Assembly: GCA_965644265.1 (NCBI GenBank)
Contig: OZ286470.1
Coordinates: 9,238,001-9,302,000, forward strand
DNA length: 64,000 bases
Reading direction: 5' to 3'
Origin: Glycera tridactyla
Taxonomy: Eukaryota
Shown: in pieces, positions 1-64,000 of the stretch
Position numbering within the stretch: the first letter of the stretch is position 1
How the letters are laid out: each line of letters opens with the position of its first letter
Notes under the pieces: model-generated
Database searches by the model: none
What the model was told of the DNA's origin: nothing
What the model saw: only the letters and a program-made list of their open reading frames with translations
Translations under genes and position numbers: made by a program

Positions 1-922
1 TTTAGTCATTTGTGGTTGATTCTCTTCACAGTTATCAGAAAATTGTCACTCAGCCTCACATGAAGATCAAGACCTGGACTTAGTTTCAGTAGAGAATGCT
101 AGCATGCAAATGGTGAATACAGGCTGTATGTCCATTGCCAGAAGTCAGTCATCTGAAGGATAATTTGAACGGTGTATGGGGAGATGTAAACCCTAGTTTG
201 GCTGCTGGAAGGATGGAGCACTCTCGTTGTTAATATGAACCCTCGACAGTGGAGGATAGATACAACAATTATCAGCCAGACACGATGAAAAAATGTTTTA
301 CAGTTATTATCAATCACAATAGCATGATTTTGAAACTGAGCTTTGTTTGTCTGCGGTATCATCAACCAATAGTGATGTAGTCGACAAAAAATAATCTATT
401 AGAGAGAGCCATTTATTTCTGGTCAAACTTGTGCACTTTGCTACACATCTGAGCTACACAATATATGGCATGGTCAAATTAGGCATTTGTGCATAGTCAA
501 TCATAGTTTGGCACAATCTTTCTATTGGATGTATGTTTGCTTGATGATCATCTTTGTTTGTTATCTATTGTGTACTTGTATACAATGCTTCAGGATACTC
601 ATTGTGACATGAGTATGGATATATGAACATTTTGTCTGCTCATGCTTGTAAATGGAGCCGTGAAATGCTTACAGAGTGGACAATTGCCGGTGGCTGGTGG
701 CCTCACTGCTGGGATCAGTTCTGGTGTATGCCACATGGTAGGAGTTGTAGAAGGCATGTTTTTGTCAGCGGCGTAAGCTCCATCTTACATCTCTGTTGAA
801 TGAAGGGTATCTTTCACTCTTGCCATAATACTCGAGTATCCCTCAAGAGCTAGCCAGAGTACTTTGACTCTTGGACCTACCATGGGAATCATGGGAATTT
901 CCTATGCTGAATCGAACCTTCT

Positions 923-1089
923 CAATGGGGCCCTTCGACTGGGCGGTTTCGTGAAGCACGAAAAATTGTGAAGTAACTTTTGCATTCGACTGGAAGCGTT
1001 ACTCCACGGCCAATTTTCTCCGAGCAGTAACTTCTTCCCGATCGTGAAGTAACTATTTTTCTTGAAGTACCAGTCGAATGGGCCCATTG
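923..1089. mobile_element. Small palindromic MITE-like element
   Basis: CAATGGGGCCCTTCGACTGG at the left end vs CCAGTCGAATGGGCCCATTG at the right end (near-perfect 20-bp inversion). Confidence 0.5.
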
Positions 1090-1372
1090 TAGGCAAGCTT
1101 AGGGAAACGTGATACCCCTTGTCCAATTTTCAGTCATTACACACACAGATGAATAGCATTGGGAAATTTCCATTTGATTATGAGCACTCCTTCTTTCCAT
1201 GTCACTCATGAACTACATGTATTTCGAATTGAAACTCTTATATTGAATCAGTGAGATTAATCTTACCATATTCTTTGTATGGATAACATGGATTTGGCAG
1301 CACAATGAAACCTCCCATATTTGCATGCATGGTCCCATCAAGAGGCGGGCCCATACTGGAGCATCACAACTA

Positions 1373-1867
1373 CAGTCTGTTTGCCTCTTTTTGTGGCACC
1401 TATTTTTGGCGAATCATTCTTCATGTAAAATGAAGCTGACATTTATTTGAGGAACATCCTTTGAAGTGGTTATTGACCTAGATAGAATTCTACAAAAACA
1501 TCTACTTTCACGAAGTTAAATGCTTAAATTTAGTGTGAAACTGTGATCGGTTGATTCTTGTTCATTCATATGACGTGATTTTTGCCCGCGCTGACATGGG
1601 GAATTGCACTATGACGTCATAATTGAGGTCACAGGTCAACTGACAGCGTCGCACATTCGACAGCTGCGTCGTGACAATAAGCAAGTCCAACTACGCTTCC
1701 ATGACGTACGATTCCACACACAAACATTGGCTGAGTTAATGAAATTAGAGGAAATATACCAGCGAAAATATCCATCGTAAGTAGTGGCAGTCATATTTCT
1801 CACTTCGATGCTTATTCCCGAGAATTATCGGCAAAAAACAGGTGCCACAAAAAACGCGAACCGACTG
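1373..1867. mobile_element. TA-flanked MITE with long imperfect TIRs (495 bp)
   Basis: CAGTC(T/G)GTT(T/C)GC...TTTTTTGTGGCACCT arm inverted at both ends, TA on each side; a lone arm recurs at 34488-34560. Confidence 0.75.
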
Positions 1868-3406
1868 TAACATTCTTGATTTCGATTCAGTAAAACCTGT
1901 GATGAGAGACCACCCTAAATGTCACCCAAAATTGGTCTCTTGAAAGAGGCGAGGTATATTTGATTGTGTCGAGTAGAAAGGCTGTCTTGTCGGGGGGGGG
2001 GGGGGGGGGGGTGGTAGGTTGGTCGGTAGGTTTGGCTGGTCGGTCAGTCAGTCAATCAGTAACTCACTCACTCACTCACTCACTCAATATAATGAATGGC
2101 TGGAAAACATAAATGTCAAGGTCGATAGAATGATATTACATGTATTCTGTGGATGGTGTGAGTATCAAGATGACAGTACGGCTTTCCATATCATTAGGAT
2201 ATGATATGCATGTCTGGGTGAGAATATTTAGAGAAGAAATGTCCATTTTGTGTATTAGATGACAGCAGCTTTTCAAATATATCCACACATTAGCAGGCCT
2301 CCTCTAGTTGCCGGGAGCAACCATGGAGTTACGTAAACAGCATTTTCACTGGAGATGACATCTTGTGCTCTTCTGATGACTTGCCCGGTGTGGATGCCAA
2401 GCTGGTTCGCTATACCAATGATCTATTTCAACAGGGGCGAAAAATTAGAGACTGTACTGTATTCATAGCAAATTGGGGTCATTATGAGGCTCATTGAGCC
2501 TTCCTTTCCCAGCATTCTTTTTGTCAGTCATCTGAGATGCTATCAGGGACCCTTTCCATAATAAATGAATGTGTGATTGTACCATTGCTAAGCGATCGGT
2601 AATAAGTGAATGAAGTCCTTTTTTTAAATGGATATCTCATATGTAACATGTGATCTGAGGGTGGTTTTTGAAGGATTTTGTTTCATCAGTGACATATTTG
2701 ACTTTGTGGCTCTGCATGAGTCGTCTCAGACTTCCAGATGAGGGCAATCTCCCGGAAGAGAGGTCTCTCAAAACAGGTTCCACTGTAATAATTCTGGGAA
2801 ATATCAGCCTGAGAATTATGTGTGTCTCAAAAGTGTTCGTTTTCACATAGCAGATTTGATTTCACTGCCTACATGGCACTTACATTGTTTGGTTCACACT
2901 CTTGTGCAATGGCTGGGCGTGACGTGAGCCATGAATCATCGGCGGGTAGACACTGTGTGGGTGGGCTCATCCCTTCTCATCAGCACACCGACACCAACGA
3001 CACCGACACCAACACCACGCGCGGAGACACCATCTACTTTGCCAAAGTTACCATATTATGCGCTGACATCTCCTCAGTTCCTTCCTAGCATAGAACAAAT
3101 TAAGTTGGTTGGTATGCGGCACGAACAAGTGACTTCTGAGTGTGCCTTGACGAATATCATCAGTCTAGGATGAGAACAGTTTTTTGCACACAAATTTGCA
3201 GTAGTTGAGCGTGATAATCATGTTATTTTTTCAATTAGAGTTGGTAAATAGTTTGTGTCCTTGGCGAATAGAGTGTGTAAAGCTGACAAAAATTACTGGA
3301 AGTGAGATTATCATCTTGTTAGAATGCACTTCGTGATACTCCCAGTTGATCAGAAAGTAGTTTTCTGGAGTTGCAAATATGCTGTTCTTGGTTCCAAGAT
3401 GATCCA

Positions 3407-3573
3407 TGATCAAAAGTATTTCCACTTACTTTGAAACAAATTCGATGACGATTTCATGATGTTTTGGCAGCGCCATAAATTCATCACATGATCAAGGCCA
3501 CTTGAAGAGTGCTTGAAACATCATGAAATCGTCTTCAAATTCGTTCCAAAGTAAGTGAAAATACTTTCAATCA
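3407..3573. repeat. Foldback / MITE-like inverted repeat (about 58-bp arms)
   Basis: 3407-3464 is the imperfect reverse complement of 3516-3573; partial relatives near 15125-15185 and 38738-38807. Confidence 0.65.
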
Positions 3574-6500
3574 TAGTTTTCTGGAGTTGATCGATTTCTG
3601 TAGTCGGTGGTTACTGATGCATGATCACATGGCCTCAAAATTTAGGGTGGTTCTCACAACTTGAGAAAAGAAGCTGATGAAACACTTTTCATGGTGGCAC
3701 CGTCAGCTGAATGCAAGACCGATGTCAAACAAATTCTAGATATTTTGCACAGACACCTGTGAAGATGACGGTTTGCCTGTAGCAGATATTGTCACTATGC
3801 AAAAAGCAGGTACCAGGCACACCAGTTCTGGGTTACTAGGGCTGCCACTTGGTTTACTAGGATGTTTACTAGTATGCGTTGTACTCTGAGCTCAGGGCAA
3901 CCGTAATTGTGAAGCTGGTTTGAAGTTGACAGTTTGTAATTGAACACATTGGTTGAGTATTCTCCGAACCTATAACGCTTTCCCTTCTTTCAAGTGCTGC
4001 GCTTTGCATTGCTATCAGGCTTGAGTGTCAACTTCCAGCCAGTCACATTGTTAGATATGCCATCAATAAGTTCATTATGTTTATGTAGAGTAGGTAGAGG
4101 TGTGTCTGAACTGTCAGCTACTTGGCAACCTTTCAGGTTCTCTGTCATCTTGTGTTCAGGGTTTGTGAGAGAGATGTCTGCAGGAGAGAGAACATAATCC
4201 TCACAGCTTAGAGGTTACATTAAATGCTTACACAGAGATAATATAGGAAAACAAGAATAATGCATCAAGAATGGTGCACATGGTACAAACAACAGTGTGG
4301 GAAAGTGGGTGTTTATGTTGATGTCACACCGCTTGCCATTTGGGGACTGGAATACCACAGGGAATATCAATCTCACTGGTAATATAATCACACCGATGAA
4401 ATTGGCAAGTATGATATGTTGGATGATGAATCAGGGCAAAATTCACATCTCGTAATTGAGAAGAGATGATAAATCGAGAGTACGGCTTCCCAGTTGCACT
4501 ATAGTAAACTAATCTGACAAAGGCACGCTTACCGCTTCCCAATCACTTATATGTCATCGTATCATCTAGAACCAGGATGGAAACCCAAGTCAATGGCTTC
4601 CCTGAGCTGCACTCTTCGTGTTTCCATGCGGTTAATGTCAATATATCCATGATGTAATGTGTACAAATCACCATGTCCATTGAGTGCATTCTTTTTTCCT
4701 TTGAAGCCATCTGATGATATGTCAACATATGTCAATATTCAGCACATGTACCAGTGAAATCATGTCCCATGCACAGATGGCTGGACATTAAAATGGACGT
4801 CATATGCAGTAATGGTTCATATGTCTACTAACGAATCATCTGAAATGTGATTGTGGCCCAATTTGTTTTATATATTTCACTTTGTATAGTACAGTCTCAA
4901 CACAGTGACATGACATTTGATAGATATTCTATTGGCTGAAGACACTCCTGCTCGGGAACTTCCCCCTACTCTTTGTGAAATGACAGTGTGGCTTTTTTAT
5001 GTGCTTGTGTTATTGGCACTGAGAAACAAGGCCAATCTTTGATATGCCAGTGGGTGTAGCTGGATGAAGATACCTAATAATCTTTCGAAACAATCCCATT
5101 GCTTTCAAATACCTAAAGATATTATTTTGTCCAATCATTTCTTTTTTGATCATAAACAACAGTTTGTGCACTATGGGGTGAATTCTGATGAGAGGAAACA
5201 CATAGAAAATGCGCTTTCTGCACCAATAATATCCACTGTACATCTTTTTTGAATGAATTTTTCCTCATCGTGATGGAGCATGTATAGAATTCAGTATGGG
5301 ATGCTGTGTCTCGAGTGCTAAGAAATGATGATCTCTGTGTCATGATGAAAGTCATCCCTGGCTGGATTATTCAGCTAATTTTCAGGCAGTTTGGGTAGTG
5401 TAGCACATTAAACGGTATCAGACTTGGATCTCTCTGAGATTAAAAACCTTTTAGCAAATGATTTCAGCAATTCAGAAAGCAAATTTGGAAATAAGAGAGC
5501 ATTTAATTGAATCAGTCCAACAAAATCAAAATTAATGACATTCCCATACCATATCGATTCATAATGCATTTTTCACCAGAAAAAATGTGATTAGAAGACT
5601 GTTCATCTACAAAAAAAACTGCCATCAGCAACCTAAATTCACTCTCGCAAATCATTTTAACAAATCAACTTTTCTCTTTAGCATTTGGCTTTACCGATTA
5701 GCTATAGCTAAAACGCTGATCTAGAGAGGGACGCCTGTTAGATATCATAAGGAGAGACGTATAAGTAAGACGACTACTTGAGACAAGATGGTGTCAGGAT
5801 ATACTAGCGATGTCGCCGGATGCGGCTTTCTTTACTAATGGCTCTCATTCAGCAAATATTCATTGCATTCTCATCTCTTATAGATGTACACCATACAATC
5901 AACATCTGAGGAATCTAATAGCAGCATCACGTGACAGTGTCTGGCTCCTTCACGCATTCTCCCCCTGTTGGCTCCAAAATGGAATACCCCATATTCGTGA
6001 AAAATCGGATGTGGGCTGGTGAATTCCGGGGGTCGGACTGTGGATTTCATAGTTATTTGGACTCCATCACCACTAGATCTTTTGATATCAGTCCTATAGA
6101 GCGAAATAATATATCAGGAAAGCAGATGGTTCCAGCAAGATGCAGCCATCTTCATCGATCATTAAGAGCCCTCTTTGGACCAGGACAAGGGCCGTCACCT
6201 CCCCTGGCCACTCTATCGGGAGTTGATAGAAAAGAAAAGAACATGTTACCCTCCTCATTTAGTCCCCTTTAGCTTAGAGAAAGGGAAGCAGATGCAATCT
6301 CAAGAGCTTGCTTGAAGAACTATCATCGCATGGCCTATATGTTTTAATCTTCATCCATGACTATGAGATATTATTGCTGGATAGTGTTGGAATGTTGATG
6401 AAGAAGAATGTTCTCGGTACTCACAGTGGACTTCAGAATAGAGGAGCTTTCAGTGTGCACCCATACTCTTTCTTCAGCTCTATGTTGACAGTTGCATCGG

Positions 6501-7542
6501 TGTTTTGTGATCACATGATCTCATGTTGGAGACAGTAGTGAGATCTCTGAAGATCACTCTCACACACCCTGAACCCAGTTGATGGGCAGCCAGGAATGTC
6601 AATTAGTAGAAGTAGCTGTCAGATCAGACACACCTTTACCAACATGTCATGACTGACATGGCTCAGGAACCAGTAAGGAACGACAGAGTGTATATTAGTG
6701 TAGGAGATATTTGTCATGATTTAACTTGATCATTTCACACAATGAGAAGCTGTTGAATGAATTTTCAGTGAATATTTCAAAGGTCAATACATATCTGGTA
6801 ATAGAGATTGATTGATTGGTTATCAGCGGCGGAAAATGTAATTTGTTCTGGTATGCAGATGAGCTAGATTTTTGGGGAGAAAAATAAATTGACTCCTGGT
6901 ATTTAACAGGAACTGTGAATTCTGTTGTCAGAATTGGGGAAACCGCATTTGATTCACTTTTCTCTGCTGGCATGTTAGTACAGTGGAATATGTAGTCAGA
7001 GACTACCCTGAATGTCACCCAAAAGCAGTCTTTTGTATCAGTTGGTCACGGAGATAATTGCTACCCATAGTGAGTGGTTCCCTTCCGGAGGTGGCTCATA
7101 TACACAAGGTCTGGATCTCACTGCACGTTTGCACTGATCACCTGCCTTCGATGTCACAACTCCGAAACTACTGTGATGGAACGTTCCATCAAATATTGTA
7201 GAAAGAAAGATGGCCAAATTATTCTTCAAACTCTTAATGTATGCCATAGAGGACTCTATCCTGATTTCAAGACATCTTGAAGAAGAAATCAGTGCTAAAA
7301 TAGTTGAGTTGTTTGAGGAATTTTGCGAGGGGGGGCTGGGGCAAGATGGATGAGGAGCAGCCTGGGTGGCAGGACCAACTCAAAACAGTGGCCCGATGGC
7401 AAGAGTGGTTGGCCGCAAACCAGAGCCCTACGCACATGTCACATGAGGTGCAGGTTGAGGCCTTGACAGTTTTCATTGGCATTTGCTCAAGTTGTCAAGA
7501 ATTTAATGGTTTCTGACATTGAGATGGTGTAAAACTGTAAAA

Positions 7543-8535
7543 AGTTCTGCTACTATAACATATAGTGTTACTTGACATAAGGATCCTCCAGTGAATGTGG
7601 CATATACTATATCTCAGTTCTGCTACTATAACATATAGTGTTACTTGACATGAGGATCCTCCATTGAATGTGGCATATACTATATCTCAGTTCTGCTACT
7701 ATAACATATAGTATTACTTGACATAAGGATCCTCCAGTGAATGTGGCATATACTATATCTCAGTTCTGCTACTATAACATATAGTGTTACTTGACATAAG
7801 GATCCTCCATTGAATGTGGCATATACTATATCTCAGTTCTGCTACTATAACATATAGTGTTACTTGACATAAGGATCCTCCAGTGAATGTGGCATATACT
7901 ATATCTCAGTTCTGCTACTATAACATATAGTGTTACTTGACATGAGGATCCTCCATTGAATGTGGCATATACTATATCTCAGTTCTGCTACTATAACATA
8001 TAGAATCACTTGCCCTAGGGATCCTTTATGGAGAGTAGCATGGAATGTATCTCATACTAAGAAGTTTTGCTACTATAACATATAGGACTTGAACATGATG
8101 TGTCACTTGCCATGAGGATCCTTCATTGAATATGGCATGGAGTGTATCTCATACTGAGAAGTTTTGCTACTGTAACATGTAGGACTTGAAGATAGAGTGT
8201 TATTTGCCATGAGAATCCTTAAATGAATGTGGCATATTTTGTATCTCATACTGAGTATTTCTGCTAATATAACATATGGGACTAGAACATAGCATGTTAC
8301 TTTGATGAAGATCTTACATTGAATGTGGCATATATTGTATCTCTTACTGAGTAGTTCTATTACTATACCATAAAGGACTAGAACATAGATCGTTACATGC
8401 CATGAGAATCCGTCATTGAATGTGGCATGGGTTGTATCTCATACTGAGTACTTCTGCTACTATAGGGCTAGAACATAGAGTGTCACTTGTCATTGGGATC
8501 ATTCATTGAATGTGGCATATTTTGTATCTTATAGT
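7543..8535. repeat. Minisatellite: six near-identical 73-bp units followed by degenerate 82-97-bp units
   Basis: Unit starts at 7543, 7616, 7689, 7762, 7835 and 7908, then 7981, 8063, 8160, 8257, 8353 and 8450. Confidence 0.95.
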
Positions 8536-8682
8536 CCGGTATTTGCTGCGCCAGTCTGTAATAATGGGAATCTGCGCAATTATCATCTAACAGACTTTGA
8601 AGCATATGCAGAGATATTCCTAGAAGGTAGATTTGATTTATGTGCCCATTGGGCACACCTCAGAGACTTATGTGTTACCTGA

Positions 8683-9024
8683 GTATTACATTTTCAGAAA
8701 CTATCTGATTTCTTGTGGATATGAACCTGGGATCTCCAGCATGGCACTAACCACCTAGCCTGTAGAGAACCAAGCTGATTTACACACTAAGCTATGTGGA
8801 CCACTCATAAAAGTGTCCACACACCACAGCCAGGAACATGCCACTCTCCCCACACAGACATGCAGAGACCCAGTGGACCATTCTGTCATACTCATGTTCA
8901 AGCCGTTTTTGTGAAATTCACACAATGGGAGATGGTCAGATGAAACTATGTTTCATGATACACCATTGAAATGTACAGATTGCATTCTCAGAAATCATCC
9001 GATTTCTCTTGGATTTGAACCTAG
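8683..9024 (-). mobile_element. tRNA-derived SINE, head-to-tail partial tandem (same family)
   Basis: Colinear with 27670-28072, junction at 8806/8807; further partial copies at about 54065-54200 and 62760-62870. Confidence 0.6.
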
Positions 9025-10019
9025 AAGAATTGCTGTCCATGACTGAATGGAGCCCTTGCTCACTAAGGCAAATCATGTAGATGGTCTAGAGTAGTCCCCA
9101 TCCTTTTTTGAGACACTTAAGATGAAGAATATTTGATAGGTGATTCAGGGAAGGTTTTCTGTGTTAGTTCAACTGAACAGCCTGTTGGTGATGCTTTCTA
9201 AATGTTAGATGAACATCCACCGATTGGGCATGTTCATGAATGATCAATGCACCGTTTCCTCAGTCAATGTGCCCAGGGCAGAACGGTACATGTTTGTGCC
9301 TGCAAAGCTTTCAGCTCACGCAATCCAACCGTTATGTCTCACATACCCATGAGTGAAGTCTGTTCAATCCAAAGTGATTTGTACGTTCACGAACCCACAC
9401 TTGTCACCATTTCTCATCCAAATACACTTTTGATGGCTAGATCATGTGGAACCTGCTACAATCATCAGACCTGATTTCTGATGACCTGCATACCTTTGAA
9501 AAGTAGTCATCTCATTTTGCATTCATAGCGTGAATATGCTATCGAATCATGAGAAAAAAGAAGACACAACAATCATCAAGTACAATGACCACACCAGCAG
9601 TATGATAGGCAACCACAGCAGAATTGGGCAGGTCATCAGTGGAACACCAGGTCAGGATTTTGGGCACTTTCAGACCCCTGATGAAGGGAGACGTGACAGC
9701 CCAGCCAAGATTAAAAGAATGTTTACTTCTGTTGAGGAGGTCTCACTAGGCCTCAACCCTACACATGGAGGACAACTAACCAACTCTGAAGCTACTGCAC
9801 CACTCACTACAAATCCATTGGATAACTGACTGCTGCCCACTGACAAATGTCCAAAAGTCCCATTTCAGTGGTCATTCCTCCTTGCGTACAAGGCGCAACA
9901 GGTATACTCTGTTAAATCCATCAAATCAATGTGGTGGATACATTTCACGCGATTACCTCACTCGATCTGAATTTCAATGGCATGAATGTATTGTATGGGT
10001 CTTCTGGCGATTGTTGAAC

Positions 10020-10740
10020 CGTCTGTCCGCTCACATTTCATGCAATAACTTTAGATTGGCTGGTCCAATTTTCATAAAACTTCATAACTGTGATCTAGGT
10101 AAAATTCGTATTCGATAATTTGATTTCTGTACCCAAAGGTCAAGGTCACAGGAGCTATTTATAGATTTTCTTATTTTACACTCTAACTCAAACTAGCCTC
10201 AATGGATATGCACCAGACTTACCCAAAGTAATGACGTAATGGTAGGCCACCTCTCTTTTGATGCATTTGACCCTGGGTCGAAGGTCAAGGTCACAGAAGC
10301 TATTCATAAATTTTCTCATTTCACACTCCAGCTCAAGCTTGCATTGATTGATATGCACCAAAGTTTCACAATATAATGACCCAATGGTGAGATATCTACC
10401 ATGCAGGTGACCCTGGGTCAAAGGTCAAGGCCATAGGAGCTATTTGTAAATTTCCGCATCTCACACAATAACTCAGGCTAGCATTGTTGGATGAAGATCA
10501 AACTGATGATCAAGCAATGTTACAACATCTCTCTTACAATGCATGTGACCCTTAGTCATAGGTCGAGTTGAAGGTTTCAGGTGCTATTGTTAGATTTTCT
10601 TATTCTACGCAGTGATCCAGTGACTCATTACATAGCCAACTAAACATCTCAACGACCTTTTCCGATGTGGGTTACCCACTGTACTTCCGTGTGCGATATG
10701 GGTTACCCACTGTGCTCCCGTGTGCGGGTATCTTGCCCCT
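10020..10740. mobile_element. Degenerate Helentron-like element with roughly 143-bp tandem units
   Basis: AAGGTCAAGG(T/C)CA motif repeated at about 10136, 10281 and 10421 with a fourth decayed unit; complement of the GACCTTTGACCT motif of 32077-32833. Confidence 0.5.
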
Positions 10741-12977
10741 CTGTGGCCTTGTTGACAAATCTGCTGACATCAGCGAATATTTTTATGCGAAACAGTGGCG
10801 ATATGGCCACCAAACTTGCCGCAAAACCAGCATGAAATTGACACATTTGGCACTCTATGGTGAAATATACAGGGGAACTTCACCAAGATCACATCTCTAG
10901 TTGCCGGAGATGTCAACAAAGGTCTGTCAGTATGTTTCGTTTCAATCCAATGCAAATTCGTGATGCTGAGGGAAAAAGCGTGCGCACCATGATTGAACTT
11001 TGACAGACTTCAGCAGTCTATGCGTATAAGAATGAATGTCGGTTTCTGAAAAGAAGTCAGCATGGAAGAGAAGAAGATTTTTAGTTTAGAAAATTTGCTT
11101 GGGAATACGTGGCATAGAGCATAGGATTGAGATGAGTTCTGCTTATGAGAAAATCACCTTCAGTGTTTGCAACACATGCTGTTTTTTTGGTTGACCAATT
11201 GACATCTACGGAAGTGATACAGAGATACTGGATGGCTGGCGGGAAGCCGTGTCTATTTTGTTTTGGGACGGTAATGTAAACACGGCATCAGAGGCAGAGT
11301 CAGTGCTTGATACAGATATCTCGGAGGCTTTCACGATTCTTTCCCGCAATAAACTAGACAGCATAGCGAGAGTAGGCTTGGAGAGTATATTGTGCAGTTA
11401 GACTACGGACCTTTGTGAAAAGCCGCCCTGTTTTGCCACTGAGATACTAATAGACTTATGACGTCTTACATGTGGAGAGACAGTTTGTTGGCATCCCTCG
11501 CTGTATACTGTTTGGAGTGAGTATAACAGCGCCCGCCCAATGGAAATCGGGATTGTTTCCAAGCACCTCTGAGTGTCACCTTAAGCATCTTTGTACAATT
11601 GACAACATCTCCATATCATGTACAAGATAGAGGTTATTGGATAAGATATTTCAAACAAGTCCATTCCCTCAAATCATTGATTCATTTGCATATTATTTCA
11701 ATCCACTACCATCCCGGGCTTCCATCCCTGTGGTAAAGTGCTTGCGTGAGAGTAAGAATAAATAACAAGCCCAAAAAGAGATTTTTCAGTTATTATGAGA
11801 TCACTGATTTGCAGTGGACTGATTAAATGAAACTCTTCTCAATGATGAACGTGAGTTGGATTTGAATGTTCTGAGTTGTTAATCTGGAAGTCTGGGTGAT
11901 GTTTCCAGTGTTGTTGAGGTATCAGTGTATACTAGAAGGGGGTTGTTATGGCACACACACACTGTTCCCTGCCTTGTCCTCTTCCTCCTCCCAGGCTTGA
12001 CTGGCTCGCTTCCTTCATCTTGACAGTATTGTTGCTCTGTACTTCCCCAGTGAATAGGATAGATTGATTGATTGATCATTTCACTGAACAATCCATTGTT
12101 CCATAGACCACAGATTGATGTTGGATTTATTATTCTTGAGCAATTCCACTCTTCAAGTGATGAGTTGGGATATTTTCTGCCAGTATTTGTTTCTAGGGCA
12201 GGCCCTCAACAAGAGGCCCTAAAGGTCATGAGAGTGAGATCAACTCGAGGACCTTCTGGAGATGGTAGCTAGGGAAGCAAGGGCATGTGTATGAACAGCA
12301 TCTATACTCCCATTCCCATCCTCCTTCATTCACCATTGATTTATGCACAAACTTCTTGTTACCCGCAATCATGGCCCCCCTCCTCATAATATATGATAGA
12401 GGAGTATCCGAAATGTCAGCTGCTTCCACTTGACGACCTTCATTGTTCCTCATCATGCTGTGTTTGGGTTTGGGAGAGTTATGCTTTCATTTGCCTGTCA
12501 TAGATTCGGAACTTAATGATCAACCATGGCAGCACATACTGGGTTGGCTTCACCAAATCTGACACATGGGGACTGTCTGAGACTCGTAGGACCTAGGATA
12601 ATGCCCAGGAGGACGTAGTAACTTCAACCCAGTATTGCGGAAGGCGTTGGTTCTTTTTTCGGAGGTAAAAGTTTCATGGTACTCACAGTGGTTTTAGAAA
12701 GTCAGAGCTTTCAGAACCCATCTGGATTCTCTTCTCTGCAAATGGCTACTCCCTTGTGTTGGTATCATACTCATGGTTGATTATTGTTCTGTCATGCCAA
12801 TGATAAATGAGCAATGGCTAATTCATCCTGCAAATCTTGTAAAATTGAGCCCAGATTGAACTGTCAAGATCGAAATACAGGTGACCGTCTTTGGCATGTC
12901 TTCAGTCACAAGCTGCTCATCATGTTGGAAATCAATGAGCACCTGATGGAGCCTGCATGATTGAGGCAAAGGCCATA

Positions 12978-13151
12978 CAGTGAAACCTGCGACAAGAGAC
13001 TGCTGATGAGAGACCACCTCCAATGGCAGACTGCTTTTCCAGGGCAGCTTTTCTATATGACAGTCGAATATACCTTGGAGGAGAGACCACCTCTTTTGAG
13101 AGACTGCTTTTTGGTGACATTTAGGATGGTCTCACGTCGCAGGTATCACTG
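12978..13151. mobile_element. CAGT-type MITE, related subfamily
   Basis: TA|CAGTGAAACCTG...CAGGTATCACTG|TA. More relatives at 43814-43990 and 46077-46231; degenerate or partial copies near 1888, 2760, 29580-29740, 36970-37200, 43276-43436 and 63640-63815. Confidence 0.75.
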
Positions 13152-13902
13152 TATTGTAATCCATCTCAGCATGGTAGAATACATGTCATACATAATCCCT
13201 TGAATTGGTTCATGCCAGCGAACCCAAAGCAATCATAGAGATTTCCAGCTAAAGACCAAAGTTTCTTTAAAAGAAAACCCTTTCTACTTTCATATTAGGG
13301 GAAATTTTGTCAGATAAATGTTCTAGATAAGCATGAAAAAATGCTGTGAACTGGTGGCAGATGCATCAGGAGGATAGATAGGAACCGTTATGAATGGCAT
13401 TTGTGCATTCACCATAGTTGCTAAGTAGCATGTATTATGCATCGCAGAGGCTAAATAGTACATATTATGCTCTAAATATAATGTCGCCTGCATCCATCGT
13501 GCATCTATTTATAAATCACGGCCTCTGAATAAACATGATGAGTGAATTGGTATCAAAGGAGCCCTAATTCTGGTGGCATCTACCGATGATGACATTCTTA
13601 TGTTCACCATACATTTCGAAGTAGAAAGTAGAAAAATAACTCAGCACTGTATATCATAATCGGGATTTCTCTTTCAGTCATTCCTCAGGGTGTTGGATGT
13701 ACTGGAGATGGAGTGTTGTATGTTCATTTATGGTTCTATCTATTCAGAATTGAGGGATGAAAGTGGCATTTTCCAGCTGTAGCATCTTATGTGGGGGATG
13801 GTTGCCGTGGTGATACATAAGTGGTGCTCTCCATCTGCCAAGAAAGCAGGCAGTCAACTGATACATCAGTGTGTCAGCAACTCATAAATAAATCACAAGT
13901 CA

Positions 13903-14358
13903 TGTCCTCTTTCTCTCTCATTCTCTCTCTCTCCCTCTCTCTCTCTATCTCTCATTCATCCTCTCAGTCTCTGTCTCTCTCTGTCTCTCTCTCTGTCTCT
14001 CTATCACTCATTCTCCCTATCACCTTCTCTTGCTCTCTCCTGTTCTCTTCTCTCATTCTTTATCTCTTTATCCCACTCTCTCTTCTCACTCCATGTCCTC
14101 TTCCTCTCTCATTCTCTCTCTCCCTTTCTCTCTATCTCTCATTCGTTCTCTCTGTCTCTCTCTCTCTCATTCATTCTCTCTCTCTATCGCTCATTCTCCC
14201 TATCACCTTCTCTTGCTCTCTCCTGTTCTCTTCTCTCATTCTTTATTTCTTTATCCCACTCTCTCTTCTCACTCCCATTCTACTCTTCTTCTCCCTCTCT
14301 ATCTCTCCCCCTCTATCTCCCTCTTTATTGCTCATTCACCCTTTCACCTTCTCTTGCA

Positions 14359-14405
<47 letters not shown>

Positions 14406-14500
14406 GCTCTATCTCTCTCATTCTTCATTTATTTACCCCACTCTCTTTTCTCACTGCCATTCTACTCTCTTCTCTGTCTCTTCCTCTTCTCTGTCCCTTC

Positions 14501-14533
<33 letters not shown>

Positions 14534-14550
14534 GTCTCTCTCTCTCTTTT
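13903..14550. repeat. CT-rich low-complexity tract with an internal duplication of about 85 bp
   Basis: (CT)n/(CTGT)n; 14006-14092 is repeated at about 14190-14277. Confidence 0.9.
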
Positions 14551-15881
14551 GTTTTGTGTTTTGCACTTCATCTTGGGAATAACCAAGTTTGCATCATATT
14601 CGGTGTCCTCAGACTTGATGAAGTGGGGCCAGAAGAAATGACCTCCCCTACATATTATCTGTCTCGATATAAGAGCTGGTGAATTGTAAGGACAGATTCA
14701 GAGCCAGCCAGTGAGTGGCAGTTTATGCCCCATCTCAGTCATTGTACAATCATCCTCACAGTGCTATCAGCTTCTGACCACGGTTTAAGGTGTACTCTGC
14801 CGCTTATGAAATGACCCAATCATCTGACATGCCTTGATGGCGGTTGGTAGTTTATACGAGGCAGTCGGAGCAGTCTTTGTCAGCCTCCGACTCCAGTTAC
14901 GCCACTGATTAGGTTACCATGGATTCCCGATGTTGTTCGGGCTTGCACCAACAATGACTGGGCCACACCGCCTGATTTTGATATCATGGTCCATTTCACT
15001 GAAACCTACACACAAACTCAAATTTATACTCATTTGCTACAATCAACTTACCAGGTAATTCAACCTACTTTGGAATGCAGATGTGGAATGCAGCCCTGGT
15101 GCTGGCTTTCCCATTAAATCATACTTACTTACTTTGGACCGATTTCTCGAGACATTTCATGACACTCCAACCACTTGTCCAGTGGTGATGCCTATGTTGC
15201 TTCAAACAGAATAGGTCGAATTATATTCATCATGGATTGTCTTGGAACAAAGAACCACATATTTGCAATTATTTGCTATGGTTTTCCAGGAAGAAAATCC
15301 TCTCTTTATTTCAGCAACACCACCCAGGGTCCAAGGATGGGACTCTAGATGTAGGTTATGAGGAACACAAAACTCACAAAATGGGTTGTTTGGTTTGAAT
15401 ATTGTGGCCCCCTTCAGAACATGGCAATGAAATGGTTGGGATCGAGGTCTTATGATACAATCATAGAAAAATTGGGGTCCCCTAGAAAATAAGGAAGAAA
15501 TGATCAAGAAAATGACATTAAAGGAATAAGTACAGTTGGTGCGATGTAGAGGGCCATAGATTTGTCCATTTATAAAGATTTATTTGATCACATGGCCTAA
15601 TACAGGTGGTTTCTGGCCTGTTTTATTGAATTCTATTGCTGTGCTGGTAATTTGCTTGGATCTTGCATCAGCAGGGTGCTTCCAGTTCCTCCCATGGTTT
15701 CTCGTAAGCATCTGCTGTGCACGGGAGAATGTGGATTCTGATCTGAGTGAACTGGTCCCCATCTTGAAATACAATCTGAGAGCTTTCTCTTCTGGTCTAG
15801 AGGAGATAAAACCATGTTTATTGATGTTCTTAGCACTGAATCCTTGTGCAGCAACATACTATTAGCTCCAGCTGTGTAATA

Positions 15882-16058
15882 CAGTCGAACCTGCTCTAAA
15901 GACCACCTCTCTATAAGACCACCTCTCTATAAAGACCACCCTGAGCTGTGACCGAGGTAGTATTTTCAACAGTAAATGACCTCTCTATAAAGACCACCTG
16001 CCTATGAAGACCACTTTTTGATGCGACCGAAGGCAGTCTTCATAGACAGGTTCGACTG
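15882..16058. mobile_element. Tc1/mariner-type MITE (177 bp)
   Basis: TA|CAGTCGAACCTG...CAGGTTCGACTG|TA with internal GACCACCTCTCTATA repeats; near-identical to 39765-39941. Confidence 0.9.
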
Positions 16059-16109
16059 TAGTCTGATGTTATGCTCATGGAACAATCTGGAAGTTGTGAT
16101 GGTTGAATA

Positions 16110-16140
<31 letters not shown>

Positions 16141-16318
16141 GAATGAATGAATGAATGATCAAGATTCATCAATCAAATCATCTGGGAGTCATTCCTGTAT
16201 CTTCTCAGCGGGGCTGTACACTAAGGGTTGCCCTACTGGCACAGGCGAGCAGATTTGGTGTTAGGGCAGGTGATTTTATCAATCTGCCTGCTCAATTGGC
16301 AGGGAACTAAACATTATC

Positions 16319-16943
16319 TGTAACATAGTAAATGTTACCTTTGTGCATTTTGACAAATTTGAAAATCATACCATCCAAATTGGAGACAGGTTCAACTGTA
16401 TCTTGTGTTGAAACATTGAAGGGAGAGAGCTGAGATTGAACACACAAGGATCGGACCACTCTTACTGTTTGTACTGCCAAACTTGAGTAAATACACTCAC
16501 CCCTAGGTTGCCTGCGAAAAGCCCGCCAACCCTGTCCAGGCAGATTTGGCATGGAAACAGTGGTCAAGCTCTCTCACTAGCAATCAACAGAAGGCAGTTG
16601 GGTTCCATATTTCAAAGGAGAAAGACGTACTTGCATTATCAACTCCTTACCCAGCTCATCGGGATTATTACACCTCATATTGCATTACATTCTGTAAAGT
16701 GTTGCAACATCGATCTATCCTCTCCGATAGGCGAACGAGGCTCTACGTTTGATGCTAATCAAATAGTCTATATCTTGTTACTGTTATTAGTTGTACTGAT
16801 ATGATACAAAGCAGGACTCAATTGATACATAGATATAACTATATTCCCCCACATTTGAATATCAAAGGTGTATAGATCCTAGAGTACGTCAAACAACCCC
16901 CATACAGACATTTTGGGACAATTCGACAGTATACTCCTTTACA
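16319..16943 (+). repeat. 5' LTR (625 bp)
   Basis: TGTAACATAG...CTCCTTTACA; matches 23497-24121 except A16450 vs G23628 (by eye; also seen as the S/P difference between the two antisense ORF translations). Confidence 0.97.
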
Positions 16944-16945
16944 TT

Positions 16946-16956
16946 TGGTGGAGAAT
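16946..16956 (+). promoter_or_regulatory. Primer-binding site, tRNA-Ala-type (TGGTGGAGAAT)
   Basis: Begins 2 nt after the 5' LTR; starts with TGG (complement of tRNA CCA); TGGTGGAGAAT is complementary to the 3' end (ATTCTCCA-CCA) of some metazoan tRNA-Ala(AGC) (recalled, not searched). Confidence 0.7.
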
Positions 16957-17081
16957 CGTTGCCTTAACACTACACAGACTTTTATAGTGACATTCCACTG
17001 ACATCCTGTGACATTCTATGGCTTCCTGACGAGGGCGTCATCATTTGGAAGTAGTGGAGTTCAATATCACACCTGCGCGAT

Positions 17082-17230
17082 AGCTACATTATTGGACTTA
17101 TCTGACCAGGATTGACATTGTGGAGTGTGCATTGTTTTCTCCCTACAATTGCAAGCTACAATATTGGACTGAGTTGCTGACCAGGATTGACATTGTGGAG
17201 TGTGCATTCTCTTCTTCCTGCAACTTTGCC
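17082..17230 (+). repeat. Tandem duplication (about 75-bp period) in the LTR-element leader
   Basis: Identical 32-bp core CTGACCAGGATTGACATTGTGGAGTGTGCATT at 17102-17133 and 17177-17208. Confidence 0.85.
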
Positions 17231-17300
17231 TGACATTCGATTCATTCTGTGCCACAAACTCTGCTGTGATCACTGCTGACCTGCACCTCAAGCACCAAAC

Positions 17301-19853
17301 ATGGAAATGAGTGGAAAGCAAGGACAAAATACAGTATGTAAGATAGGTGGATCTTCAGGAGAAATATTTTTGAAGAACATCGGGGATTATGTGAATGAAG
17401 TTGAGAGTGACAGTGTGAATGACAATGATGTTGATGATGGTATTTATGATGATCATGGTGCACATAGAGTTCATTTGCATTGGAGTCCAGATAGAAAACT
17501 CTATAGGGATGCAGAGTATACTGCATCTTCAATACAATATGTGCCACCATCAAACATGAGCACATCAGTCTTATACTCACCACCATTCACCACTCACTCT
17601 CACCATTCATTAGCTCACTCACTTGCACATATGACACAAACATGCACAGTAGATAATCCTTCAAATAGCAGTATATCCCTCAAAGCATGTGTATCACAAG
17701 CAGAGAAGAGTAGCAGTACTTATTCATTCTCTGTATCTACTGCAACCCAATCTTCAGGGACAGGAAGCACCTTGAGGCATACTATGTTAGCATCTGTGCC
17801 AGACATCAGCGCTGCCAATGCAAAATCAGTTCAGGTAGATACTGATGAATTAGAGCCAATCAAACAATATGTTCATGAGTCGGTTGGGACAGATTTAGAT
17901 GCGCTAGAGAAATGCCTGGTGGCAGAAGGGATCACACTAAAGCAATTTCGCAATCTGGAAAATCCTGAGGGGTATGAATTAGCTAAGGACATTCTACTTC
18001 AAGAATGGCTTGAAGCCCATGGTGAACAGCCTGACCAAGCTCGCACCCTTATCAGGGATCTGAGAACTCACAGGTTGAAGGCAACCTCCATGCTAACAAA
18101 ACAGGAAAAACGCCGTTACACTTCAGTGGAGGTGCAAACAGTAAACACAGTGAGGCCAGGGCTCGAATTAAAGACACAGCCTGACTCACCAGCCCAAAGA
18201 CATCTCCCATATCCTGAACCTAAATACTTTGATCAACATGTGGGCTCAGGTGACGTTCAGAAAAGGTTCAATCCTACAGACCACCATTATGTTCACCCCT
18301 CTCAGAGAATCAGGTCAGAGAGCATCTCATCAATTTCTACCTTGAGTTCACTAACATCAGATTGCACAACACCACCTCCACCTTATGCACCTGATTTTGC
18401 TGATGGTACACATGCCATTGTACTGGAGGCACCACAATTGTCAGAGTCTCACAAACAGTTTCTAGGAAGGTCAAAGGGTTCAGCCAAGGGTTTCATATCT
18501 GAACTCAGTTCTGGACAGGCCCAATCTCAGGCTGCCATGATGCCAGAGAGAGCTGCGAGTGCTCTCAGGTTTCAGGGTCAGAGGAGTGGATCACTTACGA
18601 TGTCAAAGGAGGCTGTGAAACCTCATTATGATCCCAAATCAGATGCTGGGGTGTTCACCATGAATGTTTCTGGTGGCCCTACTCAGGAGTTGCCCACATT
18701 TATGCCACATTTGGGTAGCTCACCAGGACAACAGAACAGAAAAGTGCATGCCCCACGCATCAGAATGAGGGATTATAAAGAAGGCCAAAACCCCTCTGGT
18801 TGGATGACATTGTATGAACAATATTGTCATGAGTATGAGATGGATGATGAAACCAAAAAGAACCATCTGGGCTTTCATCTGGAACCAGATTTGCATTCCT
18901 GGTTCCAGAGCCTCCCTTTGAATTCCATGTCATGGGACCAAGTCAGAGAAAAGTTCCTAAGAAACTTTGGAATACCTCAAGCTTCTGAACCCAAATTTCT
19001 CAAACAATTGTATGAGAAAAAACAGGGGGCAATGACTCCTACCAGATGGGGAAATGAGGTCTTATCATCCATCAGGTTACTGCGACAGATGCAGCAGGGG
19101 GAGGAGTTCTCTACAGAAGGTTTCAGGGAACTATACAATATTGTCTTTCAGGGAGCTAGCACTGTAACGCAAAACTATCTGCTGCAGAAAAATCCCACAT
19201 GTCTGACCCAGCTGCAGGATGCTCTGACTGAAGCCACTGCTATGGAGCATAACTCCAACCAGGCAGTTCCAATGGAACAAGTGGAACAAGCCCTCAGGAA
19301 GCTCATGCCAGGGATTGTCACTTCTGTTACAGACCAGAGGAGGCAACACCAGGCAGAGGCACCTACAGACTTGTCATCTGAAATTCAGAAAGCATGTTCC
19401 ATGGAACTCAAGAAAGTGGTTCCAGAAATCATAGCCCCACTTTTGACAAAGAATGATGAAAACTTTTCACAACTGGTTAGGCTAGTAGAAAAGGTGAAAT
19501 GCTACCATTGTGGTGAGGAAGGGCATTGTGTACAAGACTGTCCACACCTAAAACCCCCATTATCAAATTCTGGTGAGGAGAACAGAAAAAATGATCAGAA
19601 ACAAAATGATCAAAATTCAGGCAAATTCAACAAGAGAAATGATTACTTTTGTGATTTCTGCAATATGAAAGGGCACACCATTGAGAGATGCCGTACATAT
19701 GCAGCAGTGCAAAAGGCAACGCAGCCACTGCATCAGCAAATTCAGCATCTACAAAAGCATAGTACAAGTGCCCCTGCACCAGCACCTGCACGGGGTTATG
19801 CTCAGCAGTATAGTGGTTTCATGCCTGGGCAGACTTTTCAGCCTCAACAATAG
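17301..19853 (+). CDS. gag: Retrotransposon Gag, 850 aa: long N-terminal extension, capsid-like domain, two CCHC zinc knuckles
   Basis: Gypsy capsid-like segment (RMRDYKEGQNPSGWMTLYEQYC...LHSWFQSL...SWDQVREKFLRNF, from about 18756); CX2CX4HX4C at 19500-19541 (CYHCGEEGHCVQDC) and 19650-19691 (CDFCNMKGHTIERC); uninterrupted ORF between LTRs. Confidence 0.93.
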   Translation: MEMSGKQGQNTVCKIGGSSGEIFLKNIGDYVNEVESDSVNDNDVDDGIYDDHGAHRVHLHWSPDRKLYRDAEYTASSIQYVPPSNMSTSVLYSPPFTTHSHHSLAHSLAHMTQTCTVDNPSNSSISLKACVSQAEKSSSTYSFSVSTATQSSGTGSTLRHTMLASVPDISAANAKSVQVDTDELEPIKQYVHESVGTDLDALEKCLVAEGITLKQFRNLENPEGYELAKDILLQEWLEAHGEQPDQARTLIRDLRTHRLKATSMLTKQEKRRYTSVEVQTVNTVRPGLELKTQPDSPAQRHLPYPEPKYFDQHVGSGDVQKRFNPTDHHYVHPSQRIRSESISSISTLSSLTSDCTTPPPPYAPDFADGTHAIVLEAPQLSESHKQFLGRSKGSAKGFISELSSGQAQSQAAMMPERAASALRFQGQRSGSLTMSKEAVKPHYDPKSDAGVFTMNVSGGPTQELPTFMPHLGSSPGQQNRKVHAPRIRMRDYKEGQNPSGWMTLYEQYCHEYEMDDETKKNHLGFHLEPDLHSWFQSLPLNSMSWDQVREKFLRNFGIPQASEPKFLKQLYEKKQGAMTPTRWGNEVLSSIRLLRQMQQGEEFSTEGFRELYNIVFQGASTVTQNYLLQKNPTCLTQLQDALTEATAMEHNSNQAVPMEQVEQALRKLMPGIVTSVTDQRRQHQAEAPTDLSSEIQKACSMELKKVVPEIIAPLLTKNDENFSQLVRLVEKVKCYHCGEEGHCVQDCPHLKPPLSNSGEENRKNDQKQNDQNSGKFNKRNDYFCDFCNMKGHTIERCRTYAAVQKATQPLHQQIQHLQKHSTSAPAPAPARGYAQQYSGFMPGQTFQPQQ

Positions 19854-19865
19854 AGGTTAAGGCAC

Positions 19866-21401
19866 ATGGAAACCCCAGCAGCAGCACCAACTTGTTATGA
19901 TATTGCTAGTAATTTTGTTGAAAATGTTCTTGATTCTGTGTATGTATTTGATATGATATCTGACCATGCTAATCCAAATGGTAAATGTGATATTGGTCAA
20001 CACTATCTGAATGTTGGTACTGATGAAAATACTTCAGTTTATTTCTTGGGAAATGGCAATACTCAAAGTATTGATTCTCAAGCCCATGCTGATGCAAATG
20101 TATCACAGGCTGTACATGACTATAGAGATACATATGATTGTTTGCCAAGAGGTATTGATATAGCTGGTATCACACAGTATGATGAAGATGCTGAAATTAT
20201 TGCTTCAACACATATTCCTGTTAATGATAATGCCGGTCGTCAAACTCCTGGGGAGAAAAGTGTCGATTTTAATTATGAACTAGCTCGTATTCGCAAAGAA
20301 TTTCAGGGAGGGTCCTGTACCTGCGACGAGTTAGGCTCAAAACACCCAGTTTCTCATTGCTCACTTATTAGATTTGCTCGCACATTCTTTGCAACCCAGA
20401 ATGCTACAGGTAGCAGGGCTGAGTTGGAAGATAGATCAGCGAGTTATGGAGCACATTTGACTGAGGGTTCAGAGAAAAAGGGCAGGTTCATTAAAAGTGT
20501 TGCGAAGCACCAAGCGTCAGTTGATATCCAGGGAGATTCCTCGAAAAGCAAATTGAAATTATCATCTCATTTGGGTATTATTTCCACATATAAGGGACTT
20601 CGTAGTACCATTCCTATCACCATTGATACAACCTCCATGTGGGCAGTGATTGATACTGGAGCCTCGGTGAATTGCATTTGTCAGTCCATGCTACAAGAAT
20701 TGAAGTGTGAGAGTGATATAGACAAGAATTATTCTCATAATCTCATGGATATTCAGAACAATATGATGCATGTTTTGGGCAGCATCACCCTCACTGTTCA
20801 TGTAGCAGGGAATGGTATATCAGTACCATTCATTGTTGTGCAAAAACTACCCGTCCCTTTAATTTTGGGTAACCAATTTCTGAAGGGAAACTTAGCTATT
20901 ATTGATTTTGGGCCAAAAACCCTCTCATTGCTAGGTGGTAGTGTTATTGTGGCCATGTCACTGATGGAAGACAGTGCCATCACCAAGCATATCAAGGAGG
21001 ATATCATTGTATCACCACAGCCTGATATCATGATTTCATGTGTACCACATGGGATATCAATAGATGCGAAGCAAGGTGACATTCCTGGTAAAACAAAGAT
21101 CAGGGAATCTCAGCCCAAGACTCATGGGACTCCACAACAGGAGTCAGAAGATGAAGCTTCCGGGGATGAGAGATTGTCACCTGAATATGACATGTTTGAT
21201 AAATACAGGCGTGCACAAGCCCAAGCTGAAAAAGCTAAACACTACATTTTGAGGCCTTGTGTCAGGTCACAACCTCCTCTACAAACACAGTCTGCAATAC
21301 AAACATCCTCTAATTATCTTGAGGAACATGCTGATTATGATGGGGATTCAGCAAATGCACCGTCCATCCTGGCTGAGGCCCCACATCACCAGCCTTCATG
21401 A
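19866..21401 (+). CDS. pro: Retropepsin-type aspartic protease ORF, 511 aa, in frame with gag; no RT/RH/IN
   Basis: WAVIDTGASVNCI with catalytic DTG at 20652-20660 and LILGNQFL (ILG motif, about 20859-20882). Same frame as gag (both starts are 0 mod 3). Ends in a low-complexity acidic/Gln tail and TGA TGA. Confidence 0.88.
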   Translation: METPAAAPTCYDIASNFVENVLDSVYVFDMISDHANPNGKCDIGQHYLNVGTDENTSVYFLGNGNTQSIDSQAHADANVSQAVHDYRDTYDCLPRGIDIAGITQYDEDAEIIASTHIPVNDNAGRQTPGEKSVDFNYELARIRKEFQGGSCTCDELGSKHPVSHCSLIRFARTFFATQNATGSRAELEDRSASYGAHLTEGSEKKGRFIKSVAKHQASVDIQGDSSKSKLKLSSHLGIISTYKGLRSTIPITIDTTSMWAVIDTGASVNCICQSMLQELKCESDIDKNYSHNLMDIQNNMMHVLGSITLTVHVAGNGISVPFIVVQKLPVPLILGNQFLKGNLAIIDFGPKTLSLLGGSVIVAMSLMEDSAITKHIKEDIIVSPQPDIMISCVPHGISIDAKQGDIPGKTKIRESQPKTHGTPQQESEDEASGDERLSPEYDMFDKYRRAQAQAEKAKHYILRPCVRSQPPLQTQSAIQTSSNYLEEHADYDGDSANAPSILAEAPHHQPS

Positions 21402-23479
21402 TGAGATACTTATCCAACTTTTGACATAATTTGTATGGGTGTCAGTTCCACTTACATCAATTTCACTTGTAACAGGCTATGGGTTTGCTATTCCTGTATC
21501 AAACAATGATGCATTATACACAGCCCTGCAAACAAGAAATACTGTGTTTGGAATTCCATATGATACCAGCCACTGAGATCACATCAAAGTAATGATTTGT
21601 CTATTGTCTATTGCATTGCTCTTACACAGATTCCATACACTGCATGCAACAATTCATTATACAAGATATGTAACCCCCATAGTCAAAGGTTGTTCATTGG
21701 ATAATTAGACACAACAAATTGAATTTCCAGTGAATACAGGCAAGCTCATCGGATATGGAGCAAGATTAGAAAATCTCTCACTATTTTCATAAGCCAAGCA
21801 GAAAATTGACATTCCATTAGCTGCACTAATGGTTGGTAGTAGAAATATTGTATACTACGTAGGTAGTGATATAACATATATTGTTGATTGATTGATTGAT
21901 ATGTTGTTGAATTTAATGTTACAGAATTTTGCTGCTGCATAGGGATACAAGGGGTTCTATGTGCCGTACTTTGTGTTTATTCTGATGAATTTTGATTATA
22001 TTTGTGTTTTATGTAGAAATGATTGATGCTATCAGAAAATATTCAGATCTTGTGTATGCAACTCATGATCTGAGTATTGGAAAGCATTGTATGAAAAAGT
22101 CATTTTGTCTCTTGAAAGTTTTCAGGCAACTTTCATTTTATCTGTCATAGCAGTTGGTACTCTAGAGAGCCACTTATGTGATAGCAGGGGAGCAAACATG
22201 CTTTCTGGACATGTACACTGTAATCATAGTTACATGTTTTATGAAAAGGACATGTACTGATGTACAGTCTGATTACAAAGAATGCACTTTTCAAACAAAG
22301 GTATGTACATTGGTAACTATAGGTTTTGTTGCCTCATGCCATTAATGATTACACTGCATCCATAACCCTCTTACTACCACCTTGAATTATGCTGATAAAT
22401 GTCATAGTGACATACATGCCATACACAAACATAATAATACGCATATCTACATGCATGCACACTTACACACTTAATATATACATACATATATATACAGTAT
22501 CTTCACATTGTTACATATTTACAGTGGTGTATATTGATATGTTTGATTTATGAGTTGTCCATCTCATCATGAGTTTAATGTTATTGTAAATGATGCTGAT
22601 GAATGATCCTTTAGTCATGAGGAAAATCTTCCTCAAGAACTTTGTTCTTGGAAATTACATGTCCTGTTGGTATAGAAAACAGGATGAACACAGATAATTC
22701 CAGCCTTGTGCTCTTGACTATCTCAGAATCAGTGAATTGAGAGTCGAATATGTTGTATAGTGGCATTACTGGACTGTTTGCGGCCACCTAATCAATGTGG
22801 TCAGCAGCCCCTTAATCAACTCATGTTGACTGTTTAAACAAACAGATCACACCAAACAGTGGTGTACCTATACTCACAGGTATTGTGTCAATACCACTCG
22901 CAACCTTCACTTGAGCACAAAAGAGTCAGTGATTTGTGATATTGCAATTGTGAATTATACTTCATCCATATAGCATATAATAGTATCAGATTGATTCACA
23001 GAATATCTTGCTGATCATTTAGAGGTATCAAATGACATATTCTTTATACAACTGTTATGTGATGTATCTATATATTGGGATATGATATCAATATCATTTG
23101 ATGTATGTATCTGTAATCATTATGATGAGTCTGATCATTCACATCTGTTATGATTATCAGTATTTATACATTATGACACTTTTATTGCTCACTTCATTTG
23201 CTTATTTCTGTAATAAAGAAATAGCTTAGGCTTGGAGCTGATGTCAAATTCCCAGAGGTTTAGATGTGCTCCATGGTGTCCCAATGCACTCCTCAGTGTA
23301 GACTGCAGGGGCAGTCTATTCTGAAAAAGGAGGGGGGTATTTTTGCACCAGGGACAATGATGTGGAACATACTTCACTGAATATGCAATATGAGGGAATC
23401 TATTCAATATTTTTTGCAATTGCAAAACTCCCACTAAAATAACTTGATACCCTAAGAATTTGATCGAGGGACCGATCTT

Positions 23480-23496
23480 GAGAAAGTAGGGGCGAA
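23480..23496 (+). promoter_or_regulatory. Polypurine tract (PPT)
   Basis: GAGAAAGTAGGGGCGAA directly abuts the TG of the 3' LTR. Confidence 0.85.
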
Positions 23497-24121
23497 TGTA
23501 ACATAGTAAATGTTACCTTTGTGCATTTTGACAAATTTGAAAATCATACCATCCAAATTGGAGACAGGTTCAACTGTATCTTGTGTTGAAACATTGAAGG
23601 GAGAGAGCTGAGATTGAACACACAAGGGTCGGACCACTCTTACTGTTTGTACTGCCAAACTTGAGTAAATACACTCACCCCTAGGTTGCCTGCGAAAAGC
23701 CCGCCAACCCTGTCCAGGCAGATTTGGCATGGAAACAGTGGTCAAGCTCTCTCACTAGCAATCAACAGAAGGCAGTTGGGTTCCATATTTCAAAGGAGAA
23801 AGACGTACTTGCATTATCAACTCCTTACCCAGCTCATCGGGATTATTACACCTCATATTGCATTACATTCTGTAAAGTGTTGCAACATCGATCTATCCTC
23901 TCCGATAGGCGAACGAGGCTCTACGTTTGATGCTAATCAAATAGTCTATATCTTGTTACTGTTATTAGTTGTACTGATATGATACAAAGCAGGACTCAAT
24001 TGATACATAGATATAACTATATTCCCCCACATTTGAATATCAAAGGTGTATAGATCCTAGAGTACGTCAAACAACCCCCATACAGACATTTTGGGACAAT
24101 TCGACAGTATACTCCTTTACA
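23497..24121 (+). repeat. 3' LTR (625 bp)
   Basis: Direct repeat of 16319-16943, preceded by a purine tract and followed by the TSD TATC. Confidence 0.97.
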
Positions 24122-24858
24122 TATCCATGCAATGATTATATGCGGGAGGTCAGGTGAAAATGACAGGAAGGGCAGGTAGAAATCACACTCCACTTGCTTG
24201 AGGAGCAGCTGAAGAAAAAAGTCAATGTAGAGCCCTGCTTATTTATATGACATGATTTTCGGAATTGGTAATAGTTGCCAGATATGTATGATTGTTTGTT
24301 GCTCAGCTGAGTCATATGATTTTGAAGGAATCTTTCCCGCCAATTCCACATCCTCAGAAATCTCGAGATTGCAATACAAGGGTTAAAGAGTGAACCCTGC
24401 TGGGTTTTTATCAGAAGGGTTCATTGCATGCATGCATGTGCGCATCGCACACACGCATGCATGCTCACACACAACCACAAACAGACACTGACTCATGCAA
24501 GGTAGAAAATCATACTCCAGGAAGAAAAAATAAAATTCACAAGTTTCCCTGGATGCTGTATATTTTGCATTCAGCATCGCTGCCGGGTTGGAAGCCTATA
24601 GATGCAAGCACGATCATCCCTTTCATCCTGTGACAGGAATGTGCAAAGTCTGTGTGAGCTACAAACATAAATAGCTAGAAACACCAGTAGTTGCTTTATT
24701 TGTCTATCCAGCTGGCATTCATGGGGTTCCACATTGTCTAGCACAGTTGACATGTTTGTGTGCTCAACCTAGCACAATTGTCATCAGATGCTCACATTAT
24801 CATTATATCTGTCCATCTGAACCAGAAATAATAACAGCTAACTCAACCTACCACAACT

Positions 24859-26268
24859 CAGCGATGTTTTTGGCCCAAAAATTGAGCGGGCCAATGGCCC
24901 GCTCAGCAGAAAAACAGTGGGCCATTTTCAGGATTCAATGGGCCATTTCGGAATACTTCGAGCCATTTCCAGGTTCGTGAAAACAACTGTTTTTCACAAT
25001 ATGACACACCCACTACCAACCACCATGCACACACACATACGCACATAGAGGAATGGCATCAAAATTATCCACCTGCCTGGTTAGCAGTTACATTTTCAGA
25101 TCTACCTGCCTCTTCAAAATTCAGGATGCCTCCATTATGTGTTCATTAAATTTATCATTTTCCACCTGTCCACTGAGCAGGTAGGTTTCGAAATAATTCT
25201 GTCAACCTTTGAAATCTACCTGCAATGGCCAGTCGGGAGGCCATCTCAAGCACACACATGGACCCCATTTGCTCATCCCAGGTTTACCAACCCCCCCCCC
25301 CCCCCATCAGGCAAGGGTGAACCAGAACTGTCTCTTGATGTTGTGGAATTATTCCAGTCATCAGCCGGTAGGGGGTCATTAAGAAGGATGCAGCGTATTG
25401 CCAGTGCACAGCCAGACTGCGCAGCTATACTGGGGTTCAAAGGTCAGTGAGGGTAGCCTAGATGCCATAAAACTCATTATATATCCATCAACCGCCCCCA
25501 ATGATAGATAACACCTGTTGTCAACTAATAAGACACAGTGTCTTCAGGATCTTTTCTTGCCCTGGAGTTGGATAATCAGGTATACAATGTCTTGTGGACA
25601 ATTCATTTGAACCATGACCCCTGATTTTTTCGATTTTTTCTGAAAGATAACTTCATAGCGAAACCCACCATGTAAATTTAAACTCTTAGAGTTGGGTTTT
25701 TCCAAGTGTTATACAGAGATATATGCATGAAAATTGTGTGATTTCTCAACAGTGGTTTTGATTAGGCAACAAATTTTCACTAAAAAATCATATGTTCCTG
25801 GATCCACTGATCACCATGTCCAAGGAATGAGCCTTTTCAACCATCACAGAAAACTGAGACAAAAAGTGTCAAAAATCAAGAGATTTATAAAGAAAGAACA
25901 AATCTCACTTTGTCAAATTTTGCCATCGGATCATATGGCCATAACTTGTAAAAAACAACCATGACATATCATTTTTCTTCCATTTTCCAACACTACATAT
26001 GATAATTGTGAAGCACACAAAAAATTAGGATCGAGAGTTGGTTTTTTCTTATTCGATGCAACCTCCTTAATAGGGAATACTTTCTTTGACCCTGTAGAAT
26101 GACCCCCCCCCCCCCCCCCCCAACAAACGTTGTCTGAGTATAGTCACTGTTAGTTTATTGACAAAATTACTGCCGCGCCCAAGAGGGCCCATGGAGCTAT
26201 TTGTTAGTGCGCCCATATCATTATGTAAGACGCCAATGGCGCGATGGCGCTGCAAATAAACTTCACTG
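24859..26268 (+). mobile_element. Non-autonomous DNA transposon with 6-bp TSD (copy 1, carries a nested element)
   Basis: Ends CAGCGATG...CTTCACTG; ACAACT duplicated at 24853-24858 and 26269-26274; colinear with the reverse complement of 44826-45547. Confidence 0.85.
25383..26066. mobile_element. Kolobok-like non-autonomous element (TTAA TSD, RR termini), 684 bp
   Basis: TTAA at 25379-25382 and 26067-26070; imperfect TIR GAAGGATGCA / GGAGGTTGCA; empty site is a single TTAA at 45022-45025 in the sister copy. Purine-purine ends argue against piggyBac, which starts CC. Confidence 0.7.
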
Positions 26269-26658
26269 ACAACTGTCATCAAATGCTAGCGTTCACATTA
26301 TATCTGTCCATACTAGAACCTGAAATAATGACTGCTAACTCAACCTACCACAACTGTCTTCAAATGCTAACATTCACATTATATCTGTCCATACTAGAAC
26401 CTGAAATAATAACTGCTAACTCAGCCTACCACAACCGTCATCAAATGCTAGCGTTCACATTATATCTGTCCATACTAGAACCTGAAATAATAACTGCTAA
26501 CTCAGCCTACCACAACTGTCATCAGATGCTCACATTATCATTATATCTGTCCGTACTAGAACCTAAAATAATAACTGCTAACTCAACTTACCACAACTGT
26601 CATCAAATGCTAACATTCACATTATATCTGTTCATACTAGAACCAGAAATAATAACTG
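26269..26658. repeat. 81-bp minisatellite (about 4.8 units), with a first unit at about 24775-24858
   Basis: Unit starts at 26271, 26352, 26433, 26514 and 26595; the upstream monomer is separated by the 6-bp-TSD transposon. Confidence 0.93.
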
Positions 26659-27669
26659 TGCAATGTGTTGTTTAGGATATAACCTCGAATCAAGGGAGGG
26701 GAGTCCTAAGCAGAATCCATTTCTACTGCAACATTAAGGTCTACTGCAACATCATGGATATACAACAGAACTTGCTCAATAGACCACCTCTGTATAAAGG
26801 CTCCCTGCCTAAAAAGGCCACCCTGAGCTGTGACTGTGATAGTGATATTCAATAGTAGATGACTTCTTCATTGGTAGGCATGACAATACATGTTCTTCCC
26901 ATATATTATGGACCTGAAGGGAAGAAGAGGCTTCCCACAGAAATACCTCATTGCTATTTTAGTATTGTCATTTTTTCCAAGCGTTACCGGGGATCATTAT
27001 TTTTGCTTATAAATAAGTCGGAAACGATTCGGAAATGAAGCATTCATTTATCAATATGCCATTATCCCATATTGTATCATGTTTCATTGAGCTGAAGGGG
27101 AGAAGTGACTGTTGATTTCAGAAATGCCTCATTGCTGTTTTGGTGCAGGAACTTTGCTTAGAGCCAGTCTTCTCTTGAGTACCAAGGGTCATAATTTCTG
27201 CTTTTAGATAAGTTGTAAATGATATGTAGGCATTTCATTATTGATATATCTTTATCCCATATTGTTTCATGTTTCATTGAGCTGAAGGGGAGAAGTGACT
27301 GTTGATTTCAGAAATGCCTCATCGCTGTGTTGGTGCAGGAATTGTGTGTAGAGCCAGTCATGTGTTGAGGTGTGAGTTTTGTTCAAAGCATGGTGGAAAT
27401 TCTCGAGGAAGCTGTTTGATATACATCCTGATTATGTTTGACATGTTTGAAAGATTCCTCAGACAGCAGGTCTTCATATTTTATGGCGTAGTAATAGACA
27501 AGTTGTCAGGAAAGAAGAAGAGACACTTTATACTACAGGAAACTTTGTAAGCCCAATTTCAGGAGGTGGCTTTTGTCATTTGAGTTTGTTTTTGATTCAA
27601 TGATTGTGGCCACTATGATGCAAACCGGATGGATTTATGTGCCTCTAACACTTCAATCAATTGGAAACA

Positions 27670-28072
27670 ACCCATGTTTCACCATACACCAGTGGAGTGT
27701 ACAAATCACATTCTGAGAATTCATCTGATTTTTTGTGGATTTGAACCTGGATCTCCAGTGTGACACCAACTGCCTCGCCTGTGAAGGAGCAAGCTGTCTT
27801 ATGCACTGAGCTATGCAGACCGCCTCAATAAAAGCACCTGAATAACCCTGCCAGGAGCACACTCCACTCCCCACACATACACCCAGAGACCCTGTTGACT
27901 CTGGTTATACTTGTGTTTTGGCCCATTGTGCAATGGGATATGTTTTGAATGAAATTATGTTCTAAGATACACCACTGGAATGTACACATTTCTTACTTTG
28001 CTTATATCGGGCCTCTATCCCGGGTCCCGAAATTGGCCCTACAAATTGCATTCTGAGAAATCATCCCATTCA
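27670..28072 (-). mobile_element. tRNA-derived SINE, head-to-tail partial tandem
   Basis: Minus strand has an A-box-like TAGCTCAGTG (27804-27813) and B-box GGTTCAAATCC (27737-27747); tail-to-head junction at 27826/27827. Confidence 0.65.
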
Positions 28073-30700
28073 TTGTCTATGCTATGATTAATTATCTCAC
28101 CATGACAAGACACTCAAATTCCATTATCTGTTCTTGTTCATGATGATTATTGACTTCAACCAAATTTCAAAGAAACGAAATATTACATTGATCCTTCATT
28201 TCCGGAATAACTCATTCTTATTGGCATAAAATATACATTTCAAATCATCAAGTTGCTACAGCACAAGTCGGGATTTGTGTAAAATTTCCGGAAGCCAAGT
28301 GGTGGGAAAATTATCTTTCAACTGAATCTTTGTATAGCTTGTTGACTGCACCTGGAGCTGCCTTTTCAAATATACACTTCTGGAAACCAGACATCAGATT
28401 GAAGTTGCAGGGGCATCAATTTGGGAAGATCTCCTACTTTCCATAATGAGAATGGGTCAGAATTAGCAATGTTGGTGCTCATTTTCATGAGTATGAAAGT
28501 GATTTTATGCATCTACAAAACCTGGGACCGCTAATCCCAGTAGGAAGCAGTGGCTACAGTTTGCTGTGAAATTTTCCCATGATATTTCATATTTTTGGCA
28601 TCAAATTGGCCAAAAAGACAGTATGAATTTGGAGAATGGGATCTTGTGGTGGATGGTGGGTTGGTGAATCAGATTACGGGACTCTTACATGTTCAGAAAT
28701 TAGCATCCTCTTGTCTCCTATCATCCCGCGGATTAAGTTATCAGTGTGTGTGCCACAGCATGCAGCTGCCGCAGCGCCGCTAACCCGCTTTCTCTAATTA
28801 ACGCGAATGAGAGCCGAACAACAGCTTGCTCATATAATGAGCCTCAGACATAATCAACTCAACAGTCGTCTTCTCCTTCATTCTTTCCTTCCTCAGCCAC
28901 CATCAGTGGTGCCAATTTTCTGAAAATTTTCGGAAATCGCAAAATTAGTTGGAAATATCAATATCTGGTTGGGAGTTTCAGAACAGATACTTTTGATGAT
29001 ATGTGGGAGTAGTTTAAGGAATTCGTTCCATATTTCTGAAAAATTTGCTTTTTCTATATCATACTCCTTGATATAAATTTGTTGACATTTTTGTTCGATT
29101 GTTTCGAGCACATGAAATAGTAAGGAAATCCAATCATTGGAATCCAAGCATTCATTTCAGTGTGCTATATTGTGGCAAGATATGTCGTTAGTCCTGAAAT
29201 GTGGCGGCTATCCTGAAATGACCTCATGCTAATCGAGTTATCATGGTGACTGGGGAAAATGTTGATCACCCAGTCGAGGGCCAAAGTTTTGATACATTTA
29301 TCAAGTGGGCCTCTTGGGAGGCCTGAGGTGACTGAGGACACTTCCTGGGGCGGGCCATGCTCCTCTTGAGGGATGTAAACTCTGTCAAATCCAAATGTGG
29401 GGATATGTTTCACACGCTAAATTGTCAATTTTCGTCTGATTTGACTGTTAATGGCACAAATGGATTGTACAGGTCTTCCGGCGATAATCGGACCTGGTCT
29501 TGGGTATTCTGTGTGCTATTGAAGAGAATACACCATCATTTAATTAATTACATCAAAATCACCAGGAATAGATTGAAACCTGCAACAAAAGATGCTCTGA
29601 TGAAAGACCATCTTTGGTCGGAGACAACTTCAGGCCAACGTTCCCATTTGACATAGTAGGACATGACTGTGACGGAAGTCACTTCTGAGAGACAAATTCT
29701 GCTGACATTGAGGGTGGTCTCTCATCACAGGTTTCACTATTTCTCCATAAGTGTGGCATGAGGTGAGAATCCTATCAATCGTGGCTGGTATGTTTTTGGC
29801 CATAGCATCGCAAATTTGGATCGAATTGAAACAAAACACGCTGACAGACATTGCTGAAATCTCCAGCAACTATAAATGATATCACGGTGGAGTTCCTTTA
29901 TTTATTTCACCTAAGAACACCAAATATGTCAATTTTATGTTGCTTTCACTGCATGTTTGGGGAACGTATCTACATTGTTCACATAGGGAAGAGCAGACAA
30001 TAATTCCAGAATCGATCATAATTATTTGAAGCCACATATATATATATTTTTTTTTTTTTAGGTGGCTACGCAACACTATTGCGATGCCATCGCTAAGCGA
30101 CAGAATGCGACATCGATTGTGACATCACGGTGTCCGTTTAGAAATAAACCTCAGTCCGAGTCTTACCATAGCCGTAACGGACGTGTTTGCCTCGTCTTTC
30201 CATATATATGTATAACAAGACCGGCCCCATATCTTGAAATAACAAGACATGTCTTCAAAATAATGGTCATGAACAAATGTCCGCAGGCAGATTGTATGAA
30301 TACAAACAATTACCACAGAAACTCATTAATTTTTTTCTTCAGCAATGGTTTTGTCTTCTGTCTTTTCCACTTTGATGGATATCCATCACTCCTGCGTGTT
30401 GAGATTGATGTCTTTAAAATCCGAGCTGAAAACTTTTAAAGATTATTCTCCATTCCATGCAAGTTTAATTCTAATCATGTATGTTTTATCTGTTTTAGGT
30501 AAGTACCCAAAGTAAAAGATAATTGCTGGAAGTGATGGCCTATACTGGAATTATAAGGAATCTGAGCAGATAAGTATATAATTGATAAGGAGATTATTCT
30601 TGGATATTCCTGCCATATACATGTACCTCCCTTGTGCATCGTCTGTCTAACTATTGTGTGGCTCTCCCCTCTCTGTCTCTCTGTTACTCTGTCTCTCCAA

Positions 30701-30897
30701 NNNNNNNNNNNNNNNNNNNNNNNNNNNNNNNNNNNNNNNNNNNNNNNNNNNNNNNNNNNNNNNNNNNNNNNNNNNNNNNNNNNNNNNNNNNNNNNNNNNN
30801 NNNNNNNNNNNNNNNNNNNNNNNNNNNNNNNNNNNNNNNNNNNNNNNNNNNNNNNNNNNNNNNNNNNNNNNNNNNNNNNNNNNNNNNNNNNNNNNNN
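30701..30897. other. Assembly gap (N run)
   Basis: 197 N. Confidence 1.
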
Positions 30898-31699
30898 TTT
30901 ACTCCAATGCTATCATGGATGATCATAGATCCAAATGAAGGACTCGGCATGGGTTTTTGCAGAGACATGTATTGGTATTCTCCTTGGTCAGTTCATAATT
31001 TGTCTCCATAAGCAGTTTGAACTTGGAAATGATCTTGGGTGATTGCTTCGACAGGAAGCAGCGAATAGCTTGCAGTAGTTTTCTAGACCAGACTCTCCAT
31101 CAAGTTTTAATTAGATTGGCAAATCTTGTTCTGGTTGGTGGCTGGGGTCGCGAAGCCCCAATGGGACTCGATAAAATGGGTTTAATCGAACGTGACTGGA
31201 CGTAATCATGTCCCGCCACCTCATTAGGCTTTTAATGATTAACTGGATTCAGACTGGTTCTGTTTTTGTTGTTGTTGTTGTTGTTATTGCTATGCCATTG
31301 TCAGGTTTAGTATGTTTTTGTAGAGTAGGTAGAGGTGTGTCTGAACTGTCAGCTACTTCCACTTGACAACCTCTCATGTTCCCCATCATCTTGTGTTTAA
31401 GGTTGGTAAGAGTGATGTCTGCAGGAGAGATTAGCATCTGAGACTGAACATTTTCTCACATGTTCAAGATGTGGCTAGGACATGGGGTTATCTTTAGGAT
31501 AGGTCTATTTGCTACCTTCCTTGTGAGAGACCTGGAATTCCTCAAAGCATGAGCCAAGTTTAGTTCTGTAAGTCTAGTTTCAGCTTCATCACTTCCATCT
31601 GGTGTGTGCACAGGGAGATTGGGAGGGGAGTGGGGGGTAGTATTCTATTTTATAAACTCAATTATAATTTGTATATGGCACAACAATGAGATTCAAAGC

Positions 31700-33361
31700 A
31701 TGAGTCCCGGAGAATGCAAATTCAACCATTTGCGCCATATGACATATTTTAACGTATAGCCGATTATGCGTAAGACGTATTTTTAAGTACAGCCGATTAT
31801 GCATACGACGTATATTGTCATATAGCTGATTATGCATGCGATGCATCATGACGTATTAAGACATAGCGCAAAAAATCGCGATTGAGAAAAAGTAAATACT
31901 ATTTCCCGGCGATTCCAACAAGAAATGATGACGCAGCTGGAGGAAGCCGGCATCAACATCCACCGCAAAGAATTGTGGGTGTCTAGACTCCGAGGAGAAC
32001 CAAAACCAGCGAATGGCACTTCAGGGATATTTCTTATCAAAATTTGTGACGGAAGACGAGAAGGATTCATCTTGTTTTTATGCTACCCAACCGAAGGTAG
32101 GGGGGGCATACTGGATTCACTCTGTCCGTCTGTCTGTCTGTCCGTCTGTCCGTCTGTCCGTCTGTCCGTCTGTTAACAATTTATTGTGGCACCTGGTGTG
32201 TCCAAGCTATTGATGCGAGAGTTTCCATTTTTGGTATGTGGATTACCCATGAGGGGTAGATGTGCATGGGCATGTTATGTCGCCCCTACGACCTTTGACC
32301 TTTGGCCAGTGACCTTGACCTTGGAAATTGTCATGAAATCTTGTGGCGCCTAGTGTGTCCAAGCTATTGATGCGAGAGTTTCCATTTTTGCTATGTGAAT
32401 TACCCATGAGGGGTAGGTGTGCATGGGCTTGTGAATTTGGCCCTACAACCTTTGACCTCGGGCCAGTGACCTTGACCTTGGAAATTGTTATGGAATTCTG
32501 CGGCACCTGGTGTGTCCATGCTATTGATGGGAGAGTTTTCATTTTTGGTATATCAGTTACCCATTAGGGGTAGGTGTGCATGAGCATGTTATTTTGCCCC
32601 TATGACCTTTGACCTTGGGCCAGTGACCTTGACCTTGGAAATTGCCATGAAATCTTGTGTCACTCATTGTATCCAAGCTATTGATGCGAGAGCTTCCATT
32701 TTTGGTATGTGGATTACCCAAGAGCGGTAGGTGTACATGAGCATGTCATTCTGTCCCTGTGACCTTGGAGATATGACCTTGAATAAGATGGCGGGGGGGG
32801 GGCATTAGTATATCCTCTGGATTACAGTTCTAGTTCACTCACTTTCTGCTCGTGACGCAAAATTTTCACCTCGCCATTACGAAAAAAAATACGATATTGA
32901 ATCAAACTGTTTGCGGCATATTCTGCGCAATATTCTTAGGATTTGTTTGAAATATGGTTTCTTCAGATATCACTTGTATTCATCGTGTGGTATGATCGCA
33001 AAGGCGACAAGATCGTATTTTTTCAGCGACTTGTTCATTTTTTCCCACGTTTCACCCTATGTTTGGCGGATCGCGAATGCTGTTTACCCTTGTACGATTG
33101 GAAATCCGAGATGATCATCGTCTTCAGCATCTTCCAATCTACTATGGCAAATTTTTTGATAAGTTTCTGACCATTATTAAAAGTCTGGGGCACCTCTGAA
33201 GAAGCGCTAATTTCTTGATGTTCTTTCGTGACTTGTATGTGAATGCATGCAAGTGACAGCTGTCACGTCATGGCACACTAGATGCTAGCGAAGGCTCGCT
33301 CATGACGCGTTTTGACACCAAATAGTCACAAGGTCATGGCTTTTATGACGCAAAGGGTTAA
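31700..33361. mobile_element. Possible piggyBac-like remnant interrupted by the Helentron-like element
   Basis: CpG-rich block ending GCAAAGGG|TTAA (CCC terminus + TTAA) at 33361; internal three-copy repeat of about 33 bp at 31745-31845; matching left terminus not found. Confidence 0.3.
32077..32833 (+). mobile_element. Helentron-associated non-autonomous element (HINE/DINE-like) with internal 157-bp satellite
   Basis: 5' ATGCTACCC...GGGGGGCAT, (CTGT/CCGT)n microsatellite, 157-bp units starting at 32185, 32342, 32499 and 32656 with GACCTTTGACCT motifs, 3' GGGGGGCATTAG, inserted in a TT context. Confidence 0.75.
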
Positions 33362-36300
33362 GGAATGACAGTGTATCTTCATATGTGTGTGTGTGTTTGT
33401 GTGTGTGCATGCATGTGTGTGTACATATGAGAAGTTGCTCAGTTTAGACCCTGCTCTAATGTAGGAATGGCTACCTATTGATTTCTGTGCAAGGATGGTG
33501 AGCATATTATCCCCATGCAAATGACAAGTAAGCACATAAAAGTATATATCTTAACTGCCCGATTGAATCCACACAGCTTGATTGGGTTAGATGCCCATCA
33601 CGTTGGAATATTTCACCTAGGTTTTCTTTCACCAAATACTTTTCTGGTCTGGTCTACACAACTCAGCCAGATATTTTTACTCGCATCATGTCGGCATTTG
33701 CCAAACCCACATCCTTGTTTCAAGTACTGTGCTTTGCCCAAAATGAAAGCATCGCCATCAGGTTTGAGTGTCGTCCATCGGCCAGTTACATTGTTAGAAC
33801 TGCCAGCACTAGGCTCAGTATGTTCATGTTGAGCAGGCACAGGTGTGTCTTTCACATTCCCATCATCTCGTGTGCAGGGTTTGTGTGAGCGATACCTGCA
33901 GGGGAGCTTTCATCAACCAGGAAGCCTCGGCATACATAATCCTCTGGGGTGACACATGCTGTTGAGCCTCGAACAAACAGAAAACTAAACCCAGTGGACA
34001 TCAACTTATGGGATATTGCAGGGCTCTATGTTGGTTAGAATGTTTGGGAGCCAGCCGGCTCCTAAGTTGAAATCTTTGGTAGCCAGTGCAAAATTTTGGT
34101 ACCCAGTCAATACATTGCCAATTCCAACCTCCCAAATTTTTAGGGGTGGTAGCCAGAGGGTAAATTTGGTAGCCATTGGCCACACCCAGGTAGCAATGTA
34201 GAACACTATTGTGACGAATATATCATAACTCTGGTATATCCATTGTGATATAATGATCACTTCTGCCATACCAACCCCTGTCCTGATTTAAATCATTATC
34301 ATGACGGATTTAGCTTTGATTCAACCTCATGATTCGGGTCTTCACCATCAGATATGCCAGTATTAGGTGTACCTGTGAAGGAATCAATAGTTGAATAACA
34401 TAATATCGTGTGTCTAAGCCCTGTGCTTGAAAACCCAATGAAGTTGTAGAGATGGTCTCTCATTTGAGGTATATTTGAATATACCTACAGTCGGTTCGCC
34501 TTTTTTTGTGGCACCTGTTTTTTGCCAATGATTCCCTAGAATATGCATCTAAGTGAGGAATCTGAAAATCCAAAATTGGTATCATCCAGTGAAGATTCTC
34601 CGAAATGATCAGAACCAGTTTGACATCAGAATACCGAGGATGAATACAGGTTGTTCAGGCTGAGTATCAATAATATATATGTCATCAAGATACAAGATAC
34701 ATATAAATTTGATGCGTCTTTATGCAATGCAGACATCAGGAGTCCATGCAATAAAGAGACTATGGAACTAAACTACAGCGGTACACTACAGATTAAAACA
34801 TAACGTGAATAAGTGGCAATTGTAATGACATAGAGAATGTGATAAATATCAACATGTAAGTGGACATGTATACCATACATGACATGGGTGAAACAAAAAC
34901 TATGATCTATTGTGGAATCGGGGAATCTCTGTTAAGGGTGCCAGTGTTGTCTTTTGTCCAGGCTGCATATAGAGTTCTTGGGCCTTTGCAAGGGAATTTG
35001 GCGACTTCACCTGTGACTCAATGGAATCAATGGGGTACATGTCAGCAATGGTACGGGAATCCTTAAGATACTGATCTCAGCCTATTCTGTCAGAATATTT
35101 GGGGTATATTCCACCCATAGTATGGTAACACGTATGTTCAGATTGAGGCCATGGGATGCACACATGTTGGTGGGAGATTGGGATCACCATGGGAATGTCT
35201 TGATAACAAAGCATGAAATGGGGGGAAGCTGATTGCTGGATGGAGAGACATCCAGCGGTGTGTGAGTGGTGTATATGATGACGTGCAGGCAGGGTTGGTG
35301 GAGTCCATGGAGTGTATGTATTGCAGGTATAGGTTTGGTGGTGGTGGTGGAGGAGGAGAAGGAAGCGGTGGCGGTGGCGGCAGGTCTATTTCAGTCGGCA
35401 GTCTGAATACGGATGAGCAGGTTGCGAACAGCACGGTGGCTGCTGTGCTCCGTGGTGGCAAGATGCGATGGCTGCTCTCAGTCCCACTGCTGGCTCCTGT
35501 ATGTACAAGAGCAGGCCATTCACCCTAGCTCACACACCGATGCAAGGAAAGGCAGGGAAACCAAGATCTCTTCCAGTCCAAGTGTCACCCAAGCTTCTAT
35601 GCTGCTACCTGTGGGCAGCTAATGGCTATCAAATTTACCCCCTGGCTGAGAGCCAGCCGCCCCTAGAAATCTGACAGATTGTAATTGGCAATGTATTGAC
35701 TGGCTACCAAAATTTTGCACTGGCTTCTAAGAATTTCAACTTAGGAGCTCCTGAATATTTCGGCCAATATAAAGCCCTGTCACCTCATCATTGAATAATA
35801 CTTATGCGTTCAACCCCACATCCTGATACTCAGAAACAGGACACGAGTATTGGGAGCGAGAAATATGGATGAGGTCACCTGCCCCAAAAACAAATCTGCC
35901 TGCCTGTACTGTTAGGGCGACCCTTAACGTAGAGCCTTGTACATATCATGAAAACATGGCACATGTAATCCTTTAGGTTCAAACATTATGTCAAACTTCA
36001 ATCAATCATGCAATCAATCAGTATTTTCTGGGAGGTCCCTTCGCATCCATTTGGATCCACAACCTCAACTTCTCCTGTTAACAATGGCGATCAACAATTC
36101 TCTGAAATTGGTCTCTTTTTTCTGAACCTGTCCTTTAAAACAGTCACCAGTGCTATCTTCTTCAGAGTGTTTCAGGAGGGATTGATACTAGAATTGACCA
36201 CATTGAATAAAGACGCTTTCTGAGAATACTGTCTCCTGGCAGCAGGTAGTCTCTCTTTTGAGGTTTCACTGTACTTTGCTAGAGAGTGACTTCACCCACT

Positions 36301-36997
36301 CCAAATTTGAGTACTACCGCTAGATGTTGAAATGTGCCACCAGTAATTTTTATGAGCCGGTGCCTCTCAGCGATTATGTCAACTGGCTGCTCAGTTATTT
36401 GCAGCTTGTTGATGTGCCACGGAAGTTTTTGTCAGGCAGTCACTCACATCACTTTTTGCATGGCACAACAAACTGTCTCACCCTCATACTGTCTTTGTGG
36501 TTGTATACAAAAATTCGATTTCAATTCATTAATTGTAGCAGATTCCCAGTATTTCTAACTTTGGCATCGCTTTTATTGCATTTTCACTCATCAGAGGTGT
36601 GACAGGAAGTGAACACAACTTGCCACCTGACTCAGTTCACCACCACCAGGTGGCAGGATAATTGGTCAGATATTGGCTGTTGGTATTTTTGTGTTGAATT
36701 GCATGTGAATGGTACTTTGAGATTGGGATAGAATGTAATCAAAAACATGGAAATATCATTTATGCACCTGGTGAACTGTTAGAACGTCATAACAGACCAT
36801 TGAGATGCTGTTCTGACCTATCATCCCAGCGCCTCCCTTTTGCCCTTGTTGTCAAGCAATTTCCAGGCTTCTATATGAAAGGGGGGGGGGGGGGGGTCAT
36901 GGTGGCATTTCACCCTGATGTGAGCCCAGACTTCATCTCTCTTACCAGCAAGTTCACTAAAGACATGCATAGTCAAACCTGTTGAGAGACCACCTCT

Positions 36998-37124
36998 TGT
37001 GTTCAGGGTTTGTGAGAGTGATGTCTGCAGGGGAGAGAACATCCAGCTTTCATTGACCAGGAACAGATGGCATACATAATCTTCTAGGTTGATACATGCC
37101 ATTAAACCTCAAACAAACAAACAA
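36998..37124 (+). mobile_element. 5'-truncated non-LTR retroposon with (AAAC)n tail and 9-bp TSD
   Basis: ACCACCTCT at 36989-36997 and 37125-37133; shared 3' end ...TGATACATGCC(A/G)TTAAACC-(AAAC)n. Family members at about 4040-4200, 6545-6660 (reverse), 12380-12480, 31320-31440, 33700-33990, 40510-40620 and 56770-56968. Confidence 0.7.
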
Positions 37125-38194
37125 ACCACCTCTCTATAAAGATCGCCTGCTTACAAAAGTCATCCTGAGTTGCGACCGTGATAGTACTCACAACAGTAAT
37201 TGATATAATTGGAGTTTATAGACAAATCCAACTGTACACATAAGTTGTTTCACCACTGTAAGAATGATGTGATCGTCTTGTTGGAATAAGATTTGTTTGG
37301 TGAACTTGCACACTAGTAAATCCAATGCTAAATTTGCGGATATCATAGTGATGCGTACATGCTTGCGTTTTCGACATCTGCATATTGGAATCAGCACACT
37401 GAGTAGTAGATAGAACTACCACAGTATTGAATATAAGGGGCGATTGTGAGACATTTGTCTCACATTTGAGTGTGATGTCTCACATGTTGAAGAGTGTGGT
37501 GAAACAAATGTCTCACTTCAGTCCCACCCCAAGAGCAAACAGTTGTAACATTTGTTTCATATTTGTGTAAATTGTCTCACATTTTCAATAGTGGCTGGAC
37601 AAATGTCTCACTTTAGCCATAGCTCAGAGCCAACCCTGCTACCATGCTCACTTCCTATCAATTGTGTCCATGACAACAGAGATGCTGGCAGGTTATCAGG
37701 CAAGGAACCAGGACTTGTAGCAGATAGTGGTACTCAGTCTCTCATGTGTTGAGATTTGTTGGGATCTTGTATAGAAATCACTGGGAATTCACCGCTAATC
37801 ATCAGCTGTATCTGACATTCAAACATCTTTACAGTGTCCACGATGATGGATGGATACATCTGTAGATGATGCAGTGTCTTAGTACAGTAATTGCAAACAT
37901 TACAGAATGCAGCCTGCAGACTTGAAGAGAGATTGGAGAGTAGTGCTCGCACTCGGTTGCAACAATGATGATCAATTAATCGGACTCTGCAGCAATTGAT
38001 TATCAATCAAATGATCAGAGTTTAGAATCCTCTGGTTGACCAAATTTTGCAGTGAAATCATAACTTTGTTCTGATATTTAGGGGCAATAATTCAATCGAT
38101 TGTCCACCTACATGATCGATAAATCAAATTGGACCTCTCATCAATGCAATAATCGATTTAATCAGGTAATTGGAGAGCAAGTACATCTGTGATA

Positions 38195-38470
38195 CATGAA
38201 GAACTGTGTCTTTCCATCCTTGCATCTCGCAGAATGTTCCATATGGTGGTTTTCATGTTCAAGCTGTTACATGGTCAGATCTGCATTGATAAAATCAGAA
38301 GTATTTTCACAAATGTGTATGATGTTCATGCCATGGTCGAGGTACAAGATCTAGCACCAGACAAGATTTAGTCAACCCCCTTATTCATAAGGGGCAAGCT
38401 CCAAGCTTTGGAATCTCATCCCAGTAGATACCAAGGACTCAAGAGAGGTTAGCAACCTTCGCATCTAGGT
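38195..38470 (+). pseudogene. Decayed CR1/L2-clade LINE RT C-terminal fragment
   Basis: LASRRMFHMVVFMFKLLHG followed after a frameshift by KLWNLIP, matching the CR1/L2 pattern RR..H....MFK.L.G ... LWNxLP. Confidence 0.65.
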
Positions 38471-39764
38471 ATGTAAACGCATCTCCATCAGATGGTACAG
38501 GTGACACATGAGAAACGGTACTCATTAGTTAGTTTATTGATTTTCCATATGCAATGATCAAGTAGGTGTATACAATACCAACATCTACATTAGATACAAC
38601 TCTAGTATCAGAATTTGATCAAGAGGTATAATTGTATATATATACATTGCTTTACAACTGACAGTAATATTACAGATATATCATGTCTCAGGAGTAGAAC
38701 CACACCTCAGCATTGGACTGCATGTAATATTGCATGTGATCAAGGCCACTTGTAGAGTGGTCGAAACATTGTGAAATTGTCTTCAAAGTGAAGGTACTTT
38801 TGATCATTTTAGCTGATGTCACCTAATAAAAGTCCGTCATTGTCTTCATGTTAGGATGAAAACTTATGGTACTCACAGTTGATCGACAAAATTTGAAGTT
38901 TCTGGATTCTCTTGTTAGCGATTTTCCTACAATAAAACTGAGGTACATTACTTAAATGTGGAGAAATTTTGAATTTGTTATTATGTTTGACTGCTCAAGG
39001 AACCTGAAATCATTATCATGCAGTTCCAAATATTTCCCATCGACATCATAATATGAGGTGTATTGTGACGCGCAATGAGTTTGCATCAACTTCTTTCCAA
39101 TCTCTGCTAATTGGCTGTGGCAGATTTCATTGTGATTGACAGGTGGTAGTTGTAATTTGGCATTTCCATGTTGTTGAGCCGGACTCCTGCATCTGTTGAT
39201 TGACCTCTTGTCTTCTCAGGAGTCAATGTTCACACCTCCAGTACTGCTTCCTCTTTGCTCATCATCTTACTACTATTCTTCCTTCTCTCTGCTCCTCCTC
39301 TTTCTCTTCTTCTTCCTCTCTACTCTTCATTTTTCCTCTTCTTCTTCCCCTCTGCTCTTCATCTTTCTATTCTTACTCCTCTTCCCTCTCTTCCTCAGGG
39401 ACCCATTGAGTAAGTGAGAATTTCATGAATTTTCTCCCCCAGAAAGCGGAGTTTTGAATAATCCCAGCCAGGCTCATAACATGGGTGTCACAATATATAG
39501 CTCAAATGGAGCTGACATGTGACATTAAACCAGAACCAACCATCCATCCAAGCCTCCTTCCTGCTGCTTCTGCTGCTCCTGCTCCCCTACTCTTGCTCCT
39601 CCTATTCTATTGCACCATCTCACCGCTCTGCTAAGGTTCACTTTCCCGACTCAATGTCACCTTGAGTAGGTGTGAATTTCATGAATTGTCTCCTGTTTGG
39701 GGACTCAGAGAGGAAAGTCTTGAATTATCCCCCACCCCATATCCATAGCATGGGCATCAAAATA

Positions 39765-39941
39765 CAGTCGAACCTGCTCTAAAGACCACCTCTCTATAGA
39801 GACCACCTCTCTATAAAGACCACCTGAGCTGTGACCGTGGCAGTATCTTCAACAGTAAATGACCCTTCTATAAAGACCACCTGCCTATAAAGACCGCTTT
39901 TTGATGCGACCGAAGGCGGTTTTTATAGACAGGTTCGACTG
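39765..39941. mobile_element. Tc1/mariner-type MITE (177 bp)
   Basis: Same 12-bp perfect TIR and TA TSD as 15882-16058. Confidence 0.9.
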
Positions 39942-41657
39942 TATAGCATAAATGGAGCTAATATGGTGTTAAACCAGAACCAACCAACCATCCAACCCCC
40001 TCTCCCTGCTGCTGCTGCTGCTGCTGCTGCTCCTCTTCCTCCTCCTGCTCCTTCTCCCCTGCTCCTGTTCCTCCTATTGCCTCTCTACTCTATTGGATCA
40101 TCTTTCCTCTCTGCAAAGGTCCAATTTCATTAAAAAATACAGTTATTGCAATTGGAAATGGCACAAAACTCATGATTGCAGTGGTTTCCATGGTAGCTGA
40201 GAATGCTTGCGCCATATCAAGAGCACAGACATCTTAGTGAGATGTACCCGGATCTCAATAGACCAACAGGCTCCAAGTTTTTCAACCCAATAATTTAACT
40301 GCCTAATTATCTTCACTCCAAATCAACTCAGTTGACATTTATCACTAGTAAGAGAGAGAAAATGCTTCGCACCAACTAATCTTCTGTTAATAAGTTTATT
40401 CTGTGCAAAAGCTTCTCAAAAAGAGAGGTAGTAGTTTTGACAAAATCTTTCGGATTGTGTGGAATTCCTTCTTTCATCCTCTATCCTACACAGTTTGTCC
40501 TGGCAACTCATACTGGGATAGAAATGTCTGTAGTGGAGAGAACATCCAGCTTTCATTAACCAAGAACACACGGCATACACAACCCTGGGGATGATACATG
40601 CCATTGAACCTAAAAAAAAAGGCAACTCTTACTGGGCAGGAGGCATCATCTTTCGGTCATAATCACATCGCCTGTGCTGCTCAGAAGTAGCTGTCACATT
40701 GTCCAGAGAAAAGAGAGAGGCCCACACCTGAGAACCTGTTGGTACTGTGCAAAGGGCAGTTGGGGATGAGTATCCAAGATGAATACACTGATACCACCAA
40801 ACATGATCAAACATAAGTGAAAAAGATGATACCACACTCATCCAGCGCAACACCAGCAGGGCCATGGACAGCCAAGGCAAAGCCTGTCCAAATTTGCCTT
40901 GGCTGTTGATGACCCTGCTGGTGTTGTTGTGCAGAATGCATGTAGTATTATATTTTCTACTTATTATCAAAACATTGAAAAACAATGGAACAATGGAACA
41001 ACTTTTGTGACCTTGGTAACCGATTGTTTGCTGCTCAGAAAAGTGTTGAAACTTCAGTTGAAATTGAATTTCCTATTGAGAAGTATGTCTTGGGTATTGA
41101 CTTTCTCTTTTTGGAAATAGATAATAATGTTCCATATTTTGTAATTGGAAACAATATATTTTATGTGAGTATAGAATTCTTCAATGACCATTTCATTCAT
41201 GACTTGTTTTTGAGATTTATTCTGGGATATTGACTTGTTATTTTTGAAGAGGAATGCTCCATATTTTGTTATTGGAAACAGTATATTTTATGGGAGTAGA
41301 ACTCTTCGATGATCATTTCATTCATGATTATGTTCTGAGACGGATGTGGTGCAGAGTAGTGGAAGGGTTTGAGACGGGTGTTGTGGCATCAGTCAGTCTG
41401 AGGGGTTATCTAAACAAGGACTATTTACCTGTGTATATTTATGTCCAAGCAATTCTCCCTGCATTATACCATTAGATCACATCAGTCTCTCGGCATCTCA
41501 CTACCAGCAAACACCAGCTGTTCACACACTCCCCCTGCTCATGTCTGGGAGAAACCCGTGTGTCTGCCATTTCACCACGAGCCGACCGAGCTAACCGTAT
41601 TCTTTCATGGGTTTGCACATCTCCAGGAACTTTTCCTGACTGGTAGAGAATATATAG

Positions 41658-41792
41658 NNNNNNNNNNNNNNNNNNNNNNNNNNNNNNNNNNNNNNNNNNN
41701 NNNNNNNNNNNNNNNNNNNNNNNNNNNNNNNNNNNNNNNNNNNNNNNNNNNNNNNNNNNNNNNNNNNNNNNNNNNNNNNNNNNNNNNNNNNN
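41658..41792. other. Assembly gap (N run)
   Basis: 135 N. Confidence 1.
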
Positions 41793-41879
41793 TTCGATTA
41801 GTTTCATGTCAGTGACATGAAGCACAGGCGACAGGTCCATGAAATGTGTCAAATGCCCAAGCCTGATTTCTTGGTTTCA

Positions 41880-41968
41880 TACAGGGTGTGAACCCATGAC
41901 CTCAGAGTAAGGCAGCCACCGCTAGCAACACACTTCTAGCACTCCTAACCGCTGCACCATGGAGTCAT
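41880..41968 (-). mobile_element. tRNA-like SINE head (different family)
   Basis: Reverse complement reads TGGTGCAGCGGTTAG (A-box-like) ... GGTTCACACCC (B-box-like). Confidence 0.4.
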
Positions 41969-42309
41969 CTCACAAACAATGAAGCCAAGTGAGAAGCAAT
42001 TAGGCTAGTACTGACAATGAATCACCCCAGCTGTCATGGAATCATATTACTTGGCACTGGTTTCAGTGAAGATTTTTCATATAAGTTGCTCATTGCTCAT
42101 AGTTTGGGGAAATGGGCAAAGGAAGGGAGGCAATTCAGCTATTTGCCCAATAATTTCACCTTCTATATGAATGAATGTGAAAGACAATCTATGGCTGAAG
42201 TCGCTTGGTGCTAGAAGCAGCGGTCAATGATGAAGTCAGCCGATGTGTAAACCTCAGCTGTCACATCCTTATGTTGCCATGACGATCTGATGCTGCCTCA
42301 AACCTGTCA

Positions 42310-42710
42310 AAAATCGGCTCAAGTGAGGTTTAGGGGACCCGCCCCTTATAGAGAAACAAGGCAACCAAACATATTATAATAGAAGGATGAATGATAAAAC
42401 ACATCAAACATCATATCAAAAAAAATTCTACCTCACTGAATCTTCATTTGCCGATATTTCAACAACAAACGTTCTCAACGACAGGGCCTGCAACAGCGTT
42501 TTACAACTGTTTTCTGGTAACAAAGTCAATGCATTGCTGACTTCTGGTGTTTAGTTTTGAATACAAGATGGTGGCGCTCAAAACAGCGCGCTTACATTGC
42601 TAATGTTTACATCATGTTGGACCTCAAAATCGACTTTTTTATCGCCGTTCTCTGTCTATAAGGAGTGGATCCCCTAAACTTCATTTACGCCAAAAAATCC
42701 ACAATATTTT
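42310..42710. repeat. Inverted-repeat (MITE-like) element
   Basis: AGGTTTAGGGGACCCGCCCCTTATAGAG (about 42327-42354) is inverted relative to CTATAAGGAGTGGATCCCCTAAACTT (about 42656-42681). Confidence 0.45.
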
Positions 42711-44825
42711 CTGCATCTGAGATAAGATGCCACAAATGTGTGTGGCAAGAATTAGGGGTGTCCAAACAGGATGAAGACTAAACAGAGAGCAGCAATTCAG
42801 TCATCATCTGGTCATGATGATGGTTGATTTCCAATTACTACTAATAGAAATAATTCTCTAATGGTTGTTGGTGTCATTACATGACGGGCTGTAATTGGTC
42901 CATTTAACATATTTACCCGTTCATTGTCCGTTCATTGTCCGGTACTGAACAGTACTGCCCAAGGCCCAGCTGCAAGGCTGGAAACAGGAATGATTTCATG
43001 CACATAGCTTCAATTGCCAAATGATATGCTTTGTTTTTGGGAAAAGTTACAATCATTTAGTGAAGAGATTCAGCAAACCAGATATTCTTTTTACAAGATT
43101 AGGCACATTTGAGAGAATTGGATTCAATCTTTATGCATGACTAATGAGTCGATGCTGAGAGAATTTGATGATTATCTTGAATTAAGCAATATTACCCATG
43201 GAGTTAGCATAATTTGGCTTGATTGAAATACTGCGTGACATCTCTCTGAACTTTAGCAGAGGAGAGAGCCAATATAGTGAAAACTCTTTTAAGGGACCGC
43301 TCTTTTGAGAGACTACTTTTCATCAGATCATTTCTATTTAACATAGTCAAATATACCTCCAATGAGAGGCCACCTCTCTTGAGAGACCACTTGTGGTTGG
43401 CATTTGGGGCGGTCTCCCAAGAGAGGTTTTACAATATAGTGGAAACTCCATTTGTCCATATTTGTGGGAATGAACTTCAACCTGACCAACACACTGACAG
43501 GATTTATGGAGATCAGCTCATATCCGCGAGGGTTTTGTTGACTGAAGTGCATTATTATGGTGAGATATTCTGAAGGGAAATCATAAAGTGTTTGCCTTCC
43601 GGTAGGTTTTTGCTTGATGAATTGCGGAGGATGGATCCAGCTAGAGAACAAACGTGGATTCTATTTCTGGTAGTTTAATGGCGAACCATGCACTTGTCCA
43701 CTAGTCTGCCGCCATTCAAATTGAAGTTCACCGACTGGGTAGACTCAAATTTGTGTGAATGTACAAACACATATATGTCAGCCACACACTGTGAGTTGCT
43801 CTTTTTGCAACTACAGTGAAACCATCTGTGAAGGCCACTTTCGGTCACGTCAAAAAGTGACCATTTTAAGCGGGTGGTCTTTATAGGGAGGTTATTTGCT
43901 GTTGAAGATGATATAATTGTTTCAGCTCAGGGTGGCCTCCATAGGCAGATGGTCTCTATAGAGAGGTAGTCTCTTGCGCAGGTTCAACTGTATCACTATT
44001 TGAATGTATTTGCTGATGTTTTGATCCAGCTAGATGCTCTTTCTAATGAATTCATCACTGGTAATTCTCTACTTTGTACATGCATATTGTATTCTTATAT
44101 ACTGTATTCTCCCTAATTGGTGCCCCCACCCTCCTCATCAGCCCCTCCTCTCCCCCTCCCTCTCCCATGAGATAGGGGAGTTGCAGCCTGGCTTTGATAG
44201 CCCTGGGTGTTCAAATTTCCCGTGCTTATTCCACAGTATTTATTCTTCCCATAAGAGTGTTTTTCACTATAATTGACCTGTCCTGAGAATAAACTTGCAC
44301 TAAACACACTTAAGATTTTCACATCCTGAATCTTCATGCTCAATATAAATTTGACTGTATTTTATATCTTGTAGCACATCAGTGTGCTGTCCAGATGCTG
44401 AGTAATAAACAAACCAACATAAAGCATTCTACTTCAGGCAGCAGATGATACAGGGAAGGCAGCCCATGGAAATTCAGACCTCCAATTTATGACTCGTAGT
44501 GGTTGGACCTCAAGTGGGAAGTGATACTTTACTCTTGACATTTTCTTATATCTATCCATTCCTCTTCATTATCTCCTGCTGACAGTTCTCTTCTCTTTTT
44601 ACTTTTTTTCTTCCCTCTCTTTTTCCTTGCGATGTGACCCCAGCTGAATCTCCACACACAAAGGAAACCCAAGTCCTGTAAAGATAAATGGTATAAGACA
44701 TATGAATATATCCTAAAACTTTCATATTTTTTCTTAAATATAAATATCATATCTCAATAGTTTAATTGAATTCCTGTTCACTGTATCAAAACACCATATC
44801 TCATCAAGTAGATTGTATGCATAAT

Positions 44826-45346
44826 CAGTGAAGTTTATTTGCAGCGCCATCGCGCCATTGGCGTCTTATATAATGATATAGGCGCACTAACAAATAGCTC
44901 CATGGGCCCCCCTGGGCGCCAGTGATTGCCAGTAAATTTGTCAATACACTAACAGTGACTATACTCAAAGACAACATTTGTTGGGAGGGGCATTCTACAG
45001 GGTCAAAGAAAGTAATCCCTCTTAATAACCCCCCTACCGGCTGATGACTGGGATAATACCACAACATCAACAGACAGTTCCTGTTCACCCTCACCTGATG
45101 AGGGGGTAATCCTGGGGGTCCATGTGTTTGCTTGAGATGGCCTCCCAACTGGCCCTTGCAGGTAGATTTCCAAGGTTGACGGAATTTTTTTGAAACCTAC
45201 CTGCTCAGTGGACAGGTGGAAAATGATGATAAATCTAATGAACACATAATGGAGGCATCCTGAATTCTGAGGAGGCAGGTAGATCTGAAAATGTAACTGA
45301 TAACCAGACAGGTGGATAATTTTGATGCCATTCCTTTGTGTGTGCT

Positions 45347-45380
<34 letters not shown>

Positions 45381-45547
45381 TGTGTGTGCGTGGTTGGTAG
45401 TGGGTGTGTCATAAACAGTTGTTTTCACGAACCTGGAAATGGCTCACGAAATTTCGAAAATGGCCCATTGAATCCTGAAAATGGCCCATTGTTTTCCTGC
45501 TGAGCGGGCCATTGGCCCGCTCAATTTTCGGGCTGGAAACATCACTG
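44826..45547 (-). mobile_element. Non-autonomous DNA transposon with 6-bp TSD (copy 2, 722 bp)
   Basis: Ends CAGTGAAG...CATCACTG; CATAAT duplicated at 44820-44825 and 45548-45553; subterminal palindrome GAGCGGGCCA-N-TGGCCCGCTC shared with copy 1. Confidence 0.88.
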
Positions 45548-46639
45548 CATAATGCCATGCTCCCCATCTGGAAGCCGTACATATGGTATTCGATATATGT
45601 ACAGAATGATGCTAGTAATCAATGTAGATAATTGGTGGTAACCAGGATCAGATTTCTATTCTGGTATTACTCGACTTTCTGTTATTGAATGTATTCCATG
45701 AAAAATGCTACCTTTGCCAAGTTGAAAAAAGGTTTTGTCATTCTGTCATGAGTTCAACAATGGTCATCCACCCGCACAATTATCATGCACTTGACAAGCT
45801 CAAAGTTAGAAATAAGGGTAATGTATGCAGCTCAATTATCGGCAGCGCCATCTATCTTATGAAGGACGCCATTTGTATGACTGCCCTGGTAGGTTAGCAA
45901 CTGCATGGCACAATCCTTCCTTCAGCTGCAGAGTAAGGGGAGAATTACTGTCCTACTGTTTTACGGCGATTTTGGTTGATGCGATGTGCTGACTGTACAT
46001 GTACCTATATCTATCAATGGTTGCTCACCACGAGCAGCCAACATTGAATATTAATTTATTGACATCATGCTGAGTACAGTCAAACCCCTCTATAACGACA
46101 GCCTTCGTTTGCATCAAAAGTGACCTTTATAGGAAGTTTGTCTTCATAGAGAGGTCATCTCATGTTGGAAATACCATCACCAGCTCAGGGTGGCATTTAT
46201 AGAGAAGTGATCTTTAGAGGAGGCTCGACTGTATTCATCAGGATGTACATACAGACAAACCTGTCGACAATGTTTATGATACATAATTGGCATCTGTATG
46301 GAATACTAGTGGACTCATGACATGAAAGTGTGCATAGATGGTGCAAAGATAGCGGTTGAAGCAGGTTCAACGTAAGCCATCCTCTGATGTCGTTCATACT
46401 CTTCATGTAATTATGATCCTACTTTTAGATCTTTCAAGATGAAGATCCCACTAATGATGACATGTTCCTATAACCAATGGGAATTGGCTTCCTATCCTTG
46501 ACATTGGCTTCATGAAATGCATATCAACCTTTGATCCTTGAGGAACAGAGCAAACTTCACTCTAGCATGAGATGATCAATAAATCATGCCTCGAGCAGAA
46601 GGGGATAAGCTATTTCTGAAACACTTGACAGAATATTAG

Positions 46640-46990
46640 CACTGGGATCCCTCTAGGCTGGAAAATCTTTCAGCAAATGATTTTAGCAAAATAAAAATAA
46701 TTCTAGCAATCCAGAAAGCACTCTGTGGAAAACAGAAGGCATTCAAATGATTCAGTTCACCAAAATGAAAAATTGATGAGATTCTCATGCCATGTGAATT
46801 TGTATTGCAATTTATACAAAAAAAAAATGAAATCAGGAGAATGTTCTTCTACAAACAAAAAAAACACCACCACCACCTTCGTGCCAGGAGTGATGAAAAT
46901 CTACTTCAGCAAATCATTTCAGCAAATCAAATTTTTCTTTAGCATTTCATAATGCTGATTAGCTATAGCTGACACTCTAATCTATAGAGG
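46640..46990. repeat. Dispersed repeat family (GCAAATGATTT...AAATCATTT, ending near TAGCTATAGCT)
   Basis: Colinear with about 5420-5740; partial copy at 49050-49150. Class not determined. Confidence 0.5.
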
Positions 46991-49200
46991 AGGAACCCTG
47001 AAGGATGTGGTGTTGTGAAGGCTAGAAATGTGCTCACGTGCAAATATCACACAGCTATGTCAAGTCCCACTCTGGAGTGATGGATGCATCATCGCTGAGA
47101 TGCTGAGACGTGGGACTCGCCCCAAGATATGCATATAAGATGCTAAGATTGGAATTGCCTGTGTTCTCACAAATTTCTCACCCTCCTGTGAGCCACGAAT
47201 ATGCATGATGAATCCGCCAGATCATTAGAAAGCATGAAGAAGTCCTAATATGACAAGATATTGCAGAGGTTTTCAAGCATGATTGATATTTGTTATTAAG
47301 GATAGGTCCGAAATGCGGGAGGAATGGAGGCGATTCCACGCTGGGCAAGATTCCATCCGTGGATTATCTAGATCCTGCCCGAGACTATTGCTTGTGTAAT
47401 AAAGCTCAGCTGTCTATCAATTACCCCATATCCCCAAGTTTTCTCCAACTTCAAACACATGCCATGCTGTCAATGGGGACAAAAAACCCAGGATTGTCCT
47501 TGAAAGAGTATGGAATGGCGCTTATAAGCCCAGCATATTTCACCAGTGGATGGAGATGTCTGTGTTTTTTCTGTATTTTGGGCTACTTCTATCATTTGAA
47601 ATATGGTATGAAGATGTATAATTCCGATCTGGGATTACCCTCGGCATCTCCTATCCTCGCTCTCATCCCACATCTGGTCTCAGTCAGCCACCTACTTAAT
47701 CTCCATGGCCAGTTGAAGTCGGAGCATCCCATGTTCATTCCACATATGTGACTGTCCATTGTGTAAAAATATTGAAATATTCAACCAATTGTCCCCACTA
47801 CTGAGGTTATTGGGGTAGCTCATCGTTTCTGTTCATTGAAAATTCAGGAAGTCTTCATGTTATTCATATCTTTGAGCATTTTTCACTTCATATGAAGGAT
47901 GACCATGGTGAATTCCATGTTCATTATCAAGTAGTTTTGCACTTCAGCAAGCAGTTTGCTGCCAGTCGAGCCAGTCACTTCAGCTCAGAAGGACTTGTAG
48001 AAACTCAAGAGTGGCCTCTTGCCGGACTACAGTGTCTTCTTTTTGGACTAATTTACTTTCAGTGGGAGTCATGGATCCCACATGAGTAATTGACCTACAG
48101 GGATCAGCCTACATGATCGATTCTGGCTTCTGGATGCATTCTACTATCACAATCCTATCTTTTTTCTTCAGTCTGGATTCAACGGCTTTACAGCGCATAA
48201 ACTGGATTACGACTCTTGCTTTTTTGTGAATATAGATTTGACCCTCACTTGGTAAAACCTGATCGTATCTTGATTTATCTGAGGGGAAATTGTGTGAACT
48301 GAGGTAGTTTTGATTGGAATATAAATCAAACATGTACTCCAGCCTACTCTTGCTACCACTTGAATAAGGTTTTTCCTGCTAATTTTGGAAGATGGAGATT
48401 GTAAATTTTGGTGTTTTTTTCCAATCAAGATTCAGACCAGCCTTGAGTACAAAACATTTGTCTGTTCCAAACTTGATACAATCTAAACTTGGGAAGCTTT
48501 TGATAACTGTGCCTCTAAAGCTCCTAGAACATTCAACTTTCAAGATAGAAGTAATGTCCTTGGTTGCAGATTCATTTTGGATAAGATACTGCAAAAACCA
48601 GTGTGAGGAAGTGTGAACGACTAGCCGGGAATTCAGCAACTGACCAAAGCATTCATTAGTGAATTTTCAAGTTTATTCTTGTACTTGCAAACACATACTG
48701 GAATCACTCCGAATTCAGAACAATGGATAGAACATGTATAGTCTCAGTGATGTCAGATTCACAAGCAGCAGTCATGATGAGATTTCATATTCATGACACA
48801 AGTCAAGAGGGACCATCAAGAAGGAACCGGGTGTCAGTTATAGCTGGATAAATGTATCCCTCTCCAGCTATTTCTACCCATAAATTGAGGTCCAAGTGGT
48901 GGAATGTGGGCCTTGGACAGTTTCCTGATATCTGCTCATGATAATGTATCACTCTTGACTGTTGTTGCTTCCCACACACCCTGCAGTCAAAGGTGGGTCA
49001 CAAAAGGTGGATAGAGGGACAGCTATCAATAGTTCCCTGGGGCAGAGTCATCAGGGTTCCTTCTAAAATGAAAGATCTTCCCGCAAATGATTTTCACGAA
49101 ATGAAAATAATTTTATCAATTCAGAAAGCATTTTGTGAAAATTGTCACAAAGTTGAGGTCCTAAGAATGTATCATTGGTTCGGGTGAAGATATACACTCC

Positions 49201-49605
49201 CTCACTCACTCCCTACCTCACTCACTCCCTACCTCACTCACTCCCTACCTCACTCACTCCCTACCTCACTCACTCCCTACCTCACTCACTCCCTACCTCA
49301 CTCACTCCCTACCTCACTCACTCCCTACCTCACTCACTCCCTACCTCACTCACTCCCTACCTCACTCACTCCCTACCTCACTCACTCCCTACCTCACTCA
49401 CTCCCTACCTCACTCACTCCCTACCTCACTCACTCCCTACCTCACTCACTCCCTACCTCACTCACTCCCTACCTCACTCACTCCCTACCTCACTCACTCC
49501 CTACCTCACTCACACACACACTCACTCACTCACAAACTCACTCTCTCACTCACTCACTCACTCACTCACTCACTCACTCACTCACACACTCACTCACTCA
49601 TTCAC
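49201..49605. repeat. Perfect 16-bp repeat x19 (CTCACTCACTCCCTAC) followed by (ACTC)n
   Basis: 49201-49504 is 304 bp of exact units, then an ACTC microsatellite. Confidence 0.97.
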
Positions 49606-52600
49606 TCGCTTGCTCGCTCAGTCAGGGTAGGAGCGTGATAATGTGATATTGTGGATGGCTGGTGCAAGCTAGCGTCAAATCCGCCCCATTTGCCTACCTT
49701 CACATCCAAGGAAAAATTAATTCCCACTAGGATAGATCTATCCCAGGATAAATAGGAGGAATGTGTAGACTAGACAGTGTAGTGTGCCCCGACCATTAGA
49801 TGCTTCCCGTTTTTGATAGCAATATCATATATTCTGTTTCGGTTTTTGTCATTGTATTCTGAAAATAGTCATATCAGCATCTATGATGTTGCATGGAGAA
49901 TGGAAAGAATTGCCCAATTATGGCTCCTCGTGGGAGTTTATGTGGCAAATGTGAAGCGACGTCATGCTCTGTGTTGCGGGAATTGCAGTCCTGTGATTGA
50001 TGTTGGTGTTTTGAGTGTTTTATCACGGTTAACCAAATAATATCAATTTTGGTTGCCATGGAAGAATGTGGTATCAATTATCAAAAGTTGAGCAAGAGAA
50101 TTTCATGCTGAACCCCTGGGAAAAATGTTTATTCTTCTACCGTTAATCATGCTGAATAGATATATATTGAAAGTTTAGTGACGGTCTCAGTCTTATGATG
50201 AAACTGCTCATTGGTATTCAGGTCAAGCCTGCTGTACATCAATTATGCTTGTCTCTTGAATGACTTCTGTTAAAGAAGAGGCACATTTCAAGTCAGTTTT
50301 CCAGCACTAAGCATCTCCGATTGTGTGTGTGCATGCGTGTGTGCGTGCGTGCATGTGCGACTGTCTGGCTCTGGCTGATGGTTGTTCTCAAAAACAATTG
50401 GCTTCAAATCCATTCCAGATATTCTGAACTCAAAGCACATCCATAGTTTAAGTACACTGTGGTGCATCCGACAGTTTGATCCCATCGTTAAGGAAGCGTT
50501 GAGGGTCTTGAAATTCTACCGAACCTTCTGAGCATAGACTACCCATCATGTGACAAGAAGTGATTCTCAGAAGAGACATTTTCTCAGAAGGAGTATACAC
50601 AAGTGTTACACACAATCACTGATTTCATGACCGACGCCTCAATTAATGGTTTCACTATTTTGAGACAGTGATTGACTGGATGGTAAAACAGCACTGGAGG
50701 TGATATTGTACCAACAACTTTGACTCAATCTCAGTAAAGTGTGTGTCTAAGAGTTAAGGATAATTCTCAGTGGGCAGTTGAATGGACTGTTTCTTGGAGA
50801 CGGATGTACCATGTCATATACTGAGTGACTCACCAATTGTGAGAATTCATAATTAAGTTACGTGGGAATTTTTGAGTAAGTTACGAGCTTTGTACCTGAC
50901 AGGATTGAAACGTTTATCAAGATGGAAGGAAGGAGTTCACATAGCCAGGTGAGTTATGGACAATTAGATAGCCCTAGTTCTGGTATTTGATAATATTGAT
51001 GTCCAATTGAAATGAAATATGAGCTGTCCCAATTTACATTGGGCATCAATAAGTATTGGATACGGGAACTCATTAGATTTTAACCAGACAAGCGGCAGGC
51101 TACAACAGTCCCCCATTCTCACTCCTCTACAAGACCCAGTACAGTGTTACCTTTAACCAATTAACCTCCATGTTGGTCCACTAATTTTGATAATTCACCA
51201 TCTTCTAAACATACTTTGGCCACTCTCAGTTTGGGTGGTTGTCTGTAAAGCTTATCTTCTGCCTTCTCACATATAAGCATAAGCTGTATATCTCTGTATC
51301 ATGTCTCATTGACACTGAAAATCATTTGGTGTAATTCATCAATTGTTCATTTCAGTATCAAGATGGGATAAGTACGCACTACCCATAATCAAAAGAATTA
51401 TGATATCATATCATATATTTGTCAGGATATTCTGAATACTCTGTTCAGAGCACTATTTCTCAATTCGAAAAAACATTCTCCTCTTTTATCTCAGATTTAT
51501 TGAGTCGGGTGAAGACTATCATTTAAGCACAACTGCACTTCTTTGATATCAGTCTTTTCAAAAATGTTTTACCACACAGGGAAATGTATTTGCGACCATG
51601 ATATAGCATGCAGAGCAGGTGGTCTTTCTAACACTTATATCTAACACTAATCCTAAAAAGAAAAGGTCATCCAAGAAGCCATCCTACCGAAAGCAAAACA
51701 TTCCATTCCAGCAGGTTCTTCCATCTTTACATGTCAATTTCTGTTGGACTGCCCATCTTACCTGATGGTCTATGAGGGTAACATCACAAAAATAAGATTC
51801 AAAGAGAGTAAAAATGAGAAAATGTAGTTTACACTGAACACAGTGTGAGCGTGTGACCTGGTTCCGTGGCGGCTCACACCCATTATGAAAGTACTACCCT
51901 GGAGCGTGCTTTGTGTGCGGTTAAAGCAGCAAAAATCATGCTATTTTGTTGTGAAGGTTCACAGAACATGGTTTGAAAAGCACAGGTGTTGCTGCCTTCT
52001 ACCTGTCATAATGAGTTGTGATAATAATAAATGATATCAGGGCAGATAGCATAACAAGTTTGCACTGTTAGACTTCTCTCCTCTATATATATTTACTACA
52101 TTTTTTATGAGAATATGGCTTGTGGGGAAGATTGTTTTCATAATTGTGCACACCTATTGGAACATTGTCCTCATGATCAACATGGTTTCCTGAAGACTAA
52201 GACTTTTGTTCGAGTAAGACTGCTTCAGGAATATCTCTATCTTTAGTTCCAAAACCTCCAGCATTTCCCAATTTGTGCATTGATCTTTTCAAGTGTGGTC
52301 TTATGGAATCTGCCTTGAATGCAGTTTTTTTTATAACATTTGAAGGACATAAATTCGGCTCAACTTTCAAGAAGCTCTGAGTAATGTGCTTGATTTTTGA
52401 CTGCCAAATCTTGAACATCTTCATTGTTGGCATGAAGTCAACTTGAGTCTGCAGCACTTTGTGATCTTGTGGTATCTGTCATCTAGTCTGATGTGTCAAA
52501 ATGATTTCATCCATCATGCAAATTGAGCAAATTGGCAATTGAAGCGATTAATAGTGGGACTTTCTAGACAAGTTCGAGGGTAGGTGCCAATTCTCAAAAA

Positions 52601-52678
52601 AAGGTGCAGATTCCGAACGCTGGATACTGTCATCTAGGTGTCCTCCTAATCAGGGTGAGATACTGTGAGTGTGAGCCC

Positions 52679-52998
52679 GTGAGTGTGAGCCCGTGGATTC
52701 TGGAGACAGATAGGTACCGTGAGTGTGACCCCGTGGATTCTGGGGACAGATAGGTGCTGTGAGTGTGACCCCGTGGATTCTGGGGACAGATAGGTACCGT
52801 GAGTGTGAGCCCGTGGATTCTGGGGACAGATAGGTACCGTGAGTGTGAGCCCGTGGATTCTGGAGACAGATAGGTACCGTGAGTGTGAGCCCGTGGATTC
52901 TGGAGACAGATAGGTGCCTTGAGTGTGAGCCCGTGGATTCTGGAGACAGATAGGTGCCGTGAGTGTGAGCCCGTGGATTCTGGGGACAGATAGGTGCC
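52679..52998. repeat. 40-bp minisatellite x8
   Basis: GTGAGTGTGAGCCCGTGGATTCTGG(A/G)GACAGATAGGT(A/G)CC units back-to-back, with a 14-bp partial unit at 52665-52678. Confidence 0.95.
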
Positions 52999-53334
52999 GG
53001 CTGGCTGAGGGAGTTATATTGTGCAGTTGGATTCCACCGGAGCTGGAGTATTTCCAGCCCAGGTTGCCAGAGGTAAAAATTACAGCTGGGATGTTTATCT
53101 TTGTTTAGACTGATAATAACGATCTCCAGTAACACCACCCCCACCACCGAGGAGAGCAACGCACTCCTCTCGCTTTGTCCTCCACACCTCTCAGAACTTA
53201 GTGCTTTTTATTTTCATTTTCACCTGTTGATTATTGTGGAGAGGTGGGAATAAAGTGTAGCCTTGCTATATACCACCTCATGAAACTGATCTCAGGTGGT
53301 AAGTGATCATAACAAGTTCTGAGCCTTCATAAGA

Positions 53335-53530
53335 AAAAAGATGACACCACACCCATCCAGCGCAATGACCATATTAACAGAACCATGAACAACCAAAGCA
53401 GAGTTGGGCAGGTCATCAGTGAAATACTAGGTCGGGGTTTTAGGCACTTTAAATCTTAGACCCCTGGAGAAGGGAGATCTGGCGGCCCAGCCAAGATTGG
53501 AGGAATCTTGACTTCTGTCAATCTCCAGCC
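53335..53530 (+). pseudogene. Decayed RTE-clade LINE ORF C-terminal fragment
   Basis: Frameshifted translation gives SWAGHQ followed by TPGEGRSGGPAK, resembling RTE/RTE-X (W/H)AGH...WxP..GxR..GRP. Homologous pieces at 9560-9760 and about 40810-40930. Confidence 0.5.
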
Positions 53531-54224
53531 ACAGCTCTTTCAAGCCAGTGGGTCCATGCGGATACACAGCCCCTCTAAAGTTACGAGCCTCTTATTGTGG
53601 ACAGTCATGTGTGAGTTTTCTCTCCTATTTATATTGCAAATGGTGGGACAAACTAAGTTTCGATTTCACTAACCAATGTCTGAATCAAATTTATCAGCTT
53701 TCATTTTCAGCAAGGCAGAACTCACCATTGAATTATTTTTTCTAAAATAATCAAGTCCTATTCATCATTTTCTTAGATTTACTTGTATTTCACTCTCCAG
53801 CGTCTTTTGACTCTTAACGGATGATCTTTCGCCTTCTCATTTGGCAGTCACCATCTTGTATGCAGTAAATGTAGTCCTCTCAAAATAAAATAGGTGCTGT
53901 CACATGGGTTTTTTGGTTCTAGCAGTAAGAACAGACCTGAAAAAAAAACTGCAAGCGTTGTGAATGAATCATACATATCTGCTGAAAAAATTCAGCAAAA
54001 CATGCCAAATCTTGACATGGATTTTCCAGGCCCTCTAAATATCAAGGCAAATGAGGGAATGAATATTTGTGTCAGATGAAATTATGTTTCACCATACACC
54101 ATTGAAATGTAGAAATTACATTTTCAGAAATCATCCGATTTCTTGTGGATCTGAACCTAGGATCTTCAGACTGTCATCAACCTCGTAGCCTGTGGAAATT
54201 TGTGTCCTTTGCCAATGTGTGTGC

Positions 54225-54281
<57 letters not shown>

Positions 54282-54282
54282 G
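54225..54282. repeat. (TG)n microsatellite
   Basis: Direct inspection; another (TG)n tract at about 45338-45390. Confidence 0.9.
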
Positions 54283-55304
54283 TTAGACATGTGATAAGTG
54301 CATGTGCTTGTGTGTGCATGTGGGCAATCATTGCAAGTGTACACTTAACCAGGCAGACATCCCAGACTTCACCTCTTCCCAGGTTCCACTACTGCCAACA
54401 CATGGCCACGTTGATTTAGTATCCAGTTTCACATCTTAACCTCGCTTGGATCATGTGTACATAATATTCACAAACACAGGCCACCATCATTCCCATGTTA
54501 CCATGGAGAAGGTATGCAGAGCAATTCATTCATGGATATCAGGAGTGTGTCGGGCTGCCACATTTTGACAAATATGGTACAATATCTGGAGAGTCTTGCA
54601 GCTCAGGTTATTATCAATGTAGTTGTTTGAAGATGAAGCTAACACTGAGGGTTCAATTTTCTTCTTTTCTCTGATATTCAACGACGGAAGTTGTTCAAAT
54701 ATCAATTGAACACAAATTTTCCATTAGCTGGATCGAAGGAAAACTGTCAGATGCACATCCTGTCAGAGAAGATGGCATTGCGTGAGACGGGTTCACATTT
54801 TGTTCCGGCTTCAGTCATTTGAAAACTGGGTAGAAACACTGAAAATTCTATTTTCTACAAATCTTTGTTGCTGTCATTATGATGGTCTACACTGACACTA
54901 CCTGACAAAATATTCATAGAATGAGAGGCTTGGGATCAGGTGCACCTATCACTTATCATCTTGTTTTGGAATTGTATTCTCATTCTAAGAAATTATTCAA
55001 TAACCAGAATGCTAGAGATTCATCATCACATGGATGTGATATTTTCAATGAAGTATCAGGCGTTGAGTATTGCGTGTGATACTTAACAGATTGTTGAGAA
55101 CTAATTTTGGGGATTTCTTTCCTGATCCATGTGATAAAAGCAGGGATGTATGGCCGTGAGGTAAGAATGCAATACCAGACTCAGTTTGAATTTCAGTGGA
55201 TGCCACTCGGCCTTCAGCCCTGTGACACCCAGCAAAATTCATACCTCGTTCGGTATTGCATCTTTACTTCACAGCCATATATTCTTGCTATATTACTGCT
55301 TCAG

Positions 55305-55699
55305 GAATAATAGAATGTGTTGATAACATAGATTTAGATGGAAATATTACACTCCCATTCCGAGCTGCTGAAATCAGTTGTAGCTATACTTCTCACAGAA
55401 TTCAATGGAAACTGAGCTTCATGCCAGTGTCAAGAATATCTTCATATTCATGGGAATTCTGCCTCGATAATTTGACTCCAGGAGCTCATTCAGCAGAAAA
55501 GATTGGAGTGACTGAAATGTCAATATACTCGACAAGTGGTCATGACATCTACACTCTCAAGCAAGATTACATAAATTGCTACATTTCCGTGTCTGCTAAT
55601 AACAGCTTGGCTTCAGAGACAATATCTCAAAAAGCTACTGAGTTGTCAATAGGAATTGTCTACAATTGTCCTGGGAAAAAATGTTTGAGGCCTGCCTGA
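55305..55699 (+). CDS. Candidate exon, possibly FN3/Ig-like beta-sandwich (unverified)
   Basis: Within a 147-codon open frame in non-repeat DNA; acceptor TACTGCTTCAG| at 55304; LDNLTPG and YISVSANNSLA resemble FN3-type strands. No clear donor, and no partner exons identified. Confidence 0.2.
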
Positions 55700-55953
55700 G
55701 ATGTGCCACTTCCATACTCAGCAAGCTTTTGTTGTGAATTTGATATGATTTCAACTGTTTATATTCACACTCCAAAGGGAGGTCATTTAGTCAAGATGCA
55801 TGTAGATCAGGTTCTGGAATGTGGCATCAGATTCTCAGTCATTTGTCAATGAATCAGCTTGAAAATATCTTTCATTACTTCGATGTGACCTGGGTTCTAC
55901 TGCAGTTTCATATACAGTTAAAACTGCATACAAAGACCACCTTCGGTCCCATG

Positions 55954-56150
55954 CAGGGCTCTACATTGACTTTTTTCTTCAGCTGTCCTTTGGGCAGGTG
56001 CAGTGGGATTTTTACCTACACTCCCATCATTTTCACCTGCCCTCCTGCATATATACATAGCCATTGGGCAGGCAGACTGATGAAATCACCTGCCCTAACA
56101 ATAAATCTGCCTTCCTCTGCCAGTAGGGCAATCATTACCATAGAGCCCTG
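55954..56150. mobile_element. hAT-like MITE, TIR CAGGGCTCTA, nested in a CAGT-type MITE
   Basis: CAGGGCTCTA...TAGAGCCCTG; its flanks are the two halves of a GACCACC-type MITE. A further copy lies at 56727-57126 with a retroposon inside. Confidence 0.7.
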
Positions 56151-59025
56151 CCATAAAAAGTGGCGTCCGTGAAAATTGTATTCACCTGTATAAGATATGA
56201 TTGCTGTCGTCACTTGGTGGTGTGTAGTCCTTGTAGACATGTGGTCCTTCTGTAGAGGTGGTCTCAAATTGGTTCAAATGTAGACTTGCCTGAGTTGGAA
56301 AGACAAGATTGATGTATCGCTCATCAAATCAATGTAGTGAACATTTTTGCTGAGCTGAGAATCGATATGATATGTGTTGACAAGAACACATGCCTATTCA
56401 ATAAAGTCAAGATATCCCACAGTGTGGCCTCAGGATTCAAACCTATGAGAGACAGAGAGAATCAGGCATGATGGACTCAGAAGGCAGACACAGTTTAGTA
56501 CAGTTTGATGAGATTAGACTGGATAGAGATGACAAACCGGTGAAATCAAATGGCACGTAAAAACTTCATTGATGTGGCTAAACTGCATTAGTTGTGTTCT
56601 GGAAGGAAATGCTCTAAGTGTTGTCAACCTCTGGAACTATATCAAGGAGAGAATGGGGTATTGGTAATGACAGTAATCCATTTTCAATGACTGGTAAGTT
56701 TGTAAGCTACAATGTCTCTCAAGTGACAGGGCTCTACATTAATTTTTTTCTACAGAGACCCCTCAGACAGGTGTAATGGTGTGTCTAAACTGCCACCTAC
56801 TTCCATCTGACAACCTTTCAGGTTCCCCATCATCTTGTGTTCAGGGTTTGTGAGAGTGGTGTCTGCAGAGTAGAGAACATCTAGCTTTCATTGACCAGGA
56901 ACACATGTCATACATAATCTTCTAGATTGATACATGCCGTTAAACCTTAAATAAACAAACAAACAAATGATCAAACAAAATCAGCCGCCATCCCTAACAT
57001 TTTCACCTGCCCTCCTGTGTATAATCATAGAGTGAATAATGGTCATGTGCAGGCTGACTAGATCATCAATCCAGCATTAAATCTGCCCTTTTGTGCCAGT
57101 AGGGCAGGCCTCAGCTTAGAGCCCTGGATGACTGTATTAGAGATCTAGTAGGCCAGTGGGTCAATCATCCAAATACCAGGTTCTAAACCAATCTAGAATA
57201 GAAGTTCATAGTGGTTATTCTCCACTCATGCTTGAACCATTCATAACAATCACAATTATGCTGGGTGGATTTTGGATGCCCTATGGACATTGGAGCTACT
57301 ATGTTACTCATTTGCATTAAGCTACAAGGAGATTTGGAGTAAACATTTCAGTGTATAGTGTTTGGTAGACTGTGGTGGATGGGGGATCCACTAGTGCCGC
57401 TGGCAAGACCTCCACACCTCTTCTCCGCCCGTTTCCTCCGGCAGCAAGTTTTGCAGCATCTATTTCGGTTGGCTATACATAAACATGGCACACATCATCT
57501 CCCGAACATAAGGCCCTTGTCTCCCGCCACCACCCCATGCCACCATCTATACTGGACAGTTTCACCAAAGACAGGAAAAGCAGTCGAGGGATAAAAGTAA
57601 GCGTTCCAGGGATGTTGTCGATTCACTCAAAAACTATGATGCTACAGTGCTACTACAGCTTTGATTTTTTGACTTCACTTACACTTGAGTGAAAATCTCC
57701 AATGCCATTGGCACTCTGGGCTTCCAGGATCCTGCTATTTTGGCCAGGTTTTTCGTTTGCCTGGGATCCTGTTGTATATTGATTTAATAACAGATTTGTC
57801 ATTTTCTTGAGGAGGACATATCCTCACTTGCTAATTGATATAATGAGCATTTATTAATGACTTACATCAGCAGGTCATGAGAGGTGAGGACATTTACATT
57901 TTAGTGTCTGCAGGAATAGCTTTAGCTGCTGCCAAGTTTCAAGGTCAACAGTGTGAGGATTGTGTTTTTGAAATAAAACCGAGTGCCAGTCCCACTGGCC
58001 TGGCTGGCCTAGTTCGCTCGCAGCACCAACAATGCAGTTGAAAGAACAATGTAGTAATCAACCTGGACTGGGCTTTCTGATACAAAAAGCAATTGCAAGT
58101 GCCCAGATGCGTGCCTTTGTAAGACAGAGTCAAATTCAAATGGAACTTCTTTTCCTTCTGCATTATACTCATTTTTGGAAACACTGTTGAATTCTTGTCA
58201 TCGGAAAAACAGGGTATCTATGATGAATCCACTGGTTCCTGGATGGATTAGGACAGTAGGCAATATCCCAGCAATATTGTCTGAGTTGATAGGTCTTCTC
58301 ACCTTCAATATTTTCAAGACCTCTTGTCTTTCTAGTAATGGCTGCATGAACTTTCACTCGGCGCGCTTTGGTTGAAATGTGTTTGTATCCTGGCAGGTAG
58401 GTTACTGACAAATAGATGAAAGAACTGCAGAGAAGCTTTCAAAACAAGATTCACTGCACTAGTTTCTTTAAGTGATCAGCGCAGCTGTAGAGATCAAATA
58501 TTATAAAGGCTTGACCCCCCCCCCCCCATCCACAATAAGTTTAGCCTACCTTTTTGAATACATCCATTACTAATGGTTTTTGCTATGACAGAATGTGTTC
58601 CATGACACCTGAGTTGCTAATGCCACTCCTATCTTTTGCCATGGTCATGCCTAATTATCCATATCCATACTAATCCTATTTCAATGAAATTGACAAATAA
58701 ACATAAGATAGGATGATATAAGATTCTTTTATTTCACCAGGCATACAAAAGTAGATACATGTTATTGGATCCAACATACATCATTGGTTCCTCAAGCTGA
58801 ACGCCTACTCCCCTCTAGTGCCTGGTTACCTAAAACTTTTCATCTTATTTCTGTTTTGTGTATGATACTCACATGTCTCATTTGATGTCTCATTTTACTA
58901 TTTCAGCTTGCCGAAAGTTACCAAAACATATCTCAATCTCAATCTAAAAGATGTTCAGGGAAAAAGATGTATATCCCAGGCAAAGTCAAGAAATATAATA
59001 AATCAGTGGTTGGAGCACCATGCTT

Positions 59026-59084
59026 GATTTGGATTCATCGAGTACGATTTGGATTCATCGAGTACGATTTGGATTCATCGAGTA
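59026..59084. repeat. 20-bp tandem repeat x3
   Basis: GATTTGGATTCATCGAGTAC repeated three times (last copy 19 bp). Confidence 0.9.
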
Positions 59085-59154
59085 GCAGGACACATAAACC
59101 ACATTGAAAGTGATGCCTCAATTGGCTGCACATGAAAATGATCGAAGTCCGGAA

Positions 59155-59350
59155 TAGGGCTCTATGTTGGCCAAAATATTTAGGAGCCGGCTGGCCCCTA
59201 AGTTTGGTAGCAAGTGCAAAATTTTGGTAGCCAATCAATGCATTGCCAATTACAATCTCTCAAAATTTCAGGGGCGGCTCTTAAAATATGGCAGGCTGAG
59301 GGTAAATTTGGTAGCAATTGGCTACCCACAGTTAGCAATGTAGAGCCCTG
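59155..59350. mobile_element. hAT-like MITE, second subfamily (GGTAGCCA-rich interior)
   Basis: TAGGGCTCTA...TAGAGCCCTG; related copies at about 34019-34209, 35600-35779, 61915-62105 and 63326-63524. Confidence 0.65.
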
Positions 59351-60122
59351 TGGAACCTCGGAAACCAAACACAGTATTTGAACATATTTTTGGTTCATCA
59401 AGGGCTTTACGGGAACTTTGTTTTTTTTCCATGGCCTTGATCCCCTCCAAAGCTGAAGGTGAAGATACCCCAACTCTGTTCGTAGTTCACCATGTTATGA
59501 GGTCAGTAGGTCATGACCTTCTTTGGGTCATTGGGTCAAGATGCATGTAGATCAGGTTCTGGAATGTGGCATCAGGTGGTGCGTGGTGGTGCTGGCAAGT
59601 TGTTGTTTCTCCTCGACTTGCCCCAGATCGTTTTTTCCTGGGTTATGTTCTCTTACCTTTCAGGATGAAAGGTCACGTAAATGTACAGATGTAAGTTACT
59701 CACCCCATGGCATAGAATACATAATCTGTCGTAGATGCGTAATTTCAAGTTGGGAGTGTGTGTGTGGGGAGGGGTTGAAGAACTGAATGGCATTTGGTGG
59801 ATAGCATTTGTGATCTTCAAGGTTACACGAGGCACCCTGCGTGCCCCAACCACAAATCATATAGTATGTATGTGTTCCTTTGGAAAAGAAAGATATACTC
59901 CCAACCATTGGAAGATACCTATATCAACCCCTTGTCAGTCCTCAAATTGGCAGATGGTTTCTCAAAGACAAAGGTATAAGATGGATAAAGTTACAACGTA
60001 CTATAGATTATAAAGGATGACTTCTTAAAAAAGTGGCAGAACTAAACTCTGGCCCTGAATGATGCCTTATTCGCATTACTATTGTAATCTCTGCTAAAGT
60101 CTGTGTTTAGGTTAACACATGT

Positions 60123-60561
60123 AAAGTCTGTCAAATTCGATTGTGGCAGGTTTGTTTTTTGCCCTAGCATCGCGAATTCACATGGGATTGAAATGAGACT
60201 CACACACAGACATTGTTGACATCTTCGACGATTAGAAATGTGATCACGACGAAATCCCCCTATATAGTTCACCTTAGAATGCCAAATATGTCAATTTCAC
60301 TCTAGTTTCACGTCAATTACGGTGGCCGTATCTCCACTGTTTTGCATACAGATATTCGTCGATAATGGCGATGATTTGCCATACAAATGCACTGAAATGA
60401 TGGTCTAATCCTCTTCTAAAGCACACAGACCACCTGAGACTAGATTCGATAATCGTCGGAAGACCTGTACAATCCATTCGTGTCATTAAAAGTCAAATCA
60501 GATGAAAATTGATGAAGTTAGCGTCTGAAACGTACTCGCCACATTTGGATTTGACAGAGTT
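60123..60561. mobile_element. Dispersed TIR element (TIR approx. AACTCTGTCAAATCCAAATGTGG)
   Basis: Inverted termini; fragments recur at about 10745-11010 (reverse), 29378-29560 (reverse), 29790-30020 and 62940-63050. Confidence 0.55.
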
Positions 60562-63500
60562 CAGTCATTTTGTTAATTGGTTTTAGTATGATTGCCTTTC
60601 CTCATTTCACCATTGGTTGTTGGTCATCCTCAGATATGTCAGTTAGGGTGATCATTCAATAAGAATTATTGTGACCCTGGTCCTGTCTATACTGTATAGA
60701 AGATAATTTATTGTGGTTGTAGTTATTGACTGCAATTTGAGTTCTTACCATGTCTTGTCTTTACCTTTTGATCCTTTATGATTTCCTTTATCTTGTCCTT
60801 CTTTGATTGCCCTTAATTGTACATCGAATATTGTCACCATAACTTCTGCCTGTTTCAGTGAACAAATGTGTTAACTAATCGAGAATAGTTTATTTGTCAT
60901 GCCATGTAGCACTCAACATGAATTATTTCTGTTGCTATATGAATAAACGTTTACAAACAGAAGAATGCCACAATAGAGATGTGCTGGAAATGGATCATTC
61001 GACATCCTCCTAGTCTACCCCCCTAGCTGTGTTCAGCCTCAGTGTAAAAGTGATAGTTGCAGAACAAGCATCCTTTTCATTGTATGAATCTGGAACACTC
61101 CATGTACAAGATCCAGTAGGTTGAGATATGTATCAATCATCAGTCAACCTACCAATCTATCAACCAACCACACTCGGGTATCAGTTGACGGGTTTATGGT
61201 CAGAATCATTTCATATGAAATGAAATGAAAATTGTCTATTTGGGCTCTGGATGGGGGGGGGGGGGGGGGTTCCTAAGAACATTTCTTCCCTTCTTGGAGC
61301 ACAAAAAATACAAAACAAATATCAAATGACAAGACAAGCAAAGTATACATCACATGCAAATTCTAAAGAGTGAAACGTGAATACTCTTTACATTGCATCA
61401 CAGTGGAAGGAGCATAATAAGAGGTTACTATCATTCATCACGGACATAGAAACAAGGTTTGTCCATGATGCATTCCAATAATTAAGTATCACATTACATT
61501 AAATGGCTCTGTTTTAATTCCAACCAGCATGTAGTTTGTTCATCAGCTAATTTTATCAATTACTCTTCAAATTGAAATATCACATATAAGGCACCGTTAT
61601 ATTTCCTGATGTGGATGTTAATGGTGTGGGAGTTTGTGGGCTAATTGTATATTTCCTATTTTTCAGTTGCCAGTAATTACCAATGTTACATGATAGCAAT
61701 CTGCAAAATTAGCCACTCTTTTGAAAAGAGTGGAAGCAATGTGAATCTTTCTATTGATTGACATATTTCATCTGCGAAAAAGTGTTATCAAATGATTGTA
61801 TATCCATTTGCACATATATTATCTTTGGCCATCATTATTATGACAAGAGTAAAATGTGGCTACTATGACAGTGATTACGGTACCACAGTATGGGGCACGG
61901 AACCCAGGGATCCATGTTGGACAAAATATTTAGGAGCCAGCTGGCTCCTAAGTTTGAATTGTTGGTAGCCAGTGCAAAGTTTTGGTAGCCAGTCAATACA
62001 TTGCCGATTACAACCTCAGAATTTTAGGCGTGGCTGGCTCCTAACTTTTTATATATGGTAGTCAAAGCCTGAATTTGGTAGCCATTGGCAACCCACGGGT
62101 AACAATGTGACTGCGTCTTTTGGTTCTTGTCACATGTATTCTTTACATATATATTGATGCATGCATACACTGGCGAGCCTGTGCTAAGAAATCTTTGATA
62201 AGAGACTCCCCTACAAACATATACTTCCTCCTTAGGGCAGCTTTGCAAATATGGTCAGATGTACCCTGATAATGATGAAGCATTTCTTTTGGAAGACCAA
62301 TTTTGATGACATCCTTATGCCTTCTTCCCCATGGAAAGAATGCTGAATTTCGACATTGGTTTTGCTTTGACTTTGTACTAGGAGTCCATCCACACAATGT
62401 TGAGATGGTTAAATTGTCTTGTGGTGTCATGTACAGTCAGCCGTTCTAGACCCGCTGTCACTTTGGCCCAGACAATATGTATGTAAATATATACAAAATG
62501 CAAATGAGCAACCCCCAAGAAATGGACGCTTCACCACTGATTGTGTTAGATACACATGTAACAAACTCATAGACTTTGGGGGAATTACATGTCAGAACTC
62601 ATTTGAGAGATTGCAGTTGTTCATGTTTTTTGCGGCCCTGTGTAGTGTCGTCCATTTTGTTATAATGAGGCTAGAACTTGCTGCCATATGCAATTCCCAC
62701 ACTTTCCATTTCCCACTGCCTGAGCAGTGGGTCTGATCATTTTGCTGGTTGGGAAACCAAACACCATCCTTCTTCTGTGAAATCTTCACACAATTGGAGA
62801 TGGTTAGATGGAACTATGTCTCACGATACACCATTGGAATGTACAGATTACACTTTCAGAAATCAACCGTTCTTGTTAGATGGAACATAACAATTAACCC
62901 AGGGGTAATGGGGTAGCTTTCAAGCAGGGACCAAGCCTGTCAGATATGTCAATTTCATGCAGCTTCGCTGGGTGGGCAGTGGCCATATCCCCATGGTTCA
63001 TGTACAAAGAGTAGCCGGTAATGTCAGCAGATTTGCCATACGGATGTGATAAAATTAGAATGCATCCTTAAACTATGATTGCATGCAAGATGGGACACTT
63101 TAGTGTTTGAGACTTATTTGCCACTTTTCGATTGGACAGACTATGAGCAGATGTCTTGTAAACTGTGATCCTTGCGATGGTCGATGGGGGTCCCGACAGA
63201 GAGAGCTGTGAGATCATTCACCATTAGTGGGATATGGATTTTTGATTGCATGATCATGTAAGCGATAGACAATCATACAGGCATTTATTCATCTGATGCT
63301 AACTTACCATGTATCAAACATTCCACAGGGCTCTATTGTGCTACCTGTGGGTAGCCAATGACTACCAAATCTTCCCTCTGGCTACCGTACTTCAAAAGTT
63401 AGTAGCAAATGGCCGCTAAAATTCAAAAACATTTTGACTGGCTATGAACATTTGACATTGGCTGCCCAAAATATTGAATTAGGGGACAGCGGGCTCCTAA

Positions 63501-64000
63501 ATATTTTGCTAACATAGAGACCTGCACCATATAGATGTAGGCACAAAAATATCAATACTATGTGCCAGACCTAAGATCATTTGACATCTTAGGCCCAGAT
63601 GGCCTGAATCAGCCAACCCTATTTTATCAAACTAGTAAAGTCTAACCTGTCCTGGGCAGCCACTGTACTAAGCAGCCACCTGCCCTGAGCAGCCACCTTT
63701 GAATTTCCCTTCGGAGGTTTTTCCACAATAATCAACATGCTCTAACCAGAAATCTGCCCTAAGCAGCCACTTTTTGCCTTCCCGAAGGGTGGCTGCTTGG
63801 AACAGGTTTAACTGCATCTTCCATTCACTGGCCCTTACATACACTAATGTCAGAACCACACTTTTTCAATGTCCTTATGTCAGATCTACTAGCCATCAAA
63901 CAGCTTGTATATTCGTCACATACCACAGCCTGCTCTGGCGGATTTGATGAATTTCCTGTGAGCCAGTGGGACAGTAAAATGATTTAATTCACAGTCGGTG

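What the first reader, a model, noticed from the sequence alone, without database searches (positions are those of the whole stretch)
16319..24121. Young, full-length LTR element encoding only capsid and protease, with pol replaced by 2.1 kb of non-coding DNA
Seen: all cis signals are intact (near-identical LTRs, 4-bp TSD, PBS, PPT), and the gag and protease ORFs are uninterrupted. After the stop at 21401 there is no RT (YxDD), RNase H or integrase (HHCC/DDE) signature, and no plus-strand ORF of 60 aa or more up to the PPT. Known: non-autonomous LTR elements usually lose all coding capacity (TRIM/LARD) or keep gag alone (plant TR-GAG). Inference: this may be a semi-autonomous lineage that builds and matures its own particle but borrows RT and IN from a helper. 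One LTR mismatch in 625 bp suggests it transposed recently, possibly already in this pol-less form.
Basis: partly seen in the sequence, partly recalled or inferred. Interest (0 to 1): 0.8.

Follow-up and report, generated by a model that had tools for sequence, protein, structure and literature searches.

The report
Pol-less LTR retrotransposon keeping Gag and protease
This is a very young copy of a Ty3/gypsy-type jumping gene that still encodes its shell protein and protease but has lost reverse transcriptase and integrase, so it must borrow them; the layout is real, but it is already known from wheat and only one copy could be examined.

Summary
The window carries a complete 7.8-kb LTR element at 16319-24121. 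It has two 625-bp LTRs with one mismatch, TG..CA ends, a 4-bp TATC target duplication, a primer-binding site and a polypurine tract.

ORF1 (850 aa) is a Gag. Its capsid fold is supported by an AlphaFold model that matches dArc, PNMA2, Ty3 and Copia capsids, and it has two CCHC knuckles. ORF2 (511 aa) carries an intact retropepsin.

New here: ORF1 and ORF2 share one reading frame, split by a single UAG. That UAG and its context (CAA-UAG-purine) recur in four independent distant relatives, which points to programmed read-through giving Gag and Gag-Pro.

Those relatives share about 25% protein identity with this element and the same 11-nt primer-binding site. They are autonomous Ty3/gypsy elements with PR-RT-RNaseH-IN.

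Homology to their Pol stops near ORF2 residue 393. No RT, RNase H or integrase trace exists in the 2.1-kb AT-rich tail or anywhere else in the window.

The claim of a mobile semi-autonomous lineage could not be tested, because no sibling copy exists in any reachable collection. Gag-Pro-only "semi-autonomous" LTR elements are already described in wheat (RLG_Sabrina_SA, RLG_WHAM). I rate this a new member of a known kind, of moderate-to-low interest.

The parts
16315..16318 (+). Target-site duplication, left copy (TATC)
   Evidence: Read directly; identical to 24122-24125.
16319..16943 (+). 5' LTR, 625 bp, TG...CA ends
   Evidence: Matches the 3' LTR at 624 of 625 positions. The single mismatch is at 16450.
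16946..16963 (+). Primer-binding site. It starts TGG, 2 nt after the LTR. The first 11 nt are the conserved core.
   Evidence: The 11-nt core is invariant in L001/L006, L003 and L004, always upstream of gag. The partner tRNA was not identified.
17082..17223 (+). 75-bp tandem duplication (1.9 copies) in the 355-nt leader
17301..19853 (+). ORF1 = Gag, 850 aa. It has a roughly 480-aa N-terminal extension with no recognisable domain, then capsid, then nucleocapsid.
   Evidence: Residues 460-797 are homologous to the Gag of autonomous relatives: L001 E=6e-31, L004 E=4e-27, L003 E=2e-14.
18765..19250 (+). Capsid (CA) domain, ORF1 residues about 489-650
   Evidence: The AlphaFold2 model from the 5-sequence alignment A4 has pLDDT 79-94 in the 10-residue blocks of this stretch. 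The top 15 Foldseek PDB hits are all retroelement capsids or capsid-derived proteins: dArc1/2, PNMA2, Ty3, Copia, Arc. Probability reaches 1.00 and TM-score 0.62.
19500..19541 (+). First CCHC zinc knuckle (C734-C747)
   Evidence: Pfam zf-CCHC. It matches the Copia VLP protein and HIV NC.
19650..19691 (+). Second CCHC zinc knuckle (C784-C797)
   Evidence: Read from the translation. The Cys and His positions are conserved in L001, L003 and L004.
19851..19853 (+). In-frame UAG between Gag and Pro; candidate programmed read-through site
   Evidence: ORF1 and ORF2 share a frame. The same CAA-UAG-purine context, followed by an in-frame downstream ORF, occurs in L001, L003, L004 and L005.
19854..21401 (+). 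ORF2 = Pro. It is open from the codon after the UAG; the first ATG is at 19866 (511 aa).
20610..20945 (+). Retropepsin core, ORF2 residues about 249-360, with the DTGAS active-site motif at 20652-20666
   Evidence: Pfam gag-asp_proteas E=7e-7, above the curated cut-off. There were 239 homologues, the best at E=4e-18. The catalytic D263-x-G265-A266 and the L334-G335 motif are invariant in A3. Of the 34 columns up to residue 393 that are invariant among the four relatives, 26 are kept in the window protein and 8 are changed.
21045..21398 (+). C-terminal 118 codons of ORF2 with no similarity to relatives' Pol; the likely deletion junction lies at or near its start
   Evidence: Alignment A3: relatives continue into a conserved post-protease domain and the RT N-terminus, and the window protein does not. 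GC is 46%. The chance of staying open with tail-like composition is about 7e-4.
21402..23479 (+). 2.1-kb AT-rich non-coding tail
   Evidence: GC is 35%, and stops make up 4-7% of codons in each of the six frames, about 6% on average. There are no Pfam hits, no Pol remnants, no similarity to relatives and no other copy in the window.
23480..23496 (+). Polypurine tract abutting the 3' LTR
   Evidence: Read directly.
23497..24121 (+). 3' LTR, 625 bp
24122..24125 (+). Target-site duplication, right copy (TATC)

Best explanation
The element is a non-autonomous derivative of a Ty3/gypsy-type (Metaviridae-like) LTR retrotransposon.

**Shown**
- It has complete cis signals for reverse transcription and integration.
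- It has an open gag with a capsid fold and two zinc knuckles.
- It has an open protease gene in the same frame, behind a single UAG.
- It has no RT, RNase H or integrase.

**Inferred**
- The LTR promoter drives a full-length RNA.
- Ribosomes mostly stop at the UAG and make Gag. Occasional read-through makes Gag-Pro.
- The protease matures particles built from the element's own Gag.
- RT and integrase come in trans from an autonomous clade member elsewhere in the genome. That helper would use the same primer tRNA, because the 11-nt primer-binding site is conserved across the clade.
- The copy seen here was most likely inserted in its pol-less form. It arose from an internal deletion that starts just after the protease core.

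**Open**
- Whether it belongs to a persistent 'semi-autonomous' lineage or is a one-off defective copy.
For: - **Structure:**
- **Gag:** homology to the Gag of pol-bearing relatives. The 5-sequence alignment has 20 invariant columns. The model and capsid fold matches are; the zinc knuckles.
- **Protease:**
- **Nearest relatives:** they are PR-RT-RNaseH-IN polyproteins preceded by a long Gag.
- **Read-through:** the same frame and the same CAA-UAG-purine context occur in five elements whose proteins are only 19-26% identical over the aligned Gag and protease regions.
- **Shared primer-binding site:**
- **No pol:**
- **Youth:** one LTR mismatch.
- **Tail:** it is compositionally distinct, and the break falls exactly at the ORF2 stop.
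- **Precedent for the lifestyle:** PMC9744471.
Against: - Only one copy is available. No sibling and no helper was found, so trans-mobilisation and lineage status are untested.
- ORF intactness carries no weight for selection at this age.
- No significant RNA structure lies downstream of the UAG (z=+1.6). Read-through therefore rests on comparative conservation only.
- The window's codons after the UAG differ from the relatives' (AGG UUA against GAC AGG).
- The window's Gag and Pro are the most divergent of the clade. They keep only 20 of 45 capsid columns that are invariant among the other four.
Confidence: 0.6

Rival explanations
1. It is a one-off defective copy. The pol deletion arose by template switching during the very reverse-transcription event that produced this insertion, from an autonomous parent. 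The copy is a dead end, and its open gag-pro merely reflects its youth.
For: No sibling was found anywhere. The expected post-insertion change is only about 0.08% per site, so intact ORFs are uninformative. Internal deletions are the commonest defect of retroelements (general knowledge). The tail may be the parent's own 3' untranslated region. Relative L004 has over 6 kb per unit without long ORFs.
Against: The 118 codons after the homology break stay open and have coding-like GC (chance about 7e-4). This fits a junction that has been translated for some time, or an in-frame join to another coding part, better than a random break. The absence of siblings reflects missing genome data, not a negative search of the genome.
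Confidence: 0.3
2. A full-length element inserted, and pol was lost afterwards by genomic deletion or replacement, or by an assembly error.
For: This cannot be excluded from a single assembled copy. The window does contain assembly gaps elsewhere (30701-30897 and 41658-41792).
Against: There are no N runs inside the element. Both LTRs, the target duplication, the primer-binding site and the PPT are intact. The event would need a 5-kb loss, and possibly a 2-kb gain, within the time of one LTR substitution. The compositional break coincides with a stop codon rather than cutting an ORF.
Confidence: 0.07
3. It is a domesticated host gene pair (an Arc/PNMA/SASPase-like Gag and protease) rather than a transposon.
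For: The capsid model matches Arc and PNMA2. The protease's best solved relative is the skin protease ASPRV1.
Against: Near-identical LTRs, a target duplication, a primer-binding site and a PPT show a recent insertion, not an old conserved gene. No orthologue exists among about 15 billion proteins.
Confidence: 0.02

Closest known systems
RLG_Sabrina_SA and RLG_WHAM, 'semi-autonomous' Gypsy retrotransposons of wheat and barley (Wicker et al. 2021, PMC9744471)
   Same: They are full-length LTR elements of 8.1-8.3 kb with an intact GAG-protease ORF and no RT or integrase. They are thought to contribute structural proteins and to be mobilised by an autonomous partner.
   Different: Those are plant families, with thousands of copies and population-level evidence. 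Here there is one copy in an unidentified host. Sequence relatedness was not tested. The wheat elements are described as one GAG-Pro ORF, whereas here a conserved in-frame UAG separates Gag from Pro.
RLG_Quinta / RLG_Cereba partner pair (PMC11302176) and plant TR-GAG elements
   Same: The non-autonomous element keeps gag, has lost RT and IN, and shares its primer-binding site, PPT and LTR ends with an autonomous partner.
   Different: Quinta and TR-GAG keep gag only. This element also keeps a protease with its catalytic motifs intact (DTGAS, L334-G335). No partner has been identified here.
Autonomous long-Gag Ty3/gypsy elements found here: L001/L006, L003, L005 (ENA metagenome contigs) and L004 (NCBI GCA_013332675.1)
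   Same: Their Gag is 747-930 aa, with a long variable N-terminus, a homologous capsid and two knuckles. They have an in-frame CAA-UAG-purine gag stop, a homologous protease and the identical 11-nt primer-binding-site core.
   Different: They continue into a clade-specific post-protease domain, then RT, RNase H and integrase, giving a Pol of about 2000 aa. The window element stops matching after the protease. Protein identity is only 19-26%, so none of them is the direct parent or helper.
Gammaretrovirus gag-pol expression (MLV-type UAG read-through)
   Same: An in-frame UAG lies between gag and the downstream enzymatic ORF.
   Different: MLV needs a downstream pseudoknot (general knowledge). 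No significant fold was found here. The element is not a retrovirus and has no env.
LARD / TRIM non-coding LTR elements
   Same: They are non-autonomous and have a long non-coding internal stretch.
   Different: LARD and TRIM encode nothing. This element devotes 4.1 kb to open Gag and Pro frames.

Membership tests
LTR retrotransposon (structural definition) | Two direct long terminal repeats with TG...CA ends, flanked by a short target-site duplication | tested here: met
   625-bp LTRs matching at 624/625, TGTAAC...TTTACA ends, TATC on both sides.
LTR retrotransposon (structural definition) | tRNA primer-binding site next to the 5' LTR and a polypurine tract next to the 3' LTR | tested here: met
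   A TGG-initiated site lies 2 nt after the LTR, and its 11-nt core is invariant in four independent relatives. A purine tract lies at 23480-23496. The cognate tRNA was not identified; there is no tRNA gene in the window.
Ty3/gypsy (Metaviridae) superfamily | Pol domain order PR-RT-RNaseH-IN and RT phylogeny | not testable with these tools
   The element has no RT or IN. By proxy, every pol-bearing protein checked among its protease relatives has PR-RT-RNaseH-IN order, and the Gag homologues sit upstream of such Pols.
Ty3/gypsy (Metaviridae) superfamily | Gag with a two-lobed retroelement capsid fold and CCHC nucleocapsid | tested here: met
   The model has mean pLDDT 76. Its best matches are dArc1/2, PNMA2, Ty3 and Copia capsids. 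There are two CX2CX4HX4C knuckles.
Semi-autonomous Gag-Pro LTR retrotransposons (Sabrina_SA/WHAM type) | Intact gag and protease coding capacity | tested here: met
   Open frames of 850 and 511 aa. The protease's catalytic D-x-G-A and L-G motifs are retained, and 26 of the 34 columns up to residue 393 that are invariant among the four relatives are kept.
Semi-autonomous Gag-Pro LTR retrotransposons (Sabrina_SA/WHAM type) | RT, RNase H and integrase absent | tested here: met
   No Pfam match in the tail. tblastn with 22 Pol proteins finds nothing below E=0.15.
Semi-autonomous Gag-Pro LTR retrotransposons (Sabrina_SA/WHAM type) | Multiple copies with the same pol-less structure at different sites (a replicating population) | not testable with these tools
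There is no other copy in the window, no close protein among about 15 billion, and no DNA or protein match in metagenome or viral contigs.
Semi-autonomous Gag-Pro LTR retrotransposons (Sabrina_SA/WHAM type) | An autonomous partner in the same genome sharing LTR ends, primer-binding site and PPT | not testable with these tools
   No pol lies anywhere in the 64 kb. Only distant clade members, from other sources, share the primer-binding site.
TR-GAG / LARD / TRIM | Gag only (TR-GAG) or no coding capacity (LARD, TRIM) | tested here: not met
   A protease domain is present above Pfam's cut-off. There are 4.1 kb of open frames.
Programmed stop-codon read-through (MLV-like) | In-frame leaky stop between gag and the enzymatic ORF, conserved among relatives | tested here: met
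   The same frame and the same CAA-UAG-purine context occur in five elements.
Programmed stop-codon read-through (MLV-like) | Stimulatory downstream RNA structure | tested here: inconclusive
   The fold of 19845-19960 is no more stable than shuffled sequence (z=+1.6). Pseudoknots are not modelled by this tool.

The most novel reading that the evidence does not exclude
The copy belongs to an established, actively transposing semi-autonomous lineage. In this reading, Gag and a read-through Gag-Pro are kept by selection while RT and IN are borrowed. The lineage would sit in a host and a Ty3/gypsy clade far from the Triticeae cases. The clade's traits are a long Gag, a UAG read-through and a shared primer-binding site. 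Its Gag is missed by Pfam, and this element has no relative above 38% identity among about 15 billion proteins. That would make gag-pro retention a recurrent, convergent strategy of LTR-element parasitism, not a cereal oddity.
Probability: 0.3. Interest if true: 0.5.

Novelty: new member of a known kind. Interest (0 to 1): 0.33.

Why it matters
If the pol-less form proves to be a replicating lineage, it would be an independent second example of "semi-autonomous" LTR retrotransposons, after the wheat families Sabrina_SA and WHAM. These elements make and mature their own particles while taking the polymerase and integrase from a helper. That bears on how parasite-of-parasite relations evolve among mobile elements, and on which functions must be supplied in cis.

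The comparative result is a small but solid side product for annotating this poorly covered Ty3/gypsy clade. Across the clade, the in-frame UAG with its fixed context and the 11-nt primer-binding site are both conserved.

As it stands, with one copy and no genome-wide data, this is an ordinary defective-element architecture with a known precedent.

Tried and rejected
**Word-index protein searches (all three used, all empty)**
- Whole ORF1: the search words came from the non-conserved N-terminus.
- ORF1 residues 470-850.
- The Gag C-terminal alignment A2: my error. The 391-aa first row set a length window of 215-684 aa, which excludes the 747-930-aa Gags.

**Searches for siblings (all empty)**
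- Exact look-up of ORF1 and ORF2.
- The search for related loci with ORF2 in viral and metagenome contigs.
- An exact 23-nt LTR pattern in metagenome and viral contigs.

**Capsid identification**
- The single-sequence AlphaFold model of the capsid region was unusable (pLDDT 43). The 5-sequence alignment fixed this.
- A profile search of PDB sequences with A2 found only zinc-knuckle matches.

**RNA and tail**
- Rfam at gathering threshold: no family in the window.
- The RNA fold downstream of the UAG showed no significant structure.
- Nucleotide and translated comparison of the tail with relatives' loci found nothing.
- The ORF2 C-terminus has no similarity to any part of relatives' Pol, including the region after the integrase. 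An in-frame join to the Pol C-terminus is therefore neither shown nor excluded.

**Context of relatives and host**
- I tried to delimit the LTR of relative L004, to measure its native 3' untranslated region. Several candidate PPTs gave no decision.
- I tried to name the host through other ORFs of the window, assembly accessions in the literature and cluster names. None gave a name.
- A literature search for the primer-binding-site string returned only unrelated primers.
- From memory only, the complement of the primer-binding site resembles the 3' end of an alanine tRNA. This was not verified.

**Handling notes**
- No contig looked human.

Full report
- Two 625-bp direct repeats lie at 16319-16943 and 23497-24121. 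They differ at one position, 16450 A versus 23628 G.
- They begin TGTAAC and end TTTACA.
- TATC flanks both sides, at 16315-16318 and 24122-24125.
- Two bases after the 5' LTR comes a TGG-initiated primer-binding site.
- A purine run at 23480-23496 abuts the 3' LTR.
- Inside are two long open frames: 17301-19853 (850 aa) and 19866-21401 (511 aa). They are the only ORFs above 260 aa in the 64-kb window.
- No other copy of the element or its LTR is present in the window. The two N runs (30701-30897, 41658-41792) lie outside the element and were left alone.

**2. What the two ORFs are.**

Pfam finds only a zinc knuckle in ORF1, plus a sub-threshold Retrotrans_gag hit (E=0.057). In ORF2 it finds a retropepsin domain at residues 250-340, above the curated cut-off.

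I scored ORF2 against 1.84 billion cluster representatives. This gave 239 hits, all confined to residues about 190-410, at 23-41% identity (38% at most among the strongest hits). Every pol-bearing protein checked among the best hits has the Ty3/gypsy domain order PR-RT-RNaseH-IN.

Fetching their contigs showed that the closest ones belong to one clade:
- L001 and L006, which are the same element
- L003
- L004
- L005

In this clade a 747-930-aa ORF with CCHC knuckles lies directly upstream of Pol. ORF1 residues 460-797 align to these upstream ORFs, with pairwise E=6e-31, 4e-27 and 2e-14. The 5-sequence alignment has 20 invariant positions.

An AlphaFold2 model built on that alignment has pLDDT 79-94 in each 10-residue block over about 160 residues. 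The top 15 Foldseek matches among solved structures are all retroelement capsids or capsid-derived proteins: dArc1, dArc2, PNMA2, Ty3, Copia and Arc. PEG10, MOAP1 and HIV CA follow further down the list. Probability reaches 1.00 and TM-score 0.62. The viral library weakly agrees.

So ORF1 is a Gag. It has a long N-terminal extension that is variable across the clade, a two-lobed capsid, and a nucleocapsid with two CX2CX4HX4C knuckles. ORF2 is a protease ORF. Its catalytic D263-x-G265-A266 and its L334-G335 motif are invariant in the alignment with four relatives. Up to residue 393 it keeps 26 of the 34 columns that are invariant among those relatives.

**3.

ORF1 and ORF2 are in the same frame. 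They are separated only by the UAG at 19851-19853 and four sense codons.

In L001, L003, L004 and L005 the gag stop is also an in-frame UAG. It is preceded by CAA and followed by a purine, and the downstream frame stays open. These elements share only about a quarter of their Gag and protease residues. A conserved stop with a conserved context is therefore best read as programmed read-through. The products here would be Gag and Gag-Pro.

No stable local RNA structure was found downstream. The mechanism rests on comparative evidence alone.

**4. Is pol really gone?** Yes.
- In alignment A3 the relatives continue after the protease into a clade-specific domain. They then pass through a strongly conserved stretch into the RT fingers.
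- The window protein stops matching at about residue 393 (window ~21045). It keeps none of the later invariant columns.
- Its last 118 codons resemble no part of the relatives' Pol.
- The ten longest stop-to-stop pieces of 21402-23496 have no Pfam match at E<=1.
- tblastn with 22 Pol proteins gives only chance-level hits in the tail (best E=0.15). Across the whole window these proteins hit only the protease.
- The tail has 35% GC, no strand asymmetry, and stops at 4-7% of codons in each of the six frames. The coding part has 40-49% GC and an A-rich sense strand. The switch falls at the ORF2 stop.

**5. How it most likely works.**

Shown:
- complete cis signals
- Gag, and protease behind a conserved UAG
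- no polymerase or integrase
- a very recent insertion

Inferred:
- The element makes its own particle proteins, and the protease matures them.
- RT and IN come from an autonomous relative.

One cis-level argument supports trans-mobilisation. The first 11 nt of the primer-binding site are identical in the window and in L001/L006, L003 and L004, always just upstream of gag. A helper of this clade would therefore use the same primer tRNA.

The insertion was probably made in pol-less form. One LTR mismatch corresponds to about 0.08% change per copy. That is far too little for pol to decay without trace. A post-insertion loss of 5 kb that leaves a stop-terminated frame and intact ends is less parsimonious.

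**6. What remains open.**

Nothing here shows a lineage.
- The exact proteins are absent from the 15-billion-protein collection.
- No representative exceeds 38% identity over a substantial match.
- Protein-pattern and exact-DNA scans of metagenome and viral contigs were empty.

At this age about three substitutions are expected in 4.1 kb, so open frames say nothing about selection.

The one hint of a longer history is the 118-codon extension beyond the homology break. It stays open (chance about 7e-4 with tail-like composition) and has coding-like GC.

The tail may be acquired sequence, or it may be the parent's own 3' untranslated region. Relative L004 was assembled as a 15,077-bp circle, and over 6 kb of it has no ORF of 100 aa or more. 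I could not place its LTR boundaries.

**7. Comparison with what is known.**

That is out of date.
- Wicker et al. 2021 describe RLG_Sabrina_SA, with an intact GAG-Pro ORF, explicitly called "semi-autonomous". They also describe RLG_WHAM, with GAG and proteinase only and no RT or INT. Both are found in wheat (PMC9744471).
- The Quinta/Cereba pair is a further gag-retaining case, with a shared primer-binding site, PPT and LTR ends (PMC11302176).

The window element meets the two architectural criteria of this kind. The two population criteria, many copies and an identified partner, could not be tested.

It is not a TR-GAG, LARD or TRIM element.

The host is unidentified. Other ORFs of the window gave no family match. 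The relatives come from unnamed metagenome contigs and one unnamed NCBI assembly.

**8. Verdict.**

This is a new member of a known kind. Interest is moderate to low until a genome-wide copy census is done.

No contig looked human.

Noticed in passing
window 19845-19865; L001 3256-3276; L003 about 2505-2531; L004 4256-4276; L005 1172-1192: The gag stop is an in-frame UAG with a conserved CAA-UAG-purine context, followed by an in-frame downstream ORF, in all five clade members. Their protein identity is only about 25%. This is a likely programmed read-through signal for this Ty3/gypsy clade.
   Followed up: partly
window 16946-16956; L001 981-991; L006 1949-1959; L003 60-70; L004 1523-1533: An 11-nt primer-binding-site core (TGGTGGAGAAT) is invariant across the clade. 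In the relatives it lies 26-73 nt upstream of the gag ATG; in the window it lies 355 nt upstream. The cognate tRNA was not identified.
   Followed up: partly
window 17082-17223: There is a 75-bp tandem duplication (1.9 copies, 87% matches) inside the element's unusually long leader. The relatives' leaders are far shorter.
   Followed up: no
L004 1-111 and 15078-15188: The ends of the contig of the autonomous relative (NCBI GCA_013332675.1, JAAUYI010001767.1) are identical. The element was probably assembled as a 15,077-bp circle through collapsed LTRs. Over 6 kb of the unit has no ORF of 100 aa or more.
   Followed up: partly
window 15876-16063, 39761-39943, 43802-43996 (-), 46072-46219 (-): A short interspersed repeat of about 185 bp occurs four times at 75-93% identity. 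Two of these copies (at 15897 and 39780) contain a 16-17-bp tandem motif. One copy lies about 250 bp upstream of the LTR element.
   Followed up: no
window 24859-25389 and 45015-45547 (inverted), with 26067-26269 and 44825-45025: An inverted pair of a repeat of about 560 bp (81% identity) is present, and neighbouring pieces also match. This is another dispersed repeat family, one copy just downstream of the element.
   Followed up: no
window 7543-8533; 26269-26658; 32184-32766; 49200-49595; 52677-52999; 13905-14547: There are several minisatellite arrays, with periods of 73/97, 81, 157, 16 and 40 bp, plus a CT-rich low-complexity block. These account for most of the other long 'ORFs' in the window.
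   Followed up: no
window 1-64000: No tRNA gene, no Rfam family at gathering threshold, and no Pfam match in ten other long open stretches. The host organism could not be named from this window.
   Followed up: partly
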